54,605 nt of DNA, from IMG/VR virus record IMGVR_UViG_3300037114_000023, positions 1-54,605 of that record; one strand, written 5' to 3'. Position numbers and translations under genes: made by a program. The notes under the pieces were generated by a model, which was not told the DNA's origin, made no database searches, and was given only the letters and a program-made list of their open reading frames with translations. The stretch comes from a virus (Duplodnaviria > Caudoviricetes). This document shows positions 1 through 54,605 of the stretch, piece by piece (within the stretch, counting starts at the first letter, position 1; the number at the start of each line of letters is the position of its first letter).

Positions 1-118
1 CGCGCTCGACGGCAAATTTGAACATGCTCTCAATGTTCATGGTTGGCGCTTCTGGCCGACCAACCGGCAGCGGCTCGGGGTGGACGAGTTCCAAATCTTT
101 TGTGTTATCTTTACTCAT
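1..118 (-). CDS. Partial phage protein running off the left edge, possibly the N-terminus of an ERF-like annealing protein
   Basis: ATG at 118, MSKDNTKDLELVHPEPLP...MFKFAVER open to the edge; family is a guess. Confidence 0.45.
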   Translation of the reverse strand, partial: MSKDNTKDLELVHPEPLPVGRPEAPTMNIESMFKFAVER

Positions 119-122
119 AATT

Positions 123-389
123 TTAGTCGCTTGGCGGTTCGGGCGGTTCTTCCGCAATTTCGAGACATTCCAGTTCAATCGCCTCAAGGGTCATTTTCGG
201 CAGCTCGTCCCGAACATTGCCACCCTCAACGGTGATGCTGTTAATTTCAACGTGAGCCGGTTCGTCCGGCTCCAGCGCAGGTCCGGCACCGCGAACGCCG
301 CAGCACGAATCCCGCGCACCGCGGCAGGCGGGGTGATAGGTGTAATCCACTGTTGCCTCAACTTCGATTGTGATTTTTGTTTGGCTCAC
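123..389 (-). CDS. Hypothetical phage protein
   Basis: 88-aa ORF tightly packed in the minus-strand operon. Confidence 0.7.
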   Translation of the reverse strand: MSQTKITIEVEATVDYTYHPACRGARDSCCGVRGAGPALEPDEPAHVEINSITVEGGNVRDELPKMTLEAIELECLEIAEEPPEPPSD

Positions 390-463
390 GGCTTTGTCGG
401 GGAAAAAATTATATACGCCAGCGTAAACAGGCCGATGAGGATGAATGCGACAATGACGATCAT
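386..463 (-). CDS. Small single-TM peptide
   Basis: MIVIVAFILIGLFTLAYIIFSPTKP with ATGA overlaps at both ends. Confidence 0.55.
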   Translation of the reverse strand: MIVIVAFILIGLFTLAYIIFSPTKP

Positions 464-837
464 AACGCTCGGATAATTATTTCGGTTCTTTCCTCGGCTT
501 CCGTGTGTACTTTTTCGGACTTGACCCCACCAGAAAGAGTTGCCCATCCGTCGTCCGGAAGGAGTCCAGCTTTGACACACCAATCTTGCAGGCGTTTAAT
601 ATCCCAGCCGTCCCAGTCACAGGGTTGACAAGCAAATACTGTGAAAGAGATTTCAAACTTTCTCGCAGAGCCATACCATCGCGCTTCTTCTCCCGAAGAA
701 GCACCGTCCAGTGACATCCGTTCAACTGGTTTCTGGTTGACGGCGTGTAACCCGCCAGAACCAGCCGCATTTCTTTTGGCGGTGTCGGCGGAGACTGGGA
801 ACTTTCGTTTGATGAGTTCAAGGTCGCCTGGTTTCAC
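460..837 (-). CDS. RusA-like Holliday junction resolvase (catalytic C-terminal part)
   Basis: DWDGWDIKRLQDWCVKAGLLPDD resembles the RusA DxDxxxKxxxDxxxxxGxxxDD motif; GTG start at 837 overlaps the upstream stop. Confidence 0.6.
   Translation of the reverse strand: MKPGDLELIKRKFPVSADTAKRNAAGSGGLHAVNQKPVERMSLDGASSGEEARWYGSARKFEISFTVFACQPCDWDGWDIKRLQDWCVKAGLLPDDGWATLSGGVKSEKVHTEAEERTEIIIRAL
477..821 (-). CDS. Overlapping-frame ORF with a RusA-like N-terminal motif
   Basis: MRLVLAGYTPSTRNQLNGCHW...REKKR resembles the PSxNxxxxxHW start of RusA-family proteins. Confidence 0.4.
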   Translation of the reverse strand: MNSSNESSQSPPTPPKEMRLVLAGYTPSTRNQLNGCHWTVLLREKKRDGMALRESLKSLSQYLLVNPVTGTAGILNACKIGVSKLDSFRTTDGQLFLVGSSPKKYTRKPRKEPK

Positions 838-977
838 GTTTGTTTGCTCCGCTGGGAGAACTGCCGGCAAATCCAGCAGAGCGCCAGCGCGCCAAGATAG
901 ACGGCGAACAGCGCGATGAAAAACACGCTGTCAATCAGGCTGGTTGAACGCCAGTTGTTTATTGGTCTGGATTTCAT
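834..977 (-). CDS. Small membrane protein (47 aa, not in the ORF track)
   Basis: MKSRPINNWRSTSLIDSVFFIALFAVYLGALALCWICRQFSQRSKQT, coupled to both neighbours. Confidence 0.6.
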   Translation of the reverse strand: MKSRPINNWRSTSLIDSVFFIALFAVYLGALALCWICRQFSQRSKQT

Positions 978-1186
978 TTGCTCCGCCTCTTTTTGGCGAG
1001 AACGCCACGCAGGTCATTTGCCACTCTGCCACTGGAACCAACCTTGATGGCCTCATCCTGATTCAACGCGAGAAGCAATCCGTTTTTCACCAGTTGATTC
1101 AGGCTTATGCGGCGGCGCGCGGCGGCGTTTTTGCACTTTAGCCAGAAACCTTCCTCAAGGCAGATGTTGGTGTTTACGTTGCTCAT
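974..1186 (-). CDS. Ribbon-helix-helix (Arc/CopG/HicB-like) DNA-binding protein
   Basis: TNICLEEGFWLKCKNAAARRRISLNQLV pattern; first gene of the leftward operon. Confidence 0.6.
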   Translation of the reverse strand: MSNVNTNICLEEGFWLKCKNAAARRRISLNQLVKNGLLLALNQDEAIKVGSSGRVANDLRGVLAKKRRSK

Positions 1187-1272
1187 GCAGATGCACCATT
1201 GCACACTCGCACAAAAAGAATCAAGAAAAACTTTCAACTATTTTTACCGCCAGCGACCACCGCTCACGTCGG

Positions 1273-1297
1273 TATCGTTAACGTCCAATAAATTACC
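1273..1297. repeat. 25-bp imperfect direct repeat, copy 1 (copy 2 at 4419-4443)
   Basis: TATCGTTAACGTCCAATAAATTACC vs TACCGTTAAAGTCCAATGAATTACC, 22/25 identical. Confidence 0.8.
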
Positions 1298-1382
1298 CTT
1301 GCGCCGACTGATACACTGTAGTAGATGTTTCACCAATGGCCCGTGCGTCCGGTTTTGGCCGCACTAAAAATAAGGCAAAAAT

Positions 1383-2045
1383 ATGTCGAAACGCGGTAAT
1401 CTTACAAATTCAGGGGCATTGAGCCTCCAATCCCTCCGGTTCGTTTCATTCTCCCAAGCGGCAACTGGATCGTTCGTCAGCTTGGGAGCGAACTTCACCC
1501 CGGTAAACATCACCGTGCTACAGGACAACGGCACGGGGAAATACGGAGGGTTTTACTATCAATTCGACGTTGCCTCCGCCGTGTTGCCGGAATGGGTTCA
1601 GCCCGGCGTGGGCTTGAAGATTGTGGCCAGTGTGACGATAAGCGGGACAAGTTACGATGTCTCCGGTTACTACATCGTGGACGCACTCGACCCCAGCGGT
1701 CATTATTTTCAAGTCCGAAATCCGTCGGGAAGGAATAACGCGGCGTCGTTTACGCAAACGCTCGTTCAGACCGCTCTGGACAGTGGCAGCGGCGCGGAAG
1801 GAACGCCGCTCGTGAGCCTCATCACCCAGTTTCAAAAGGCGATGTTTCAAGCGTCGGCTGGAACCGTGTTGCTGGCTCCGTCCGTGGACGCCAGTGGAAA
1901 CGCGCCGTACTCGATTTCACTGACGCCCCTAAGTGGCAGCGGGGCGGAATACGAAATCACCGCACCGTGGGGCGCGAAGTTCGATTTGGCAGATTGGTCC
2001 ATCAAAGAAAGTGGCTCCGGCACTTTGACTGTGAGGTTTGCGTGA
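1383..2045 (+). CDS. Putative virion structural protein (beta-rich)
   Basis: 220 aa, G/S/T rich, first gene of the rightward operon. Confidence 0.55.
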   Translation: MSKRGNLTNSGALSLQSLRFVSFSQAATGSFVSLGANFTPVNITVLQDNGTGKYGGFYYQFDVASAVLPEWVQPGVGLKIVASVTISGTSYDVSGYYIVDALDPSGHYFQVRNPSGRNNAASFTQTLVQTALDSGSGAEGTPLVSLITQFQKAMFQASAGTVLLAPSVDASGNAPYSISLTPLSGSGAEYEITAPWGAKFDLADWSIKESGSGTLTVRFA

Positions 2046-3403
2046 AAAACTTTTTTCTCATTGCTGCGTTCTGGATTCTGGCGTTCTCCGCGTTCGGGGA
2101 TGGATTTCAACCGGCTCCGAATGGCGGCGGCGGAAGCGGAAGCCAGACGCCGCTCACAGCCAACGTGAACGGCGCGGGTTATTCGATTACGAACGCCTCG
2201 TTTTCCGGGAATGGTGGAGGATTAACCAATTTCCCCGCCAACTCGGGCAGTTTTGGGACATTGAGTCCGGACAGCACAGGGACGAATTTTACGGTCAACT
2301 TGAGCGGACCGGTAAGCAAGGCGTATATTTGGGCGACGAACAACGTGGATCTCTACCCGACTAACGGGCCGGGGAGTGAGACGATCTACATTCTGGACAA
2401 CGGGACGACGAACCATGTTTTGTTCTTGGCAACCAACCTGAATTGGGTGGTGCCCAGCTTTTTCTCCGTGATGGTAGGGACGAACTACACGTTTATACTG
2501 ACTAATGGCGTGCTGGCCGAGATCACGTTTGAGACAATTACCAACGCGGCAAATCCGGCGTGGACGAATTATCAGGCGTCAATCACCATCAATGGATATT
2601 CGCCTGGCGGTACGCTTCCCCCTACCAATAGCCTCGCCTACACCATCCAGCTTAACGCGCTCAGCAACGCCATCCCCGCCGCGAACCTGAGCGGCATTGT
2701 GCCGTCGAATAATCTCGGTGGGTTACTGCCAATGTTGGAGAACACCAACGGCGGCGGACTGACCGGCATCCATCTTGGAGCCCTGGTAACGAACGGGATC
2801 ACTTCCGGAACGGTCGGCCAATTTTTAATGCTCACTAATACCGGGACCGGTTTCGCCTGGGGCACGCCGGCCGGAGGCGGGGGCGGATCCGGCACGGTTA
2901 CGAGTGTGTCCGGGCCGTCCGGATTCCTGACCTGGGCCAACTCGACCACCGCAGCGGCCGCCACGCTGAACAGCCAGCCGGCGGGATCCATCTTCGGCAA
3001 TGGCGGAGGCAGCTCCGCCGCGCCAGCCCCATCGACCAATGGCACCTACACTGCGAACACAGTTAATGTTCAGCAGTTGAACGCGAACGGCGCCAGTATT
3101 ACCGCAGGTTTAATAACGGGAGTTTTAACCTCTTCAGGAAACGCCAACCTTAACGATACGAAGATTGCGAATGGCTCCATCACGGAACTGAACAATAATG
3201 GTTATGATCTGGAGCCCGATGGAAATTCCGCATTCACCTCGAGTGTCACCACTCCGTGGATTGTTTACACCAGCACCACCACCACACCCACCGGGGCACA
3301 AATCGGCGCGGGCAACGCCATCGCCTGGGTAAGTAACGCCGTTTTTTACGTCTCGGTTTCCACCGATGGATCCACCGTCAATACCAAGCTTCTCGCGCCA
3401 TGA
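2042..3403 (+). CDS. Signal-peptide-bearing Thr/Asn/Gly-rich fibre-like protein
   Basis: GTG start coupled to upstream stop; MKNFFLIAAFWILAFSAFG signal; GGGGSGTVTSV fibre linker motif. Confidence 0.7.
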   Translation: MKNFFLIAAFWILAFSAFGDGFQPAPNGGGGSGSQTPLTANVNGAGYSITNASFSGNGGGLTNFPANSGSFGTLSPDSTGTNFTVNLSGPVSKAYIWATNNVDLYPTNGPGSETIYILDNGTTNHVLFLATNLNWVVPSFFSVMVGTNYTFILTNGVLAEITFETITNAANPAWTNYQASITINGYSPGGTLPPTNSLAYTIQLNALSNAIPAANLSGIVPSNNLGGLLPMLENTNGGGLTGIHLGALVTNGITSGTVGQFLMLTNTGTGFAWGTPAGGGGGSGTVTSVSGPSGFLTWANSTTAAAATLNSQPAGSIFGNGGGSSAAPAPSTNGTYTANTVNVQQLNANGASITAGLITGVLTSSGNANLNDTKIANGSITELNNNGYDLEPDGNSAFTSSVTTPWIVYTSTTTTPTGAQIGAGNAIAWVSNAVFYVSVSTDGSTVNTKLLAP

Positions 3404-3772
3404 CCGACCAGCCGCATCCAGCAATCAATGCCCTGATCGGCGCGGCCGGAGGCGGCGTCTCGATCATCGCGGATTATTTCACCTGGCTGGACCCGGCGAT
3501 CCGCGCCATCAGTTTTTACGGCGGCAGAATTAGGCTGGACGTGGACGGCACGCTTAACATGGCGGTTGCTGGAACGGTTCAAGTTGTGTTCACCAACATC
3601 ACAACCGGCGAGGGGCATATAGTTTCCGGCAGAACGCATTACAAACGCAGGAACGACTTACTTTTCAGACGAAAGATTTTTGTCACCCAATGACATAATC
3701 CAATATTACAGCACAGCGACCGGCTCAGCTACGGCATCAATAACCAAGACGATTGTGACGGCGATTCAATAG
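3400..3772 (+). pseudogene. Chimeric holin-like start fused to a frameshifted fibre C-terminal remnant
   Basis: Hydrophobic first 42 aa, then a beta-rich segment that continues in the +1 frame (3629-3772, AERITNAGTTYFSDERFLSPNDIIQYY...TAIQ*). Confidence 0.4.
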
Positions 3773-3784
3773 CGCAATGATTTT

Positions 3785-4102
3785 ATGCCTCAATTAAATC
3801 CAGACGAACTGCCGGAACATTTGCTGGCTGGCAAGACGCCGGAAATGCAGTGGCTTTTGCGTTCTGCTTTCGAGCATACGAATCAGAATAAAAACATATT
3901 GACGCGCCTTAACGAGATGAACACGCGGCAGGAGGAACATGCAACCAAGCTGGCGGAGATTGACAAATTGCGTCAGAAATTCAGCGGCGGAAAACTCGTG
4001 CTCGGATTGATTGTCAGCTTCATCGGCGGTGTTCTCATTGTGCCGCTGATGTGCGCGTTCTTTTTATCTTGGGTTGAACACTGGCAATTCTGGAAGAAAT
4101 AA
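3785..4102 (+). CDS. Membrane protein, coiled coil plus C-terminal TM (holin-like)
   Basis: LVLGLIVSFIGGVLIVPLMCAFFL TM followed by WKK. Confidence 0.6.
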   Translation: MPQLNPDELPEHLLAGKTPEMQWLLRSAFEHTNQNKNILTRLNEMNTRQEEHATKLAEIDKLRQKFSGGKLVLGLIVSFIGGVLIVPLMCAFFLSWVEHWQFWKK

Positions 4103-4127
4103 TTTGCGGTAAACAAAAAGTAAATCT

Positions 4128-4310
4128 ATGAACATTCACTTAATTCTTATCGGCGTTGCCCTCGGCCTCGCCATACTTTCAATTATAAAACCCTCATGGC
4201 CATGTTTGGCTGTAGCCGTGATTCTCATCGCGGCTGACTTAAAGTGCGAGGGATGGAAAGGGGGAGGAAGAAGCAAAGGCAAGCTGCGAGTCAGGGCTAA
4301 AAGCCCATAG
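4128..4310 (+). CDS. Small 2-TM membrane protein, C-terminus possibly disrupted
   Basis: Two hydrophobic helices, then an abrupt basic tail encoded by purine-rich DNA. Confidence 0.5.
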   Translation: MNIHLILIGVALGLAILSIIKPSWPCLAVAVILIAADLKCEGWKGGGRSKGKLRVRAKSP

Positions 4311-4405
4311 GACAACCGTCAAAGAGAAAGAAACGACCAAAAGAAAGAGGGGATTATTAAGGGGAGATTTCAGAAATTGCGTCAACGCCTATTTTTGGCC
4401 TTACT

Positions 4406-4464
4406 TTATCGTTAAAGTTACCGTTAAAGTCCAATGAATTACCAATTTTTGTCTTTAACGATAA
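4406..4464. promoter_or_regulatory. Cluster of 12-bp sites, two tandem and one inverted
   Basis: TTATCGTTAAAG 4406-4417, TTACCGTTAAAG 4418-4429, inverted CTTTAACGATAA 4453-4464. Confidence 0.6.
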
Positions 4465-4512
4465 CGCAGATTTTTTGCTTGAAATGATGGCTTTGCTGCA
4501 TACCCTCCGTTT

Positions 4513-4881
4513 ATGGGAATAAAATATATCAAGCTCCTTTGGCGGATTGCCTTCGTGCGCCTAGCCCTTTACGTCCTTGTGACCGTTGGGACGGCTTTTA
4601 GCATCGCAACCTACAATGTCGGCTTCTTCTCGATGAACGGCGAGCAGCACCTTGCGCTGGCTGTTTCGCTCGCCATCCTGGCGGCGAAGGACATTATCTC
4701 TTTCCTTGATTCATCGGCCAAGCGAATTGAGGCGGGGAACTATCTGCCGCCTGACCCGCCTGAGACGCAGGAGCAGAAGGCGCAAATTCAGGCACAGAAA
4801 CCGCTTGACGCTGGCCCGATTGTCGTCGTAAATTCCCAAACCGAAGCACCTAAACCCGCTGAAACAGTTAAACCATTATGA
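4513..4881 (+). CDS. Putative holin (2 TM)
   Basis: Two TM segments and a charged Pro-rich tail, in the lysis-like cluster. Confidence 0.55.
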   Translation: MGIKYIKLLWRIAFVRLALYVLVTVGTAFSIATYNVGFFSMNGEQHLALAVSLAILAAKDIISFLDSSAKRIEAGNYLPPDPPETQEQKAQIQAQKPLDAGPIVVVNSQTEAPKPAETVKPL

Positions 4882-5489
4882 AAAGAATCATCCTCGCTCT
4901 AACCATCCTCGCCACGGCTTTCGCAGCGACGGCGCAGACGAATATTCCTCCGGCCAACACAAATTTGTCAGTCGGCCAAAATCTGTCGCTGGCCCTGCAA
5001 ACTCTCGTCTCATCCACGAACATGCTTTGGGAAGCTCATGCGACCTACACACCCAGCCTCGCGCAGCATGTTGGCGGTGGCGTCGGTGGTTATTACCTTC
5101 TCAGCCAGACCGGCAGCGGCACGGTTACGCTGGACACTTACACCGGCCTCCGTATTGATTGGGTTGACGGAGGATTCTGGATGCCGCAAGGGAACGTCGG
5201 ATTGCAGACGCCGATTACCGTATTTAGCAATCTCGTCGTGACACCTTTCACTTACGCTGGAATCGGCGTCCCGCTCTCTGGCGCGTCCATCGGCGGCATT
5301 TCTATTGGCGGCAGCGTCAAGGACAACGACGGACAGGCAACGGCCATCATCGGCGCGGGCGGCGCAATCTCGTTCCTGTCGCTGGACAAAGGAAAATGGA
5401 ACGCTGGTATTCTTGCGGACGTTGAAAAATGGAGCGGATTTTCCGGCAATCAATTTCGATTTGGATTGTTCGCTCGAAAGAATTTTTAA
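4878..5489 (+). CDS. Putative 8-stranded outer-membrane beta-barrel protein
   Basis: Signal MKRIILALTILATAFAATA; about 8 amphipathic strands; C-terminal FRFGLFARKNF. Confidence 0.65.
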   Translation: MKRIILALTILATAFAATAQTNIPPANTNLSVGQNLSLALQTLVSSTNMLWEAHATYTPSLAQHVGGGVGGYYLLSQTGSGTVTLDTYTGLRIDWVDGGFWMPQGNVGLQTPITVFSNLVVTPFTYAGIGVPLSGASIGGISIGGSVKDNDGQATAIIGAGGAISFLSLDKGKWNAGILADVEKWSGFSGNQFRFGLFARKNF

Positions 5490-5738
5490 CCAGTCGGCGT
5501 CGGCTCATTTTCTACCTAGTAGGAGAGCCGCCGGTGGCGGAAGCGATATGAATTTATCAACGCCTCAAAGCAGTAGCGGAATCAGCCAGAGCAGGCCATT
5601 TCCTGCGCGGCCCGTGAAGATACGGCAAGTGCGAGGCATATAACACAATGAGCGTAGCGGGCGGCTGCGTCAAAGGTTCGGAAAAGAACAAAACGGGTGC
5701 ATGGCCCGACCGCCCTCGATTTAATCACGCCGCTGGTT
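5488..5738 (+). ncRNA. Candidate multi-branched structured RNA (~250 nt)
   Basis: Basal stem AACCAG(T)CGGCGT/ACGCCGCTGGTT encloses at least 7 nested helices; strand assumed from the operon. Confidence 0.55.
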
Positions 5739-5748
5739 TTTAGAGTTT

Positions 5749-5856
5749 ATGATTCTTTTTTTAATGGTTCTCGCCTTCGCAGTCGGGCATCTTGCCGGAT
5801 ATATTCGAGGTTTGAAACACGGCCACAATGATGCAAACGGAAGAAACTTTCCATGA
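5749..5856 (+). CDS. Small membrane peptide (35 aa)
   Basis: MILFLMVLAFAVGHLAGYIRGLKHG..., ATGA-coupled to the next gene. Confidence 0.55.
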   Translation: MILFLMVLAFAVGHLAGYIRGLKHGHNDANGRNFP

Positions 5857-6362
5857 CCACAGACCGTCCAGACCTGCGAGTAGGAGATATTTGCACCTAC
5901 GCTTCTCAAGGTGATTTGGTTGACCGGCTGATAGCTTTAAAGACGTGGGATTATGTCGTTCACACGGAAACTTATATCGGCTCTGATTTCTCCGTGGCTT
6001 CGCGCAACTTCATTGGGATTAACAAATATCCCGTTCGTTGGAATAATCTCTATCGCGTTTATCGTCCGGTTGTCCCGTTTGATTTGGACAAGGCGATGTA
6101 TCGGTTTGAAAGGGAATGGCGCGGTCAGAAGTATGATTTGCTCGGCGTTTGCCTCGGCTTCGAGTTCGCTGAATGGCAGGCAAATCCATTCAGGCAATGG
6201 TGCAGCGAGTTCACAACTAATTTTGCGCGGGAAGGCGGCTGCATGATATTCCAGCCTGAAACCGTTGCTGACAGAGTTGCTCCGGCCTCGCTCCGCTATA
6301 CCAGCGAGAAGGATTTGAAAATCGTTTTTCAAAGCAGCAGCAAGAAAGGATTGCAACCATGA
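5853..6362 (+). CDS. Permuted papain-like NlpC/P60 amidase (YiiX/YaeF, peptidase C92-like)
   Basis: LRVGDI...H (VVHTE)...GQKYD...WCSE, with His before Cys. Confidence 0.75.
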   Translation: MTTDRPDLRVGDICTYASQGDLVDRLIALKTWDYVVHTETYIGSDFSVASRNFIGINKYPVRWNNLYRVYRPVVPFDLDKAMYRFEREWRGQKYDLLGVCLGFEFAEWQANPFRQWCSEFTTNFAREGGCMIFQPETVADRVAPASLRYTSEKDLKIVFQSSSKKGLQP

Positions 6363-6826
6363 AACAACCCTCCCCTCTCATCGTCTCCATAATCTTCGCC
6401 ATAATCCTCGTCTTTCTGGCTTGTCATGTGAAGGGGCAGCCATCCGCACCGCCGGTCAAAGGCACTGCCGCTTGGAACGAGAGCATTTATCAGATGGGAA
6501 GGAAAACAGCGATGGCAGCAACACCAACCCCTGACGTTCTGATTGTCGTTGTGCCGAAGGTGACTAACTCCTGCACGCTTCTGGTGACGAACAACACGGT
6601 GACGATCACGAATTATCAGTCCTACGTGGACGGCAAGCTCGTTTCAAACTTTTGGACATACACTTTTGCCCCTCCATTTAACTATTTCTGGTCAAGTAAC
6701 TCTGCTGGCCCATATTCCAACGCTGGATTTGTCATGCAGGGAAACACAAACCCGATGGAAACATTTCAGTTTGTGAACGGCAAAAGGTTCTTCTACGCGA
6801 AACTGGCGGGGAACGTGACGAATTGA
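6359..6826 (+). CDS. Secreted or membrane-anchored Thr/Asn-rich protein
   Basis: N-terminal hydrophobic helix, beta-rich C-terminus. Confidence 0.6.
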   Translation: MKQPSPLIVSIIFAIILVFLACHVKGQPSAPPVKGTAAWNESIYQMGRKTAMAATPTPDVLIVVVPKVTNSCTLLVTNNTVTITNYQSYVDGKLVSNFWTYTFAPPFNYFWSSNSAGPYSNAGFVMQGNTNPMETFQFVNGKRFFYAKLAGNVTN

Positions 6827-7080
6827 TGGACGACTTCAAGAGCATTGACGACGTGCGGGCGGAAATGTGGCGGCGTAGGGAGTTGCGGGATAAGCCTAAG
6901 AACATCGTCCCGCTTCCCACAAGGTTGCATCAAGTGAGCGATGATGAGTTGGTGAAGTTGTTGGAGAACGAAAATCAGGAGCAAATCGGTAAAAGGTTTG
7001 GCGTTACTCAAGCGGCCGTGTCTCTCAGCCTTCGGCGGCGCGGGCTGAAACTGGTGGCGTTGCGGCGGAAGTATGGATGA
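6826..7080 (+). CDS. HTH DNA-binding protein
   Basis: NQEQIGKRFGVTQAAVSLSLRRRG. Confidence 0.7.
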   Translation: MDDFKSIDDVRAEMWRRRELRDKPKNIVPLPTRLHQVSDDELVKLLENENQEQIGKRFGVTQAAVSLSLRRRGLKLVALRRKYG

Positions 7081-7118
7081 CCGGATGGCTTTTGACGCCG
7101 CTCCATAAGCCATGCCGC

Positions 7119-7147
7119 TTGTAAATATTTAAGACCGGAAATATGGT
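7119..7147 (+). promoter_or_regulatory. Sigma70-like promoter, probably leaderless
   Basis: TTGTAA-N17-TATGGT, with the ATG 5 nt after the -10 box. Confidence 0.45.
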
Positions 7148-7152
7148 GGGGC

Positions 7153-7794
7153 ATGTCCGAGATAACATCACTCTCAATAAACAAGGCGCTTTTGGATGCC
7201 GAAGGAAACTTCGACATCGCCGCGGCTTCCCTGGATTTGACGGTTGAGAGGCTGCGTGACCGGGTGAAGGAAGATGCCGCGCTCAATACCAGATGGCTGG
7301 CAAATGCCGCAGCGCCGCCCAGCACAGCCATCCTGAACCGGGAGTCTGACCCCGCGATCATCGAGGCTTTGCAGCGGGAGGAATCGAAGATAAAATCTGG
7401 ATTGGAAAAGATGGGGCTTACCCAAAACCAGACCGGTGTGGCCGTGGCCTGCATGGGGTTTTACAAACAGCACTTCGCCTCCCTGCTGAACCTTACCGGC
7501 GGCGGACTGGCCAAAACTGTGGTTGAGGCGCTGGAGTCTGTTTCGGAGATGGGCAGGGAAATCAAGGAGATTGGGAAGCCTACGCTCCCGCAAGACCTGG
7601 AATATCTCAAGGCGTTGCTCCGCGCGCGTTCCGATTTGCAGGATTACATCCTCCGGGCCTCGACGATGGTGAACCAAAGCCTGCTGATTCTTGCCAAGGT
7701 GCAAAACATTTCCGGTGCCGGCAGGAGAGCCGCCGGACCAGGGCGCCCCGGATTTGACAGCGTGAGGCGGGCGGATGTCACTGAAACAGAATGA
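7153..7794 (+). CDS. Probable terminase small subunit
   Basis: N-terminal HTH-like GNFDIAAASLDLT; helical; ATGA-coupled to TerL. Confidence 0.6.
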   Translation: MSEITSLSINKALLDAEGNFDIAAASLDLTVERLRDRVKEDAALNTRWLANAAAPPSTAILNRESDPAIIEALQREESKIKSGLEKMGLTQNQTGVAVACMGFYKQHFASLLNLTGGGLAKTVVEALESVSEMGREIKEIGKPTLPQDLEYLKALLRARSDLQDYILRASTMVNQSLLILAKVQNISGAGRRAAGPGRPGFDSVRRADVTETE

Positions 7795-9386
7795 AAACAG
7801 AAAAGATGACCAGCGAAGGGGTTGAGCTTTTGGCCCAATATCTCGGCGACCAGATTGAGCCGACCGACGCGCCGCCACCGCCGAAAGGAAAGCCTTCTAA
7901 GGCTCCCGCAGATGGCTGGAACCCTGATCTTAACCCGACCCAGAAGAAAATCTTCGACGACCCTGCTGAGAACATCCTAGCTCATTCCGAGAAAGGCGCG
8001 GGAAAAACCATCGGCTTCGCGCACAAGGCCATCCGGCACGCTTACGAGAACAAGAACGCACTCGTCCTGATTATCACGCCGACGATACGAACCGGCAATG
8101 AAGGCATCTGGTACGAAATGGAGACATTGATACTTCCCGCCTGGTCGGAAGGCATTGGACTGGAATACACGAGTTCGCGGCTGGACCCGCTCACGAAAGA
8201 CCGGCATCGCTGGATACGAAACAAGTTTGGAGGCTGGTCGAAACTCCTGCTCATGTCCATCCCGTACGCCAGTCAGGTCGAGGCGCGCATGGCAGGCATG
8301 GCCCCGAGCATGGTTGTGATTGACGAGTTGGACAAATGCGATGGGCGCGAATACTGGACGCTGGTATCCTCGCAGTTGGGACGCCGCAAAGGCATCACTG
8401 GTCCGCAACAATACTGCGCGTCCTGCAACCCCAAAGGGCCGATCCACTGGGTCTATCAGGTATTTTTCGTGGAAAACGTCCATCAGGATACCGGCAAGCA
8501 GATGCACAATTTCTCGGTTTACCATGTTCCGATTACCGAGAACATTCACCGGTTGCCGCCGGGATACGTCGAGCGATTGCACTCGACCTGGGCCAATGAC
8601 CCGATCATGTGGAAGCGGCTCGTCGAAGGCATCTGGATTGACGTTCCAAGCGGTGACGGCCTTTTCAAAATGCAGTTCCGGGCGGACATCCATATCAAGG
8701 GCGATGCCGCAAAGGGGACTGGATTACAGCCCAAGGTGGGTTATCCGGTTTACATCGGGTACGACATAGGCCAGGTGTGGCAGGGCATCACCTTTTTACA
8801 GTCCATCCCGACGCCGGGAAAAAACATCTGGATCGCCTTCGATGAATGCGACCATCTGGACGAGCGCGTAATTTTCAAGGTGCTGGCATGGGAAGTCATC
8901 GAGCGAATGCGCTACTGGCGGAGACGGATGAATTACCAGTTTCAGTACGTGCATATCACAGACGAGAGCGCCATCAACCAATGGCGGCCCGGCGGCGAGG
9001 GCAGTTACGACGCATGGGAGTTCGAGCGGGAGTTTAACGAGGTTCTGGGCGAGTTCGGCGCTATCGGCGCGGAGGGAAAAGTTGAGCCGGCGAAGATGCT
9101 GGGTTGTCCAAAGGGGCCTGGCTCCATAGCGGCCCGCGTGCGGTTGTTGCAGAGTAAATTGCTGCAACAGGAGTTTTTCGCAGGGGCGCAATGCGCGAAC
9201 GTCAAGGATTGCCTGATTAACCTTGACCGGGACAAGAAAGACCCGTCCGTTCCCAGCCGGTCAAGGTGGTCGCACAAATTCGATTCGATTACCTACGTGC
9301 TGTTCAAGGTGGAGATCGGCGGAGACGCGCGGCTGCATCTTACGATTGCCCCTCAACCGGCGGTCAGGCTGATACGGCTGCGGTAG
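7791..9386 (+). CDS. terL: Terminase large subunit
   Basis: Walker A HSEKGAGKT, Walker B VVIDE, coupling motif ASCNP, nuclease IGYDIG and C-terminal HKFDS. Confidence 0.9.
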   Translation: MKTEKMTSEGVELLAQYLGDQIEPTDAPPPPKGKPSKAPADGWNPDLNPTQKKIFDDPAENILAHSEKGAGKTIGFAHKAIRHAYENKNALVLIITPTIRTGNEGIWYEMETLILPAWSEGIGLEYTSSRLDPLTKDRHRWIRNKFGGWSKLLLMSIPYASQVEARMAGMAPSMVVIDELDKCDGREYWTLVSSQLGRRKGITGPQQYCASCNPKGPIHWVYQVFFVENVHQDTGKQMHNFSVYHVPITENIHRLPPGYVERLHSTWANDPIMWKRLVEGIWIDVPSGDGLFKMQFRADIHIKGDAAKGTGLQPKVGYPVYIGYDIGQVWQGITFLQSIPTPGKNIWIAFDECDHLDERVIFKVLAWEVIERMRYWRRRMNYQFQYVHITDESAINQWRPGGEGSYDAWEFEREFNEVLGEFGAIGAEGKVEPAKMLGCPKGPGSIAARVRLLQSKLLQQEFFAGAQCANVKDCLINLDRDKKDPSVPSRSRWSHKFDSITYVLFKVEIGGDARLHLTIAPQPAVRLIRLR

Positions 9387-9435
9387 AATGGTGTTGCCAC
9401 GGCAAATTATCTGATATACGTTTCCGCCCAAGAGC

Positions 9436-9672
9436 ATGGACAGCGAGATAAGCGCCGATGATGAGAAAGTTATCCAAAAAGCCCTGGATACCTTGCGGGA
9501 ACACTTCGATTGGGCGCAGATTTTCGTCGGCAGAAAGAATGAGACCGGGGAAGCAACCGATAATGCCTGTCAGGGCAGTGGGGATTGGTTTGCGCGTTAC
9601 GGAGCGATTGACTGCTGGCTGATAAAGCGGAAAGAGGAAACCCGGCTCGAAGTTCACAAGGAGGCAACATGA
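9436..9672 (+). CDS. Hypothetical protein
   Basis: 78-aa ORF preceded by a TTGCCA-N17-TACGTT candidate promoter. Confidence 0.7.
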   Translation: MDSEISADDEKVIQKALDTLREHFDWAQIFVGRKNETGEATDNACQGSGDWFARYGAIDCWLIKRKEETRLEVHKEAT

Positions 9673-10049
9673 GCGATAATTTGGATAAAAAAGACAAGAT
9701 ACTCATTCATCCCAACCCCAACTCGCCGAAGCAGGGAGAAATCATCCTTGACCCGGATGACGCATCGGAATTTCTGGAGTTTTTCAGTCGCATGAATCCC
9801 GGCGATGAGTTCAAGGGAACCTACAAGGCGACTATGGACGAGTTCGGCCAGAAGATTATCCGCGCCTCGATCATGGAAATCACGATTGACACCGAGGAAG
9901 GTGAGAACAGCCCGAAAGGCGACGATATTGACGAGGAAGATAAGAAGGGGAACGGCGTAACCTCAGCCGCCGTCGAAATGATGAAGAACGAGGAAGGGGT
10001 GCCGGACAACCCCAACAATCTGCCGCAGGACACAATGCCAACGCATTAG
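9669..10049 (+). CDS. Acidic hypothetical protein
   Basis: 126 aa, coupled start. Confidence 0.7.
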   Translation: MSDNLDKKDKILIHPNPNSPKQGEIILDPDDASEFLEFFSRMNPGDEFKGTYKATMDEFGQKIIRASIMEITIDTEEGENSPKGDDIDEEDKKGNGVTSAAVEMMKNEEGVPDNPNNLPQDTMPTH

Positions 10050-10050
10050 G

Positions 10051-10236
10051 ATGCTCTCCAACCGTCAACTCGCGGCTCGCAAATTCCGCGAAAAGCAGCG
10101 ACGGGCGAGGATGCTGGAAGTGCGGCTTGACCGCCAGGTTGCCCGCGCCGAAGCCTTCAAGAGGGGCGCGACTCGAAAGAAGTGGCTGGCGATGGCTGAA
10201 AAGACCAGACAGGAATTGCGTGAAACGGACCATTAA
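10051..10236 (+). CDS. Small basic helical protein
   Basis: 61 aa, R/K rich, fills the gap in the operon. Confidence 0.5.
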   Translation: MLSNRQLAARKFREKQRRARMLEVRLDRQVARAEAFKRGATRKKWLAMAEKTRQELRETDH

Positions 10237-10561
10237 CCAGCGGCACAATAAGGAGCATCCCTTGGACTCAATGGTCGCTCCGCTGATTTTCAGCCGGTAT
10301 CGGCAGGCGGGAATCATCCCCGGATGGGGTGTTGAGAGGGTGAGAAAACTGGCGCATTTGTCGAACCGCACGGTCGAGGAACTCGGGGCGATGGCGGGAC
10401 TCATGCCGAGCGAGACGAGGACAGCAATGAAAAGAGGCTTGTTTTCCCCGCCGGTAAGCCTACATTTCGCCATGATTGACGCCGCATTAAGGTCCGCAAA
10501 GTTTGGCGAACCGAGCGAGCCGATTGTGCCTTTGGAAATTACCGCAGAAAAAGAAACCTGA
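10220..10561 (+). CDS. HTH-like hypothetical protein (start uncertain)
   Basis: RVRKLAHLSNRTVEELGAMAGL. Confidence 0.5.
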   Translation: MKRTINQRHNKEHPLDSMVAPLIFSRYRQAGIIPGWGVERVRKLAHLSNRTVEELGAMAGLMPSETRTAMKRGLFSPPVSLHFAMIDAALRSAKFGEPSEPIVPLEITAEKET

Positions 10562-10562
10562 A

Positions 10563-11279
10563 ATGCCAGCCAGATTACAACTCGTGGGGCAGAAGTTTAA
10601 CAAACTCACCGTAGTAGAGTCCGCTGGTTCAAGCAAGTTCGGAACGAGCCTTTGGAGGTGTGTATGCGAGTGCGGTGGTGAAAAGGTTGTGATTGGCAAT
10701 AATCTTAAAACCGGCCATATAAAAACCTGCGGCTGTTCGATTTATTCCAATAATAAGACCCCGGACCAAAAGAAAGAAATCAAGTTCGCCCATGAGGCCA
10801 GACGAAAGGCGGCATATAAAGCAAGTCCAGAAAAGAGAAGGGCTGCGGTAATTCGGGCGAGGCGGTGGATGAATTCAAATCCAGAAAAGTGGCGAGAGGG
10901 ACACAGAGTTTATCAAGCTAATTTGCGACAGCAGCCGCGCAATAAGATTCATTCAAGGATGTCTGCCGGGGTTCGGGCATCCATGAGGGATGGAAAGAAT
11001 GGGCGAAGCTGGGAATCAATTCTTGGCTACACGTCCGCCGATCTTCACAGGCATTTGAAACTGCTTTTCAAGCCGGGAATGACCTGGGAGAAATTCGCCG
11101 CAGGGGAGATTCATATTGACCACATCATCCCGAAGGCGAAGTTTTCGTTCACTTCGGAGAATGACATTGACTTCAAACGCTGTTGGGCGATGGAGAACCT
11201 GAAACCGGAGTGGGCGCTTGTGAACACATCGCGCGGAAGCAAAATTCTTGAACCGTCACAAATCGCTTTAGGTGTATAA
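10563..11279 (+). CDS. HNH homing-type endonuclease
   Basis: N-terminal GQKFNKLTV...WRCVCECG DNA-binding module; C-terminal HIDHIIP...CWAMENL. Confidence 0.8.
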   Translation: MPARLQLVGQKFNKLTVVESAGSSKFGTSLWRCVCECGGEKVVIGNNLKTGHIKTCGCSIYSNNKTPDQKKEIKFAHEARRKAAYKASPEKRRAAVIRARRWMNSNPEKWREGHRVYQANLRQQPRNKIHSRMSAGVRASMRDGKNGRSWESILGYTSADLHRHLKLLFKPGMTWEKFAAGEIHIDHIIPKAKFSFTSENDIDFKRCWAMENLKPEWALVNTSRGSKILEPSQIALGV

Positions 11280-11281
11280 AT

Positions 11282-13717
11282 ATGCCTCTGGATTTTGAAA
11301 TTCTAAACCAGTTTGGGACTTCTGACGAAGTAATAAGAGAGTTTTTTTGCAGTGTCCCTCCGACTGGGGCGCAAGAAGCAAAAATGACAAAGAAAGAATT
11401 ACGCACTAGGGAGCGTAATTGCAAGCAGCGGAAGCGGTTTGAGACCTGGCTGAGTGGGATCTTGCAGGAACACATTGTTTTCTCCTTATCAAATCATTCC
11501 AAGTACGCGGCTGTAGATATGGCGTGGGATTCATTTCCAGTAAATTCCCATGTCGTTCCCTTGATGTTGTACGCGTCTGGGCGTTGTGATTTAGCCAAAG
11601 TTGAAAGCAGTCTGAAAAGCGTCGAAGGGGGAAGCAACTATCTCCGAAAAAACGACAAAGGCGAAGTCGTCGGCGTAAACCTGCCAAAGTTCTACGAGGT
11701 CAACATCAACCTTCTGCGCTCGGTGATTACCCGCCGTCGGGCCGCGCAAGTCGAGAAATATGACCGGCTCTATCCGTATTTCCTTTACGAATCCCGCGAC
11801 CAGACCCAGGTGGGAAAACTTCGCGCCGACATGGTGAGTCAACGCATGGACGTGATGGCCGACCAGTTTGGCTACCGGCACATGATGTCGCAGGCAACCC
11901 TCCACATGCTGCTTTACGCGCATACCGCGGCATTTCCCAGAAGCTATTGGGAGCGCGAGGTGTCGCTGGAAAAAATGCCCGGTAACGCGAAAACCGAGGA
12001 CGGAAAAATTCGCACGCGCACGCGGGTTACACGCGAGGGAATCTCATGGGTGCTGCCGCATCCCAGCCGTTTGTTTTACGACAACAATTACCCGCTGACT
12101 TCGCTCAACGAGGATCAGGGCTGCGAGTATGTCGGCTTCTGGGACGTGACCCGCTGGGGCGACATCGCGCACAATCCGGATTATTTCAATCGGAAGAAGG
12201 TGAGCTACACGTCGGGCATGGTGGACTGGTTCTCAACCTACTGGGCCTACTTCAACCAGTATTTCACCACGATTATCCCGCCCTCGATTCCTTCGGCGCG
12301 CGGCGACAATGTCAATTTCACGAACGACAGGAAGAATCAGGTCGGGCTGTTCACCGGCAACATGGAGCAAGTCTCGACCATCTTCACGCATTTATGGGTA
12401 AAGGTGCTGCCGCAGAACTGGGGCTGGGGCCGCTATCCATATCCGATTTGGGTGCATTTGAAAGTGGCCGGGGACGCCACGGTCGTTTACGCTAAGATTT
12501 GCCCGTCGTCACCGGCGGCGGTATTTTCCCACAACGAGAATGATGCCCGACTGTTCAATATCTCGCTGGCGCATGAGTTGATGCCGTTTCAGGACCAGCT
12601 TACGAATTTGTTCACGCAATTTCTCGAAACCGTCCATCAGGACTTGCTCTCTGTGTGCGTGCTGAACACCGATGTATTTCCCGATACGGAGGAAGGAAAA
12701 TCGGCCCGTGCGGATTTTGAGGCGGTGTTGAGCGGCAAGGATACCAATGCCTCGATGCACCTTTTGGAAGTCAGTTACATGAAGCTAAAGGAGTTGGGCA
12801 TTGACGCCAAGGACGTGTTTACCGTGGTTCGCGCCAAACCGAACACCAGCATTGACAAGATTTTCGAGTCCATCACGCAGCTTTTGAACATGACTGACCG
12901 GCTGGAGGTCATGTCCCCGCATGAACAGGCGCAAGCCGCGAGCCACGAAATCAGCGCCACTGAGAGTCATCAGATGGGGCAAAGCACGGACACGGTTTTT
13001 AATTTCATTTCGACCGGCATAGACGAGGGAAGGGCCGCGATTAAGCGGATCTGTTACGACTCACTGGTGTCCTGTTCGGAAAATGATTTGGAACTTACCG
13101 TCGCCAATCGGTATGCCGACGACGTGGTCAAGGCCGCCGGCTTCAAGCCAACCGGCGATGCGATGGCGGACTCGCTTGGCTTTACGAGGCTCATGGGCGA
13201 CAAAACGGATTTGATTCACGATTACATTTTCACGTCCAGGGATGCCGGGGATCGTCCGGCGGGTTCGCAAGCCGCGCAGATATTGGTTCAAATGTTGCAG
13301 GCCATCGGAAGTTTCGAGGCCGACATGCAGCAAGCGATTTTGGCGGCGATGGGCAAGACCAAGCTGTTCGAGATAATGAACACGATTTTCCGCGCCATTG
13401 ACGCCGGGATTGACCTGAAACTCGAATTGAAGCCCGGCGAGAAGGACGAACTGTTAATGTCACAGGACGAGCAGATGAAGTCCGCGATGAGCCGGATGGC
13501 GGGGATGCTGCAAAAGGACACGCAAGACATTGACGACATCCACCAGTTTTTGCAGGCGTTGACCCAGATTATCGGCCAGAGCAATCCGGCGGCAGGGCAG
13601 CAAATCGCGCAGTTAATGCAGCGGTTGCAGGCCGGGGCGCAGAAGCAGTTGCAGACACCGCAGCCCGGAGGGCCGCCGGGAGCGCAACCGCCGGGCCAGC
13701 CACCACAGCAGTTTTAA
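11282..13717 (+). CDS. Portal protein
   Basis: 811 aa, position after TerL, helical Gln/Pro-rich C-terminus as in P22-like portals. Confidence 0.75.
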   Translation: MPLDFEILNQFGTSDEVIREFFCSVPPTGAQEAKMTKKELRTRERNCKQRKRFETWLSGILQEHIVFSLSNHSKYAAVDMAWDSFPVNSHVVPLMLYASGRCDLAKVESSLKSVEGGSNYLRKNDKGEVVGVNLPKFYEVNINLLRSVITRRRAAQVEKYDRLYPYFLYESRDQTQVGKLRADMVSQRMDVMADQFGYRHMMSQATLHMLLYAHTAAFPRSYWEREVSLEKMPGNAKTEDGKIRTRTRVTREGISWVLPHPSRLFYDNNYPLTSLNEDQGCEYVGFWDVTRWGDIAHNPDYFNRKKVSYTSGMVDWFSTYWAYFNQYFTTIIPPSIPSARGDNVNFTNDRKNQVGLFTGNMEQVSTIFTHLWVKVLPQNWGWGRYPYPIWVHLKVAGDATVVYAKICPSSPAAVFSHNENDARLFNISLAHELMPFQDQLTNLFTQFLETVHQDLLSVCVLNTDVFPDTEEGKSARADFEAVLSGKDTNASMHLLEVSYMKLKELGIDAKDVFTVVRAKPNTSIDKIFESITQLLNMTDRLEVMSPHEQAQAASHEISATESHQMGQSTDTVFNFISTGIDEGRAAIKRICYDSLVSCSENDLELTVANRYADDVVKAAGFKPTGDAMADSLGFTRLMGDKTDLIHDYIFTSRDAGDRPAGSQAAQILVQMLQAIGSFEADMQQAILAAMGKTKLFEIMNTIFRAIDAGIDLKLELKPGEKDELLMSQDEQMKSAMSRMAGMLQKDTQDIDDIHQFLQALTQIIGQSNPAAGQQIAQLMQRLQAGAQKQLQTPQPGGPPGAQPPGQPPQQF

Positions 13718-13747
13718 CAGCAGTAAACCAAAACCGAGACGAAAATT

Positions 13748-14062
13748 ATGAAAGTAATCACTGACGGGCACCGCTACGAGTTGCCAAACTTCGAGCGACC
13801 CGACCAAAAAGGGCAGGAACTCCAGTTCATCGAGAAACTTCCCGAAACAGGAAACCCCACACGCCTGCTAACCGTAAACGACGGCACCACGAACGAGGCT
13901 GTGCTGGAGGTGCTTATTGACCGCCTGAACTATCTCAACGGCAAGTTTCCCTGCCGTGAAAACTCCGTCGCTCTGACGCATTTGGACTCGGCTTTGTTAT
14001 GGTTAAACAAGCGCACCAATGACCGGAAGAAACGCGGAGTTGAAGGAAAGGCGGCGGCATGA
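13748..14062 (+). CDS. tad1: Tad1/Acb2-family immune signal sponge (anti-Thoeris/CBASS-like)
   Basis: GTTNEAVLEVLIDRL...FPCRENSVALTHLDSALLWLNKRTNDRKKRGVEG resembles the Tad1 C-terminal helical hairpin. Confidence 0.72.
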   Translation: MKVITDGHRYELPNFERPDQKGQELQFIEKLPETGNPTRLLTVNDGTTNEAVLEVLIDRLNYLNGKFPCRENSVALTHLDSALLWLNKRTNDRKKRGVEGKAAA

Positions 14063-14310
14063 GTGAAAAAATCGAAGAAATAGAGGGCAAATTACGCACT
14101 GTGGTTTGCGACAACCTTGGCGTCGAGCCGACGCAAGTAACCAGCAGCGCGAGGTTCATCGAGGACCTGGGCGCGGATTCGCTGGATTGTGTCGAAATCA
14201 TCATGGGCGCGGAGGAAGCATTCCCCAGCCTTGAAATCCCCGACGAGGATTCCGAGAAGTTGACCACCTTCGGGCAGATGGTGGAATACATCAAAGAAAA
14301 GGTGGCTTAA
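14059..14310 (+). CDS. acpP: Acyl carrier protein
   Basis: FIEDLGADSLDCVEIIMGAEEAF phosphopantetheine motif; acidic, 83 aa. Confidence 0.93.
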   Translation: MSEKIEEIEGKLRTVVCDNLGVEPTQVTSSARFIEDLGADSLDCVEIIMGAEEAFPSLEIPDEDSEKLTTFGQMVEYIKEKVA

Positions 14311-14340
14311 ACCGTAAACCCCCAACCAAGAGACGAAATT

Positions 14341-15765
14341 ATGGCAGACGCACCCAGCACTGTAGCCCCCCCACCGCCCGCACCGCCCGAGCCACCGGCT
14401 GCACCAGCAGCGCCGGAACCGCCAAAGCCAGCCGCAGACCCGTTGCTTATGCGGATTCTGGAGGGTTTGAAGGGCGAGCCGGAAACCCCGGTGGTTGCCG
14501 CGGCACCCGAACCGCCGGTAGAGCCGCCAGTGGCACCGCCGGTTGAACCGCCCGTCGAGCCTCCTGTTGTTCCGGCCGCCCCAGCCGCCCCGGCAATCAA
14601 AAGGATAAGGTCGGTCGCGCAGGATCACCCGCTGTTATCCACCGAACCAGCCCCGCGCCAACCGGCAGTAGCGCCGGTATTGCCGCCGGTGACATCACAG
14701 CCGGACATGGCTCTCACCGAGGAACAGCGCGACGAACTGGCCGAGGCGATGGTGGCAGAGCGGTTGTTCCCTGATAAATACAAGGGATTTTCGGACAGGC
14801 TCAGGGCGTGGATGCAGAAATCCAGCAGCGAGCAAGAGGCCCTGTTCCAGCAAAATCCAAACATCACCCAGGAGGACGACGAGTATCAGGCCACTCTCAA
14901 GGGCAAGCCAAGGATAGGCGAGGGGGACGCGAGGAAGGTTCTCCGAACGATGGGCGCCGAGGAAGCCACCCGAGCCACCAGGCAGGAAATGCAGCCTGCC
15001 ATTGAGAAGGCGGCGATGGACGCCAAATACGCGAAGATACTGCCGGAGGTCAAGGAATTCGTCAGCAAGAAGTTCGGGCTGTATATCGCGCAGGTAATCC
15101 AGAGCGATGAAAAATCCCCGCTGTTGCCCTGCCTGAAACTTTACCTTGAGAAAGGCGAGGAAGCTGCGGCAAAGAAATACCCGCTGGAATTCAACATCCT
15201 CCGCGACCAGACCAGGACCATCCAGACCATGACGGCGGAGTTCATGTTCATGCGGAACAACGCGAAACCTTTCGATCCAGCCAACCCGCATCACCTTGCC
15301 GTGTCGGACTTTATCGCCCAGGAAGGGCGGGCCTTCGAGCAAAAAGGCGGGAAGATGCTGGTTCGCAATGGCCGGATGTTCATGCCCCGCGAAAAATTCC
15401 TGAGTCTCTACCGCACCGACCTGGAGGAATGGAAAAGCTGGGATGAACAAAACTGGACGACGAACCGGTATTGGACGTTCACGGACACCGCGATTACCGA
15501 CATGATGGGGTGGCGGGTGAAGCAGGCATCCGAAAATTTAATAGATGCCGAGCGTCAAAGGGCCAAAAGATACGGCTTTACGGAAGCGCCGCCCGAACAG
15601 ATTGAAAATCCGCAACCGCCGCCGCCGGAGCCGATACGCGCGCCAAGGACGACGGTAACTCCGGCACCTGGAAGCACGACGCCCCCGAAAACGGCCTCAA
15701 CCGAGGGCGATACCGCCATCCCGGTAAGCAAGGTGGCTTCCTACCTGAAAAAGACGACAGTTTGA
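14341..15765 (+). CDS. Probable capsid scaffolding protein
   Basis: Pro/Glu repeats (PVEPP), helical, between portal and capsid. Confidence 0.55.
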   Translation: MADAPSTVAPPPPAPPEPPAAPAAPEPPKPAADPLLMRILEGLKGEPETPVVAAAPEPPVEPPVAPPVEPPVEPPVVPAAPAAPAIKRIRSVAQDHPLLSTEPAPRQPAVAPVLPPVTSQPDMALTEEQRDELAEAMVAERLFPDKYKGFSDRLRAWMQKSSSEQEALFQQNPNITQEDDEYQATLKGKPRIGEGDARKVLRTMGAEEATRATRQEMQPAIEKAAMDAKYAKILPEVKEFVSKKFGLYIAQVIQSDEKSPLLPCLKLYLEKGEEAAAKKYPLEFNILRDQTRTIQTMTAEFMFMRNNAKPFDPANPHHLAVSDFIAQEGRAFEQKGGKMLVRNGRMFMPREKFLSLYRTDLEEWKSWDEQNWTTNRYWTFTDTAITDMMGWRVKQASENLIDAERQRAKRYGFTEAPPEQIENPQPPPPEPIRAPRTTVTPAPGSTTPPKTASTEGDTAIPVSKVASYLKKTTV

Positions 15766-15798
15766 TTGTAAGTTGCCAATCTTAAATTCTCGAAAATC

Positions 15799-15835
15799 GG
15801 CACTGGAAAATGAAGGCTTCCAGTGCCTTTTTCTT
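15799..15835 (+). terminator. Intrinsic terminator
   Basis: GGCACTGGAA/TTCCAGTGCC stem followed by TTTTTCTTT. Confidence 0.7.
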
Positions 15836-15906
15836 TGTACGCCCATGATTAACGATAAAGTAGTGGGTAACAAAAGGCGCACATCGCGCCGAAACGAGAA
15901 ACGATT

Positions 15907-17823
15907 ATGGCAATTACGAATACGCCTCCGGGAGCTTCCCAAACTCCAAACCAAGCCGCAAATGGCTTTAACGCTGATAATTGCAGTCCCCGGCTGATCG
16001 AGGTGGATGATGCAATGAGTCTCACCCGGGCGAACATCACTGGCTGGAACCCATCCGACATTGAATCCAATTTCTTCAAGGAAGTCGGGCTGGACCGGAT
16101 CATCGCGCAGACCAAAGAGGCGCGGATGGCCGGCTCGATGCAGCGTGTATTGAGCGACCTGTTGCTCTCGCGCCACACCCCGCTCAAGGTTGGCGGCGGC
16201 GTAAACACCCAGTCCATCATTCAGCCTTTCCGCTTGGTGCCGCGCCGGAACCGCGTGAATCCCGGATATTTCCGAATTCGCACAGGCGCAACACTGGCCA
16301 CTTGGACCGGCCAGGGTGGCAACGGCACCACGAATGTCGCTTTCACTGGAGTTTTCAACGGGGCCGTCAATTACAATTCCGCCATCGGCGCATTGTGGGT
16401 TTTGACCGTGAACAACGGCAGCATTGATGCAGATAGTTCGCCGTTCGCGAAATCCCCGAACAATGTCCTCAAAAATCCCGAGAAATATTTCCTTCCCAGA
16501 CATGGCCTTACCTGCGAATGGGTGGACAACAGTGGAAACCACCAGGTCGCGCAGATGAAGATTGTGGACAGCGCCTCCGGTGCGGACACCAATCAGGCTT
16601 ACATTTTGGTCTGCCCGAACCGGACGTTCAAGGGCGACTCGACCATCCCCAGCGGTACTTTGACCCCGAACGGCACTACGCCGGCAACAGTTACCGGTGT
16701 GTTTGGCGTCCTCTCCGCCTCGACAAATGGCTGGTGGGAATCCGCGAGTTCCGGCGTTCAGGCCACCTATCAGCCGCCAACCGGACTCTGCCGCATCGGC
16801 GCGAACTCGGTCAGCGATTATCAGCAATACGGCAACTCGACGCCCGGTTACAACGAGTACGGGCTGATCGAATACTGGAGGCAGACGCACCGCTGGGTTC
16901 ACCAGTATAACGATGAGTACGTCAAGGCATTGGAAGCCACGACCACGAGCGAAGGTTTGAAAAAGTTTCGGTTGCTTCCCCTCGCCAAGCTCCGCGCTCA
17001 ACAGGAGAAGTTTTCCGACGATTATTTCTTCGAGACCTGTTTTTACGGCGACATCATCAACGAAAACCAGACGGTTTCCGGATGGTTCAACCTGCCGCCT
17101 GTGGTTGACCCCGCGTGGGCGTCCTCCGGCCAGAGTGGCACGCTCGCCCTCGAATACCTGTCGAACACCATCGGCATCCGCCCGCAGATTGCGGCTTGCG
17201 GCAATGTGTTCGATTTCCAGAACGGCCCGCTCGACGTGGACGCCATTTTTGAAGCCGCTTACTTCGTGCGGCGCGAACGCCAGGGAGAGGCGACCCAGGA
17301 AGTCCGGGACATTGACATAATGACCGACAACCTTTTCACCCGGCCATTGCTGCGCCAGATGATGACCAAGTATTACAAGGCGAAATACGGCGTGGACAAT
17401 GTCCAGATGTGGATGAAGTCCGGCGAGAAAATCAGTTTCATGGGCATGGTAATGTTCGAGTATGACAGCTACGAACTGCCCGACCAGGGCTTGACCCTCC
17501 ATGTGTTCGGCGACAACTACTTCGATGACCGTGTGGCCCAGTTCCAGACCGGCCAGAAATCCGCTGGTCGCGGCATTTGGATGTTGGACTGGTCGGACAT
17601 CGCGGTCGGCGTGATGAAGTCCATGAGCGTGCCCCGCACGAACAATCTGGCGGACAACGTCTATAAGTTCGTCATCCAGCAGAACGTGCAGCATGTCCTG
17701 CTCAACAGCAAGACCTTTGAAGTCGCGGTCGGCAACACCAACCGCCATCGGCTGTTTGAAAACTACAGCGATTCGTGCGCGAAACTCACCGTCCCCGGTT
17801 GCGACCTCTCGGTGAACCAATAA
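15907..17823 (+). CDS. Major capsid protein with a large insertion
   Basis: 638 aa, position, strong codon bias, own leader and terminator context. Confidence 0.7.
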   Translation: MAITNTPPGASQTPNQAANGFNADNCSPRLIEVDDAMSLTRANITGWNPSDIESNFFKEVGLDRIIAQTKEARMAGSMQRVLSDLLLSRHTPLKVGGGVNTQSIIQPFRLVPRRNRVNPGYFRIRTGATLATWTGQGGNGTTNVAFTGVFNGAVNYNSAIGALWVLTVNNGSIDADSSPFAKSPNNVLKNPEKYFLPRHGLTCEWVDNSGNHQVAQMKIVDSASGADTNQAYILVCPNRTFKGDSTIPSGTLTPNGTTPATVTGVFGVLSASTNGWWESASSGVQATYQPPTGLCRIGANSVSDYQQYGNSTPGYNEYGLIEYWRQTHRWVHQYNDEYVKALEATTTSEGLKKFRLLPLAKLRAQQEKFSDDYFFETCFYGDIINENQTVSGWFNLPPVVDPAWASSGQSGTLALEYLSNTIGIRPQIAACGNVFDFQNGPLDVDAIFEAAYFVRRERQGEATQEVRDIDIMTDNLFTRPLLRQMMTKYYKAKYGVDNVQMWMKSGEKISFMGMVMFEYDSYELPDQGLTLHVFGDNYFDDRVAQFQTGQKSAGRGIWMLDWSDIAVGVMKSMSVPRTNNLADNVYKFVIQQNVQHVLLNSKTFEVAVGNTNRHRLFENYSDSCAKLTVPGCDLSVNQ

Positions 17824-17832
17824 GCCCAATAG

Positions 17833-17867
17833 CTGAAACGAAATATCGGTAAACTGAAACGAAATAT
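17833..17867 (+). repeat. Tandem 14-bp direct repeat
   Basis: CTGAAACGAAATAT at 17833 and 17854; the second runs into the ATG. Confidence 0.85.
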
Positions 17868-18534
17868 GAGAATCTTCAATCGAATCGTCAAAAAAGTGAA
17901 ACAGCCCTTGAAGTTCGCGGCTTTGGCTCTGGCGGGCGTTGCTGCGGCATTGGAAACCCCAAGCGCAAGCGGGCAGGCGGCACAAGATCCGCCGATGTAC
18001 GGCGCGAACCTTATCCTGAACAATCAGGTTTTCACCAATGGCGTCGTGACGCTGGGGTCAAGCAACTACGACGCGAAGGGCGGCTGGATTAGCTTCCCCA
18101 ACGCTGGAAATGTCGGGGCGATGGGGCGCGCGACCAATCTGACTATCGAGTTGCTGTCCGCGCCCGCGCAGTACGTGACCAACACCAACGGCATCAATGT
18201 TTTCACGAACAGCTTCAACAGCACCAACAACGTGCCATTGATAGTCACCTGGCAGTTGGTCATGGACGATTACACGTCCCTCTACAGCCTCAGCACGAAT
18301 TACACCTGGTTCGGTGTGGCCCAGACCAACCCGATTCCAGCGACATGGACGAATGTGACGGTGACAAACATCTTCAATATCAATTCCAACAGAACGTGGC
18401 AGTTGGTGGGCACGAACACGGCGTTGAGCAATTTTTACGGATGCAAAAAGGGAAGGATTGTCCAGTTGCAGTACATGGGAACCAACGACGTGGCGATTTA
18501 CTTCCTGCGCGCCGGGTTCATCATGGGGCCGTAG
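17866..18534 (+). CDS. Signal-peptide-bearing Thr/Asn-rich protein (decoration-gene position)
   Basis: Basic N region plus FAALALAGVAAA; directly after the capsid gene. Confidence 0.6.
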   Translation: MRIFNRIVKKVKQPLKFAALALAGVAAALETPSASGQAAQDPPMYGANLILNNQVFTNGVVTLGSSNYDAKGGWISFPNAGNVGAMGRATNLTIELLSAPAQYVTNTNGINVFTNSFNSTNNVPLIVTWQLVMDDYTSLYSLSTNYTWFGVAQTNPIPATWTNVTVTNIFNINSNRTWQLVGTNTALSNFYGCKKGRIVQLQYMGTNDVAIYFLRAGFIMGP

Positions 18535-18573
18535 TGATTTCCAAGGTCTCCGATTCGTCTCGGATTTTGGATT

Positions 18574-18612
18574 GCGAGCGCCGGAGGAACCCCACCACTG
18601 GCGTTCGTTTTT
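18574..18612 (+). terminator. Intrinsic terminator
   Basis: GCGAGCGCCGG/CTGGCGTTCGT stem with T run; a second hairpin lies upstream. Confidence 0.55.
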
Positions 18613-18651
18613 GGTTTGCGGTGTTAAATTGCGGAAATTGAAAGCATTATT

Positions 18652-19065
18652 ATGAGCAAATTCTATCATCTTGTCGGTGCCGCGCGCGCTGTAGCCGCTG
18701 GTTCGTTCCTCATCACGTTTTACCCGTACGAGCGCACAAGCACATGGCTCGGGGTTTACGAGGCCACTGACGAGAAGCAGATCGAGGCCCTGGACGCGCT
18801 CATCAAGGAGAACGGCGACAAAAAGACCGCCCTCACTGAGATTGACGAGAAGGAGTACCAGAAGTGCATCAAAAAAAAGGTAGCCGCCGGTCAGGGCTAC
18901 ACGCAATCGCTGGCGCAATCAACGCCGACGCCTGGAGTCAAGGAAACTGCCGGTTTTGCGGGTAAACCCGTGGAGGCCGACAAGTTTTCGATGCTGCCGC
19001 CGCCGGAAAAGCCGAAAGAGGCGGAAGTGCTGGAGCCAGTTCCGGTCGAGAAGAAAACCGAATAA
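18652..19065 (+). CDS. Hypothetical virion-module protein
   Basis: 137-aa ORF in the operon. Confidence 0.7.
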   Translation: MSKFYHLVGAARAVAAGSFLITFYPYERTSTWLGVYEATDEKQIEALDALIKENGDKKTALTEIDEKEYQKCIKKKVAAGQGYTQSLAQSTPTPGVKETAGFAGKPVEADKFSMLPPPEKPKEAEVLEPVPVEKKTE

Positions 19066-19079
19066 ACCATTGGTGATGA

Positions 19080-19865
19080 ATGTCCGATCCCTACGAACGG
19101 CTGAGTGGCTTTCCGACCTGGCGGGATTTCAACGCCAAGGTGGACAAGCTGTGTCCGCTTGAGCGCAAGCGGATTTTCGGGACAAAGTGCGAGGATGGTT
19201 CGTCGGTTTATTACCGGGAGCAAATCCGGCAGGCCATTCTGGACCTGAAAAACTTCATCCCGGAATACACCCGCAACCACGAGAGTATTTACTACCCCGC
19301 CGACTTCGCCGATGACGGGCAGGCCAGTGTGGGTGCTTTGCCGCCGATGGCGCAGGTTCGCTCCGCGTGGTATTACGGCGTGGAATCCAGCGACCCGGCC
19401 AAACATCGGCGGTTCGAGGTAATCAATTTCCCGTGGGAAAAGCGGTTTGAAATGACCAGTCGGGAGATCCACGACTTTCTGGACAGTGACTATATCACCC
19501 TGACTGCGGCTTCGATTAGCGCCCTGGCTATGGCAGAGACATTGGATATGTTCCGGGCCAATGGGCGCCGGAGGGTTGGCATGATGGCGATAAGCCCGAC
19601 GCATGAGCGGTTCTACCTTTACCCGAAGCTCGCCGGACCGTGGATTTTCTCACTGTTTTGGGACGGGCAGAAGCTTGATTACCGGGACAACGAGCATGTG
19701 CCGTTTGACGAGGACACCGCGGGAGCCGTGGCGTTTTACGTCAAATCCCAATTTAATATGTACGTTGACCGCGAGCCTGCGCTTGCCGAAGCCAACGGGA
19801 AGATGTACACAGTCAAGCGCACGAACATTATGCTGCGATTACAAGCGAAAGGTTTCATCAAATGA
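19080..19865 (+). CDS. Probable head-tail adaptor (P22 gp4/T7 gp11 position)
   Basis: Size, position, helical termini. Confidence 0.5.
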   Translation: MSDPYERLSGFPTWRDFNAKVDKLCPLERKRIFGTKCEDGSSVYYREQIRQAILDLKNFIPEYTRNHESIYYPADFADDGQASVGALPPMAQVRSAWYYGVESSDPAKHRRFEVINFPWEKRFEMTSREIHDFLDSDYITLTAASISALAMAETLDMFRANGRRRVGMMAISPTHERFYLYPKLAGPWIFSLFWDGQKLDYRDNEHVPFDEDTAGAVAFYVKSQFNMYVDREPALAEANGKMYTVKRTNIMLRLQAKGFIK

Positions 19866-20248
19866 GAAACTGCCAGCCACCAGCCGTACCGGCACCGCTC
19901 GCGCCTTACGAGCGCCTTGTGCAATCGCCATTGGCGAACATCATCGGCGATGCTTCGATCATCAATATTCCGCTGTCGCCGGAGGTCACATACTTGCAGG
20001 GAGCCGCCACTGCCGCACCCGGAGGAACCTATGCGCTGACATTGCCACCGGGGAACACACAGCAACTTTTCAAAAGGATTTACATTCCCGGCGCTTTGGT
20101 AGTCGGAACGGCGACCTGGGTTATCACCGGAACTTTTGCCGGCGGATTTACCAAACTTACATTTAACGCTCTGGCAACTTCGGCGGTTCTGGAATGGGAT
20201 GGTTCTAGCTATCAATTGATTGGCGGCAACGCGATATTGAGTCCGTAA
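19862..20248 (+). CDS. Small beta-rich virion protein
   Basis: LTLPPG...SAVLEWDGSSYQLIG fibre-tip-like pattern. Confidence 0.55.
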   Translation: MRNCQPPAVPAPLAPYERLVQSPLANIIGDASIINIPLSPEVTYLQGAATAAPGGTYALTLPPGNTQQLFKRIYIPGALVVGTATWVITGTFAGGFTKLTFNALATSAVLEWDGSSYQLIGGNAILSP

Positions 20249-20252
20249 ACCT

Positions 20253-22238
20253 ATGATTAAACGCATACTTTTGACAGGGCTGGCAATGTTTGCGGCCGTA
20301 AACATCTTCGCGCAGCACGAACGGCAGATTGTGGAGACATCACCCCTCGCGCGCGCGTTGCTGACGAATGACACGGCGTTACAGTGGATTGACGCGCTTG
20401 GCATCGGCACGAACATCAATGTCACCAACATAGGCGACCTGACGGTTACTACTAACCTTTCCTTGCCGCTCGGGGCAAGCGTTGGGGCATTCTGGACCAG
20501 CACGGACAGCAGCGGCGATGGTGCGTGGACAAACAACGGGTTTTCCCTGACGAACCTGAACGCGACGAACTTGACTGGCAATATCTCGACATTCGGAGTG
20601 ACTGCCAACATCAATCCGGGCTTGTATCCCAAAGGGGCGACCTACAACAGCGGTAGCGATTTCCCCGTGCCCTTGATTGCTGGAGCGTCTTACTATTTCA
20701 ACCGATCTGACTTATCCGTCATTGACTCAGGTGGGCCGCATTGGACGAACTCGGGGATATTCACGGCGGTTGGAACCAACCTGACGTTCGGCGGTATTGG
20801 AACCTACGGGCAACCCGTGAAAGACCAGGTCTGGATGATTACGAATTACGTGGCCGGGACATTCGTGGGCGACTTTTCTAGATACCCAATAAACGCTCAG
20901 ATTCTAACCAATCTGACCAACGTGGTGATAAGCGGACCAAGTCCGCATTTTATTTACCAGCAGACAAACATTCCCGCCACTTATTCCCAGGGAACCCCGA
21001 TCTTTGCAAATTTTATCCCCGGAGGAAACCCAACTTTCAATGACGCCTTGATTATTGCGTGCGATGACCTTCTGCCAAATGGCTATGCTGATATTGCCTT
21101 CGGTTACTTTGGAGGTGGCCTCAACACCGATCCGACAAACTTTGTCACGTCTGGAGGAATCGGCGTCAGTTCCTACAACGGAAACTGGGGAACTCCTTGG
21201 CTAAACCAGTCTAATTATGGTGTGTGGAATCCCGGAGCGCTAACGGTCTGTACCGTTGGTGGAACCGCTTTTATAGTCTGCGGAGATTATGTCGGCCAGA
21301 CCCTCAACGGAGACATTCCTGAATTTTTCATCAGTTCAAACGGCTACCATGTAATGATAACCGACCAGTCATCGGGCAGCACTAACTACTTTGATTTCAA
21401 CCGCACCAACTCGGTTCTAAATATACCCTATGGTGGTCTGGTAATCGGGGCATCAAATAATGCACAATTTGTTTATATTGAGGGGACAAACGGCGGTCGA
21501 GAGCCGGTTTTTGCGAATTACAATAACGGCTCCAACTCGCTTGATTTGGTCACGGCCAGCGACACCAACGGCGGCTTGGCGGCGATTGAATTCGGTTACA
21601 CAAGCAACCCTTTTTCGGCTCCGGTCCAAGTTGCCGCCATCGGAATAAGTTCCCCGAAAAGTTTTTACTCCCAGCCTTATACGGGCACAAGCAACTATGG
21701 AATGTACACGCCCGGAAATCTTTACTTTCAAACCGATGGTGGCGAGCCTTGGGTTTTTAGCTCCGTTGGAATACCGGGGGTTGCCTCAATGCCAATTGGG
21801 CAGATTCCTGAATTTTACATGGCCAGCAACCACTATGGAATGCACATCACGGATTGGTACACAGGCAGCACTAATTATTTCAACTTCAACAGAACAAACG
21901 CAAGTTTCTCCGCGCCATTTGGTAGTATAGCTTCATTGACGAACTCTGCCGTCATTACTCTAGCGGGAACAGTGACGGCGACCAATGGGCTTATATCCGA
22001 GGCGGCGAACGCTCCCGTCTTAATTCAGCCAAGCGGCATCACCAATGCGTTCGGCGTGAATGGAATTGCTTTCGTGACCTGCACGAACGGGAGTTGGACA
22101 AATTTCAATAGCCTTGGAACCGCAGTTTTGACCAACACGGCTATTACCGGAACCAATATTCCCGTGCCGGTTCAGGCCGGTGGCTACCTCAAAGCTGCCG
22201 CCGCAGGGGTGATGTCTGGAACTCTTGTGCCGTTCTAA
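20253..22238 (+). CDS. Signal-peptide-bearing tail fibre-like protein with an internal duplication
   Basis: MIKRILLTGLAMFAAVNIFA signal; T/N/G rich; two IPEF...GSTNYFxFNRTN repeats. Confidence 0.65.
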   Translation: MIKRILLTGLAMFAAVNIFAQHERQIVETSPLARALLTNDTALQWIDALGIGTNINVTNIGDLTVTTNLSLPLGASVGAFWTSTDSSGDGAWTNNGFSLTNLNATNLTGNISTFGVTANINPGLYPKGATYNSGSDFPVPLIAGASYYFNRSDLSVIDSGGPHWTNSGIFTAVGTNLTFGGIGTYGQPVKDQVWMITNYVAGTFVGDFSRYPINAQILTNLTNVVISGPSPHFIYQQTNIPATYSQGTPIFANFIPGGNPTFNDALIIACDDLLPNGYADIAFGYFGGGLNTDPTNFVTSGGIGVSSYNGNWGTPWLNQSNYGVWNPGALTVCTVGGTAFIVCGDYVGQTLNGDIPEFFISSNGYHVMITDQSSGSTNYFDFNRTNSVLNIPYGGLVIGASNNAQFVYIEGTNGGREPVFANYNNGSNSLDLVTASDTNGGLAAIEFGYTSNPFSAPVQVAAIGISSPKSFYSQPYTGTSNYGMYTPGNLYFQTDGGEPWVFSSVGIPGVASMPIGQIPEFYMASNHYGMHITDWYTGSTNYFNFNRTNASFSAPFGSIASLTNSAVITLAGTVTATNGLISEAANAPVLIQPSGITNAFGVNGIAFVTCTNGSWTNFNSLGTAVLTNTAITGTNIPVPVQAGGYLKAAAAGVMSGTLVPF

Positions 22239-22240
22239 TT

Positions 22241-24943
22241 ATGGCACGCCAATCCCCACCTGTTGAGATAAAGCCTTCCCAGGGCGGAAAGCTGATGGGC
22301 GGATTGTCCTACGAAGCGGCTGGCCTTTCCAACTACATCACCAAAAGGGACTGGAGGCGATACGGGGATCGGGAGTTGCGCGCCGAAGGGAATGAGGGGC
22401 TTTACTTGAATGTTCTGGTGGCTAAAAATATCCAAGTCACGCCAGCGGGTTCTACCTTTCCATTGACCTTGATTTGCGAGGCTCGCCGAGGCGATGGCAA
22501 GCGAACGGTTGTCGCCGGAAACCAGACAACGCTCTGGGCTTACACAGGAACCGAGGACACGCATTACGTTTTGAATTCCGAAGGACAGCCGGATTATTTC
22601 TCGAATACAATCAATGGACCAACACCTCCGGATGTTCCGGTTTACAGTGGTGGTGGCGACAACTTTTTTTCTAACTTGGTCTCCGGACAGAAGTACACGC
22701 TTACATTCGGACAAAACGACAACGCCGCAAAGATTAACAATCAGGTTTATCTAGGGCCAAACCCAGTTACGTTTACCGCTGGCCCTGGCCCTGTCACCCT
22801 TTTTGGAAAACCCAACCTGCCAACAACGGCACAACTTACCGCCCCCTACGTGGACGAGAACCAATACGGCTGGATACAGATAGCCAGCGGTCTCTCAGCA
22901 AGCGGACGACGGTGGGAAGCCGTGAGCGTGGGGGATTATATCTGCCTGAACAATGGGGTTGACCTGCCGCTCACCTTCCGACCAGGCGACCAGAGTGCGT
23001 TTCCGATTTACGAACTGCGGGAGCAACAGATTGCGTGCGTGGGAACGATTGCCTCGCATGTCGGCAATTTGCTGTGCATGGACATCACCAGCATAAACGA
23101 CGCCCCATTTGCCGCGCTCATGGCCCCCGTGACCGGTGCCGTGGATGCCGGAATGGACGTTACCGGCCTGATTTCCGTTCCAGCACAAACTCTTTTTCCT
23201 GATGCGACTGTTACGGTTGGTCTGACGATATTCTGGGCCTCCGGACAAGCGGCCAAGATTATTTCGATTGACGGGGATGGAAACATTACCACGGCTGTAG
23301 TTCAGGCTATTCCATCCGGCCCTGTCTATCTCGAAAACCCATTGGCTTACGCAGCCTACGTGAGTAACGGAAACACGCAGAGATACCCCTGGAGGATGCT
23401 GCCCTCGATGCCCGGCGCTCCGCGGCGATTCGGGGCTACGGTTCCAGTGAGCGCCAACCTTTTTGACCGCCAGTTGATTTTCCAGTATCCGATACGCTCA
23501 CTGCCCGAGCTTTTGACGCTCAATCTCGCCGGCGGGTTCTCGGTCGAGGGCCAGATTGGCGGCACCACGGATATTCAGGTTCTTTACGCCGGACAAGGAG
23601 GCATAACCCTGACGACCAGCGTGATCGGGATACAGGACGGCATAGCGATGTCCTGCCTGATTTTCGACCCGATTCTCAGCCCGATAAGCGACACGGGCAA
23701 TGTGAACGAAAACACGGTGTCATCCATCGAGGCGGCAGATGCCGCAGACAGTTACGCCGGGGCTTATACCGATCTGGTGGGCGACGGAAGCGCCATCCTC
23801 AAGGCGCTGCAACTCCAGACTCAAATCATCGTTTACAAGGAAACTGGACATATTTTCCTCGGCGTGTTCACTGGAGACATCACCAACCCATACCAGTTTC
23901 AGGACATCGAGGTTCATAACCAGGGCCAGTGTTTGCGTTACCGAAACGTCGTTATCGGGAGCGGGGGCGGGTTTTACGGCAGTTGCCATGTTTACGCCGG
24001 GAGGAATGCTTTTTACAAGTTCGATTTGTTCATGCAGACGCCGCAGGAGATTCCCGAACTGCAACCCGCACAGGACTTGTTCTTTCAGGCTTCGATTGCC
24101 GACCCGGAGAATGCCTATGTAGCGGAGAATCCCCTCACGACGGAGTGGGTGTTTGGCTGGGACTTGCCGGGAGCGGACCGGGCCTTGTGCTTCGACTACA
24201 CGAGCCGGACATGCCGTACGACCAGCATGACGATGGCGTCCGCGTGCAAAATCCAGCATCCGAATCCAGCGCGGAATGACTGGCTGTTTCTTTTTGGCAG
24301 CGACGACGGCACTGTCCAGCGTTACGGGCTGTGGGACGCCAAACCTCAGCCATCGGGTGCGGTGACGGTAAGCGTGACGGGAATTGTCGCTACGGCATCC
24401 GCAGCGTTCTTCACCGTCGATCATGTAGGCATGAGCATCCTCGCCAAGATTGGAGACTGTGCGGAACTCGTGGCCATCACCGGCTACACTTCACCGACGC
24501 AAGTTACCGTCCTGGGTTCATTCTCAACCCCGGCATGTCCGTTGCCGTTTTACATCCTGCCCGCGACATGGCATCGAAACGGTCTGCCGTACGATTCCAT
24601 CCTTGAATCCGGCCTTGGCGACCTCGGCTCATCGGACATGGAAAAGCAGGTCATCCGGTATGTGCCCATTGCGGGCAGCAAGCTCCAGTGGGACACCGTT
24701 GATTTTCCGCCGTTCCCGACGTTGCTGAATCTCGCGTTCAAGGGTGCCATCAACCCGACGGCCAAACCGGATTGGGAAATCGAGACGACGGCGAGTGAGC
24801 CGCACAATCTCGTGGAACCGACCTATCAGGCGTTTTACGTCGGGGACAAAGTTTGCATCAACGCCATCAACGCACCATACGCACTCGTGAACCGGATATG
24901 GCAGAGTAAAGCCATCGGCAGCCAGAGCGCGGGGAGAGTATAA
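22241..24943 (+). CDS. Tail nozzle/tubular protein (P22 gp10/T7 gp12-like)
   Basis: 900 aa, beta-propeller-like segments, podoviral position. Confidence 0.6.
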   Translation: MARQSPPVEIKPSQGGKLMGGLSYEAAGLSNYITKRDWRRYGDRELRAEGNEGLYLNVLVAKNIQVTPAGSTFPLTLICEARRGDGKRTVVAGNQTTLWAYTGTEDTHYVLNSEGQPDYFSNTINGPTPPDVPVYSGGGDNFFSNLVSGQKYTLTFGQNDNAAKINNQVYLGPNPVTFTAGPGPVTLFGKPNLPTTAQLTAPYVDENQYGWIQIASGLSASGRRWEAVSVGDYICLNNGVDLPLTFRPGDQSAFPIYELREQQIACVGTIASHVGNLLCMDITSINDAPFAALMAPVTGAVDAGMDVTGLISVPAQTLFPDATVTVGLTIFWASGQAAKIISIDGDGNITTAVVQAIPSGPVYLENPLAYAAYVSNGNTQRYPWRMLPSMPGAPRRFGATVPVSANLFDRQLIFQYPIRSLPELLTLNLAGGFSVEGQIGGTTDIQVLYAGQGGITLTTSVIGIQDGIAMSCLIFDPILSPISDTGNVNENTVSSIEAADAADSYAGAYTDLVGDGSAILKALQLQTQIIVYKETGHIFLGVFTGDITNPYQFQDIEVHNQGQCLRYRNVVIGSGGGFYGSCHVYAGRNAFYKFDLFMQTPQEIPELQPAQDLFFQASIADPENAYVAENPLTTEWVFGWDLPGADRALCFDYTSRTCRTTSMTMASACKIQHPNPARNDWLFLFGSDDGTVQRYGLWDAKPQPSGAVTVSVTGIVATASAAFFTVDHVGMSILAKIGDCAELVAITGYTSPTQVTVLGSFSTPACPLPFYILPATWHRNGLPYDSILESGLGDLGSSDMEKQVIRYVPIAGSKLQWDTVDFPPFPTLLNLAFKGAINPTAKPDWEIETTASEPHNLVEPTYQAFYVGDKVCINAINAPYALVNRIWQSKAIGSQSAGRV

Positions 24944-24945
24944 TT

Positions 24946-25227
24946 ATGCACATAATAACAGTTTGGAAAGACAGCAAGAATCTGTGCCCAAAATGCGGAA
25001 CACCGCTGCAACGAATAGACCGCAACAAATCTGATAGAATTATTTTAGACCAGTTCCACTGCGAAAAATGTGGAACCTGGGCACTTGAGAGTGTCATCAA
25101 AACCAAAACAGTCACAACCGACCTTGACACGCCCGCTGGCTATCCTATGGCTACACCGCCTCCAGGTGGTTGGCCTAAAGTGGCAGATCCGACGGTTGAC
25201 CGTTCTGAGGATTGGAAAAAAGAATAA
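24946..25227 (+). CDS. Zn-ribbon protein
   Basis: CPKC...CEKC. Confidence 0.6.
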   Translation: MHIITVWKDSKNLCPKCGTPLQRIDRNKSDRIILDQFHCEKCGTWALESVIKTKTVTTDLDTPAGYPMATPPPGGWPKVADPTVDRSEDWKKE

Positions 25228-25231
25228 AATT

Positions 25232-25429
25232 ATGTATGACCCAAAAACAGACGAAGTAACCAAGAATCCCGACCCGAACTCGTTTCCTCGCGGCGAAACC
25301 TGCCCGGACGGAACGCCTCACACGTTTGAGGAAACCGGGGTTGAGAAGCATTGTCATGGCTGTTGCCAGTGTCAGACGCTTTGCACCAAGTGCAACGAGG
25401 AACGGTGGATAATTCCGAGCCACGAATAA
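25232..25429 (+). CDS. Small Cys/His-rich protein
   Basis: HCHGCCQCQTLCTKC. Confidence 0.55.
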   Translation: MYDPKTDEVTKNPDPNSFPRGETCPDGTPHTFEETGVEKHCHGCCQCQTLCTKCNEERWIIPSHE

Positions 25430-25830
25430 TGGACGAGATTGTTGGCATCGCGGTATTGACGGACGTAAACCCCTCAGACGGGTACGAGTATCTTTTTGTC
25501 ACCTGTTCCAGTCCGAGCCGAAAGACCATCCAGACATCGGCCATACCGATTCGTGCGAAAGGAATCCCCAATCCCGGCAATCGCTGCTGGCAGTACGTGG
25601 TTCGTGGCGATTATCTGGACGTGACACCCAGCCTGAAAATCAGCTACCCCAGGCAGGATTTAAAACCCGAGAGGGAGATTTTCCACAACAGCGGCGCGTG
25701 GAGTGTCAAATTCGTCCGTAAAACAATGGACGAAGCCAGCGACGAACTGGGAAGGCTTAACTTTGAACTGGTAAATAAACTCCGCGAACAATGGGGACTT
25801 GCTCCCGTAAGGAGCATTTACCATGAGTAA
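25429..25830 (+). CDS. Hypothetical protein
   Basis: TAATG-coupled start, 133 aa. Confidence 0.6.
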   Translation: MDEIVGIAVLTDVNPSDGYEYLFVTCSSPSRKTIQTSAIPIRAKGIPNPGNRCWQYVVRGDYLDVTPSLKISYPRQDLKPEREIFHNSGAWSVKFVRKTMDEASDELGRLNFELVNKLREQWGLAPVRSIYHE

Positions 25831-26104
25831 GCTCACCGCCCAAACTCCGGCAGGCGCAACCAAGCCCGCGCACGCGGTCATTCAATGGCCGACGTTCAAT
25901 CCGCCCCCGCCGCATCCGGTTTTCGGCGTCACGGCGGCGCATCTGGACTACATGAGCAAGTGGTATTCCAGCGTCCAAGGCGCGGTCAACGGACGCATGG
26001 ACGCCCAAAGCGCGGCGATTGAGGCGACCAACACGGCACTCGCAACGGCGAACGAAACGATTGCATCCTTGCAAACACAGTTGAAATCAACGACAAAGAC
26101 CTAA
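25823..26104 (+). CDS. Small coiled-coil tail protein (needle-like)
   Basis: Heptad C-terminus IEATNTALATANETIASLQTQL. Confidence 0.5.
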   Translation: MSKLTAQTPAGATKPAHAVIQWPTFNPPPPHPVFGVTAAHLDYMSKWYSSVQGAVNGRMDAQSAAIEATNTALATANETIASLQTQLKSTTKT

Positions 26105-26108
26105 CGAT

Positions 26109-28412
26109 ATGGCAGGAACAGTTCCAACATTTCCTACGGTGGTCACGAGGGCGCAACTTGGTGTCCCGCTTACCGACACGCAGATGGACGCCAACTGGAC
26201 CGGCATACGGCAATACTGCCTGACGCTCGCCGCGCTCATCGTCCAGTCGCTCAACGCTGATGGCACGCTCACTAATGGGTCGGTTGGCTCGAACGCCTTG
26301 CAAGCCGCCGCGGTAACGCTGGCATCGCTCAATCCTTCGCTTCTCTATTCGATTATCCCCGTGGATACCGACGCGGGAAAAACGAACGCTTATTCGATAA
26401 CGGCGCGCGGCGGTGAGGGTGGAACGAACCTTGTGCCCGGCGGGTCGGTCTATGACGGCAACGGCAATTTCGCCCTGACCGGACTTACGCCGAACTACGG
26501 CTATTTCTGGACACCCAGCGCGACGAACACGAATGACATAAGCTGCATCGTCAACAGCCAGCTTACCATCACGACGCCGGGCGGTGGAGCGTTCACGGCG
26601 ATAACCACGGGCATAACGCTTACCGGCACTCCGGGCGATGCCGTCACCGCGACGGTGATTCAGTCCGCACCGATCAACGCCTACAAGCCGCAACAGGTTT
26701 TTTGGATATGGACACTCAATCCAAATACGGGGCCAAGCACGCTCAATGTAAATAATTTAGGCCCAGTCCCAATCCTCCTGAATGGACAGCCGTTGCAGGC
26801 GGGATCAATTCTCGGGCAGGGTGTGTTCATCGTGGTTTACATGAATGGCGCTTTCAATCTCGTTGGCGGCAATGCGTCGGCCAACAGCACTACTGCGTCA
26901 GGACAGACCATTAACTACACATTTGAAGGAACCACCTTGTTTTCGTCCGGAAATATCGCCATACCGGCGACCACGTACAGCGTGGCGCATGGTTTTGGCA
27001 GTGTTCCCAGCAGTGTGGCGGTGTTCCTTAAGAAAGTGGCGGCGGATTCAACGGGACCGCTGGTGGGACAACTTGTGCCGATTGGGGAGTTTCAGGTTGG
27101 CACATCAGCAGCCTTTGTCGTTTCGTTCGATGCGAACCTTATCACTGTCAGTCCCCAGTCTGGAACCGTCGCGCTAGCCGGCACGTCCATAACTCCGGCA
27201 AGTTGGAATCTAGTGGTCAACGCGGCCCTGCAAACCAGCGTGAGCAACACTGTGTTTCCGGCCTTGACCTACTGGACACAGTACGTGGCTGGAGCGGTTT
27301 CGTATGGCGACAATCTATTAGTTTGGAACTTCGGATATTATACGAGCCTGGTCAACGGTTTCGCCATCAATCTGACCACCAATTTGGTGACGCCGCTTGC
27401 GCCATTTAGCGTGGGCACTCCAACTGTCCAGAACCACAACGTATTCAAAAGGGCGAGCGGCGCGATTCAGGATATTTTCTGCGGCAGCGACGGCATCTAC
27501 GCCATCTCCGCGACCAACCCGATCCAGAACCTTGTGCCGGCGGCGAGCGTTTATGCCAGCAACGGCTTGTTTACAATTACAGTTCCGGCATCAACCGCAC
27601 TGACAATCACGCCGGGAACCAACGAACTTGCCTACGGTCTTAATGTGACCGGAACGTACCCGAGCGGGACGGGTTATTCCGCGTTTACCGGCGTCCCGGT
27701 AAATATTCCCAATACCAACACCTATACAACCCTGACGCTGGCTGGCAATCCTGGGTCAAGCGTTACGGCGACCGTGGTGAATACCACAACTGCGGTGTGG
27801 GCGCCCGTTCAAATCAGCAATGAGTGGACGAATTTCTACTATAAGCCTGCGTGGATCACGGAGAGCGGCGGTAATATCAGCGCCGTTTACGTCATTAGCG
27901 GCGGCATCGGCAATGGCACGCTCAACGGGCTGGCGATGTTTGAAGTGCCGACCGAGACGGCGGCGAGCGAGGTTGGGGCCGGAGCCACGAGGCCGGATCT
28001 GAGCAACGCCAACATTGGAAACATTGCGCCGTTCAATGTGTGGTATCCGGCGGGGGCGGTGGCGGCGAATCTCTATCTTGTCCAATACAATCCGTTCACG
28101 CGACGGCTTTACGTCATCACCGACCAGATTGGGTTGCTGCATATTTTCAGTTTCCCGAATGGAACGGACGGGGCCGGAGGAAATGACATCACGGTCTGGT
28201 GGGCGCTCACTAATGGAGCGACTAAGTACGGTTATCTCTCGTATGAAAAAAGCATCGGGCTGGCTGGCTTTGGCGCTGGCAACACCGACACTTCGCGGAC
28301 GCAGATTGCGGTCGAGATAAACCAGAACACCGGAAAAGAGGTTGCGATTGTGATGACGAACTCTGGCTACAACAACGTCGGCAGCGTAACCCGCATTCCG
28401 TGGGTGGAATAA
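26109..28412 (+). CDS. Tail fibre/spike
   Basis: TRAQLGVPLTDTQMDANW anchor and NTGPSTLNVNNLGPVPI fibre motif. Confidence 0.75.
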   Translation: MAGTVPTFPTVVTRAQLGVPLTDTQMDANWTGIRQYCLTLAALIVQSLNADGTLTNGSVGSNALQAAAVTLASLNPSLLYSIIPVDTDAGKTNAYSITARGGEGGTNLVPGGSVYDGNGNFALTGLTPNYGYFWTPSATNTNDISCIVNSQLTITTPGGGAFTAITTGITLTGTPGDAVTATVIQSAPINAYKPQQVFWIWTLNPNTGPSTLNVNNLGPVPILLNGQPLQAGSILGQGVFIVVYMNGAFNLVGGNASANSTTASGQTINYTFEGTTLFSSGNIAIPATTYSVAHGFGSVPSSVAVFLKKVAADSTGPLVGQLVPIGEFQVGTSAAFVVSFDANLITVSPQSGTVALAGTSITPASWNLVVNAALQTSVSNTVFPALTYWTQYVAGAVSYGDNLLVWNFGYYTSLVNGFAINLTTNLVTPLAPFSVGTPTVQNHNVFKRASGAIQDIFCGSDGIYAISATNPIQNLVPAASVYASNGLFTITVPASTALTITPGTNELAYGLNVTGTYPSGTGYSAFTGVPVNIPNTNTYTTLTLAGNPGSSVTATVVNTTTAVWAPVQISNEWTNFYYKPAWITESGGNISAVYVISGGIGNGTLNGLAMFEVPTETAASEVGAGATRPDLSNANIGNIAPFNVWYPAGAVAANLYLVQYNPFTRRLYVITDQIGLLHIFSFPNGTDGAGGNDITVWWALTNGATKYGYLSYEKSIGLAGFGAGNTDTSRTQIAVEINQNTGKEVAIVMTNSGYNNVGSVTRIPWVE

Positions 28413-28427
28413 ACGAAAGGCAAAATT

Positions 28428-28676
28428 ATGAGAGACAAAAACTGGATCGAGAAAGCGGTGAAACATCCGGGCGCATTAAAAGCGAAGGCATCGCGTTCGG
28501 GAGAAAGCACCAAGGCGTTTGCCTCGGAACATGCCGGATCTCCCGGAACACTTGGCAAACAGGCCCGGCTTGCGGAAACTTTGATGTCCATGCACACCGC
28601 CGGACGTGCGGCCACGGACGGGGAAAAGGCTTCGATCACCGCAGCACATCATCAAATGGGCGGCGAAAACTATTGA
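28428..28676 (+). CDS. Small basic phage protein
   Basis: NWIEKAVKHPGAL...ARLAETL motif, recognised from phage hypotheticals. Confidence 0.65.
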   Translation: MRDKNWIEKAVKHPGALKAKASRSGESTKAFASEHAGSPGTLGKQARLAETLMSMHTAGRAATDGEKASITAAHHQMGGENY

Positions 28677-28680
28677 CCTT

Positions 28681-28804
28681 CCGGTTGCGCGAGATACTTT
28701 CCACCTGTGCAGTTTAGGGTTGCCGTAGGCTGTGCGGTCGCTGGTTGGGTCTGCACATTTCATATAGTTGCCCGACCGGCCCTTCTGAGCCTCGCTGCGA
28801 CTGG
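28681..28804 (+). ncRNA. Candidate pseudoknotted RNA (~125 nt)
   Basis: 13-bp closing stem, 10-bp inner stem and 7-bp loop pairing TGTGCAG/CTGCACA. Confidence 0.5.
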
Positions 28805-28821
28805 GTAATCACAGTCATCGT

Positions 28822-28853
28822 AAAAGTGCGCTTCAACCGAAGCGCACTTTTTG
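28822..28853 (+). terminator. Bidirectional intrinsic terminator
   Basis: AAAAGTGCGCTTC-AACC-GAAGCGCACTTTT. Confidence 0.85.
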
Positions 28854-28882
28854 TTGACACCCCACCCCACCCCGGCTAAATA
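28854..28882 (+). promoter_or_regulatory. Sigma70-like promoter
   Basis: TTGACA-N17-TAAATA immediately after the terminator. Confidence 0.5.
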
Positions 28883-29467
28883 TTGGCGAATCAGATGGGC
28901 AAAGACTTTACATTGCTGGTAAAAGACCACTTCACCACCAGACCGAATGACATCCGCAAGGGCGCACTCATGCTGGATTATCAGGTTCGCAATCACGATG
29001 GCGTTGACTACGATGGAGTCGGCATTGGACCGGACCCAGGGATTAAACCGCTAATCGAGGACGCAGTGGGATTTACAATCAAGCAACGGCTTCTGTTCTT
29101 CCGGCTGGGCATGACAGGGATAAAAACAGCGGGCTATATTCATTGCGACCAGAATTGTGGTCAATACGCAGGCGTCCTTTATTTGAACCTGCCCCACCAG
29201 CGTTACGGCGGCACTTCATTCTGGAGGCACAAGGAATTTGAGATAAGCGAAATGCCGGACAACGCGAACGATGTCGCCGTGGCGACTCTCCGCAATGACA
29301 GTCTGGACGAAAGCAAGTGGGAACGCGACGGGCATGTCGAAATGCGCTTTAACCGATTTGTAACTTATCCGGCGCGACGTTTTCATAGTCGCTATCCGAA
29401 TGTCATTGAGGCTGCGACGAAAGAGGAAGGCCGGTTGATTCTGGCCGTTATGTATGACCGAGTCTGA
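28883..29467 (+). CDS. 2OG-Fe(II) oxygenase (DUF6445-like)
   Basis: IHCD...AGVLYLN...GGTSFWRH...FNR...FHSR...R. Confidence 0.8.
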   Translation: MANQMGKDFTLLVKDHFTTRPNDIRKGALMLDYQVRNHDGVDYDGVGIGPDPGIKPLIEDAVGFTIKQRLLFFRLGMTGIKTAGYIHCDQNCGQYAGVLYLNLPHQRYGGTSFWRHKEFEISEMPDNANDVAVATLRNDSLDESKWERDGHVEMRFNRFVTYPARRFHSRYPNVIEAATKEEGRLILAVMYDRV

Positions 29468-30083
29468 AACATTCCGCCAGCAGTTCAAGCAGCATCACTC
29501 TAAAGAGTCTGCCGACACGCTCATGCTGTCCAACATCGCGCACCTTGAACGGTTGATGAAGTTGCTGCCGCCAAACGCGCGCGGTCTTGAAATCGGCTGC
29601 TTCAAGGGCGGAGCGACCGTCTGGTTTCTGGAACACGGGATCGAGCGCATGACGGTGATTGATACCTTCGAGGGCAGCCCGGAGCATCAGAACATTGTGA
29701 AGCCGGGCGAGATACGGGCGGCGTTCGACGAAGCGGTCAAGCCCTACGCTGGCCGTGTGGCTGTGAGCAAGGGGAAGTCCAGCATGAGATTGCCGATATT
29801 ACTGCAAGGCAATCATTCCGGTCTCCGAAAGACCGCTCCAACGCTTTACGATTTTATCTACGTGGATGGGAGCCATGATTCTGTTGACGTGGTGTTGGAC
29901 GCCATACTCGCGTTCAAGCTGCTCAAGCCGGGAGGGGTGATGTGCTTTGATGATTACGAGTGGTGCTATTATCTCGACGCTTTCAGGAACCCGAAGCCCG
30001 CGATTGACTTCTTCCTTGCGAGCCATGAAGGGAAGTTTACGTTGCTGGAAAAGCATTATCAGGTGAGCATTCGGAAATTATGA
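29454..30083 (+). CDS. Class I SAM methyltransferase (Methyltransf_24-like)
   Basis: LEIGCFKG; DFIYVDGSH; LKPGGVMCFDDY. Confidence 0.88.
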   Translation: MTESETFRQQFKQHHSKESADTLMLSNIAHLERLMKLLPPNARGLEIGCFKGGATVWFLEHGIERMTVIDTFEGSPEHQNIVKPGEIRAAFDEAVKPYAGRVAVSKGKSSMRLPILLQGNHSGLRKTAPTLYDFIYVDGSHDSVDVVLDAILAFKLLKPGGVMCFDDYEWCYYLDAFRNPKPAIDFFLASHEGKFTLLEKHYQVSIRKL

Positions 30084-30152
30084 AAATTGGGAGGCGTGTC
30101 AGTAAAACTACGAAGTTTACAATGCTGCGCCGAGTGATATTGTTAGAAGGTA

Positions 30153-30509
30153 ATGCAAGAATTGAATGAACTCGCGCGCGCTCTTGTTGAGCGGTGGGAG
30201 CATCAGCATAACCAAATAATGTCCGCCCTTCAACGGGTGGAGCAACAACAGGAAAAAATAATGAGCGCAATCACAGACTTCGCAGCCGCCGCACAGGCGA
30301 GCTTCACCAAGGTAAGTGCCGATTTGGACAGTCTCTCGACTGACATCGCCGCCTTGAACGCACAAATCGCCGCCTTCAACAATTCATCCGGCACGTTGAG
30401 CGCAAGCGATCAGGCCGCACTGGACGGTATCCAGACAGCCGCAGCCGCCCTGGCGACCAAGGCCGACGGGATTGTTCCCGCACCGCTGCCTCCGGCTCCG
30501 ACAACGTAA
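30153..30509 (+). CDS. Ala-rich coiled-coil protein
   Basis: Heptad pattern; alternative start at MSAITDF. Confidence 0.6.
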   Translation: MQELNELARALVERWEHQHNQIMSALQRVEQQQEKIMSAITDFAAAAQASFTKVSADLDSLSTDIAALNAQIAAFNNSSGTLSASDQAALDGIQTAAAALATKADGIVPAPLPPAPTT

Positions 30510-30529
30510 CCGACGACACAAATAACTTG

Positions 30530-30562
30530 AACGCCCGTCAGAAATGGCGGGCGTTTTTGTTT
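30530..30562 (+). terminator. Intrinsic terminator
   Basis: AACGCCCGTCA-GAAA-TGGCGGGCGTT followed by TTTGTTT. Confidence 0.85.
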
Positions 30563-30589
30563 GCAAGCGTGGGATTTTGAAACTAGCCT
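30561..30589 (+). promoter_or_regulatory. Sigma70-like promoter
   Basis: TTGCAA-N17-TAGCCT. Confidence 0.45.
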
Positions 30590-30606
30590 GAGAGCCATCA
30601 AATAAT

Positions 30607-31386
30607 ATGCGAGTCTTTATCTCCGCTCACTGCCGCAACCCCGACCTGTTCGACGCCACGAAATTCGTTTTCAAAACACTGCGCGTCGGATTCCCGAACT
30701 CAGAAATAATCGTTTATGACAACGCCCTGAGCCAGCTTCACCGTTCCGAGATACAGGAACTTTGCCGGAAAAACACCTGCAAGTTTCAGCATATCCCACA
30801 GGCGGTTTCCTACGGCGGTTTAATCTGGCAGATATTCAGCAGCATACTCGCCAGCGATCAGGATGAACCGTTCTGGCTGTGCGACACCGACATCGTGTTC
30901 TGGGATAGCATGGAGCAATTTGAATTCGAGACGGCGATGGCTGGCCGGCATATCCCCAAGTTTTTCGACACGTACACAAAGTGCATCACCATGCCGCGAC
31001 TGCATACCAGCCTGCTTTACATTGACCCCGCCAAAGTTCGCCGGGAAATGGACATGCTGCTCGAAAACTTCCCCCGCGAGACGCCGCACAATCCGATGGT
31101 AAATCCGGTTTTCCCATTTTTCATGCCTTCACCCGAGGGCAAGGACGAATATTTCTTCTATGATTTGTGCGCGCCGATGAGTTATATGTTGAGCCAGACG
31201 CGGTTTACCGAGAAACACCTTGATTGCTTTGACCACGCTAATTGCGGCACGTTTGCAGACCTCCTGGAACCGCATGGACACGAGGGAATGGTGGCGCGAC
31301 AGAAGGCGATGTTTGCGAATCCGGAGACGATGCGCGGATTATGGAAAGAGCAGGATAAATATTTCGCGTATCACGCCGTCAAATGA
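30607..31386 (+). CDS. GT-A fold glycosyltransferase-like protein
   Basis: IIVYDN and FWLCDTDIVFW (DxD). Confidence 0.6.
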   Translation: MRVFISAHCRNPDLFDATKFVFKTLRVGFPNSEIIVYDNALSQLHRSEIQELCRKNTCKFQHIPQAVSYGGLIWQIFSSILASDQDEPFWLCDTDIVFWDSMEQFEFETAMAGRHIPKFFDTYTKCITMPRLHTSLLYIDPAKVRREMDMLLENFPRETPHNPMVNPVFPFFMPSPEGKDEYFFYDLCAPMSYMLSQTRFTEKHLDCFDHANCGTFADLLEPHGHEGMVARQKAMFANPETMRGLWKEQDKYFAYHAVK

Positions 31387-31904
31387 AAACTGATTCACAG
31401 CCGGTAATCGAACTTGGGCCATCCGTCGGGGATGTCCTGGAGGATTTTGTCGCGTGGTATCTCAAGACCTTTGGCGGTGTACCGCCGTCGCCCCATGACG
31501 GCGTGGGTTACGTCGGAAAGTTTTCCCTGCTGACTTTCTACCGGCAAAAGGAGTTTCAGGTTCAACTCACGATTTGCAAACCGAACTCCAGGATTCCCGA
31601 CCATGCCCACCCGAACGTGGACACGATGGTTTCGTACGTTTGCGGCGAACTCTATTTCAGGGTTGACGGGAAAGAGGTTTTCAAACCGGAGGATATTTTC
31701 CAGACGGAGGACGGGCGCACGTCCAAGAATTTCAAGTTTATGCGCGTCAAGCCGGGGCAGATGCACGGGGCGACCATTGGTGACAAGGGGGCAGCGTTTA
31801 TTACTTTTCAGCGGTGGCTATCCGGCACGCCGAAAAGCGTGGAGTTGGATTGGGATGGACCGCCACTCAGCAAGGAACATTCAGAAAGGGAACTATATAC
31901 ATGA
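31383..31904 (+). CDS. Cupin-domain protein
   Basis: IPDHAHPNVD...GELYF...PGQMHG. Confidence 0.75.
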   Translation: MKTDSQPVIELGPSVGDVLEDFVAWYLKTFGGVPPSPHDGVGYVGKFSLLTFYRQKEFQVQLTICKPNSRIPDHAHPNVDTMVSYVCGELYFRVDGKEVFKPEDIFQTEDGRTSKNFKFMRVKPGQMHGATIGDKGAAFITFQRWLSGTPKSVELDWDGPPLSKEHSERELYT

Positions 31905-32398
31905 CACCACTAATTGACCGTGTTTGGGAAATGCCGAACCGTTTTACGTTTAAAATGCGTTGCGTAGCGAGCCTTCTCAAAGAAGAAATGCAAGGCACAT
32001 GGATTGACCCATTCGCCGGTGAAACCAGCCCAGCACAACTGCGCAACGATGCAGATGAATCACGCCATGCGGAACATCACTTAGACGGTCTGGATTTTTT
32101 AAAATCTCTACCGGATAAGACTTATGATGGCATTCTATTTGACCCGCCCTATTCGGTGACACAAGCCTTGAGGAAATATAAACCACGACAAGGAGGCACG
32201 GCGGGGCGAAGTGAGTATTGGGCCAAGTGTATGGACGAGGCGGCACGTGTCATAAAAATTGGTGGCAAGGCAATTTGCTTTGGATGGAACTCAAACGGTC
32301 TCGGAAAAAAACGTGGATTTCGGTTGGCACGCATGTTGGTAATTGCGCATGGAGCCTGCCACAATGACACGATTGTAACAGTAGAGACAAGTATATAA
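31901..32398 (+). CDS. DNA adenine methyltransferase (small phage type)
   Basis: IDPFAG motif I and FDPPYS motif IV. Confidence 0.82.
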   Translation: MTPLIDRVWEMPNRFTFKMRCVASLLKEEMQGTWIDPFAGETSPAQLRNDADESRHAEHHLDGLDFLKSLPDKTYDGILFDPPYSVTQALRKYKPRQGGTAGRSEYWAKCMDEAARVIKIGGKAICFGWNSNGLGKKRGFRLARMLVIAHGACHNDTIVTVETSI

Positions 32399-32420
32399 TT
32401 CCCTTCAGAAAGGCTAAAAG

Positions 32421-32687
32421 ATGAAATGCAAACATGAGCAATTTGAGGCCAAGGTGGATGTCAACAGACTTTCCGACAGTGGGAGGTTCTGCGCTGACAT
32501 CAAAATAAAGTGCCTCCAATGCGGGGAGTATTTCCGTTTTCTTGGGTTGCCGTGCGGGATTGACCTTGACGGTGCGGCGGTTTCCGCGGATGGAACGGAA
32601 ATGCGCGTGGCGATTGGAACCAATGAGACGGTGGCGAACATCATTGACGGAAAATGTCCAGTTGGATTCACTGTGCGCAGGGGATGA
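32421..32687 (+). CDS. Zn-binding hypothetical protein
   Basis: CKH...CLQC. Confidence 0.6.
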   Translation: MKCKHEQFEAKVDVNRLSDSGRFCADIKIKCLQCGEYFRFLGLPCGIDLDGAAVSADGTEMRVAIGTNETVANIIDGKCPVGFTVRRG

Positions 32688-33127
32688 TACGCGCACTACA
32701 ACCATACGAAGTCGGCCTTTGCGTCGAAGGCGGCAAACTCTTTTTTAAGGAGGGCGATCTTCCGGGAGGCTTCGACGCCAAACATTTCTGCGCCACTTGG
32801 GCGCAACTAATCACGGACAAACGGGCGGCGATTCTCGCGGGATTCACGGATGCCAATGTCATCACGGGTGCATTGGGCGCTGTGCTGGCTCCCGGATTGT
32901 TCAACGCCAAGACTTACGCCACCGAAGCATTTTGGTACGTGATACCTGGCTATCGCGGCCACGGCGTCGAACTTCTGCTGGCTTTTCAGGAGTGGGCCAA
33001 GAACGCCGGGGCGCACTACGTAGCCATGATTCACCTTCTCAATTTGCAGCCGGAACATCTGTCGAGACTGTATCGGAAAATGGGGTACAACCCCATTGAA
33101 ACAAACTACTTGAAGCCGCTTACGTAA
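32684..33127 (+). CDS. GNAT acetyltransferase
   Basis: FWYVIPGYRGHG...LYRKMGY; precedes the ejection genes as in many podoviruses. Confidence 0.8.
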   Translation: MIRALQPYEVGLCVEGGKLFFKEGDLPGGFDAKHFCATWAQLITDKRAAILAGFTDANVITGALGAVLAPGLFNAKTYATEAFWYVIPGYRGHGVELLLAFQEWAKNAGAHYVAMIHLLNLQPEHLSRLYRKMGYNPIETNYLKPLT

Positions 33128-33151
33128 GATGGTAGTAAGTGTTTCAAGTGC

Positions 33152-34375
33152 GTGAACAATTTTCTTCTTAATCTCAGCCGTGTGTTGGCTTATAGCGTGG
33201 TTTACGAAACCCGCTTGGCGATGTTTGACGGTGCGGTGATGGAGGCGTTTGACCCACAAGGAAGTATTGTGAGCGGAACAATCGGCGCGATATTAGGCTC
33301 GAACGCCCAACGCCAGGCGGCCGATACGGCTGCTGACGCAGCCAAGGCATCGCAAGCCGCCACCAATGCGCAAAATCAGTCGCTTTTTAATCAGGCCCAT
33401 GGATCAACAGGAAGTGCTGTTTTCCCTCAGTATTTGACTGGCGAGGGCGGGGCGGGTCTTTTCGAGCCGGAGCTTGGGCAAGATTTGGTAAAATCCTACG
33501 CAGCGGCAAACGTCCCGCTTTCCACTTTCCAATCGGCCACGGACAAAACGGCTGGCGCACGCAATCAAGCCCTTGACTTCACCAACAGCATTTTCAACGG
33601 CGGCGTGACAAACAAAATGCTGACGAATGTGGCTCCGGTCCAGACGCAACGGCTGGCCACGGCGCGGTCATCCTCGCTGGATGCGTTGCACAAAACCTTG
33701 GACCAGATTGACGCGAGCCAGGCCAATCGGGGATACGTGGGCGACAGTTACGGAAACCGGCTTTTGAGTTTCCAAGCCGGAAAAGAGGCGGGGAATTCCA
33801 TCGGTGCCGCACAGTTGCAAAACAAGCAGGAGACGGCGGACATCCAGAATTATGGAGACGTGACGCTGCCTTTGCAGAACATCAACCTGCCGTATCAGAT
33901 GAACCAGCAACAGGCATCGGCGGCGTTTCTTCCGCAGGACGAATATCTGGCGAGTCTTGGGCAGCGGATGCAGCCTTTCAACATGCTCAAACTCGGATAC
34001 ACAGGTCCATTCCAGTATCAGCCGTTGCCGACGCGGGGGCCAGCGGCGTTCAATTCAGGCGCGACAGCACTATCGGCGTTCGGGGGTGGCGCGGGACAAC
34101 TGGGCGGCGCGGCGATGAATTATTTCGGAACCAACAATCTTTTGAGCAGCGGATACGGGGGTTCGACCATTGGCAATGGCGCCAGCTATGGCCAGCTACC
34201 GTCTGGTTTCAGTGATACCTTGACCGAGGACAATGCGAGCGATCCGTTCTATGCGTCCGGCGCGGCGGCTGCGGGCGCGGGTGTTGCGAATAACGGACTT
34301 GATTTTAGCGGGTCAACAGCATCGGGTGTGGACTCATTAACCGGCGGAAGTTCGCTGTTTGGGGGGAGCGTTTAA
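33152..34375 (+). CDS. Internal virion/ejection protein
   Basis: G/A/Q/S-rich with hydrophobic Gly-rich ends. Confidence 0.6.
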   Translation: MNNFLLNLSRVLAYSVVYETRLAMFDGAVMEAFDPQGSIVSGTIGAILGSNAQRQAADTAADAAKASQAATNAQNQSLFNQAHGSTGSAVFPQYLTGEGGAGLFEPELGQDLVKSYAAANVPLSTFQSATDKTAGARNQALDFTNSIFNGGVTNKMLTNVAPVQTQRLATARSSSLDALHKTLDQIDASQANRGYVGDSYGNRLLSFQAGKEAGNSIGAAQLQNKQETADIQNYGDVTLPLQNINLPYQMNQQQASAAFLPQDEYLASLGQRMQPFNMLKLGYTGPFQYQPLPTRGPAAFNSGATALSAFGGGAGQLGGAAMNYFGTNNLLSSGYGGSTIGNGASYGQLPSGFSDTLTEDNASDPFYASGAAAAGAGVANNGLDFSGSTASGVDSLTGGSSLFGGSV

Positions 34376-34376
34376 T

Positions 34377-35924
34377 ATGGCAGAAGCAGTCGTATCACCA
34401 GCGGTAAGGCCACTTGACTTTGGTTATCAGATTCCGAATCTGACAGACCAGATGCGTTCGGCCAGCGCCCAGACCTCGCAGGCAGCGGCTCCGATTGCCG
34501 AGGCGGCGTCAAACTTATCCAGGGCAAGAATCGAATTCGCGTTGCAGAATTTGAACGCGCAAAAGGCTTTAGAACTGGCAGGGTGGCAGCATCAGTCACA
34601 GATGCAGCGCAATGAAATGATGTATAAGAGGTTTTTGGATCAGCAGAAACTCAAGGGCACTCAGATGCTTGAGCAGATCAAGGGAAAGAACGACGCGGAC
34701 ACAATTAAACAGCTAAACACCACGATTCAAAGATATGGCGGACAACCGATGGTGCGTCAGAGCGGTGAGAGCGACAGTGACTACGCGGCCCGGCTTGGAA
34801 CTGCGGCAGTAGGCGCGAAGGCGCACGCAGTCGCAGCGGACACCACGGCAGCACTTCATTGGAATGATGAACTCGAAAAACAGAAAGATGCGGCGACTAG
34901 GTTGCAGGCACTTCCGGCGGTCAAGGCAGAGTTGGGGGCGGCACTCGCAAATCCCGGAGTGAATTCACAGGCCGATAATTATGTCGCGCAAAACTTTAAC
35001 AAATGGTTGAGCCAAGTCAGGCCGGAGCAGGCAGACCTGATAATGACGGCGTTACAGAAACAGCCGAATAAAGACGGCGAGATGATGGTGCTTAAAAACG
35101 CCGGGATTCTTGCTCAGTATCAGGATTTCAGGAATGGTGCGTTGCAGGACGAGGCGTACCGATTCCTTAAAAATGCCGGTACTCCGCAGGGAAAAGCGTT
35201 GGCGACGATTAATGAAAACATAAAATTTGCCCAGGATAGGTACAACGGTGTGCTGATGACGGAGGCGAGCGGGAATACTGGGAGACAGGTTAGAAAATCC
35301 TACGCATCGGATATTGAGAACGGTGTTCAAGATACGCTGTTGCAACGGAAGAATGACGCAATAAAGGCAGCTCAGACCCCGCCACCACCCCCTGCGGGTA
35401 GCGGATCTGGGACTACCATCCCAACCCCAAATGGTGTCACCCCGCCGCCACCGTCCCTTTTCGGGCCGGGAGCGAGTGTGCCGGCCAGATTCTTGCAGGA
35501 TAATGTGGCAACTCCAACAGTCAGTGCCCCAGCAAACCCGAACCCTATGTCTCCGCAGTGGACAACGCTGCCAAACGGCGCGCGAGCTTTCATCCCAATG
35601 CCTGTGTCTCAAAGCGACCGCACAAACGGTGTGATATTGCCGGGTGGCAGTATAAACCCGTACTTACGGGCACCTGTCATTGGGCCACCAGAAAACGCCA
35701 TAGCAAACGGGGTAAACCCGCCCGGTGGAGTGACGAACTCACCCGCGACAATGATGCCGGCAAGCCCATTTCTCGTCCCGCCAGTTTTGCCCGGCCCTCG
35801 CGGCGTGTCTGTTTCTCCCGACAATTACGCGCCCGCTGCGCCGCAAGGTTCTCCGATGGACGCTGGTGGCGACTACGGAAGTTTCCTGCGAGATCAATAC
35901 TTTATGGGCATGGGTGTGCAGTAG
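34377..35924 (+). CDS. Internal virion/ejection protein
   Basis: Helical Q/A-rich N-terminus, Pro-rich C-terminus. Confidence 0.55.
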   Translation: MAEAVVSPAVRPLDFGYQIPNLTDQMRSASAQTSQAAAPIAEAASNLSRARIEFALQNLNAQKALELAGWQHQSQMQRNEMMYKRFLDQQKLKGTQMLEQIKGKNDADTIKQLNTTIQRYGGQPMVRQSGESDSDYAARLGTAAVGAKAHAVAADTTAALHWNDELEKQKDAATRLQALPAVKAELGAALANPGVNSQADNYVAQNFNKWLSQVRPEQADLIMTALQKQPNKDGEMMVLKNAGILAQYQDFRNGALQDEAYRFLKNAGTPQGKALATINENIKFAQDRYNGVLMTEASGNTGRQVRKSYASDIENGVQDTLLQRKNDAIKAAQTPPPPPAGSGSGTTIPTPNGVTPPPPSLFGPGASVPARFLQDNVATPTVSAPANPNPMSPQWTTLPNGARAFIPMPVSQSDRTNGVILPGGSINPYLRAPVIGPPENAIANGVNPPGGVTNSPATMMPASPFLVPPVLPGPRGVSVSPDNYAPAAPQGSPMDAGGDYGSFLRDQYFMGMGVQ

Positions 35925-35939
35925 TTAAATGGTCAAGCC

Positions 35940-38900
35940 ATGCCTGACCAACTCACAATAGAACAGCTTTTACAAGGTACTCCAAAGATACCGGAGGAAG
36001 GCGGACTGGATTCGCCCGCGCCACAGTCGAAGGGTAATCAGCCAGCGAGCACGTTGACGCTGGAGGGTTTGCTCAAGGGGACACCAGGGGCGGATCAGGA
36101 CGCAGTTCCACAGACTACCGCAATGGGCACAGCCGCACGCGCCGCAGTCTCGAACATCGGACCGGGTGCGGCTGCGGCGGCGGCTTTTCCGATTGGCGCG
36201 GAAAAGGGCGCTGCGATAGGGGCGCTTGTGCCCGGTGCGGGGGAAACCGGATTGTCGGAAGCTGCTGGAGGGCTAATCGGTGGAACCATCGCGGCAGGCG
36301 CGGCGGCATGGGCGGCAGCAAAGGCCCAACACGCACTAGCCTCGACGCTGGCTCCCGAGACCACGGAGAAGTTCAACCAAGCGGAAGCCGCGGGCGAGGA
36401 AGCGCATCCCGTTGCGGGTGCGATCGGGCGGCTGGCCACCATGCTTCCAATGTTCGAGTTTGCTCCGCAGAACACGGTGGGCGGACTATCGGCGCTTTAC
36501 AAGGCGGCTCGTGGCGGGACGCTCACGGTGGCGGAGAAGCTGGCGGCCAAAACTACAGCGAGTCAGGTGGGATTGCAGACCGGTCTTGGGGTGGTTCAGC
36601 CATTGATGTTTGGAGAAAGCCCGACAAAGAAGGGGATTGCAGAGGCTTTTGTCCAGTCACTTTTGCTGGGGCATCCTCGATATGAGATTTTTGGCGCTCC
36701 GGCAGCGGAGGCCATTGGGAAGGAGGAGGCGGCGACGGACGCGCAGACCGAGAAAGCGCAGGGTGTCGTTCAAAATCCAGCCTCAATCTACAGTCCGCCG
36801 CCGCCGCCCGACTTGACGCCGGAACAGCGCGGGCAACTGTCGGAATTGGCGGCTCGCACGGCATCGGGCGCGCCGGAGGACGTGAACGACGCCCAGCATT
36901 TGAAACTAATGGGCGAGAATGAGAACGCCCGGAAGTATTACGAGCAGCAAAAGCAGGGTTGGGCGCAACTCATGGCCTACACGCTGGCCGGCAAGTCCAA
37001 GATTGAGACGGTGGGGGATGGTGGTCAGGAATCTCCGCAAGCGCAGCCTCAAAAGTGGTATTCCTCAAATGATTCCGTTGGTCCAAAGCAGACACCACAG
37101 GGCGATACAATTCACGGATTATCACTCAGCCAAGACCCGCTTTACGCCGGAGAGTATTCAAAGACTGGGCAGGTTCACGAATTCGACTTGTCTGGGGCAA
37201 AACTGAAACCTGTCAGTTTTGACTATGGGATGACCATTACCACCGACAAGTTGAATCAAATCAGGTCGGAGGGTTACGACGGGGTATCGTTCGATGGGAT
37301 GCATGGCCCGGAGGTCGCTCTGGTAAACGATGTGGCTAAAAAGACCGGAACCGTCAACGCCTTGCAGGAGAAATTCAACGAGGCGATTGCGGACGGCAGG
37401 CCAATAGGGCGAGTGGAGCAGAGGCTCTACGCAGTGAAGGGCTTGCAGTTGCCGGAGGTTTACCACCAGCAGGAGGATGGCTCATGGATACGCGCAACCG
37501 AACCTGGAAAGCCACCTGGCGGCGATGCTGCACGCCTCGAACAACTCCGCGCCATCCCAGAGTCCCAACGCACGCCGGAACAGGCCGCGGAATTCAACGC
37601 GCTTGTGGCTAAATCCGGTTCCGTTAAGGACCAGATGGCGGCTGAATTTGCGAAACTCAAGGCGGCACAACCAATAGTTGACCAACCGGTAAACAATCCG
37701 CCCGTGGCTCCCGGCGGCAGCACACCCGCGATGGCGGAGTGGACTAAACATCAGGGCGATCCCGCTGAATTAGTCCAGAGGATGCAAAACACGGCTGAAT
37801 CCGGCAAGGTGGCCGTGGCGACTGGCGAGGGCGGTGTTGGCAGGAAGTCCGCCACAATGTATCAGGATTTGACCGGCAAGCCCGCTGGCGAAGCCAAGGA
37901 GCTTGTGCGGCAGGACGTGGCTGGATCCAAGGAAGCCGGGGCGCAATCCCGCAAGCTGGTGGCCATGCTGTCCCCGGACAAGTCCCATGTTCTCGTCGGG
38001 ACGGCCAGCGAAACCAGGAGCGGCGAGACGCGGACTTTGAAGGTCTCGACCTACGATGTGGGTGCTGGCCGTAAATCGCCCGGCGGTGAGCATTTCGCCA
38101 GCAATTACGATAAAATGGTGGCGGATGGCTGGCAGCCGTTGGCGAGTCTGAAAACCGACAAACCGGCCAAGGGATTCTTCGCTACGTATTCGCCAGAGCA
38201 GTGGAAAACCATTGAGACGGAACTGCGGGCGAGCCATCAGGCGGCGCAACGCACGGCGGAGGCGATGGAGCAACACCTTGCGGCTGGCAAAGACTTTGGG
38301 CGCGACGTTACCGTTAACGCTGACGAAACCGGAGAACACCCCCCGGAGGAAGCGCCGACACCTGAAGCGGCGGTTGAACACCCGCCGGAACGGGTTGTAA
38401 CGGCTGAACATGCGGAGGCTATCGCAGAGGCAATCAAGGGCTTAAAACCCGAGGACATTGCCGACCAGAACTCGATGGCGTTAGCGATAAAGAAGGCCGG
38501 ACCGGATGCGGTCGAGGCTTTCAAGGTCATGGTTCGCCATGCCTTCGATGCCGGTTTTCCAGAAGATAAAGCGGTAAGTATCGTGCATGAAATACTTTAT
38601 GAACATTCAAGAAGCGGCGAAACGAGTGGGCCAGAAGTGGAAAAGTCCTTCCTACAGAAAGTCGGCCAGGGCGGCGATGAAAACGCTGGGAATAACACCG
38701 GGAAGCCTCCAGGTCCAGACACAGGACCAGGTAGCGAAGCAGCCGGAAATAAACCAGGCGCAAGCGGAACTGAAACGGGAGCAAACCCAGATGCAGAAGG
38801 TGGCGGCAAAGGAGGGAGCAAACCCAATCCCGCAGGTACTCCCCTCGGCACTCCCGCCAGCATAGCCGGAAAGACAGGTAAGATTTTTCTGCCGGCCAAG

Positions 38901-41900
38901 CTGGAAAGGCCGCATGACATCGTGGACGAGATTCAGGGTCAGGTGGGTAAGATACGGTCGCAGAATGCAGCCAAGCCCGGCACGGAGGATCATTACGCCA
39001 CAGACGCTTATAAGCAGGTTCGCAAGGCGTTTCCCAATATGTTCTCCGATACCGGCAGCACGGCGGACCAAGTGGTATCCGCGCTCATGCGAACCGGCCA
39101 CTTTCAGGAAGGGGCCACCGTGGATGATTTGTGGGATGCGATGCTGCGCGCGCGCGGCGAGCGGACGGCTCATGCCCGCGGCCAGTTGCCGGAACAGAAG
39201 GCGGACAAGTTTCAGCAGGCGGTATCGGATAATCTTGCCAAAAAGGGTAGCCACAAGCTGTCGGTCGGCGAACTGTCGGTCGGCGACACGTTCAGGATTA
39301 AAGGCGCGAGCTTCGAGGTAAACCATATTGATCCGGACACCGGAGAGGTCCAGGTAAAGGATGGCAAGAAATTCGGCTATCAAGTCATCCCGGATGGTGC
39401 GGACATAGCCGTGGATGCTGGTTCGCTAAAGCAAAATCCTCCGGAATCCGGCGGTGACGACCCGTTCTCGGACGAAAATGTCCGCAATCGCACGCGCCAG
39501 GCCAAGGAGGAAGTTGAGAATCTTCGCCCGGGGGACGCCCATACCGCGAGAACGCTGGACGTGGTTGAGCGCAACCTTACCGCACTCGGCATCAAGGTCA
39601 GGCGGATTATTGACCCGTTGGTTGACCATTTCAGCACAGGTTCGTACAAGGAACTCACCAATGGCCGGGGCAACGCGGAGAGGATTGTCACCTACTCGGT
39701 AGCTGACGCCCACAAGCCATCGGCTGACAGCCTCGTCAGTCTCTACCACGAGGTTTTGCACGCGATATTCGCCAGGGAAAGCCCGGAAATGCAGGCGGCG
39801 GCGCAACGGGCGGTGCGGGACGTGTCGAACGAGGAATTGGGAATCGGCAAGTTCAAGGAGCAAGTCCCTCAAAATTTACCGGAAAACGTGAGGGAAGGCG
39901 TCCAGCAGGAAGGGCGCATAGCGGAATCTCTGGCCCGAAAGCTGGTCAACGACGGATTTGACCCAGTGACCGCCAACAGCTTCATGCAACGCGCCGTGCG
40001 GCTGATACGGGACGTTTACAACGGCGCACTCATGGCACTGGCCAAGGTGGCGGGGTATCCCATCAGCCAGGAACGGGCACTGGCGTACTTCGAGAACCGG
40101 ATGAAGATGGTGGTTTCCGGCGATATGATGTCTTGGATTAACTTCCTCGGTGGACCAAGGATGAAGATGCCAGACTGGGACAGCCCGAACATCGGCGGCG
40201 TGGAGCGTTACCGCAGCATCAACTCAGTCAGTAACCCGCGCAAGTATCTGGACACCAAAGAGGGCGCACCGACGGGAATTGCCGCACTCAACCACTTTTT
40301 GACTTCGATGAAGGCCATCGCCCATGAGTGGGGCGTCTCCGCTGGCAATCTCGCCGGCATGACGGACGAGCAGGTCATGGCACGATATATCAACCTGCCG
40401 GAAAAGCTGGGCGACCAGGATTTGTTCACGAACGGCGACACGCCGCAAAGCCTGATCGCCGACGCGGTAAAGCAACACGGCGTTAGTCCAGACACTAAAA
40501 TTAGTGATTTGCCTAACGACGTGGCCAAACAACGGGCCTTGGTTGTGACACACGGAATGCTGTCCGCGGTGAAGGCGGAAATGGAGGGTGTCGCAGGCGA
40601 GGCTCGCACGCAATGGAACAAGGACGCTAACGCATTGGAGCGCAATACCAGCCAACTTGACCGCCTGGCCAGTCATTACGTGGACATTGATTACATGGCC
40701 AGGACGGCCAGGGACTCGATGCTGCAACTCGTCAAGGACGTTACCGGCGCCGTCCGGGGCATCCGGGATGTCTCGGCGAGAAAAGGCGAGGTCGAACAGA
40801 CCTTGGCGCAACTGGACCCTGCCAGCCAACTCAACGGCCAGTTGACGGCGCCGTACCGGAAGGCACTTGATGTAATACAAAAACGGCTGTCCGGCGAAGT
40901 GACCACGAATTTCGCGGATGCTCTGCAAACCATTGGCAGCATGGACATTGACTGGAAACGACCGAGCCATGACATTGCCAATGACTTGCTCGCCAAACAC
41001 AGTGAGAACCCGGAATTGAACCATGCGCTTCGGGAATTCCTTGGGGACAATCCGGAGTCGAAGGCGTTGCTGTCCACGTTGATTGCCTACGGTAAGGCCA
41101 ACAGTCATATGATGGACATGCTCGCGCTCCGGGCCGACCGCGCCAGCGAGAATAAGATTGAGGCTAACCAGATTTTGCGGGACATGGTGGGCGCGAGCAA
41201 GGGAATGCTCGCGGAACTCAAGCAGCGCATCAATTCCACGTTCGGGAAAAACATGCGGATGCGCGACCGGATGCTCCGGATTTCCGATAAGATGGATGAT
41301 TTGAGCGACCGCAACCATGACCTGTTGGACTCCATTGCCCGCAATAAATCGCTGGTGGACTTTCATGAGGACATTTTTAAACCGGCGGTGAACGGGGAAC
41401 TTGCGGCCGTAGAGAAGGAAACCGGCATCACGCTCAAGAATTTCGAGGTTGTGCATGACGCCGAAGTCTCCGTCCCTGCCAAGCCCGATGCGACCCCGGA
41501 CCAGTTCGCAACGAGAACGCTTAAAATTCGCACAGCCTTGGGCAAGCGCGGCGATTTGCCGACGCCATCGGCGGAGGTCATCGGCTGGCAGCGATCAATT
41601 CAAAAGTGGCTGGACAATCCGGAGAACCTGAAGTACGGGGCCAAATACAACGAGATGGCGGACGTGGCGCTGAAACTGAAAAACCACGCCATCAGCAATG
41701 AACACCTGAATATCAAAACGAATTTCCTGGAACGGATGCTCGCGCCGATACAGGACCGATGCCGACAGGCCGGGACAGAGGCGGCGCGATTGGCTGGGCA
41801 GGGGTTTAATAAATTCTCGTCGCTCGTCCGTGGCAAGCGGGAAATGGCCGTCCAGACCGGCACCAATTTTTCCGCGCAACTCAGCCGGGCAAAGAAGGCG

Positions 41901-44900
41901 TTGGGCTATCCCAACGTCGAAAACGGCGTCTTTTGGAAAACCATTATCTCGCCGCAGCTTCACGCCTTGCAGGATCGGGCGGACATCTGGGGGACTGCCA
42001 AGACGGAAAAGGAAATGATTGACCGGGCAGTCAACGCTGTCGCGGATGCCTTGAAGCTGAAAGACCCAGCCGCCAGGGATGCGGTTTCCAAGCTCATTCG
42101 GATTCACGCGGACAACTCGACCGAACTCCGCAACCACGGCGCGGAACTGGGGAACAAAGTCAAGGACATCGGCGGCGCACCTAAGAGCAGCATCTTCCGT
42201 CTGGCGCTGGGCGTTGCTCCCCTTGTGCTGCCCAGGGCGACCACGGCTCAGGCGATTGATTTTTACCACGAACACATGGGGCGGTCATGGGGTGGTGATA
42301 AATTGGATCTTCCGGCAATACGGGACATGTACGACAAAGACCCGGATCAGTTGCGGGCATCGCTGCAAAACCGGTTTACCAAGCCGGTGTGGGATTGGTT
42401 CGTGAAGTCACTGGCCGAAAATGACAAGCCGCACTTCTCGGCACCGCCGGAGAATGGTCTTTCCCCGCTGGCCGACCGCGAGAACATCATTAAGGCATAC
42501 CAAGGGGCGCACGGCGATCCTGTGGCGTTTGCCGAACTGATTGCCGCGCTGCACGACCACAAGGCCGATGGCGCTTTCGTGGCCGACACCTTGGATACCA
42601 TGCAGAATTTCAGCAACTTGCTGCGAACCATGGCCGGTGACGAGGCGGAGTCCGTGACGCGGGGAAGTCCAAACCCGCCGCGCTTCATCGTGGACGCCCG
42701 GCATTGGGAAGCCGCGCCGAAAGAGTGGTGGGATTACCTGATGACCGACCAGAACACCATGCTCCGGGTGATTAACGGGCAGGCGCACCAAGCGGCCTTT
42801 GGTCGAAATGGCGAGGCTCAGGACAATCTGCTGTCCACCGCCATGAACGAGCAGCGGGAATTCTACACGAAATATCAGGCATGGCGACAGGAAGCGCAGA
42901 ATGTCAATCCCGGCATCAAAGAACGGGAGTTGCAGGCCATGTTGAAGGCGCGCGCGGAGAAGGAGGGTATTTCCTTCGACGCGCTTAAAAACGCCAAGCG
43001 AAACTTGAACGGTTTGACCAACGCCGCTCAGCATTACGACGCCATTCAGTCCATGAACAATTCCGGCAAGATACCGGAACTCCTGCCGTGGCTCCGGGTG
43101 TTGCATACGATTGCCGGCGGGACGGTGGCCGGTGCCGGTACAGCGATCACGGCGCACAGCGTCTTTCTGGAGCAGCCGGCGAGACACCTTGGGTTCGGCC
43201 CGCGCTCGCTGGCGATGACCGGGCGTGCCATCACCGATTTGGCCGGCACGATGGCGAATTCATTGTTGCAGGCGTTCGGTCATTCCGTGGTTTACGAGGC
43301 GCGGCGCACGCTGGACGCCAATGATGGCGGCATCTATGACCCGATTAACACCAATAAAGACCGCTACACGGTGGCCTATGAACACGCGCACGCGGCTTAC
43401 CGCGACTCCAGCAGGCTCGGGCAGACGGTCGGCACCGCAGCGGATGTCGGGGCGGCGGCGATGCAACATGACGTGTGGGGGCCGGGAGCGCGGGAGAAGG
43501 CATTGGCGCGGCAGGCGGCGGGGCAGCCGGTGGCGCCCAGCCTCAAGGCGTTGTCGCCCTTCCATTGGATTGCCAAATGCCTGGAGATTTCCAACTTCAT
43601 CACCTGGGAGCGGCATATTGAGGGTATGGTCGCGGCCGGGGCGAATCATTTTGAGTCAAACCCGGAACACTACGCGGACAATGATTTCAGGTTCACGCCC
43701 AAAACCCTCAACGGCTTCAATCCCGGCGACCGCGAGTTTAATTTTCTGAGTGACCGTCTGGCGCAGTACGGGGCGAGCATCGAGCAGCTTTCGCGGGAAG
43801 CCTATGACAATCGCGGGACCAGCAAGCCGATGTTGTCCCATGAAATGCGGAAGAACATCCAGCAGGTCGTGCTGAACGAGATAACGCTGGAATCGTCACT
43901 GACGAGCCGGATGCCGTCACTCCAAACCAAGGGACTCGGCACGGCGATGAATCCGTTTCTGGGGTGGCCGCTGCAAAAGACCTATCAGGTTATGCGGGGG
44001 TTCCGGCAACCGGACGGCGTGGCTTCGGCTTTCCGAAACGGGCTGACGCCATACCTGGCGATCCTGCCGCTGGGCATGGCGGCGGCATGGCTCCGCAACA
44101 AGTTCGACGAGGACGTGCTGGGGAGGAAGCAGAATGTTTCAGACATCAGCCAGATACATGACGTGAAATCCGGCCTAATGACCGCCCTGGACAATGCGAG
44201 CCGCGTGGGAACCTTCGGACTGCTGGGCGAGGGAGCGAATTACTTTTTGAGCAACGACAACGTGCGACCGCTCTCGGTGGACAACCGGATTTTCTTCCTG
44301 AACACCTTGGAAAACGCTTTCAATGCCGCGCGCGGTTTGTATCAGCAGACCGGCCCGCAAATTATGGCTGGAAACTTCGAGGGTGCGGAAAAAACCGCGA
44401 CGGATTATCAGACGGTCTGGAGGCCGATAATTCAATCGCTGGGCGGCAATGGATTGCTGCAAAACCTGGGTGCGGTGAATCATCTCCTGGCGATTGACGA
44501 CGCGGAAGCCCGCGTGAGCAACCGCATCTCGGTGAACAATTACCTGCGGGTGGCTGGCCGCGAACTGAATCTCGATGTCCGCACGTTTGGCGGGATGATG
44601 TCCGATCAGAGCGTGCCGGGTCCGATCAAGCCGTTTGTGGGAAAGATGGTGTTGGCGGCTTACGCGAACAACAGCGAGGACTTCAATTCCTCGATGCGCG
44701 ATGCGGTGCGGCAGGCGAAAACCGAGGGCATGACCTCCGACCAGGCGATGAAAAAAGTGGTGGGCATGTACGAGGCGCAAAGCCCGATCCGGATCGTGTT
44801 CAAATCTCCGCCGACGGAAATGGAATACCGGAAGCTCATCGCTCAACTGCCAGACAACGGGAAGCAATCCGTGCAACAATCCATCGCGCTATTCAACCAT

Positions 44901-45035
44901 TTTGGCCAGCAGATTGGCGCGAACCCAGTGACGTTCGGGAAGGACAAGGCGGATAAGCCTATCATTTTCGACTCCGGGGCTTCTTCGGTTTTGAATCGGC
45001 TGCGGGGGCAAAGGGCTACGGTTGGGGCGTTTTAG
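35940..45035 (+). CDS. Giant internal virion polyvalent protein (ART-like and HExxH domains)
   Basis: 3031 aa; Gly/Ala hydrophobic N region; GLSLSQDPLYAGEY...GYDGV...E; LYHEVLHA. Confidence 0.7.
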   Translation: MPDQLTIEQLLQGTPKIPEEGGLDSPAPQSKGNQPASTLTLEGLLKGTPGADQDAVPQTTAMGTAARAAVSNIGPGAAAAAAFPIGAEKGAAIGALVPGAGETGLSEAAGGLIGGTIAAGAAAWAAAKAQHALASTLAPETTEKFNQAEAAGEEAHPVAGAIGRLATMLPMFEFAPQNTVGGLSALYKAARGGTLTVAEKLAAKTTASQVGLQTGLGVVQPLMFGESPTKKGIAEAFVQSLLLGHPRYEIFGAPAAEAIGKEEAATDAQTEKAQGVVQNPASIYSPPPPPDLTPEQRGQLSELAARTASGAPEDVNDAQHLKLMGENENARKYYEQQKQGWAQLMAYTLAGKSKIETVGDGGQESPQAQPQKWYSSNDSVGPKQTPQGDTIHGLSLSQDPLYAGEYSKTGQVHEFDLSGAKLKPVSFDYGMTITTDKLNQIRSEGYDGVSFDGMHGPEVALVNDVAKKTGTVNALQEKFNEAIADGRPIGRVEQRLYAVKGLQLPEVYHQQEDGSWIRATEPGKPPGGDAARLEQLRAIPESQRTPEQAAEFNALVAKSGSVKDQMAAEFAKLKAAQPIVDQPVNNPPVAPGGSTPAMAEWTKHQGDPAELVQRMQNTAESGKVAVATGEGGVGRKSATMYQDLTGKPAGEAKELVRQDVAGSKEAGAQSRKLVAMLSPDKSHVLVGTASETRSGETRTLKVSTYDVGAGRKSPGGEHFASNYDKMVADGWQPLASLKTDKPAKGFFATYSPEQWKTIETELRASHQAAQRTAEAMEQHLAAGKDFGRDVTVNADETGEHPPEEAPTPEAAVEHPPERVVTAEHAEAIAEAIKGLKPEDIADQNSMALAIKKAGPDAVEAFKVMVRHAFDAGFPEDKAVSIVHEILYEHSRSGETSGPEVEKSFLQKVGQGGDENAGNNTGKPPGPDTGPGSEAAGNKPGASGTETGANPDAEGGGKGGSKPNPAGTPLGTPASIAGKTGKIFLPAKLERPHDIVDEIQGQVGKIRSQNAAKPGTEDHYATDAYKQVRKAFPNMFSDTGSTADQVVSALMRTGHFQEGATVDDLWDAMLRARGERTAHARGQLPEQKADKFQQAVSDNLAKKGSHKLSVGELSVGDTFRIKGASFEVNHIDPDTGEVQVKDGKKFGYQVIPDGADIAVDAGSLKQNPPESGGDDPFSDENVRNRTRQAKEEVENLRPGDAHTARTLDVVERNLTALGIKVRRIIDPLVDHFSTGSYKELTNGRGNAERIVTYSVADAHKPSADSLVSLYHEVLHAIFARESPEMQAAAQRAVRDVSNEELGIGKFKEQVPQNLPENVREGVQQEGRIAESLARKLVNDGFDPVTANSFMQRAVRLIRDVYNGALMALAKVAGYPISQERALAYFENRMKMVVSGDMMSWINFLGGPRMKMPDWDSPNIGGVERYRSINSVSNPRKYLDTKEGAPTGIAALNHFLTSMKAIAHEWGVSAGNLAGMTDEQVMARYINLPEKLGDQDLFTNGDTPQSLIADAVKQHGVSPDTKISDLPNDVAKQRALVVTHGMLSAVKAEMEGVAGEARTQWNKDANALERNTSQLDRLASHYVDIDYMARTARDSMLQLVKDVTGAVRGIRDVSARKGEVEQTLAQLDPASQLNGQLTAPYRKALDVIQKRLSGEVTTNFADALQTIGSMDIDWKRPSHDIANDLLAKHSENPELNHALREFLGDNPESKALLSTLIAYGKANSHMMDMLALRADRASENKIEANQILRDMVGASKGMLAELKQRINSTFGKNMRMRDRMLRISDKMDDLSDRNHDLLDSIARNKSLVDFHEDIFKPAVNGELAAVEKETGITLKNFEVVHDAEVSVPAKPDATPDQFATRTLKIRTALGKRGDLPTPSAEVIGWQRSIQKWLDNPENLKYGAKYNEMADVALKLKNHAISNEHLNIKTNFLERMLAPIQDRCRQAGTEAARLAGQGFNKFSSLVRGKREMAVQTGTNFSAQLSRAKKALGYPNVENGVFWKTIISPQLHALQDRADIWGTAKTEKEMIDRAVNAVADALKLKDPAARDAVSKLIRIHADNSTELRNHGAELGNKVKDIGGAPKSSIFRLALGVAPLVLPRATTAQAIDFYHEHMGRSWGGDKLDLPAIRDMYDKDPDQLRASLQNRFTKPVWDWFVKSLAENDKPHFSAPPENGLSPLADRENIIKAYQGAHGDPVAFAELIAALHDHKADGAFVADTLDTMQNFSNLLRTMAGDEAESVTRGSPNPPRFIVDARHWEAAPKEWWDYLMTDQNTMLRVINGQAHQAAFGRNGEAQDNLLSTAMNEQREFYTKYQAWRQEAQNVNPGIKERELQAMLKARAEKEGISFDALKNAKRNLNGLTNAAQHYDAIQSMNNSGKIPELLPWLRVLHTIAGGTVAGAGTAITAHSVFLEQPARHLGFGPRSLAMTGRAITDLAGTMANSLLQAFGHSVVYEARRTLDANDGGIYDPINTNKDRYTVAYEHAHAAYRDSSRLGQTVGTAADVGAAAMQHDVWGPGAREKALARQAAGQPVAPSLKALSPFHWIAKCLEISNFITWERHIEGMVAAGANHFESNPEHYADNDFRFTPKTLNGFNPGDREFNFLSDRLAQYGASIEQLSREAYDNRGTSKPMLSHEMRKNIQQVVLNEITLESSLTSRMPSLQTKGLGTAMNPFLGWPLQKTYQVMRGFRQPDGVASAFRNGLTPYLAILPLGMAAAWLRNKFDEDVLGRKQNVSDISQIHDVKSGLMTALDNASRVGTFGLLGEGANYFLSNDNVRPLSVDNRIFFLNTLENAFNAARGLYQQTGPQIMAGNFEGAEKTATDYQTVWRPIIQSLGGNGLLQNLGAVNHLLAIDDAEARVSNRISVNNYLRVAGRELNLDVRTFGGMMSDQSVPGPIKPFVGKMVLAAYANNSEDFNSSMRDAVRQAKTEGMTSDQAMKKVVGMYEAQSPIRIVFKSPPTEMEYRKLIAQLPDNGKQSVQQSIALFNHFGQQIGANPVTFGKDKADKPIIFDSGASSVLNRLRGQRATVGAF

Positions 45036-45591
45036 AAAACCCCATGCTCTCCAGCCACTCTTTAATTTCGTGCGCGGGCTTTCCTGCGGCAGCCAACCTT
45101 TCCATGAGTGCTTCGGCATGGCGATCCAGCAACTCTTTTCGAGTTTTCGGTTCATCAACCGCGAAGATTCTGGCGATGCTGTCCTTTGTGATTGGCTCGC
45201 GGACAGCCGTGCCTTCGATTCGGTGCGGGATGTGGCCAAATCCGGCGGCGACCGCACCGTCTGGGTCTGGCCTTGGTTGAAATGAGCAATGGTCAATCTC
45301 GCGTTCCCAAGTTCCGAGCAGTTGTTGATTGAAATATAAAGGATCGTCTCCATTGCGACGGCGTTCCCGACGCACGGCGTATAGTCGCTCAAACAGAGAA
45401 TCCAGATTGATGTCTCCGGGAATTATCGGAAGCTGTTCAGCCATCCGCAGTTGCTCCATGATGCCGGTGGTGGACTCAATAAAAGCGGCTTGGAATGGCA
45501 GTAATTGGGCAGACATCCACCGCCTGCGCTGCCGTGCGGCCTCGCGTTGCGGGCAAACCGTTCCGTAAACTTTTGTCCAAGTTGGTCTCAC
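45016..45591 (-). CDS. Hypothetical protein
   Basis: Last gene of the minus operon; convergent overlap with the giant ORF. Confidence 0.6.
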   Translation of the reverse strand: MRPTWTKVYGTVCPQREAARQRRRWMSAQLLPFQAAFIESTTGIMEQLRMAEQLPIIPGDINLDSLFERLYAVRRERRRNGDDPLYFNQQLLGTWEREIDHCSFQPRPDPDGAVAAGFGHIPHRIEGTAVREPITKDSIARIFAVDEPKTRKELLDRHAEALMERLAAAGKPAHEIKEWLESMGFSKTPQP

Positions 45592-45764
45592 GCGACAACC
45601 TTACCCTGCTTCGCCAGGATTTCAACCTCGTAGGATGATCCAGTACACCAGCGTTTGATTTTCCGGTTCTTATGCGCCTCGGGAAAAACGAATACGCTGT
45701 TTCTCTCGTGACGCGCGGAAACCTTTCGACCGCAGACTTTGCAGATGACTCGGAGGACGCTCAC
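45588..45764 (-). CDS. Small Zn-finger-like protein (58 aa)
   Basis: CKVCGR...H...WC; GTGA-coupled at both ends. Confidence 0.55.
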   Translation of the reverse strand: MSVLRVICKVCGRKVSARHERNSVFVFPEAHKNRKIKRWCTGSSYEVEILAKQGKVVA

Positions 45765-46048
45765 GCCTTCCCCTCCGTCTCTTTCTTCGGCAGCACTTTG
45801 TCGAGCGCGGCGAGGGCTTCATCCCATTTTTTAGCAGAGGTGGTTCGTGACAGCAGTTGATTGCGAACCGGTTGCCATGCTTTAAATGCCTCTCTCGCCA
45901 ACTCCATCGCCTCTTGCGGCGCGGTAAAGTGGCGGGTGATAATGAGGGCTAGAACGTTCCTTGTAAAAGGACTGCTACCGCCAATTTCTTTCTGTATCTC
46001 CTCCGCCGCGTTAACAGCGAATGGAAGGGGTTGGGTGGGTTCGCTCAT
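45761..46048 (-). CDS. Hypothetical protein
   Basis: Coupled ORF starting MSEPTQ. Confidence 0.6.
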   Translation of the reverse strand: MSEPTQPLPFAVNAAEEIQKEIGGSSPFTRNVLALIITRHFTAPQEAMELAREAFKAWQPVRNQLLSRTTSAKKWDEALAALDKVLPKKETEGKA

Positions 46049-46488
46049 AAATTCAGGTTCTTCACCCATTTCATTTTTTGTTCCTGCGGCTGGTCAGTCC
46101 GTCTGTCGGGCCGCGTCTGCCAACTGCCATTTTTGGTCATGCCTTCACACTTCCAGCCCGAAGCCTTTAAACTAGTTCCGAGTTCAGTTTGAAGTATGAA
46201 TGTCTGGATTGATTTGAAAGCCAACTCCTTTGCCGCACGAGCTGCTTGAGCATAGAGGAATGAGCAGGCATTGGGCGTTCCGTCAGTTGTCAGGCGGGTA
46301 ACTTCCGCAATGTTTTTCTGGTCTGTTTGGCGAGCGACCGGCCTGCCAACGATAACACACCCCACAAGCCTACCGTTTACCGCCGCGCCAATACTGAATC
46401 TGTGGCCGACAACGGGCTTGTGATGGCGATGTAATTTTGCCACGAACTCATTTGCCTCAGTCAATTCGATTCTCACAGCTTTCAGCAT
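46045..46488 (-). CDS. XF1762-family GNAT/Mom-like protein
   Basis: EANEFVAKLHRHHKPVVGHRFSIG...GRPVAR...EVTRL.TDGTPNACSFLY. Confidence 0.8.
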   Translation of the reverse strand: MLKAVRIELTEANEFVAKLHRHHKPVVGHRFSIGAAVNGRLVGCVIVGRPVARQTDQKNIAEVTRLTTDGTPNACSFLYAQAARAAKELAFKSIQTFILQTELGTSLKASGWKCEGMTKNGSWQTRPDRRTDQPQEQKMKWVKNLNL

Positions 46489-46492
46489 AAAT

Positions 46493-46885
46493 TCATTCCG
46501 CTGGTTGTTTGGTTGGGGTTGGTGGGTTGAGGGCTTTCTGTGCATACTTATTTATCAATTCGTGAACAGAACTATTACGAATATACGACCGGCCAAGCGA
46601 TTCAATCTTTTGTAACTCCACCCTCATAGTCGCACAATCAGCTTCGAGTTGTCGGATTGTGTTTCGTAGCAGGGTTTGTGCGTCGTCCACTTCTTCGATT
46701 AGTTGCTGCTGGCCCCATATATTTGACCATTCAGGGCTGAGGCCAGTGACAAGGAAATAAACTTGATTCAACGCTTCTTCGTGCTGGTCGCGTTGGTCAA
46801 TTGTGTTCGAGTGGGCAGATTCCTCTCTCTGCAAGGCTTCTTCAAGCCGCTGGCACTTTTCGGTTAGTTGTTCAATCTCGGTCAT
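46493..46885 (-). CDS. Coiled-coil hypothetical protein
   Basis: Helical, Glu rich. Confidence 0.6.
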   Translation of the reverse strand: MTEIEQLTEKCQRLEEALQREESAHSNTIDQRDQHEEALNQVYFLVTGLSPEWSNIWGQQQLIEEVDDAQTLLRNTIRQLEADCATMRVELQKIESLGRSYIRNSSVHELINKYAQKALNPPTPTKQPAE

Positions 46886-47067
46886 ATAAAGTATTCGGGT
46901 TCGGTTTCTGGTATCGGACAAGGACACATACAAGGGACGCCAACGCAATGCCCGCAATCATCCTCCTTGCAGTGATAACAGACAAAGCAGTTCCCTTGCT
47001 TCGCCATCATCAACGATTCCTCGTGGCTTTCAGGAGGGTAGTCGGCTATTTCAATCTCGGTTGGCAT
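46882..47067 (-). CDS. Small Cys-rich protein
   Basis: CFVCYHC...CGHCVGVPCMCPC. Confidence 0.55.
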   Translation of the reverse strand: MPTEIEIADYPPESHEESLMMAKQGNCFVCYHCKEDDCGHCVGVPCMCPCPIPETEPEYFI

Positions 47068-47261
47068 GTTATTTTTTCTTTCGATTTTTTATCTCTTGTA
47101 AAATAACCACCCCAAAAAATGTGACAAGGAACATGATTGCAAGTCCAAAGACGCAGACTTCTGCTGTTTTTTTGTTGTCCACAGCCACAGGTGCATTGAG
47201 CATAGAAAAAGTTTAGGCACTTCTCCAACTCATTCACCCTCTGCGCGATTTTGTGGTTCAT
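47046..47261 (-). CDS. Small Cys-rich protein
   Basis: CTCGC, coupled start. Confidence 0.45.
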   Translation of the reverse strand: MNHKIAQRVNELEKCLNFFYAQCTCGCGQQKNSRSLRLWTCNHVPCHIFWGGYFTRDKKSKEKITCQPRLK

Positions 47262-47926
47262 GGCAATAGCTTAAGCCGGACAAGCATTTCATATAAACAA
47301 GAGTGTTGCTCTGCCCAGTCGTTTCCTAATTCGCCTTCAATTATACTGACGGATTCCTTACAACACGCTAGAAGTCTCTCATTCTTCGCTTTCAACTCGT
47401 CGCGTTGGTCTTGATACTGGTCACGTTCTTCACGGGCAATGCGATAGGATTCTATAAGTTGCGCATTCTCCGCTTTCAGCTTGGCGATGGTGGAGAGGTG
47501 CCAGCGGGCGACGGCTCTACTTTCCACACGGTTACGGAAATGAAACCTATCATCGTATAACAACTCCTCCCCTAATACACACACTTGGTCATCACTTGGC
47601 GATGTTGCCCCATTAGTCACTTCTGGGGCTGGACTTCCCTGCGAACCATTCAAGTCCTGAGGGCATGTAGCATCACCTCCTTTCAATTTGTCGCCACACC
47701 AAGGGCAGTGAGTAAAACTGGTTAAAGCGTATCCGGCATAGTAATTACGCCACACAATATTAGATTTCCAGTTGATGCAATCACATTGTAATCCTTCCTT
47801 TGGTTGCGGCGTGGCGGGAGTGAAGTGTTGGCACGGACAGGAACCGTGATAACAATTAAGTTTATTCCCGTGCCAACTATAATTATGCCCACACTCGCAA
47901 ATCTGTTTGTCTTGTTGCTCACTCAT
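47258..47926 (-). CDS. Cys/His-rich mosaic hypothetical protein
   Basis: CECGH...CPC, CDC...CPWCG, coiled-coil tail. Confidence 0.6.
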   Translation of the reverse strand: MSEQQDKQICECGHNYSWHGNKLNCYHGSCPCQHFTPATPQPKEGLQCDCINWKSNIVWRNYYAGYALTSFTHCPWCGDKLKGGDATCPQDLNGSQGSPAPEVTNGATSPSDDQVCVLGEELLYDDRFHFRNRVESRAVARWHLSTIAKLKAENAQLIESYRIAREERDQYQDQRDELKAKNERLLACCKESVSIIEGELGNDWAEQHSCLYEMLVRLKLLP

Positions 47927-47942
47927 TTTCGTTCCTTTGGGG

Positions 47943-48188
47943 TTATCGGTGTTCGGTTGTGCCGCGTTTATATGCGTAAGGCTCAAATTCATCCTCGCGT
48001 GATTCTCTCAAATCATTTTGCATGGCCGGATGGCAGTCATAATGAAAACGGTTTGTCTGAAATTCACCATCGTAAACGCCAGCCATTTTTACATGAACTT
48101 CACGGATGGCGATTGCCTCTCCGCACCAAATGCAGTTGTATTGCTTCCGTGCTTTTGGCCTCGTCTCGGATAACAGTTCGTAGCCCAT
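47943..48188 (-). CDS. Zn-finger protein
   Basis: KARKQYNCIWCGEAI...HYDC. Confidence 0.7.
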   Translation of the reverse strand: MGYELLSETRPKARKQYNCIWCGEAIAIREVHVKMAGVYDGEFQTNRFHYDCHPAMQNDLRESREDEFEPYAYKRGTTEHR

Positions 48189-48216
48189 AATCTCAATCCC
48201 TCAAATAAACGACTGG

Positions 48217-48636
48217 TTATTGGTCATAATGGTAGCGTCTATCTGCGATTTCCTGACGCTCAGACCACCACGCAGCGGCTTCTTCCTTAAATTTGAACGA
48301 CAAGCCGATAATGTTCATTTGGTCGTCTAGGCAAACAGAATTAAAGGTTGTTTTTGGATGCGAGCGAAGCGCGGCGAGAATGCAAGCGGGGCAGCGGTTA
48401 GCAGCGTCTCTCAGCGCGGAAAGTATTTGCTCTTTGTTGTCATTGGTCAACCCATCAAGAATGATGTGCAATTCCGCCCGTGGGGCACTTGGCGTTTCTC
48501 CACTCGCCCCGCACATGCCGCAAATCCGATTAGGGTTAGCTGTGCATCCGCGTTCATGCTTTTCCATTCTGCCCTTGAAGAATCCGCCCTTGCTGCAAAA
48601 TTCGCAGTAATATCGCTTCACGGTTTTTGTTCTCAT
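48217..48636 (-). CDS. Zn-finger protein
   Basis: YYCEFC...HERGC...CGMC...CPAC. Confidence 0.7.
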   Translation of the reverse strand: MRTKTVKRYYCEFCSKGGFFKGRMEKHERGCTANPNRICGMCGASGETPSAPRAELHIILDGLTNDNKEQILSALRDAANRCPACILAALRSHPKTTFNSVCLDDQMNIIGLSFKFKEEAAAWWSERQEIADRRYHYDQ

Positions 48637-48710
48637 AATCTCAAATAAACGACCAGCGCGACGAGTGGCGTCAAGGCCACAGCGACCAGGATTAGGAAGG
48701 CGGTTAGCAT
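48633..48710 (-). CDS. 25-aa TM peptide
   Basis: MLTAFLILVAVALTPLVALVVYLRL bridges the integrase and the next gene. Confidence 0.5.
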   Translation of the reverse strand: MLTAFLILVAVALTPLVALVVYLRL

Positions 48711-49819
48711 GGTTTTAAATACCCACGGGTCGTCTGGCTGCTGGCGTGACCGAGCAGATCGCGGATTTGATTCTCGGTGAGAACCTGGGCCAGCCGTTTG
48801 GCAAGTCCCTCTTTGCTCACCGAATCGAATTCCGACTGGGCCTTGAATCTTCTCGTGCTGTGGAAGCCCTTATCGGCCACGCCAAGCCTTTGGCACAGCC
48901 GCGAGAATTGCAGCGATAGGCTGGCTCGCTTGCGAGGATCGCGGGCAATGGCGTTCTGTTCTGGGAACAAATAAACCTTGCTCGCCGGGACTTCGGAAAT
49001 TAGCCGCGATGTTTCGGCGGTGATAACATGGGCGATGCGTTCGGATGTCTTTTGCATCCAGAGAGTCACCTTGCCGGACTCGGCCAGCGATGCGCGTTCC
49101 AGTTGCGCGATGTCGGACAATCGCAATCCCGTCTCCCTGGCGACACGCACGGCCACCAGCCAGAAAATGATTTGAGTTTCATCCTCGAAAAGCTCTTGCG
49201 AACCTTCCCAATCATCAGTGAGTCCTTTGACCAAGGCGTCCATTTCAGAATCGGTAAACGGCTCGCGTTTCACCTTCTCTTTCTGTTCATGCGAAAGAAT
49301 TGAGAAATCAACCTCGACCAGCTTGGAGACATCGGCGATCAGCCAGCCGTTGCACGCGCAGTAGTCGAAGAAAGCCCGGATGATTCCCAGCGTGGTCCTT
49401 CGGGTGGACAGTTTCCACGTTGACTCGGGGTTGTTCACGACCGCGCCGATATGCTCGGAGGTGACTGCCGACGGCGGTTTGCTGCGGATGCCAGCTTCAT
49501 CCAGCCAGTTATGCAGAACAAACCAGCTACCGGACACTGTGTTGGCGGCGCGATGCCGGCGGATATGCGCCATGTATTTTTCCAATGCCTTGTCACAGGT
49601 AAGATTCTGGCCGGTGAGGATTTGGCCGATTACCCGCGTGGTGAGGCTCCCGGACTTCGCGGCGATGGTGAGCTTTTCGACGCCAGCCTCGCGGACCACC
49701 TTGGCGGCCTCCTCGCGGCTGGAGCAGCCCGTGCTGATGCGCTTGGTCTTGCCTCCGGCGGTCATCACTTTTACGTGATAGATTCCGGAAAGTTTTTTGA
49801 GTGAAGGTTGGGTGGTCAT
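48704..49819 (-). CDS. int: Tyrosine recombinase/integrase
   Basis: TGLRLSDI, FHSTRR, LLGH, TTRGY. Confidence 0.9.
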   Translation of the reverse strand: MTTQPSLKKLSGIYHVKVMTAGGKTKRISTGCSSREEAAKVVREAGVEKLTIAAKSGSLTTRVIGQILTGQNLTCDKALEKYMAHIRRHRAANTVSGSWFVLHNWLDEAGIRSKPPSAVTSEHIGAVVNNPESTWKLSTRRTTLGIIRAFFDYCACNGWLIADVSKLVEVDFSILSHEQKEKVKREPFTDSEMDALVKGLTDDWEGSQELFEDETQIIFWLVAVRVARETGLRLSDIAQLERASLAESGKVTLWMQKTSERIAHVITAETSRLISEVPASKVYLFPEQNAIARDPRKRASLSLQFSRLCQRLGVADKGFHSTRRFKAQSEFDSVSKEGLAKRLAQVLTENQIRDLLGHASSQTTRGYLKPC

Positions 49820-50136
49820 AAACGCGAATCCCTTTCAATGTTTCCGCGGTTTATGTAAAGCTGACGCTCTGGACACCCCAACGCTTTCGCCATGCCGCGC
49901 TTCCAAAGCCGCTCGCGCTCATCGCGTTCTCTAAGTTCGCGGTCATGCTTGCGGAGCGTTTCCTGCAACTCTGATCGAACAGGATTTGGAATACAAAGCT
50001 CGCCAGTCGCTTCGGCGTGCATTTCGTGCGCTCTTTGCAAGTCATCCGCCACCTTCTCGCGCTGCTCTTTGGTTAGAGCATCAATACAACCCGCCTCATC
50101 AAGAGAGCATTCGAGAGCTTCGAGCCAGTAATTCAT
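49816..50136 (-). CDS. Hypothetical protein
   Basis: 106 aa, coupled. Confidence 0.65.
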   Translation of the reverse strand: MNYWLEALECSLDEAGCIDALTKEQREKVADDLQRAHEMHAEATGELCIPNPVRSELQETLRKHDRELRERDERERLWKRGMAKALGCPERQLYINRGNIERDSRL

Positions 50137-50163
50137 AAATCCTCATCGTACGTGGTTAACGGT

Positions 50164-50559
50164 TTATCTGCTCAATCGATCACGGTGCATGAACAGCAGT
50201 TTGTCCTTAAACCACTGGCTTTTGTCAATAAACCAGCCGTTTAGGAAAATGATTGTCACCCCTCTAAGGCCGGCAAGCTGTTGCTCGTCCCACACCCTGA
50301 CAAATTCCTGGTCGCGTTGAACCTCGATGTTGCATCGCCAATGCTCAAACTGTGCCTGATTATGCGCGGCGACAAGTATCCGCTCCTTAGATGACTCACG
50401 CTTTTCAAATTCTTTTTTTATCTTGGCGTACGAAACAACCCTCCAGTATCCAACCGCCGGAATATCTGGATGCGGGTCAGTCACGGTCATAGGGAGTTTG
50501 TGGCGGCTCTGGCGGCGCGCTGGCTTTCGCTTTGGCATCCTTCGCTTTTTTGTTTTCAT
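50164..50559 (-). CDS. Hypothetical basic protein
   Basis: 131 aa. Confidence 0.55.
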   Translation of the reverse strand: MKTKKRRMPKRKPARRQSRHKLPMTVTDPHPDIPAVGYWRVVSYAKIKKEFEKRESSKERILVAAHNQAQFEHWRCNIEVQRDQEFVRVWDEQQLAGLRGVTIIFLNGWFIDKSQWFKDKLLFMHRDRLSR

Positions 50560-50956
50560 AGATTCGTTTCCATTCTTCTGACGCGGTCCTGACGAATTGC
50601 CGCTGGTAGTGGCGCCGCAGCCCGGCCCTCCGGCTGTTCACCGCAACGCGCCACTTTCGCAGCTTCAAATCCACCGCCGTCAAGCGCTTGATAAAATCGT
50701 CTATCCGCTTTCTCCGTTCCTTGTGCAATTCCGCCACTGCGGCCGCAATCTGCCGTGCCAAGGCTTTCGAGTCGTCCTTCCGAAAAGCGTTCACCAGGAG
50801 TTTCCGCTGATGATAAAGCTCGCCCAGCTTGACGCCTGCCGCCTTGATTTGCCTGTCCTCTTTTATCCATGCGATGACCTGTTTTTTGAAAGCCGGTGTG
50901 AACTTGAATGTCGTAAGGCCGACATCGAGATAGGAATGGTCATGGTGTCCTCTCAT
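50477..50956 (-). CDS. Basic helical hypothetical protein
   Basis: Coupled to the ATPase stop; overlaps the next gene by 83 nt. Confidence 0.5.
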   Translation of the reverse strand: MRGHHDHSYLDVGLTTFKFTPAFKKQVIAWIKEDRQIKAAGVKLGELYHQRKLLVNAFRKDDSKALARQIAAAVAELHKERRKRIDDFIKRLTAVDLKLRKWRVAVNSRRAGLRRHYQRQFVRTASEEWKRIYENKKAKDAKAKASAPPEPPQTPYDRD

Positions 50957-52752
50957 GCGGTCGCTGCCGGGGTTAGTTTGATGGTGCCGCGTTCAGGTAT
51001 CAGGCCCATGCAACGGAGGCGAGCAAGGTTTTGCCCGAAAGTTCCTCCAGTGGGATGCAGGTCCAGTGCTGCGGCCAGCGAATTTCGGTCATGCGATTGG
51101 CCATCTTGCAGTTGCTCCAGGATGCGTTCCTGCGACGGATCAACCGTTTGCTTGGCGGCGTCCAGCCCGGTTTCGATTGGCCGCGCTGCGGCTGCGCCTT
51201 TCTCGGTCAACTCACAGCCGTTCAAATAGCCATTGGCGCGGAGAAAAGCGAGATTCTGGCCGTAGGTACCGCCGGTCGGATGAATTCCGTCACGGTTGGA
51301 CTTCTTGTGCCAGCGGGCGATGTTGTTACGGCTCGGCACAATCCCGCGAACATTCAGCATGAGGATGGTGTCAAGGATTTGTTGCTGGCCTACGTCAAGG
51401 TCGCCATTACTTGCGGTGATGGGTTCTGATTGGCGGCGGTTCGTCCCTGATTCCACGGTAAACGGCTCATTATGGCGCACGTCAAGGTTTACGCTGACCT
51501 TTTCACCAGCGATGGATTTTATCTGCGAAAGTATCTTCTCAGCATCCGTTTTTAATTTGGAAAGTGTTTTCTGGCGATTTTGAAGATTCTCATCAATTAC
51601 TTTAGTCACGCGTTCCATTGCCAGTTTAAGGGCTTGCTGTATTTCCTCCTTTGGAACGGTGGACTCGAAATTTCGCGTACTGATTTCGACAATGAATTTC
51701 ATGGCTATCTCCAATTCTTTTGTAAGTTTCTTGATTTCTGACTTTGTTGCACTGAATTCTTCGCTGCTCCGGGCGTAATTCCCGAGGTCTGGCTTTGCTT
51801 TTGCTTTCTGTTCAAGCTCGCGGATCTTCTTCTTCAATTCCGCCGGGTCGTTGGCCTTGGCTTCCTCGATCACGGTGGCCATCTTTTCCTTAACCTCGTC
51901 CAGATTAACGTCGGCCCAACCAGCCATCGTGGTCTTGCGTTGCAACTGCGGCGGGGCAAAAGAATCGAACGTCTCAAACATCGGGAACGTCAGCCGTTTC
52001 GGGCCAAACGCAATTTCAGGCGACCAGACGTAAGCCTCGCCGCGAGCCATGCCTGCCAGATTGTCCAAAACTTCACGGCCTTGCGCCATATCGCCGCAAC
52101 CATCAATCCAATCCTTGACGGCTCCGCGGTCGGCGGCATGGATAACGCGCATCGCGACCAGGGTTTCGCAGCATGTCAGGGTGTCATTGTGGACTTTCTG
52201 CGGGCGCTGGCTGGCAATGAGACAGACCAGCCCGTAGCCCCGTCCTTCGCTCATCAGCCGGTTTGACCAGTGAAGGCATTTACCCGCCTCAGGGTCCATG
52301 ATTTTACCCTTGGGTGCAAAGTTATGGAATTCATCCCCCACCAGATAAAGCTCGCCACTGTTGGCATTGAACAGTGTAGAGGCGAAGTCTATCCAGAATT
52401 TTACCATGTGCGAGGTCATCCAGCCGCGAAATCCGATGATGCAGGGGCGATTGCCCGCGGTGATTAGTTCGGCAACATGCTTGCCGGACTGCGCGTTGAT
52501 TGGAACGTCCTGGGCCTTTGGCTCCTTGAAGTCGCCGAAAGCGATGACAGGAAAGCCTGGCCCATCGCCTGCGGCAGACGACTTTAACCCCCACCAGTCA
52601 CCTTTCGGATCTACCACGCAAACCCGCTTTTTGTGCCGCAAAAGATGCTCGACAATGTGGCGCAGTGCGGAAGACTTGCCGGCACCGGTCTTGCCCAATA
52701 CGGCGATATGCTGATTAAGAATGGCTTCTGGAAATATGAGTTTCATTGGCAA
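50953..52752 (-). CDS. HerA/FtsK-family ATPase (DUF87-like) with tandem C-terminal wHTH
   Basis: HIAVLGKTGAGKS, VVDPKGD, LVGDEFH, SQRPQ. Confidence 0.85.
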   Translation of the reverse strand: MPMKLIFPEAILNQHIAVLGKTGAGKSSALRHIVEHLLRHKKRVCVVDPKGDWWGLKSSAAGDGPGFPVIAFGDFKEPKAQDVPINAQSGKHVAELITAGNRPCIIGFRGWMTSHMVKFWIDFASTLFNANSGELYLVGDEFHNFAPKGKIMDPEAGKCLHWSNRLMSEGRGYGLVCLIASQRPQKVHNDTLTCCETLVAMRVIHAADRGAVKDWIDGCGDMAQGREVLDNLAGMARGEAYVWSPEIAFGPKRLTFPMFETFDSFAPPQLQRKTTMAGWADVNLDEVKEKMATVIEEAKANDPAELKKKIRELEQKAKAKPDLGNYARSSEEFSATKSEIKKLTKELEIAMKFIVEISTRNFESTVPKEEIQQALKLAMERVTKVIDENLQNRQKTLSKLKTDAEKILSQIKSIAGEKVSVNLDVRHNEPFTVESGTNRRQSEPITASNGDLDVGQQQILDTILMLNVRGIVPSRNNIARWHKKSNRDGIHPTGGTYGQNLAFLRANGYLNGCELTEKGAAAARPIETGLDAAKQTVDPSQERILEQLQDGQSHDRNSLAAALDLHPTGGTFGQNLARLRCMGLIPERGTIKLTPAATA

Positions 52753-53043
52753 TTATTCTTCGAGGATTATCATTGTGACCGGCTTCCGTGTGGTTATGGA
52801 GTAGCCAGGTCTAAGCAAAAAACCGATGGATTGGTTGGCTGGCGATACTGCGATGTTCGTTTTACTATCAAACACGGACACGGGATAGGTCGGTTCAATC
52901 CTCACATAAACAGTGGTCTTTGTGTCATTGGTAAAGGAGAATGGCTCGCCCTCGTGTCCGCGCATGGACCTTGTTGTGATCGCCCACTCGGCCAGCATTC
53001 CAGCGATAACTACGAGTATAATTCCGAATGTTTTAGGTTTCAT
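52753..53043 (-). CDS. Membrane-anchored hypothetical protein
   Basis: N-terminal TM. Confidence 0.6.
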   Translation of the reverse strand: MKPKTFGIILVVIAGMLAEWAITTRSMRGHEGEPFSFTNDTKTTVYVRIEPTYPVSVFDSKTNIAVSPANQSIGFLLRPGYSITTRKPVTMIILEE

Positions 53044-53348
53044 GCTGCGGGTTTCTTTCTGTTTTTAATCCAATCCGGCCAGTCTCCGGGCCGTGTGGTT
53101 CCGATGATTGCCGATGCCAGCGGATACCACCGGATATTTCCGTTCTCCAAACAACACGCTATCTGGTCGGGTTGAATCGCGTCACAAATCGCTACGACGG
53201 CATAACCCTTGAATTCCTGGCACTCGATGTAAACAACGTCGCCGGTCGAGAATCGTTCCATCTTCCACTTGACCAGAGCGTCCCTTGCCGCCTGAAAGCT
53301 GGCAATCAGGCCGTCGCGCTCGTCATCCATTCCGTCAACGGCTGTCAT
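53040..53348 (-). CDS. Hypothetical protein (SH3/KOW-like)
   Basis: FSTGDVVYI...ENGNIRWY. Confidence 0.6.
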   Translation of the reverse strand: MTAVDGMDDERDGLIASFQAARDALVKWKMERFSTGDVVYIECQEFKGYAVVAICDAIQPDQIACCLENGNIRWYPLASAIIGTTRPGDWPDWIKNRKKPAA

Positions 53349-53755
53349 ACCTTAAACCCCTTGAGCAGTCGGCAAATCGCGCTCGGCAGTTTATCGTTCG
53401 GTTTGGTCATGGTCTTCCGCCAGCGGACAATCAGCGGTTGGAACACGGTTTTCCAGTGCGGAGATTCCAAAAGGTATGTCCATTTGGGATTAACGTCGTT
53501 CATCCGCAAATAGACTTCCGCCCGGTTCAAGTCGTCGCTGTTGGTGAAGTCCAGGTTGCACGCTCGGGTGAACATTCGGATCTGCCAGAGCGGCACTTGC
53601 TCCCACGTCGGGGTATTGGCGATGCGCTCCACCACGTCGGGATGCCACGCGCAACGCTCGGCAATGTACTCGGTGGTCATCGCTTTGCCTCCTTCGCGGG
53701 CCAACAGGCGGACCAACGGGGGCGGGTATCTTTCTGCCAGTTCGTAATATTTCAT
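53345..53755 (-). CDS. HTH-like DNA-binding protein
   Basis: MTTEYIAERCAWHPDVVERI. Confidence 0.55.
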   Translation of the reverse strand: MKYYELAERYPPPLVRLLAREGGKAMTTEYIAERCAWHPDVVERIANTPTWEQVPLWQIRMFTRACNLDFTNSDDLNRAEVYLRMNDVNPKWTYLLESPHWKTVFQPLIVRWRKTMTKPNDKLPSAICRLLKGFKV

Positions 53756-53994
53756 TGGAGGGATGGAGTTAAACCTGACATGAGGCGGGAGGCAGCACTG
53801 AGCCAAAACCCCCTCTTTCCCCCTTTGACTTCGGGAGATTGAGAGAGGGCAACCCGTCCGCGCTTGTTTAGAGTGCCTTTTCCTGCGGACACCGCCGACT
53901 TCGACGGCCCTCTTAGCACTATTGACCTATAGCCTTTTCCTGTGCTGTAGCCATTTGTGAACAGCGTTAAATTGTCCTCGATTGGCGGGGAAAG

Positions 53995-54102
53995 TAAAAA
54001 CCCCCGCACCGGGTCAAGCAGTGCGGGGATTAATTTCTGCCGGTAAGCCTGAAAAGACAAACTGGCAAATCCTATACGCGCCGTCTTGACCACGGGCATC
54101 GA
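53995..54102 (-). ncRNA. c4-antisense-like RNA/attenuator
   Basis: Hairpin loop GGUCAAG is complementary to CUUGACC in the loop of the downstream terminator hairpin. Confidence 0.55.
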
Positions 54103-54110
54103 ACGATAAA

Positions 54111-54138
54111 AATGTAACACGCTTGGCATGGTCTGCAA
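54111..54138 (-). promoter_or_regulatory. Sigma70-like promoter for the c4-like RNA
   Basis: TTGCAG-N16-TACATT with TG extension. Confidence 0.45.
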
Positions 54139-54144
54139 GTGAAA

Positions 54145-54468
54145 TTAAAACCCGCGTTCTTCCTCATTTTCGGGGTCCGGCTCTGGCCCGCTGCTTGCCG
54201 CCAGTCTCGGCAACTCATAACGCTCGACCGGCACGTTCTGATAGCGCCGCACGAGTTGCAAGGCGATTTCCTGGCTGACTGGATTGAGCGAGTAGATTGC
54301 GCCCGGCCCGTAGAACCGTGTGAATCCCGGTTGCTCGTCAACCTTGGGCACGTCAACGCGGATGAAAGCACCTCCGGCCAGCGTTGCTTCGGTGACTTTG
54401 CCGACAATCTTTTGATGGCCGAACAGCTCGACCAACGCCCATTCCTCGAATCCTTTTTTCTCGTCCAT
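54145..54468 (-). CDS. Conserved phage hypothetical protein
   Basis: WALVELFGHQKIVGKVTE...FIRVDVP...TRFYGPGAIYSL. Confidence 0.75.
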   Translation of the reverse strand: MDEKKGFEEWALVELFGHQKIVGKVTEATLAGGAFIRVDVPKVDEQPGFTRFYGPGAIYSLNPVSQEIALQLVRRYQNVPVERYELPRLAASSGPEPDPENEEERGF

Positions 54469-54490
54469 AGGTTTTACTTTTGTTTTGTTT

Positions 54491-54605
54491 CTACCCCGAC
54501 CGCGACCGCGACCCCGACCACGACCCCGACCGCGACCCCGACCGCGACCCCGACCGCGACCGCGACCCCGACCACGACCCCGACCGCGACCCCGACCGCG
54601 ACCCC
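54491..54605 (-). repeat. Hexamer repeat (TCG-NGG) encoding an S-G/S-R/S-W dipeptide tail; partial CDS
   Basis: 18 hexamers forming two exact 54-nt units; in-frame TAG at 54491-54493. Confidence 0.85.

Follow-up and report, generated by a model that had tools for sequence, protein, structure and literature searches.

The gap upstream of the presumed lysis genes of this tailed phage raises the question of whether it harbours an RNA and, if so, how far that RNA extends and what it might do. The window, the whole 54,605-nt stretch of viral DNA analysed here (IMG/VR record IMGVR_UViG_3300037114_000023; Caudoviricetes), carries a first-pass annotation that read nearly the entire gap (5488-5738) as a ~250-nt novel phage ncRNA, ribozyme or lysis-regulating element, and all eight helices that it listed are present in the sequence where it placed them. 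Comparison with homologous loci indicates that the conserved unit is window 5562-5722 on the + strand (about 5554/5562-5722), ~160 bases and not the whole gap, and we consider it very probable that this unit is a genuine conserved structured RNA on that strand. The features referred to below are:

5488..5530, + strand: 5' arm of the basal stem (5488-5500 with 5727-5738) and hairpin 5501-5530, from the minimum free energy (MFE) fold; private to this phage
5554..5561, + strand: conserved 5' flank UUAUCAAC, abutting domain 1; identical in five of nine sequences (W, L013, L014, L017 and L018)
5562..5637, + strand: domain 1, the universal family core, predicted from R1 and the alignment as a 76-nt irregular rod or three-way junction
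5562..5566, + strand: P1 5' strand GCCUC, pairing with 5633-5637 (GAGGC)
5567-5569, + strand: bulge directly after P1, followed by P1b (5570-5572 with 5630-5632)
5576..5579, + strand: P2 5' strand GCGG, pairing with 5612-5615 (CCGU) in the RNAalifold consensus
5585-5587 with 5609-5611, + strand: P3, pairs invariant in 9/9
5591-5595 with 5602-5606, + strand: P4 hairpin with a 6-nt loop (5596-5601), pairs invariant in 9/9
5638..5650, + strand: A-rich linker between the domains, differing among the aligned members in both sequence and length
5651..5671, + strand: Palt hairpin (5652-5657 with 5665-5670), whose loop 5659-5664 (GGGCGG) is the P5 5' strand
5676..5689, + strand: P6 hairpin GUUC-GGAAAA-GAAC, from an alignment of 14 columns
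5694..5708, + strand: P7 hairpin CGGGU/GCCCG, from a script comparison
5710..5722, + strand: P5 3' strand CCGCCC (5710-5715) and tail UCGAUUU (5716-5722), closing the pseudoknot
5749-5856, + strand: 35-aa membrane ORF, from the ORF list
5853-6362, + strand: 169-aa YiiX-like permuted-papain peptidase, from a structure model and fold search
6359-6826, + strand: 155-aa lipoprotein-like ORF, from the ORF list

Homologous loci and covariance model

Two independent exact-pattern scans yielded eight homologous loci (L011-L018), four on metagenome contigs and four on viral contigs, which together with the copy of this phage (W) make up a nine-member set. The homologues share 80-93% identity with the window across the aligned 77-195 nt, and five IMG/VR records, the window included, carry the element. 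With the covariance model R1, scores of 75-113 bits (E <= 3e-18) were obtained for all nine members, and the 187,795 nt scanned gave no further match. The window scored 105.9 bits (E 6e-27) as one of the nine sequences from which R1 was built, and the nine available sequences correspond to an effective number of 1.33 in Infernal. In the MAFFT alignments A4 and A5, P6 and P7 lie one base out of register in two sequences, and because of this shift P6 was counted on a separate 14-column alignment and P7 by script.

A blastn search with 4500-7200 against GenBank phages gave no match, nor did a 19-mer pattern from 5585-5603 in viral contigs or the first pattern in reference genomes, and neither exact pattern had a genuine copy in 185,579 reference genomes. 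The sole reference-genome match, L019 on a MAG contig, involves 23 specified bases in a coding region without the 3' half of the core and was attributed to chance, as were L020 and L028, in which 19 specified bases lie in a coding region and R1 gives no match. No close relative of the 203-aa, 169-aa or large-terminase proteins was found in viral contigs. An alignment of the peptidase family led to nine loci (L002-L010) that have only the peptidase in common, and the element is absent from all of them.

Domain 1 and its 5' flank

In domain 1, 50 of the 76 positions are invariant across all nine sequences, 97.8% of 180 pair cells are paired compared with 26-51% when the partners are slid, and the covariation score was reached by 0/500 shuffles. 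The window fits the consensus of a covarying P1 followed by GCA / GUA-RCGG / bulge / GCC-ARA-GCAGG-N6-CCUGC-GC-GGC-CCGU-GAAG ... AAG-UGC. P1, listed in the first-pass annotation as GCCTC/GAGGC, covaries at three of its five pairs by changes on both sides, being GCCUC/GAGGC in W, GCCCC/GGGGC in six members and GCGGG/CCCGC in L015 and L016; the helix is fully swapped in two members. P2 is paired in all nine sequences, with G.U replaced by A-U in three. The helix CCGT/ACGG proposed earlier does occur in the sequence, but it competes with the better-kept RCGG/CCGU pairing of P2. The letters flanking P2, AGUA (5572-5575) and GAA (5616-5618), are invariant in 9/9, and AGUA opposite GAA beside this helix is what we take to be a putative loop E/sarcin-ricin (bulged-G) signature.

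The GCAGG/CCTGC helix (P4) is identical in all nine members, which is compatible with the proposed pairing and leaves no variation for covariation to test. More generally, the inner helices of domain 1 are invariant and thus without covariation support, and pairing there is predicted. Variation in the P3/P4 region is confined to the loop and to the bulge 5581-5583; 5581-5584 is also a variable spot among the contigs of runs X3 and X6, the latter run by itself containing at least five variants. The 5' flank is similar in L012 as well (alignment A3), and it may represent a promoter remnant, a processing signal or a single-stranded tail. The motif UAUCAAC occurs again in L014, 12 nt ahead of a tRNA-like gene.

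Domain 2 and the predicted pseudoknot

Palt occupies the same alignment columns in W, L012, L013 and L014, with 92.9% of cells paired and three of seven pairs changed on both sides. The pairing GGGCGG/CCGCCC (P5) is Watson-Crick at 6/6 positions in all four sequences, two of its pairs having changed on both sides, and a U-rich tail, UCGAUUU or ACGUUUU, follows directly 3' of P5 in each. Covariation was likewise observed in both enclosed hairpins. In P6 (GTTC/GAAC), two of four pairs are changed on both sides, giving CUGC/GCAG in L013 and GUCC/GGAC in L014 around an invariant loop, and P7 (CGGGT/GCCCG) is replaced by GAG/CUC in L012, UGCGAG/CUCGCA in L013 and CGAAC/GUUCG in L014. Over the domain in these four of the nine sequences, 96.2% of 52 cells are paired compared with 31-50% on sliding, 5/13 pairs are changed on both sides and the covariation score was reached by 0/500 shuffles. 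On this comparative basis, domain 2 is a predicted H-type pseudoknot, in which a 7-nt hairpin loop pairs with a strand 50-75 nt downstream and which encloses two covarying hairpins. The pattern is found in W, L012, L013, L014 and L018, in the last at the same offset, and possibly in L017; it is absent from L011, L015 and L016, and arises in only 2-15 of 200 shuffles per locus. Identity to W ranges from 55/80 to 71/77 in domain 1 and from 40/88 to 48/74 in domain 2, and constraint appears to differ between the two.

Compensatory changes were thus present in P1, Palt, P5, P6 and P7, and six of the eight helices originally listed are upheld by the eight homologous loci, the basal stem and the 5' hairpin being the two that are not. 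The G.U pairs in P2 (six sequences) and in Palt would be A.C mismatches if read on the other strand, which supports the + strand. The near letter-for-letter recurrence of the element in otherwise unrelated phages therefore indicates a real RNA family absent from Rfam 15. The proposal of a novel phage ncRNA is borne out by a core that is kept with compensatory changes in eight other loci and by the lack of a match in Rfam 15, and the family is previously uncatalogued with respect to Rfam 15.

Outer stem, 5' hairpin and folding energy

The extent of ~250 nt (5488-5738) proves too large, as the outer stem and the first hairpin are private to this phage, and neither the basal stem nor the CGGCTC/GAGCCG hairpin has a counterpart in the five closest relatives. 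A basal stem in L011-L014, L017 and L018 was rejected, their flank complementarity being matched by 11-28 of 40 shuffles, and in this phage the flank-to-flank complementarity is marginal (z -1.68, 3/40 shuffles as good). L015 and L016 are the only loci with significant flanking complementarity (0/40 shuffles), and inverted arrays of three direct repeats (8-9 nt), spaced by about a helical turn, lie on both sides of their element.

The + strand of 5488-5738 folds at -98.1 kcal/mol (z -3.28), a value reached by 0/200 shuffles; the - strand is weaker (z -2.15), again in favour of the + strand, and a 30-shuffle repeat on the + strand element gave a weaker z of -2.54. The background, from 206/218 non-overlapping 251-nt + strand windows, has a mean z of -0.20 (sd 1.15), with z <= -3.0 in 3/206 and about -4.3 in two coding windows. 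The element thus folds better than its shuffles but ranks only roughly in the top 1-3% of windows, and energy alone is not decisive because some background windows fold equally well. The single-sequence energies of the domains are unremarkable, with z of -1.68 (W), -1.64 (L013), -1.18 (L015) and +0.58 (L011) for domain 1 alone and -0.85 to -1.77 for domain 2 alone. Four of the listed helices appear in the MFE fold of 5488-5738, namely the basal stem (element positions 1-6 and 8-13 with 240-251), CGGCTC/GAGCCG, GCCTC/GAGGC and CCGT/ACGG, and P2-P5 are replaced by other pairings in this phage's own MFE fold. These background windows and weak sub-domain scores are what might be expected of a GC-rich spacer that folds well by accident, but eight homologues with compensatory changes in otherwise unrelated contigs speak against such an origin. 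We regard its probability as negligible, chance folding being in practice refuted by the specificity of R1, the covariation in both domains and the unrelatedness of the carriers.

Known RNA classes, antisense pairing and small proteins

Searches with Rfam cmscan gave no match at E <= 10 for 4800-6500 or at the gathering threshold for the whole window, and L011-L018 gave no match at E <= 1 to the classes considered here. In line with the first-pass annotation, no Rfam match was found to tRNA, tmRNA, RNase P or the hammerhead ribozyme. Matches were likewise absent for SRP RNA, 6S RNA and Y RNA-like families and for twister, twister-sister, pistol, hatchet, HDV-like and hairpin ribozymes. ARAGORN reported 0 tRNA or tmRNA genes in the window, and in the eight loci it placed none at the element; the P4 loop, at 6 nt, also differs from a 7-nt anticodon loop. 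Known riboswitch classes also gave no Rfam match, and the downstream genes are functionally unrelated. Complementarity to the phage's own genome showed no excess, with 34 10-mers (shuffled mean 20.7, maximum 38) and seven 11-mers (shuffled mean 5.6, maximum 13), and an antisense immunity RNA of the c4 or CI type was rejected on this ground. For mimicry of, or pairing with, rRNA and tRNA, a weak comparison in which the E. coli rrnH operon stood in for that of the host gave 10 nt as the longest shared or complementary word; 200 shuffles averaged 10.1.

Two 31-codon ORFs overlap the element (5548-5643 and 5648-5743), and that one or both are real small-protein genes whose conservation is at the protein level is scarcely credible. 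The frame of ORF 5548-5643 has no stops through the core in seven of nine sequences, and its aligned start is ATG in W and L012 and GTG in L017. Against a coding role, the remaining 6/9 sequences have no start codon at that position, the frame is open for only 14 codons in L015 and L016, and the ORF contains the site at which W and L012 differ by 1 nt in length from the remaining W-type members. Variable columns number 15/31, 15/31 and 12/31 at codon positions 1, 2 and 3, and there is therefore no third-position excess. The long open frames amount to shadow frames in GC-rich DNA, that of L014 running antisense through the integrase gene, and in the relatives ORF 5648-5743 is without an ATG. 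Neither ORF, accordingly, is conserved as a protein.

Genomic context and a transcription hint

Downstream of the element, 5749..6826 probably constitutes a lysis cassette. The 169-aa protein was not named by Pfam or PDB sequence searches, but its structure model (pLDDT 82.9) has as best folds the cysteine peptidase 3kw0 (E 5.7e-5) and YiiX 2if6 (E 3e-4), and His37 and Cys117 are invariant in six sequences. In L011 the element is found with RusA and a helicase, in L014 with an integrase and a tRNA fragment (~110 nt from the tRNA 3' fragment beside the integrase gene), in L018 with DNA methylases and a convergent ORF, and in L015/L016 with a lipoprotein and a lipase upstream of terminase. Because the neighbouring genes differ among carriers in this way, the suggestion of a lysis-specific regulator is not supported. 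In W, G002 and G003 the large terminase gene shares the strand of the element and lies 1.6-2.1 kb downstream of it. When stop-to-stop ORFs of at least 70 aa from W, G002/G003, G004 and G005 were compared by BLASTP at 1e-5, protein sharing was found in the G002-G003 pair only, all other matches being translations of the element itself, and two short weak extra matches were all that was gained at 1e-2.

In this phage the minus-strand block of early-type genes is ~43 kb away from the element, and in G005, a complete genome with terminal repeats, the distance of the element from the end is 7.1 kb. According to heuristic ORF lists, the nearest upstream and the nearest downstream ORF are each on the same strand as the element in seven of nine loci. 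In W, L012 and L013 the start of a + strand ORF follows domain 2 by 0-30 nt, and in L011 one follows domain 1 by 6 nt. Scans found no promoter or canonical terminator around the element in this phage, including 5700-5745 for terminators. The sequence UCGAUUU follows P5 in W and GCUUUUU follows P1 in L015; a terminator does not account for the 50 invariant core positions.

A hint of transcription comes from run X2, in which one RNA-library (metatranscriptome) contig, with adapter sequence at both ends, matches 5574-5710 exactly, although this is a single record, RNA libraries can hold DNA and the ends may be fragmentation ends. Only 5574-5710 was covered out of the 1,701 nt compared, and 25 of 1,565 random placements of a 137-nt piece in these 1,701 nt fall wholly inside 5562-5722. 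Run X4 contained a 151-nt exact piece of the peptidase gene only.

Possible function of the element

We tentatively favour, with somewhat less than even confidence, a stable small RNA that is matured from an operon transcript and acts on a conserved partner. The module would be transcribed within the surrounding + strand operon and its transcript matured to a stable small RNA of about 140-160 nt, which would use its invariant internal loops to act in trans on a partner, most likely a protein or ribonucleoprotein, that many hosts or phages have in common. The element would then be an RNA 'moron', self-contained and passed from one phage genome to another, and not the regulator of one neighbouring gene.

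A rather unlikely competitor is a cis-acting leader or intercistronic element that stays in the operon transcript and controls what follows, whether as a nuclease processing site, a 5' stabiliser, a translation-initiation gate or a terminator/antiterminator switch, the last built on the mutually dependent Palt and P5 pairings and the U-rich tail. The same-strand ORFs on either side, the terminase downstream in W, G002 and G003, the constant UCGAUUU or ACGUUUU after the P5 3' strand and the U-run right after P1 in L015 and L016 agree with this reading, and the ORFs that begin close after the element in W, L012, L013 and L011 fit the cis and trans readings equally. Yet the downstream genes are of unrelated function, the next credible gene is convergent in L018 and a tRNA-like gene comes next in L014, domain 2 is missing from L011, L015 and L016, and in W the terminator scan gives nothing at the 3' end. 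Moreover, near-invariance at 50/76 positions across unrelated phages is more than a generic processing or stability hairpin would usually show. A putative new class of small self-cleaving or catalytic RNA, scattered among unrelated phages and cutting the operon transcript, seems to us quite improbable. Its appeal lies in the 76-nt core, the concentration of conserved nucleotides in internal loops and junctions, the pseudoknotted accessory domain, and the occurrence in sense orientation in operons of unrelated genomes without a conserved neighbour gene, and the X2 contig starts at 5574, inside the invariant AGUA loop. One contig end is not a mapped cleavage site, however; known ribozyme models give no match in the window region (E <= 10) or in the eight loci (E <= 1), and four helices are invariant here, unlike the freely covarying helices of known classes.

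The same letters could also be read as a DNA-level site (for recombination or attachment, packaging, origin function or protein binding) whose inverted repeats mimic RNA helices. The position of the L014 element beside an integrase gene and tRNA fragment, the resemblance of the L015/L016 inverted repeat arrays to protein-binding sites and the conservation of the stem sequences themselves, not of the pairings alone, point in this direction. We nevertheless judge it very unlikely, as the G.U pairs that are kept would read as A.C on the opposite strand, it is hard to see what a pseudoknot with two covarying hairpins nested in it would mean in duplex DNA, the element is ~43 kb from the early-type block in W and 7.1 kb from the end in G005, and the two exact patterns revealed no host attB-like counterpart in the reference genomes. 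Beyond the favoured trans-acting RNA, a more speculative and on the whole improbable proposal is that the invariant 76-nt core represents a new functional RNA class, passed horizontally among unrelated phages as an RNA 'moron' of gene size, and either a self-cleaving ribozyme or a decoy/mimic. In the decoy/mimic version it would capture a universal host machine or a defence protein via its loop-E-like internal loop; in either version domain 2 would serve as an optional stabilising or regulatory module.

Comparison with known phage RNAs

The c4 (phages P1/P7) and CI (P4) RNAs are stable immunity RNAs of ~77-79 nt that are cut from a longer phage operon transcript. The proposed trans-acting, processed RNA with a conserved scaffold and small variable loops would resemble them; the element differs in matching no Rfam model, the C4 family included, in its lack of excess own-genome complementarity and in a pseudoknotted second domain of a form that c4 and CI are not known to have. 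Hammerhead, twister and HDV-like ribozymes are scattered patchily across unrelated phage genomes, and the element shares with such small ribozymes its compactness, conserved junction nucleotides, pseudoknot, operon-sense orientation and patchy distribution, but it matches no known class. Lambda 6S RNA and HK022 put RNA are short leader RNAs ahead of phage late operons. Similarly, in W, G002 and G003 the element has lysis and packaging genes downstream of it in the same orientation, and its 3' end is a stem with a U-rich tail; in contrast, further members are located in regions of replication or integration or ahead of a convergent gene, and no promoter was identified.

GOLLD and ROOL are orphan phage-associated structured RNAs of unknown function, which constitute Rfam families and often lie near tRNA genes; orphan RNAs of this type are reportedly a subject of Weinberg et al. 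2017. Like them, the element came to light in phage or prophage DNA through its conservation and covariation and has no conserved protein partner, but they are several-fold larger, and the element, at ~160 nt, matches neither. To our knowledge, phage genomes contain many candidate structured RNAs, of which few are common to phages without any shared protein. The catalogue of Fremin, Bhatt and Kyrpides 2023 comprises 10,006 candidate structured RNAs from IMG/VR intergenic regions, drawn from the same source and by the same kind of evidence as here (PMC10690425). Families with at least three unique regions were eligible, and the element, carried by five IMG/VR records, could be included (PMC10690425).

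At least four phage lineages, sampled from peat, lake and other metagenomes, resemble one another detectably in the 76-nt core alone, and 50 of its 76 positions are fixed. This pattern suggests horizontal transfer of an RNA gene together with either catalysis or strong selection exerted by a partner that the lineages have in common, for instance host machinery or a defence system. The family is small, well bounded and easily synthesised, which opens it to self-cleavage, probing and partner pull-down work, and the covariance model is now at hand for harvesting further members and, via them, a host.

Recovery of homologous loci

No close relative of the phage was found in IMG/VR with three of its proteins, and the distant loci recovered through the family of its putative peptidase have nothing else in common with the window. 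When public runs were compared with 4800-6500, several different contigs from X3 (peat) and X6 (lake water) matched only ~5547-5622, at 80-90% identity, and ran into unrelated sequence beyond it, with their variation clustered at 5581-5584. A pattern made from the constant parts of these contigs returned four metagenome contigs (L011-L014), and a second, drawn from a part unused in the first, returned four viral contigs (L015-L018), which a third, looser pattern returned again. Matches in a reference MAG (L019) and a viral record (L020) were rejected as chance matches in coding DNA without the rest of the core. Two exact patterns, which miss diverged copies, gave no genuine copy in one genome per species from 185,579 prokaryotic species. 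X6 also contains one contig identical to window 5725-5838 and contigs 82-85% identical to parts (within 5238-5499) of the 203-aa gene upstream of the element, indicating that relatives of the peat phage occur in lake water.

Structure and covariation of the element

The element is a structured + strand RNA of two domains, with a conserved unit at 5562-5722. The consensus fold of domain 1 in the window copy (W) and the eight loci is as follows.

Consensus fold of domain 1 (5562-5637, + strand)
P1: 5562-5566 with 5633-5637; a 3-nt bulge comes next
P1b: 5570-5572 with 5630-5632
Internal loop after P1b: AGUA opposite GAAG, a variable segment and AAG
P2: 5576-5579 with 5612-5615
Bulge after P2: 5 nt, middle three bases hypervariable
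P3: 5585-5587 with 5609-5611; a small internal loop comes next
P4 hairpin: 5591-5595 with 5602-5606

Standard pairs fill 97.8% of the 180 pair cells of this fold, compared to 26-51% after a shift of the partners by one to three columns. At P1, W has GCCUC/GAGGC, six sequences have GCCCC/GGGGC, and L015 and L016 have the fully swapped GCGGG/CCCGC; three of the five P1 pairs are changed on both sides. One G.U of P2 becomes A-U in three sequences. P1b, P3, P4 and three P2 pairs never vary, which is compatible with the fold without providing covariation, and 50 of the 76 positions are identical across all nine sequences. By its letters, the AGUA/GAA arrangement beside P2 is a candidate for the loop E or sarcin-ricin motif. 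R1, a covariance model of domain 1, scored its nine source sequences at 75-113 bits with no other match in 187,795 nt. A second R1 match in the complete phage G005 (C1:33365-33466) is very weak (12.4 bits, E 0.46) and probably noise.

Domain 2 (5651-5722) could be aligned downstream of domain 1 in four sequences.

Features of domain 2 common to W, L012, L013 and L014 (window coordinates, + strand)
Palt hairpin: 5652-5657 with 5665-5670
P5: six loop bases 5659-5664 with 5710-5715
P6, enclosed hairpin: 5676-5689, GGAAAA loop invariant
P7, enclosed hairpin: 5694-5708

Palt and P5 together are paired in 96.2% of 52 cells, compared to 31-50% when slid; five of their 13 pairs are changed on both sides, and none of 500 shuffles reached the covariation score. 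P5 occurs as GGGCGG/CCGCCC, GUGCGG/CCGCAC, GGUCGG/CCGACC and GCCCGG/CCGGGC, P6 as GUUC/GAAC (twice), CUGC/GCAG and GUCC/GGAC, while P7 changes in both sequence and length with pairing kept. UCGAUUU or ACGUUUU lies directly 3' of the P5 3' strand in all four. A blind script search was made for hairpins with a loop that pairs perfectly over 6 nt with a strand further downstream; it recovered the above arrangement at +14 to +18 after domain 1 in W, L012, L013, L014 and L018, where the L018 sequence is unrelated to the others; L017 has a different arrangement, and none was found in L011, L015 and L016. Any match at all appeared in only 2-15 of 200 shuffles per locus. Palt and P5 could coexist as an H-type pseudoknot or alternate as a switch. 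Identity to W ranges from 55/80 to 71/77 in domain 1 and from 40/88 to 48/74 in domain 2, demonstrating far stronger conservation of the former.

The first-pass annotation had proposed a ~250-nt RNA at 5488-5738, and every helix that it named is present there. Its basal stem (5488-5500/5727-5738) and the hairpin at 5501-5530 have no counterpart in L011-L014, L017 and L018, in which flank-to-flank duplex energies are no better than shuffles; W itself gives a marginal result (z -1.68), with 3 of 40 shuffles reaching it. Its CCGT/ACGG hairpin and P2 use the same CCGU and are mutually exclusive; the letters are present, but the hairpin is less well kept (fully in five of nine sequences, with one pair broken in L011 and L012 and a shift in L015/L016), and P2, kept in all nine, was therefore preferred. 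L015 and L016 have long complementary flanks of their own around domain 1 (z -4.1 and -3.6; 0 of 40 shuffles).

Inverted repeat arrays bracketing domain 1
L015: ~418-587 (- strand)
L016: ~4580-4790

In each arm, a direct repeat of 8-9 nt occurs three times at a spacing of ~10-11 nt (about one helical turn). The repeat words, of CACAGATG type in L015 and CACGAAT/CACTAAT type in L016, differ between these related phages yet stay complementary across the element. The arrays look as much like protein-binding DNA as like an RNA stem; they may serve as operator-like sites or form a long stem for processing.

On the + strand the 251-nt stretch has a folding energy of -98.1 kcal/mol (z -3.28; -2.54 in a repeat with 30 shuffles), with z -2.15 on the - strand. 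A scan of 206 of the 218 non-overlapping 251-nt + strand windows, at 40 dinucleotide shuffles per window, gave a mean z of -0.20 (sd 1.15), with three windows at z <= -3.0. The energy of the stretch is unusual, yet insufficient to carry the claim alone. The strongest values of the scan (-4.36 and -4.26) belong to 11001-11251 and 15751-16001, both inside long ORFs.

Two 31-codon ORFs overlap the element.

31-codon ORFs
5548-5643: covers domain 1
5648-5743: covers domain 2

In the first, variable columns number 15/31, 15/31 and 12/31 at codon positions 1, 2 and 3, six of nine sequences lack a start codon at the aligned place, the L015/L016 frame is open for only 14 codons, and a 1-nt length difference sets W and L012 apart from the remaining W-type members; the second lacks an ATG in the relatives. 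On these results the ORFs are not conserved as proteins, and the RNA reading survives. The frame of the first is free of stops in seven of nine sequences, and the stop-free stretches extend for 133-561 codons through neighbouring features, including antisense to the integrase in L014; such frames behave like shadow frames in GC-rich DNA.

Genomic context

The window record is of linear class with a completeness estimate of 76% (54,605 bases, IMG/VR), and the public run with the best DNA match to it is a peat metagenome, possibly the one it came from. Up to ~45 kb the genes lie on the + strand, and the gap at 5490-5748 separates two gene blocks. A single ORF of 3,031 aa occupies 35940-45035.

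Genes flanking the gap
4878-5489: 203-aa signal-peptide protein, upstream of the gap
Downstream, in order: 35-aa membrane ORF, 169-aa protein, lipoprotein-like ORF, small HTH protein, 213-aa ORF, large terminase (7791-9386)

The 203-aa protein has an N-terminal signal peptide, Gly-rich alternating segments and a C-terminal ...RKNF, matches nothing in Pfam or PHROG, and could be a phage-encoded outer-membrane beta-barrel-like protein. The 35-aa ORF overlaps (ATGA) the start of the 169-aa protein gene within 5749-6826, and the lipoprotein-like ORF behind it has an L-A-C motif. A structure model of the 169-aa protein (pLDDT 82.9) matched permuted-papain peptidases in Foldseek (3kw0, E 5.7e-5; YiiX 2if6, E 3e-4), making 'lysis region' a reasonable inference and 5749-6826 a probable lysis cassette with a predicted YiiX-like permuted-papain peptidase. 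The peptidase family is rare: over the length range covered, 5.8 billion proteins yielded five relatives, to which nine viral loci add.

The comparison of stop-to-stop ORFs of at least 70 aa took in W, the complete viral records G002-G005 and the metagenome contigs L011-L014. It gave 74 matches between G002 and G003, a related pair; all other between-record matches at E <= 1e-5 are translations of the element itself, and loosening to E <= 1e-2 added only two, short and weak. At least four phage lineages thus have no detectable similarity to one another other than the element.

Neighbours of the element
W: probable lysis cassette, terminase
G002/G003: upstream superinfection-immunity protein and lipoprotein; downstream class 3 lipase and terminase
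L011: RusA-like resolvase, helicase
L014: integrase, tRNA 3' fragment, tRNA-Met-like gene
G005: DNA methylases upstream; convergent ORF downstream

These comparisons show that the element is not tied to any gene family. The connection with lysis proposed at first pass is only loose, with neighbours differing between lineages. A large terminase gene lies 1.6-2.1 kb downstream on the same strand in W, G002 and G003. In heuristic ORF lists, seven of nine loci have their closest upstream ORF on the same strand as the element, and the count for the closest downstream ORF is also seven of nine. Start codons of + strand ORFs sit very close behind the element in three contigs: an ATG directly after UCGAUUU in L012 (1219-1228), a small CxxC...CxxC ORF ~14 nt past the tail in L013 (~337), and the RusA gene 6 nt past P1 in L011 (- strand, ~2930). 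In L014, ARAGORN reports a tRNA-Met(CAT) with atypical D- and T-loops at 186-259 (- strand), ~30 nt downstream of domain 2, which the Rfam tRNA model did not report at E <= 1. Upstream (~560-600), a canonical tRNA 3' fragment (T-arm, acceptor strand, CCA) adjoins the integrase gene in an arrangement like an attachment site.

Expression and possible function

In X2, a peat metatranscriptome RNA-seq library from another study than the likely source of the window, one contig equals 5574-5710 with zero differences and adapter letters on both sides. Because the exact match runs from inside domain 1 through the linker and across most of domain 2, the contig derives from the window's phage or a near-identical one. 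By arithmetic, a random 137-nt piece in the 1,701 nt compared falls wholly within 5562-5722 at 25 of 1,565 positions. The contig, a single record from a type of library that can contain DNA, hints at expression. Its start falls between G and U of the invariant AGUA, and its last base is the one with which the P5 3' strand begins. Both ends may be natural or may have arisen by fragmentation.

Neither a promoter nor a canonical terminator was seen at the element in W, from which we infer that it would be transcribed together with its operon. The transcript might then be matured to a stable RNA whose invariant loops would engage a partner that many phage-host pairs have in common; we favour this course tentatively, at somewhat less than even chances. 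Checks of specific trans mechanisms were negative: the element showed no excess complementarity to its own phage genome or to the rRNA operon of E. coli, taken as a stand-in. A cis-acting leader or processing element would be a less probable reading, at about one chance in four. A new self-cleaving ribozyme would fit the patchy distribution and conserved junctions, and the X2 contig happens to start inside the AGUA loop, but we consider it improbable; a DNA-level site appears very improbable, and what is left to other explanations is small.

In function, the nearest relatives of the element are presumably the processed c4/CI immunity RNAs and the orphan structured RNAs associated with phages, among them GOLLD and ROOL. 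ARAGORN reports neither tRNA nor tmRNA, in line with the first-pass annotation. Rfam 15 gave no match at gathering scores in the whole window, no relevant match at E <= 10 in 4800-6500, and no family matching any of the eight homologous loci. The novel non-coding RNA proposed at first pass is real and represents a new RNA family. Literature searches by words rather than by sequence found no description of the motif, which does not show that it is unpublished. From IMG/VR, Fremin et al. (2023; PMC10690425) predicted 10,006 candidates for structured RNAs, and the present family may be among them.

Follow-up and report, generated by a model that had tools for sequence, protein, structure and literature searches.

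A Tad1-family gene and an acyl carrier protein gene as a probable cargo insertion between the portal-like and scaffold-like genes of a tailed phage

The window, by which we mean the whole stretch of DNA that was analysed (54,605 nucleotides of the IMG/VR record IMGVR_UViG_3300037114_000023, a viral record estimated to be 76% complete), carries two short plus-strand open reading frames between a portal-like and a scaffold-like gene. The first, at 13748-14062, encodes a protein of 104 aa that belongs to the Tad1 family of signal sponges, and the second, at 14059-14310, encodes an AcpP-type acyl carrier protein (ACP) of 83 aa with its phosphopantetheine serine at S41. The stop codon of the first and the start codon of the second have the four bases ATGA (14059-14062) in common. 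An earlier note on this DNA had described a two-gene unit with this overlap between these neighbours, and the coordinates, strand and overlap are all as it claimed. The left flank of the insertion is the portal-like gene (11282-13717, plus strand, 811 aa), which is followed by a plus-strand spacer of 30 nt (13718-13747) with GAGACGAAAATT just before the Tad1-like ATG. A second 30-nt spacer on the same strand (14311-14340), with GAGACGAAATT just before the next ATG, leads from the ACP stop to the scaffold-like gene on the right flank (14341-15765, plus strand, 474 aa, with a Pro/Ala-rich N-terminus). The terminase large subunit gene, recognised by Pfam and PHROG, lies upstream of the portal-like gene at 7791-9386, and a capsid-like ORF of 638 aa lies downstream of the scaffold-like gene at 15907-17823. 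A GNAT acetyltransferase gene (32654-33127) is found further on among the downstream structural-region genes.

The flanking genes were named from different kinds of evidence. The scaffold-like gene is named from its position and composition only; it matches no Pfam or PHROG family, and its homologues in related contigs, which are 23-41% identical, directly follow the portal gene. The portal-like gene also matches no Pfam or PHROG family. Its homologues in related viral contigs are 48-71% identical and adjoin terminase and capsid genes, and the language-model look-alikes of the protein are SU10/P22 portal clusters (score 0.96). A profile search against the PDB gave two portal chains at a non-significant E of 0.25-0.28, next to an unrelated MarR at E 0.3, and the AF2 model, which was built from an 11-row alignment, is poor (pLDDT 41.5). 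For the capsid-like protein the language-model look-alikes are Crass_capsid/SU10_MCP clusters (score 0.98); its profile found no match in the PDB, and a tblastn search of 50,697 phage records found none either. Both names, portal and capsid, rest on the weaker evidence of look-alikes and gene order, together with the non-significant profile matches in the case of the portal.

The sequences just before the Tad1-like and scaffold-like start codons are near-identical, which raised the idea of a duplicated leader. We rejected this idea as an impression only. The motif GAAACGAAAWT, with one mismatch allowed, occurs 6 times where 3.86 occurrences are expected, and 6 are reached in 20 of 100 shuffles. 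With a gapless repeat finder the two spacers were not among the repeats, and a MAFFT alignment of six leaders is uninformative. Between 11000 and 18600 there are 4 sigma-70-like promoters, where 3.5 are expected, and 13 terminator-like sites, where 10.4 are expected, both at chance level.

Two short contigs from other peat-metagenome studies bear on the question whether the two genes are truly adjacent. One, from run X3, is 151 nt long, matches 13980-14130 and spans the overlap between them. The other, from run X2, has 158 nt, matches 14190-14347 and reaches from within the ACP gene past its stop codon to the start of the scaffold-like gene. The two contigs show 0-1 differences from the window and preserve the reading frame. 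Since these contigs bridge both junctions, the adjacency is not an assembly artefact, and since they are near-identical to the window they probably come from the same phage. The full stretch is also present in run X1, which may however be the sample of origin. None of the runs listed with a match is of RNA. As to a possible host, one scan of genome contigs gave a single contig of 5.3 kb, binned with an uncultured Acidobacteriia MAG, whose best ACP is only 44% identical to the phage ACP.

By sequence, fold and ligand residues the 104-aa protein is a member of the Tad1 family. The Pfam family PF24729 (Acb2_Tad1_hairpin) is found at 27.1 bits, which is borderline against a cut-off of 27 (27.4 bits in a six-frame search), and phrog_2428 matches at 1.1e-22. 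Among PDB sequences, phmmer finds the solved Tad1 chains at 1.8e-10 to 1.1e-9 (8kbb at 1.8e-10, 7uav at 9.4e-10). With tblastn, the SBSphiJ7 gene annotated as Tad1 is 52.6% identical over residues 45-100 of the protein (1e-12); it is one of 116 records in the phage collection with a Tad1-like match. The AF2 model (pLDDT 91.6) has an N-terminal five-strand antiparallel beta-sheet (residues 2-5, 9-12, 23-27, 29-33 and 36-44) followed by a C-terminal two-helix hairpin (49-66 and 70-96). When this model was searched with Foldseek, every match at E<=0.001 was a Tad1 chain, the next match having an E of 0.4; the TM score to 8kbf_B is 0.69. The earlier note had suggested comparing the structure with Tad1, and VIA-align indeed places the model best on 8smd_B, with a Z of 8.6 and an rmsd of 2.8 over 94 residues (model range 1-102). 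The top eight rows of this comparison are all Tad1 (Z 7.9-8.6, 90-95 residues, residues 1-102), and the remaining rows cover the hairpin only. Its assignment to Tad1 stands: the match to the solved chains is significant, the fold agrees over the full length and the ligand residues are kept. We do not assign the protein to Acb2. No Acb2 chain is among the Foldseek matches at E<=0.001, and the Tad1-type sheet is present; the T4 protein Vs.4 (7uq2) aligns with the hairpin only (56 residues, rmsd 7.0), with a Z of 6.4 that is in the VIA-align range of unrelated hairpins.

The residues that bind the signals were mapped by hand, from the phmmer alignment onto the CbTad1 numbering given in bioRxiv 10.1101/2023.11.15.567273. 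As described there, CbTad1 F82, N92, R109 and R113 form the pocket for gcADPR and cyclic dinucleotides, and R90 and T97 (R88 and T95 in CmTad1) the site for cyclic trinucleotides. The counterparts in the 104-aa protein are Y62, N72, R89 and R93 for the former and R70 and T77 for the latter. All six published CbTad1 ligand residues are thus retained or conservatively substituted, the change of F82 to Y being the conservative one. Among 35 relatives R89 never varies, and T77 and R93 are each kept in at least 90%; the conserved C-terminal V-E-G is also present in the window protein. The interface of the CmTad1 hexamer, a trimer of dimers, is described in the same source as Q98, E99, M102, W103 and K106, which were mutated in CmTad1. 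In the alignment these correspond to D80, S81, L84, W85 and K88, so that three of the five residues are kept or similar and the first two differ.

Members of the Tad1-like family are widely found as stand-alone genes that encode about 100 aa. Our search at E<=0.001 gave 2986 representative clusters, the majority of the best having a length of about 100-105 aa, and 1,587 non-redundant Tad1 homologues are reported from IMG/VR v3 in bioRxiv 10.1101/2025.08.24.671296. Twelve longer Tad1-like proteins have acidic or low-complexity tails, in one case with a NUDIX domain. None of the twelve has an ACP-like extension by eye, and a Pfam scan of three of them (P0179, P0198 and P0231) found no PP-binding domain.

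The second protein, of 83 aa, is an ACP of the AcpP type and is intact. It matches PF00550 with 39.6 bits (cut-off 20.8) and the 'acyl carrier protein' family phrog_5934 at 1.1e-16, and 97 solved ACP sequences match it at E<=1e-6, the best being 2ehs at 2.1e-21. Its nearest proteins among 5.8 billion are cellular ACPs with 55-62% identity, and it is the single member of its 90% cluster. The intact DSL serine described in the earlier note is confirmed. D40-S41-L42 is present together with D43, E46, E52 and E53, in columns that are 78-100% conserved in the 119 nearest relatives, and all columns invariant across these relatives are kept. The acidic helix II is present as well, and the pI of 4.07 is close to the median of 4.05 in the relatives. 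Several residues are nevertheless rare or absent in the 119 relatives, namely C44, A51, A54, F71 and P56, which is a one-residue insertion after F55; at position 71 all 119 relatives have V. These unusual residues are located within, or close to, the acyl pocket and helix II, where partners bind, and for this reason the ACP may not act as a plain carrier of fatty acid synthesis. The GC3 of the gene is 0.68, which matches the 0.66-0.74 of its neighbours, and it is therefore not a fresh import.

The fab enzymes and the phosphopantetheinyl transferase that act on an ACP are normally supplied by the host. The earlier note had remarked that there is no other fatty acid gene, and this is borne out within the part of the genome covered by a record estimated to be 76% complete: Pfam scans of the 48 window ORFs found neither a Fab enzyme nor a phosphopantetheinyl transferase, and a six-frame search of the window with PF01648 (ACPS), which is positive in 10 of 14 control genomes, gave no matches.

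Our comparison with related phages shows that the two genes are an insertion. In 10 of 11 related junctions the scaffold ATG follows the portal stop after 3-9 nt, without the leader seen in the window, and in the eleventh (L057) a trypsin-like gene is found between the two. The window junction has 623 nt between the portal-like stop and the scaffold-like ATG and carries both genes in this space. The pair is absent from this junction in all 11 relatives, and PF24729 is found in none of the 11 records. One relative, G051, whose capsid protein is 57% identical, has an ACP gene elsewhere, about 1.7 kb from an integrase gene and without Tad1. There it lies among small Zn-ribbon ORFs, which are below every family cut-off, and no fab genes are found beside it. 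The ACPs of the window and of G051 are 46% identical, which is lower than the identity of either to cellular ACPs.

We also investigated whether Tad1-like and ACP genes are found together in other phages. No ACP was detected within about 5 kb of the Tad1-like gene in 43 viral loci (tblastn; phmmer E<=0.1), and PF00550 was above its cut-off in none of 43 whole records of close Tad1-like relatives, with one sub-threshold hit of 14.2 bits. Conversely, a Tad1-like ORF was found within about 5 kb of the ACP in none of four ACP-related viral loci, and PF24729 in none of 16 ACP-bearing or related phage records, with the window itself as a positive control (27.4 bits); among these, two annotated ACP phage records and three IMG/VR ACP records have no match to this family anywhere. 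Among cultured phages, the phage collection contains 44 records with an ACP gene, and by eye no accession is shared between the 40 of these listed and the 40 listed of the 116 with a Tad1-like match. The sets were close relatives found via shared 8-residue peptides, and many of the records are fragments, with only 13 of the 43 at least 90% complete. The neighbours of the Tad1-like genes are diverse: the 141 flanking ORFs in 36 non-redundant loci, taken as up to two per side, include recombination, replication, lysis and structural genes. The Tad1-ACP adjacency is a single occurrence and as such permits no test against chance.

The earlier note had proposed that the two genes form a coupled and so far undescribed system, and had itself tied this idea to the co-occurrence of ACP with the Tad1-like gene. 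In every set examined no such co-occurrence is found (0/43, 0/43, 0/4 and 0/16), and G051 has its ACP without Tad1. The proposal is therefore not upheld. Since the two genes are not together in any other phage examined, they look like cargo genes that are independent of each other rather than a new system.

The explanation that we favour, and consider probable, is a lineage-specific cargo insertion (a moron) of two genes of known kinds, a Tad1-family sponge and an ordinary AcpP-type ACP, the latter probably an auxiliary metabolic gene. The insertion would have taken place at the portal-scaffold junction of a peat-soil tailed phage with a SU10/crAss-like capsid and an integrase. The somewhat shortened Tad1-like protein may, by homology with solved Tad1, which is a hexamer, assemble into an oligomer. 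This oligomer would soak up gcADPR made by TIR proteins and/or the cyclic di- and trinucleotides of CBASS, and with these signals sequestered the effectors of Thoeris and CBASS would never be switched on. The ACP is expected to be modified by the AcpS of the host, which would be needed because no phosphopantetheinyl transferase encoded by the phage was found, and most likely it would then take part in the acyl-ACP pool of the host. Both genes could be transcribed with the late head genes, and their translation may be linked via the ATGA overlap. Such a linkage would reflect tight packing at an insertion hot spot rather than a dedicated partnership.

Another possibility, which we consider unlikely, is that the hot spot has taken up a second factor for counter-defence or host takeover, the ACP, which would work independently and without a direct tie to Tad1. 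Such a factor might act as a decoy or substitute for the holo-ACP of the host, or it might buffer lipid synthesis when effectors triggered by the same signals target the membrane. It is known that genes against signalling cluster, as in phage Ab09 (bioRxiv 10.64898/2026.06.04.730250), and the odd substitutions near helix II and the acyl pocket would fit with such a role. An ACP has been retained in the relative G051 too, in the company of small Zn-ribbon ORFs close to the integrase, and neither of the two ACPs is accompanied by fab genes. However, our literature searches gave no link of phage ACPs to defence, and the ACP passages of PMC13573597 draw none. Orphan phage ACPs are found in many contexts; the one in phiXF1, for instance, lies between the two gyrase subunit genes. 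In G051 the neighbouring Zn-ribbon ORFs are below family cut-offs, and the low identity between the two ACPs, each of which is closer to cellular ACPs, also speaks against this reading.

It is improbable, in our view, that the ACP does nothing for the phage and is only a neutral hitch-hiker, acquired either together with the Tad1-like gene or next to it. Its unique occurrence in a single-member 90% cluster and the lack of partner genes in our searches are what one would expect in that case. But every invariant ACP residue is intact, the codon usage at third positions is that of the neighbouring genes, the frame is preserved in the contigs of other samples with 0-1 differences, and a relative also keeps an ACP.

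Quite improbable is the broader idea that phages of this peat lineage repeatedly acquire AcpP-like carriers as counter-defence or host-takeover factors rather than metabolic genes, the ACPs of the window and of G051 being the two instances. In this case C44, A51, A54, the P56 insertion and F71 would make the ACP a decoy, which would work in parallel to the sponge and could titrate an ACP-dependent factor of the host or sustain the synthesis of membrane lipids under attack by signal-activated effectors.

We give very little weight to a dedicated two-component counter-defence unit, in which the Tad1-like protein and the ACP would be physically or functionally coupled. In its favour are the co-translation implied by the ATGA overlap, the insertion site that the two genes have in common, and the adjacency seen again in two further peat metagenomes, although near-identical and thus probably in the same phage. 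Four-base overlaps are routine in compact phage operons. The missing co-occurrence described above (0/43, 0/43, 0/4 and 0/16) argues against such a unit, as do the related phage that has an ACP without Tad1, the wide distribution of the Tad1-like family as a stand-alone gene of about 100 aa, and the 12 longer Tad1-like proteins, which by eye, and for three of them in the Pfam scan, have no ACP-like extension. A complex prediction with two Tad1-like copies and the ACP, run without controls, gave no answer (score 0.00 against a mark of 0.32) and is counted neither for nor against the unit.

Equally little weight goes to the suggestion of the earlier note that virion proteins are modified with acyl groups donated by the ACP, a process in which the GNAT acetyltransferase might also take part: the ACP does lie within the head module and the GNAT-family gene among downstream structural-region genes, but the two are 18 kb apart, GNAT homologues are found in 3 of 11 related records (G055, G057 and G058), none of which has PF00550, G051 as the sole relative with an ACP has no GNAT match, and in 10 of 11 relatives heads are built although the site has no ACP, so that the idea gains nothing from our data.

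A comparison with known systems shows how far the favoured cargo insertion resembles what has been described before. The ACP is like those of bacteria (2EHS, 1X3O and 1L0H) in its 83-aa length, PP-binding domain, DSL serine, acidic helix II and invariant columns. It differs in that its gene is carried by a phage in which neither fab genes nor a phosphopantetheinyl transferase were found, in the insertion after F55 and the rare C44, A51, A54 and F71, and in a best identity of 62% among 5.8 billion proteins. Orphan ACP genes have already been reported in phages as auxiliary genes, in passages of PMC8224337, PMC11924767 and PMC13573597. Like the orphan phage ACPs of PHROG 5934, for example those of Ralstonia phiRSL1, Prochlorococcus P-HM2, Xanthomonas phiXF1 and Rhodobacteraceae prophages, which are annotated as moron or auxiliary genes, the window ACP is a stand-alone acpP-like gene. 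Its identity to them is only 28-54%, and its position in a head operon directly after a sponge gene is not seen in the two annotated records inspected. The window locus and G051 are reasonable test cases for the role of orphan phage ACPs, although they do not make this question newly tractable.

According to bioRxiv 10.64898/2026.06.04.730250, phage Ab09 has three genes side by side that each act against CBASS and Thoeris, two of them by unexplained mechanisms other than a sponge, so that the neighbours of a sponge in a hot spot can themselves be directed against signalling. The window locus resembles this Migulavirinae hot spot (gp59 Acb4-Sequestin, Bes1 and Bes2) in having a sponge in an insertion site for accessory genes with small genes next to it. 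In Ab09, however, the text describes experimental proof of counter-defence by the neighbours and a locus conserved across the subfamily, whereas the pair described here is found in none of 11 relatives and any counter-defence role of it would be a predicted one. The Tad1-ACP adjacency is best seen as a single event at an insertion hot spot and not as a conserved system.

The closest likeness is to Tad1 itself, for which we compared CbTad1 (7UAV, 7UAW, 8SMD, 8KBE and 8KBF), CmTad1 (8KBB-8KBD) and the Tad1 of SBSphiJ7. With these the 104-aa protein shares the N-terminal antiparallel beta-sheet and the two C-terminal helices (bioRxiv 10.1101/2023.11.15.567273), 28-31% identity over the structural alignment, the 52.6% identity over the hairpin in the case of SBSphiJ7, and the residues of the gcADPR/dinucleotide pocket and the trinucleotide site. 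With Acb2 and T4 Vs.4 it shares the two-helix hairpin, which Pfam groups as PF24729; unlike Acb2, it has the Tad1-type five-strand sheet at the N-terminus. It differs from the compared Tad1 proteins in its length of 104 aa against about 122-132 aa, with shorter loops, and it lacks the first 15 or so Tad1 residues, since the model aligns from chain residue 15-17 onward. Further differences are the change of F82 to Y, the two changed positions at the hexamer interface (D80 and S81) and the place of its gene in the late head operon of a peat phage. The gene is one more environmental member of an already large sponge family. It shows that phages of soil and peat usually have the short form of about 100 aa, and its position shows that a Tad1-like gene can be placed inside a late head operon.

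The pair is best read as an insertion of two cargo genes at a hot spot, a Tad1-family sponge and an orphan AcpP-like gene. The Tad1-like ORF (104 aa; 13748-14062, + strand) and the acyl carrier protein (ACP) ORF (83 aa; 14059-14310, + strand) overlap by ATGA; 30 nt separate the pair from the stop of the preceding 811-aa ORF, and another 30 nt from the 474-aa ORF downstream, after which comes a 638-aa ORF. The window is a linear IMG/VR virus record of 54.6 kb with an estimated completeness of 76%. A terminase large subunit gene is found upstream of the pair (PF03237; phrog_2 at 2.2e-20), and between this gene and the portal gene is an HNH-endonuclease-like ORF (10503-11279, + strand; phrog_374, 7.5e-20). 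Neither the 811-aa nor the 638-aa protein has a family in Pfam or PHROG; by language model, the former looks like SU10/P22 portal clusters (0.96) and the latter like Crass_capsid/SU10_MCP clusters (0.98). Because of these look-alikes, and because related contigs show the same succession from terminase through portal and scaffold to capsid, we accept that the pair sits in the head module; the names portal, scaffold and capsid are based on leads plus synteny, and 'scaffold' describes position only. The tad/acp overlap is spanned by a contig from another peat-metagenome study (covering 13980-14130) and the acp-to-scaffold junction by one from a second such study (14190-14347), each with 0-1 differences, which bears out the adjacent, ATGA-overlapping pair described in the earlier note. 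A third sequencing run, possibly the source sample, contains the whole stretch.

Neither gene looks freshly imported, as their GC3 (0.66 and 0.68) is like that of their neighbours (0.70-0.74). Sites resembling promoters or terminators do not rise above chance between the pair and the head genes, and the simplest assumption is that the pair would be co-transcribed with the late genes. The Tad1-like and scaffold-like start codons are both preceded by GAGACGAAA(A)TT, and similar strings precede the capsid-like gene and the next gene. In these four genes the ATG is immediately preceded by an A-rich leader, GA(G/A)ACGA(A)A(A)T(T) (13736-13746, 14330-14340, 17835-17866 and upstream of 15907). None of the leaders holds a Shine-Dalgarno-like string, and the motif is no more frequent in the whole window than expected by chance. 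In other contigs, too, Tad1-like genes have A-rich leaders free of a Shine-Dalgarno string. The ATGA overlap shows tight packing rather than partnership, and probably translational coupling.

Evidence for a hot spot comes from related contigs sharing the terminase, portal, scaffold and capsid genes (3 found via the capsid protein, 8 via capsid alignment and 1 MAG contig), whose fetched stretches contain neither a Tad1-like nor an ACP gene. We compared the junction in 11 loci, leaving out L060, whose match coordinates are the same as those of L059. The portal stop and the scaffold ATG are 3-9 nt apart in 10 of these 11 loci; in the remaining contig, L057 (IMGVR_UViG_3300010883_009916), the gap is 905 nt and holds a 299-aa trypsin-like ORF (L057:3562-4461) whose N-terminus is hydrophobic and which carries a Trypsin_2 domain (36.6 bits). 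The same junction in the window is a 623-nt gap containing both genes. Two different cargoes at one junction mean that the insertion site has been used at least twice.

The 83-aa protein is a carrier of the AcpP type, in keeping with the earlier note, which called it an ACP with an intact DSL serine. It is matched by PF00550 (39.6 bits), by phrog_5934 'acyl carrier protein' (1.1e-16) and by 97 solved ACP sequences at E<=1e-6 (top 2ehs, 2.1e-21). Among 5.8 billion proteins searched, the nearest are cellular ACPs with 55-62% identity, the named ones from Verrucomicrobia, Victivallaceae, WOR-3 and Cloacimonas, and its own protein cluster has one member. Compared with its 119 nearest relatives, it keeps all invariant columns, including D40-S41-L42, and the same acidity (pI 4.07); it has a unique one-residue insertion (P56), F at position 71 where 119/119 have V, and rare residues at C44, A51 and A54. 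The window encodes no phosphopantetheinyl transferase, and no Fab enzyme was found among the 48 window ORFs scanned, in agreement with the earlier statement that no other fatty-acid gene is present. Orphan AcpP-like genes have already been described in phages as auxiliary (PMC8224337, PMC11924767 and PMC13573597).

An ACP is also found in G051, a related record that is 98% complete and whose capsid protein is 57% identical to that of the window. This ACP (L070:6746-7015; PF00550, about 58.4-58.6 bits) is located away from the portal|scaffold junction, amid small Zn-ribbon ORFs (a sub-cut-off label), with its start overlapping the stop of an 84-aa one; an integrase gene follows about 1.7 kb downstream. 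Its identity to the window ACP is only 46%, and the two have the rare states I47 and F71 in common. No Tad1 hairpin was detected in the G051 record; thus, in this lineage, the recurrence of ACPs is independent of Tad1.

Could the ACP itself be a counter-defence factor? We consider this unlikely, and its bolder form, in which phages of this lineage repeatedly recruit ACPs for counter-defence, more doubtful still. In its favour, the window ACP has unusual residues close to the partner-binding surface, and bioRxiv 10.64898/2026.06.04.730250 describes, for phage Ab09, non-sponge anti-signalling genes next to a sponge in a hot spot. The suggestion that the ACP serves acylation of virion proteins, considered here as a pairing with the GNAT acetyltransferase among the presumed tail genes (32654-33127, + strand; 25.3 bits), is not favoured, since 3 of 11 related records have a homologue of this GNAT and all three lack an ACP. 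Very improbable is the dedicated Tad1-ACP system of the earlier note, which fails the co-occurrence test set there. No ACP was found within about 5 kb of a Tad1-like gene in 43 loci (tblastn; phmmer E<=0.1 on six-frame ORFs), and PF00550 gave no match above cut-off in the 43 whole records, of which only 13 are >=90% complete (one sub-threshold match, 14.2 bits, E 0.007). Conversely, 0/4 ACP-related viral loci have a Tad1-like gene, and PF24729 is found in 0/16 records (11 related phages, 3 ACP-bearing IMG/VR records and 2 GenBank ACP phages), while the identical search does match in the window. Among cultured phages, comparison by eye revealed no accession shared between the best 40 of 116 Tad1-like rows and the best 40 of 44 ACP rows. 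These tests cover close relatives only, as relatives were collected by shared 8-residue peptides, and many records are fragments. The neighbours of Tad1-like genes are varied (141 ORFs, at most two per side, in 36 non-redundant loci) and include exonucleases, RecT, helicases, methylases, endolysins, connector and terminase genes.

Other genes of the window deserve mention. DUF6445 (39.9 bits) and a class I methyltransferase (PF13578, 51.3 bits) lie among the presumed tail genes (28883-30083, + strand). The + strand block closes with a 3031-aa ORF (35940-45035, + strand) without a Pfam or PHROG family, whose position and size bring to mind the giant virion proteins known from N4-like and crAss-like phages. 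On the - strand are a Mom-like protein (46045-46545; 24.7 bits, under the 27.1 cut-off), a tyrosine integrase (48704-49819; 35.2 bits), which suggests a temperate phage, and an ATPase of HerA/DUF87 type (50953-52752) with an additional match to a terminase PHROG (phrog_2666, 2.5e-20). The closest Tad1-like locus, L002, likewise has a Mom-like neighbour (98.3 bits).

The 104-aa protein is a Tad1 in the common short form of the family, and the identification made in the earlier note holds in sequence, fold and mapped ligand residues. PF24729 (Acb2/Tad1 hairpin) matches residues 43-88 with 27.1 bits, right at the 27-bit cut-off, and phrog_2428 (unknown function) matches at 1.1e-22. Among solved structures the sole significant sequence matches are Tad1 chains (CmTad1 8kbb, 1.8e-10; CbTad1 7uav, 9.4e-10). 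Full-length relatives with 52-72% identity are found in 43 viral contigs, and 116 cultured phage records match by tblastn, including an SBSphiJ7 gene annotated as Tad1 (52.6% over residues 45-100). The family comprises 2986 representative clusters at E<=0.001 (501 at 1e-10), with most of the best matches 100-105 aa long; for IMG/VR v3, bioRxiv 10.1101/2025.08.24.671296 gives 1,587 Tad1 homologues. Some members are longer: P0158, P0182, P0194 and P0217 have cores of about 100 aa with strongly acidic low-complexity C-terminal tails of 50-85 residues, and P0179 (241 aa) combines PF24729 and the NUDIX hydrolase PF00293 (33.5 bits each). The latter could be a fusion, or two genes called together by read-through; if a fusion, it would join a sponge to a possible ADP-ribose-derivative hydrolase.

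The AF2 model (pLDDT 91.6; 35-row alignment) has five N-terminal strands and two long helices. All Foldseek matches with E<=0.001 are Tad1 chains, the next having E 0.4, and the eight top VIA-align entries are Tad1 (Z 7.9-8.6, rmsd 2.8-3.9), covering 90-95 residues within 1-102 of the model, whereas T4 Vs.4/Acb2 and all other non-Tad1 entries align with the hairpin only. As a Tad1-family sponge, the protein is predicted to sequester Thoeris and CBASS signals. Residue roles at the ligand sites were taken from bioRxiv 10.1101/2023.11.15.567273 and placed by hand on printed alignments, in which the 124-aa chain bears the published numbering. On this basis F82, N92, R109 and R113 of the gcADPR/dinucleotide pocket of CbTad1 correspond to Y62, N72, R89 and R93, and R90 and T97 of its trinucleotide site to R70 and T77. 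Of the five mutated residues of the CmTad1 hexamer interface described there, L84, W85 and K88 are kept or similar in our protein, whereas its D80 and S81 differ from CmTad1.
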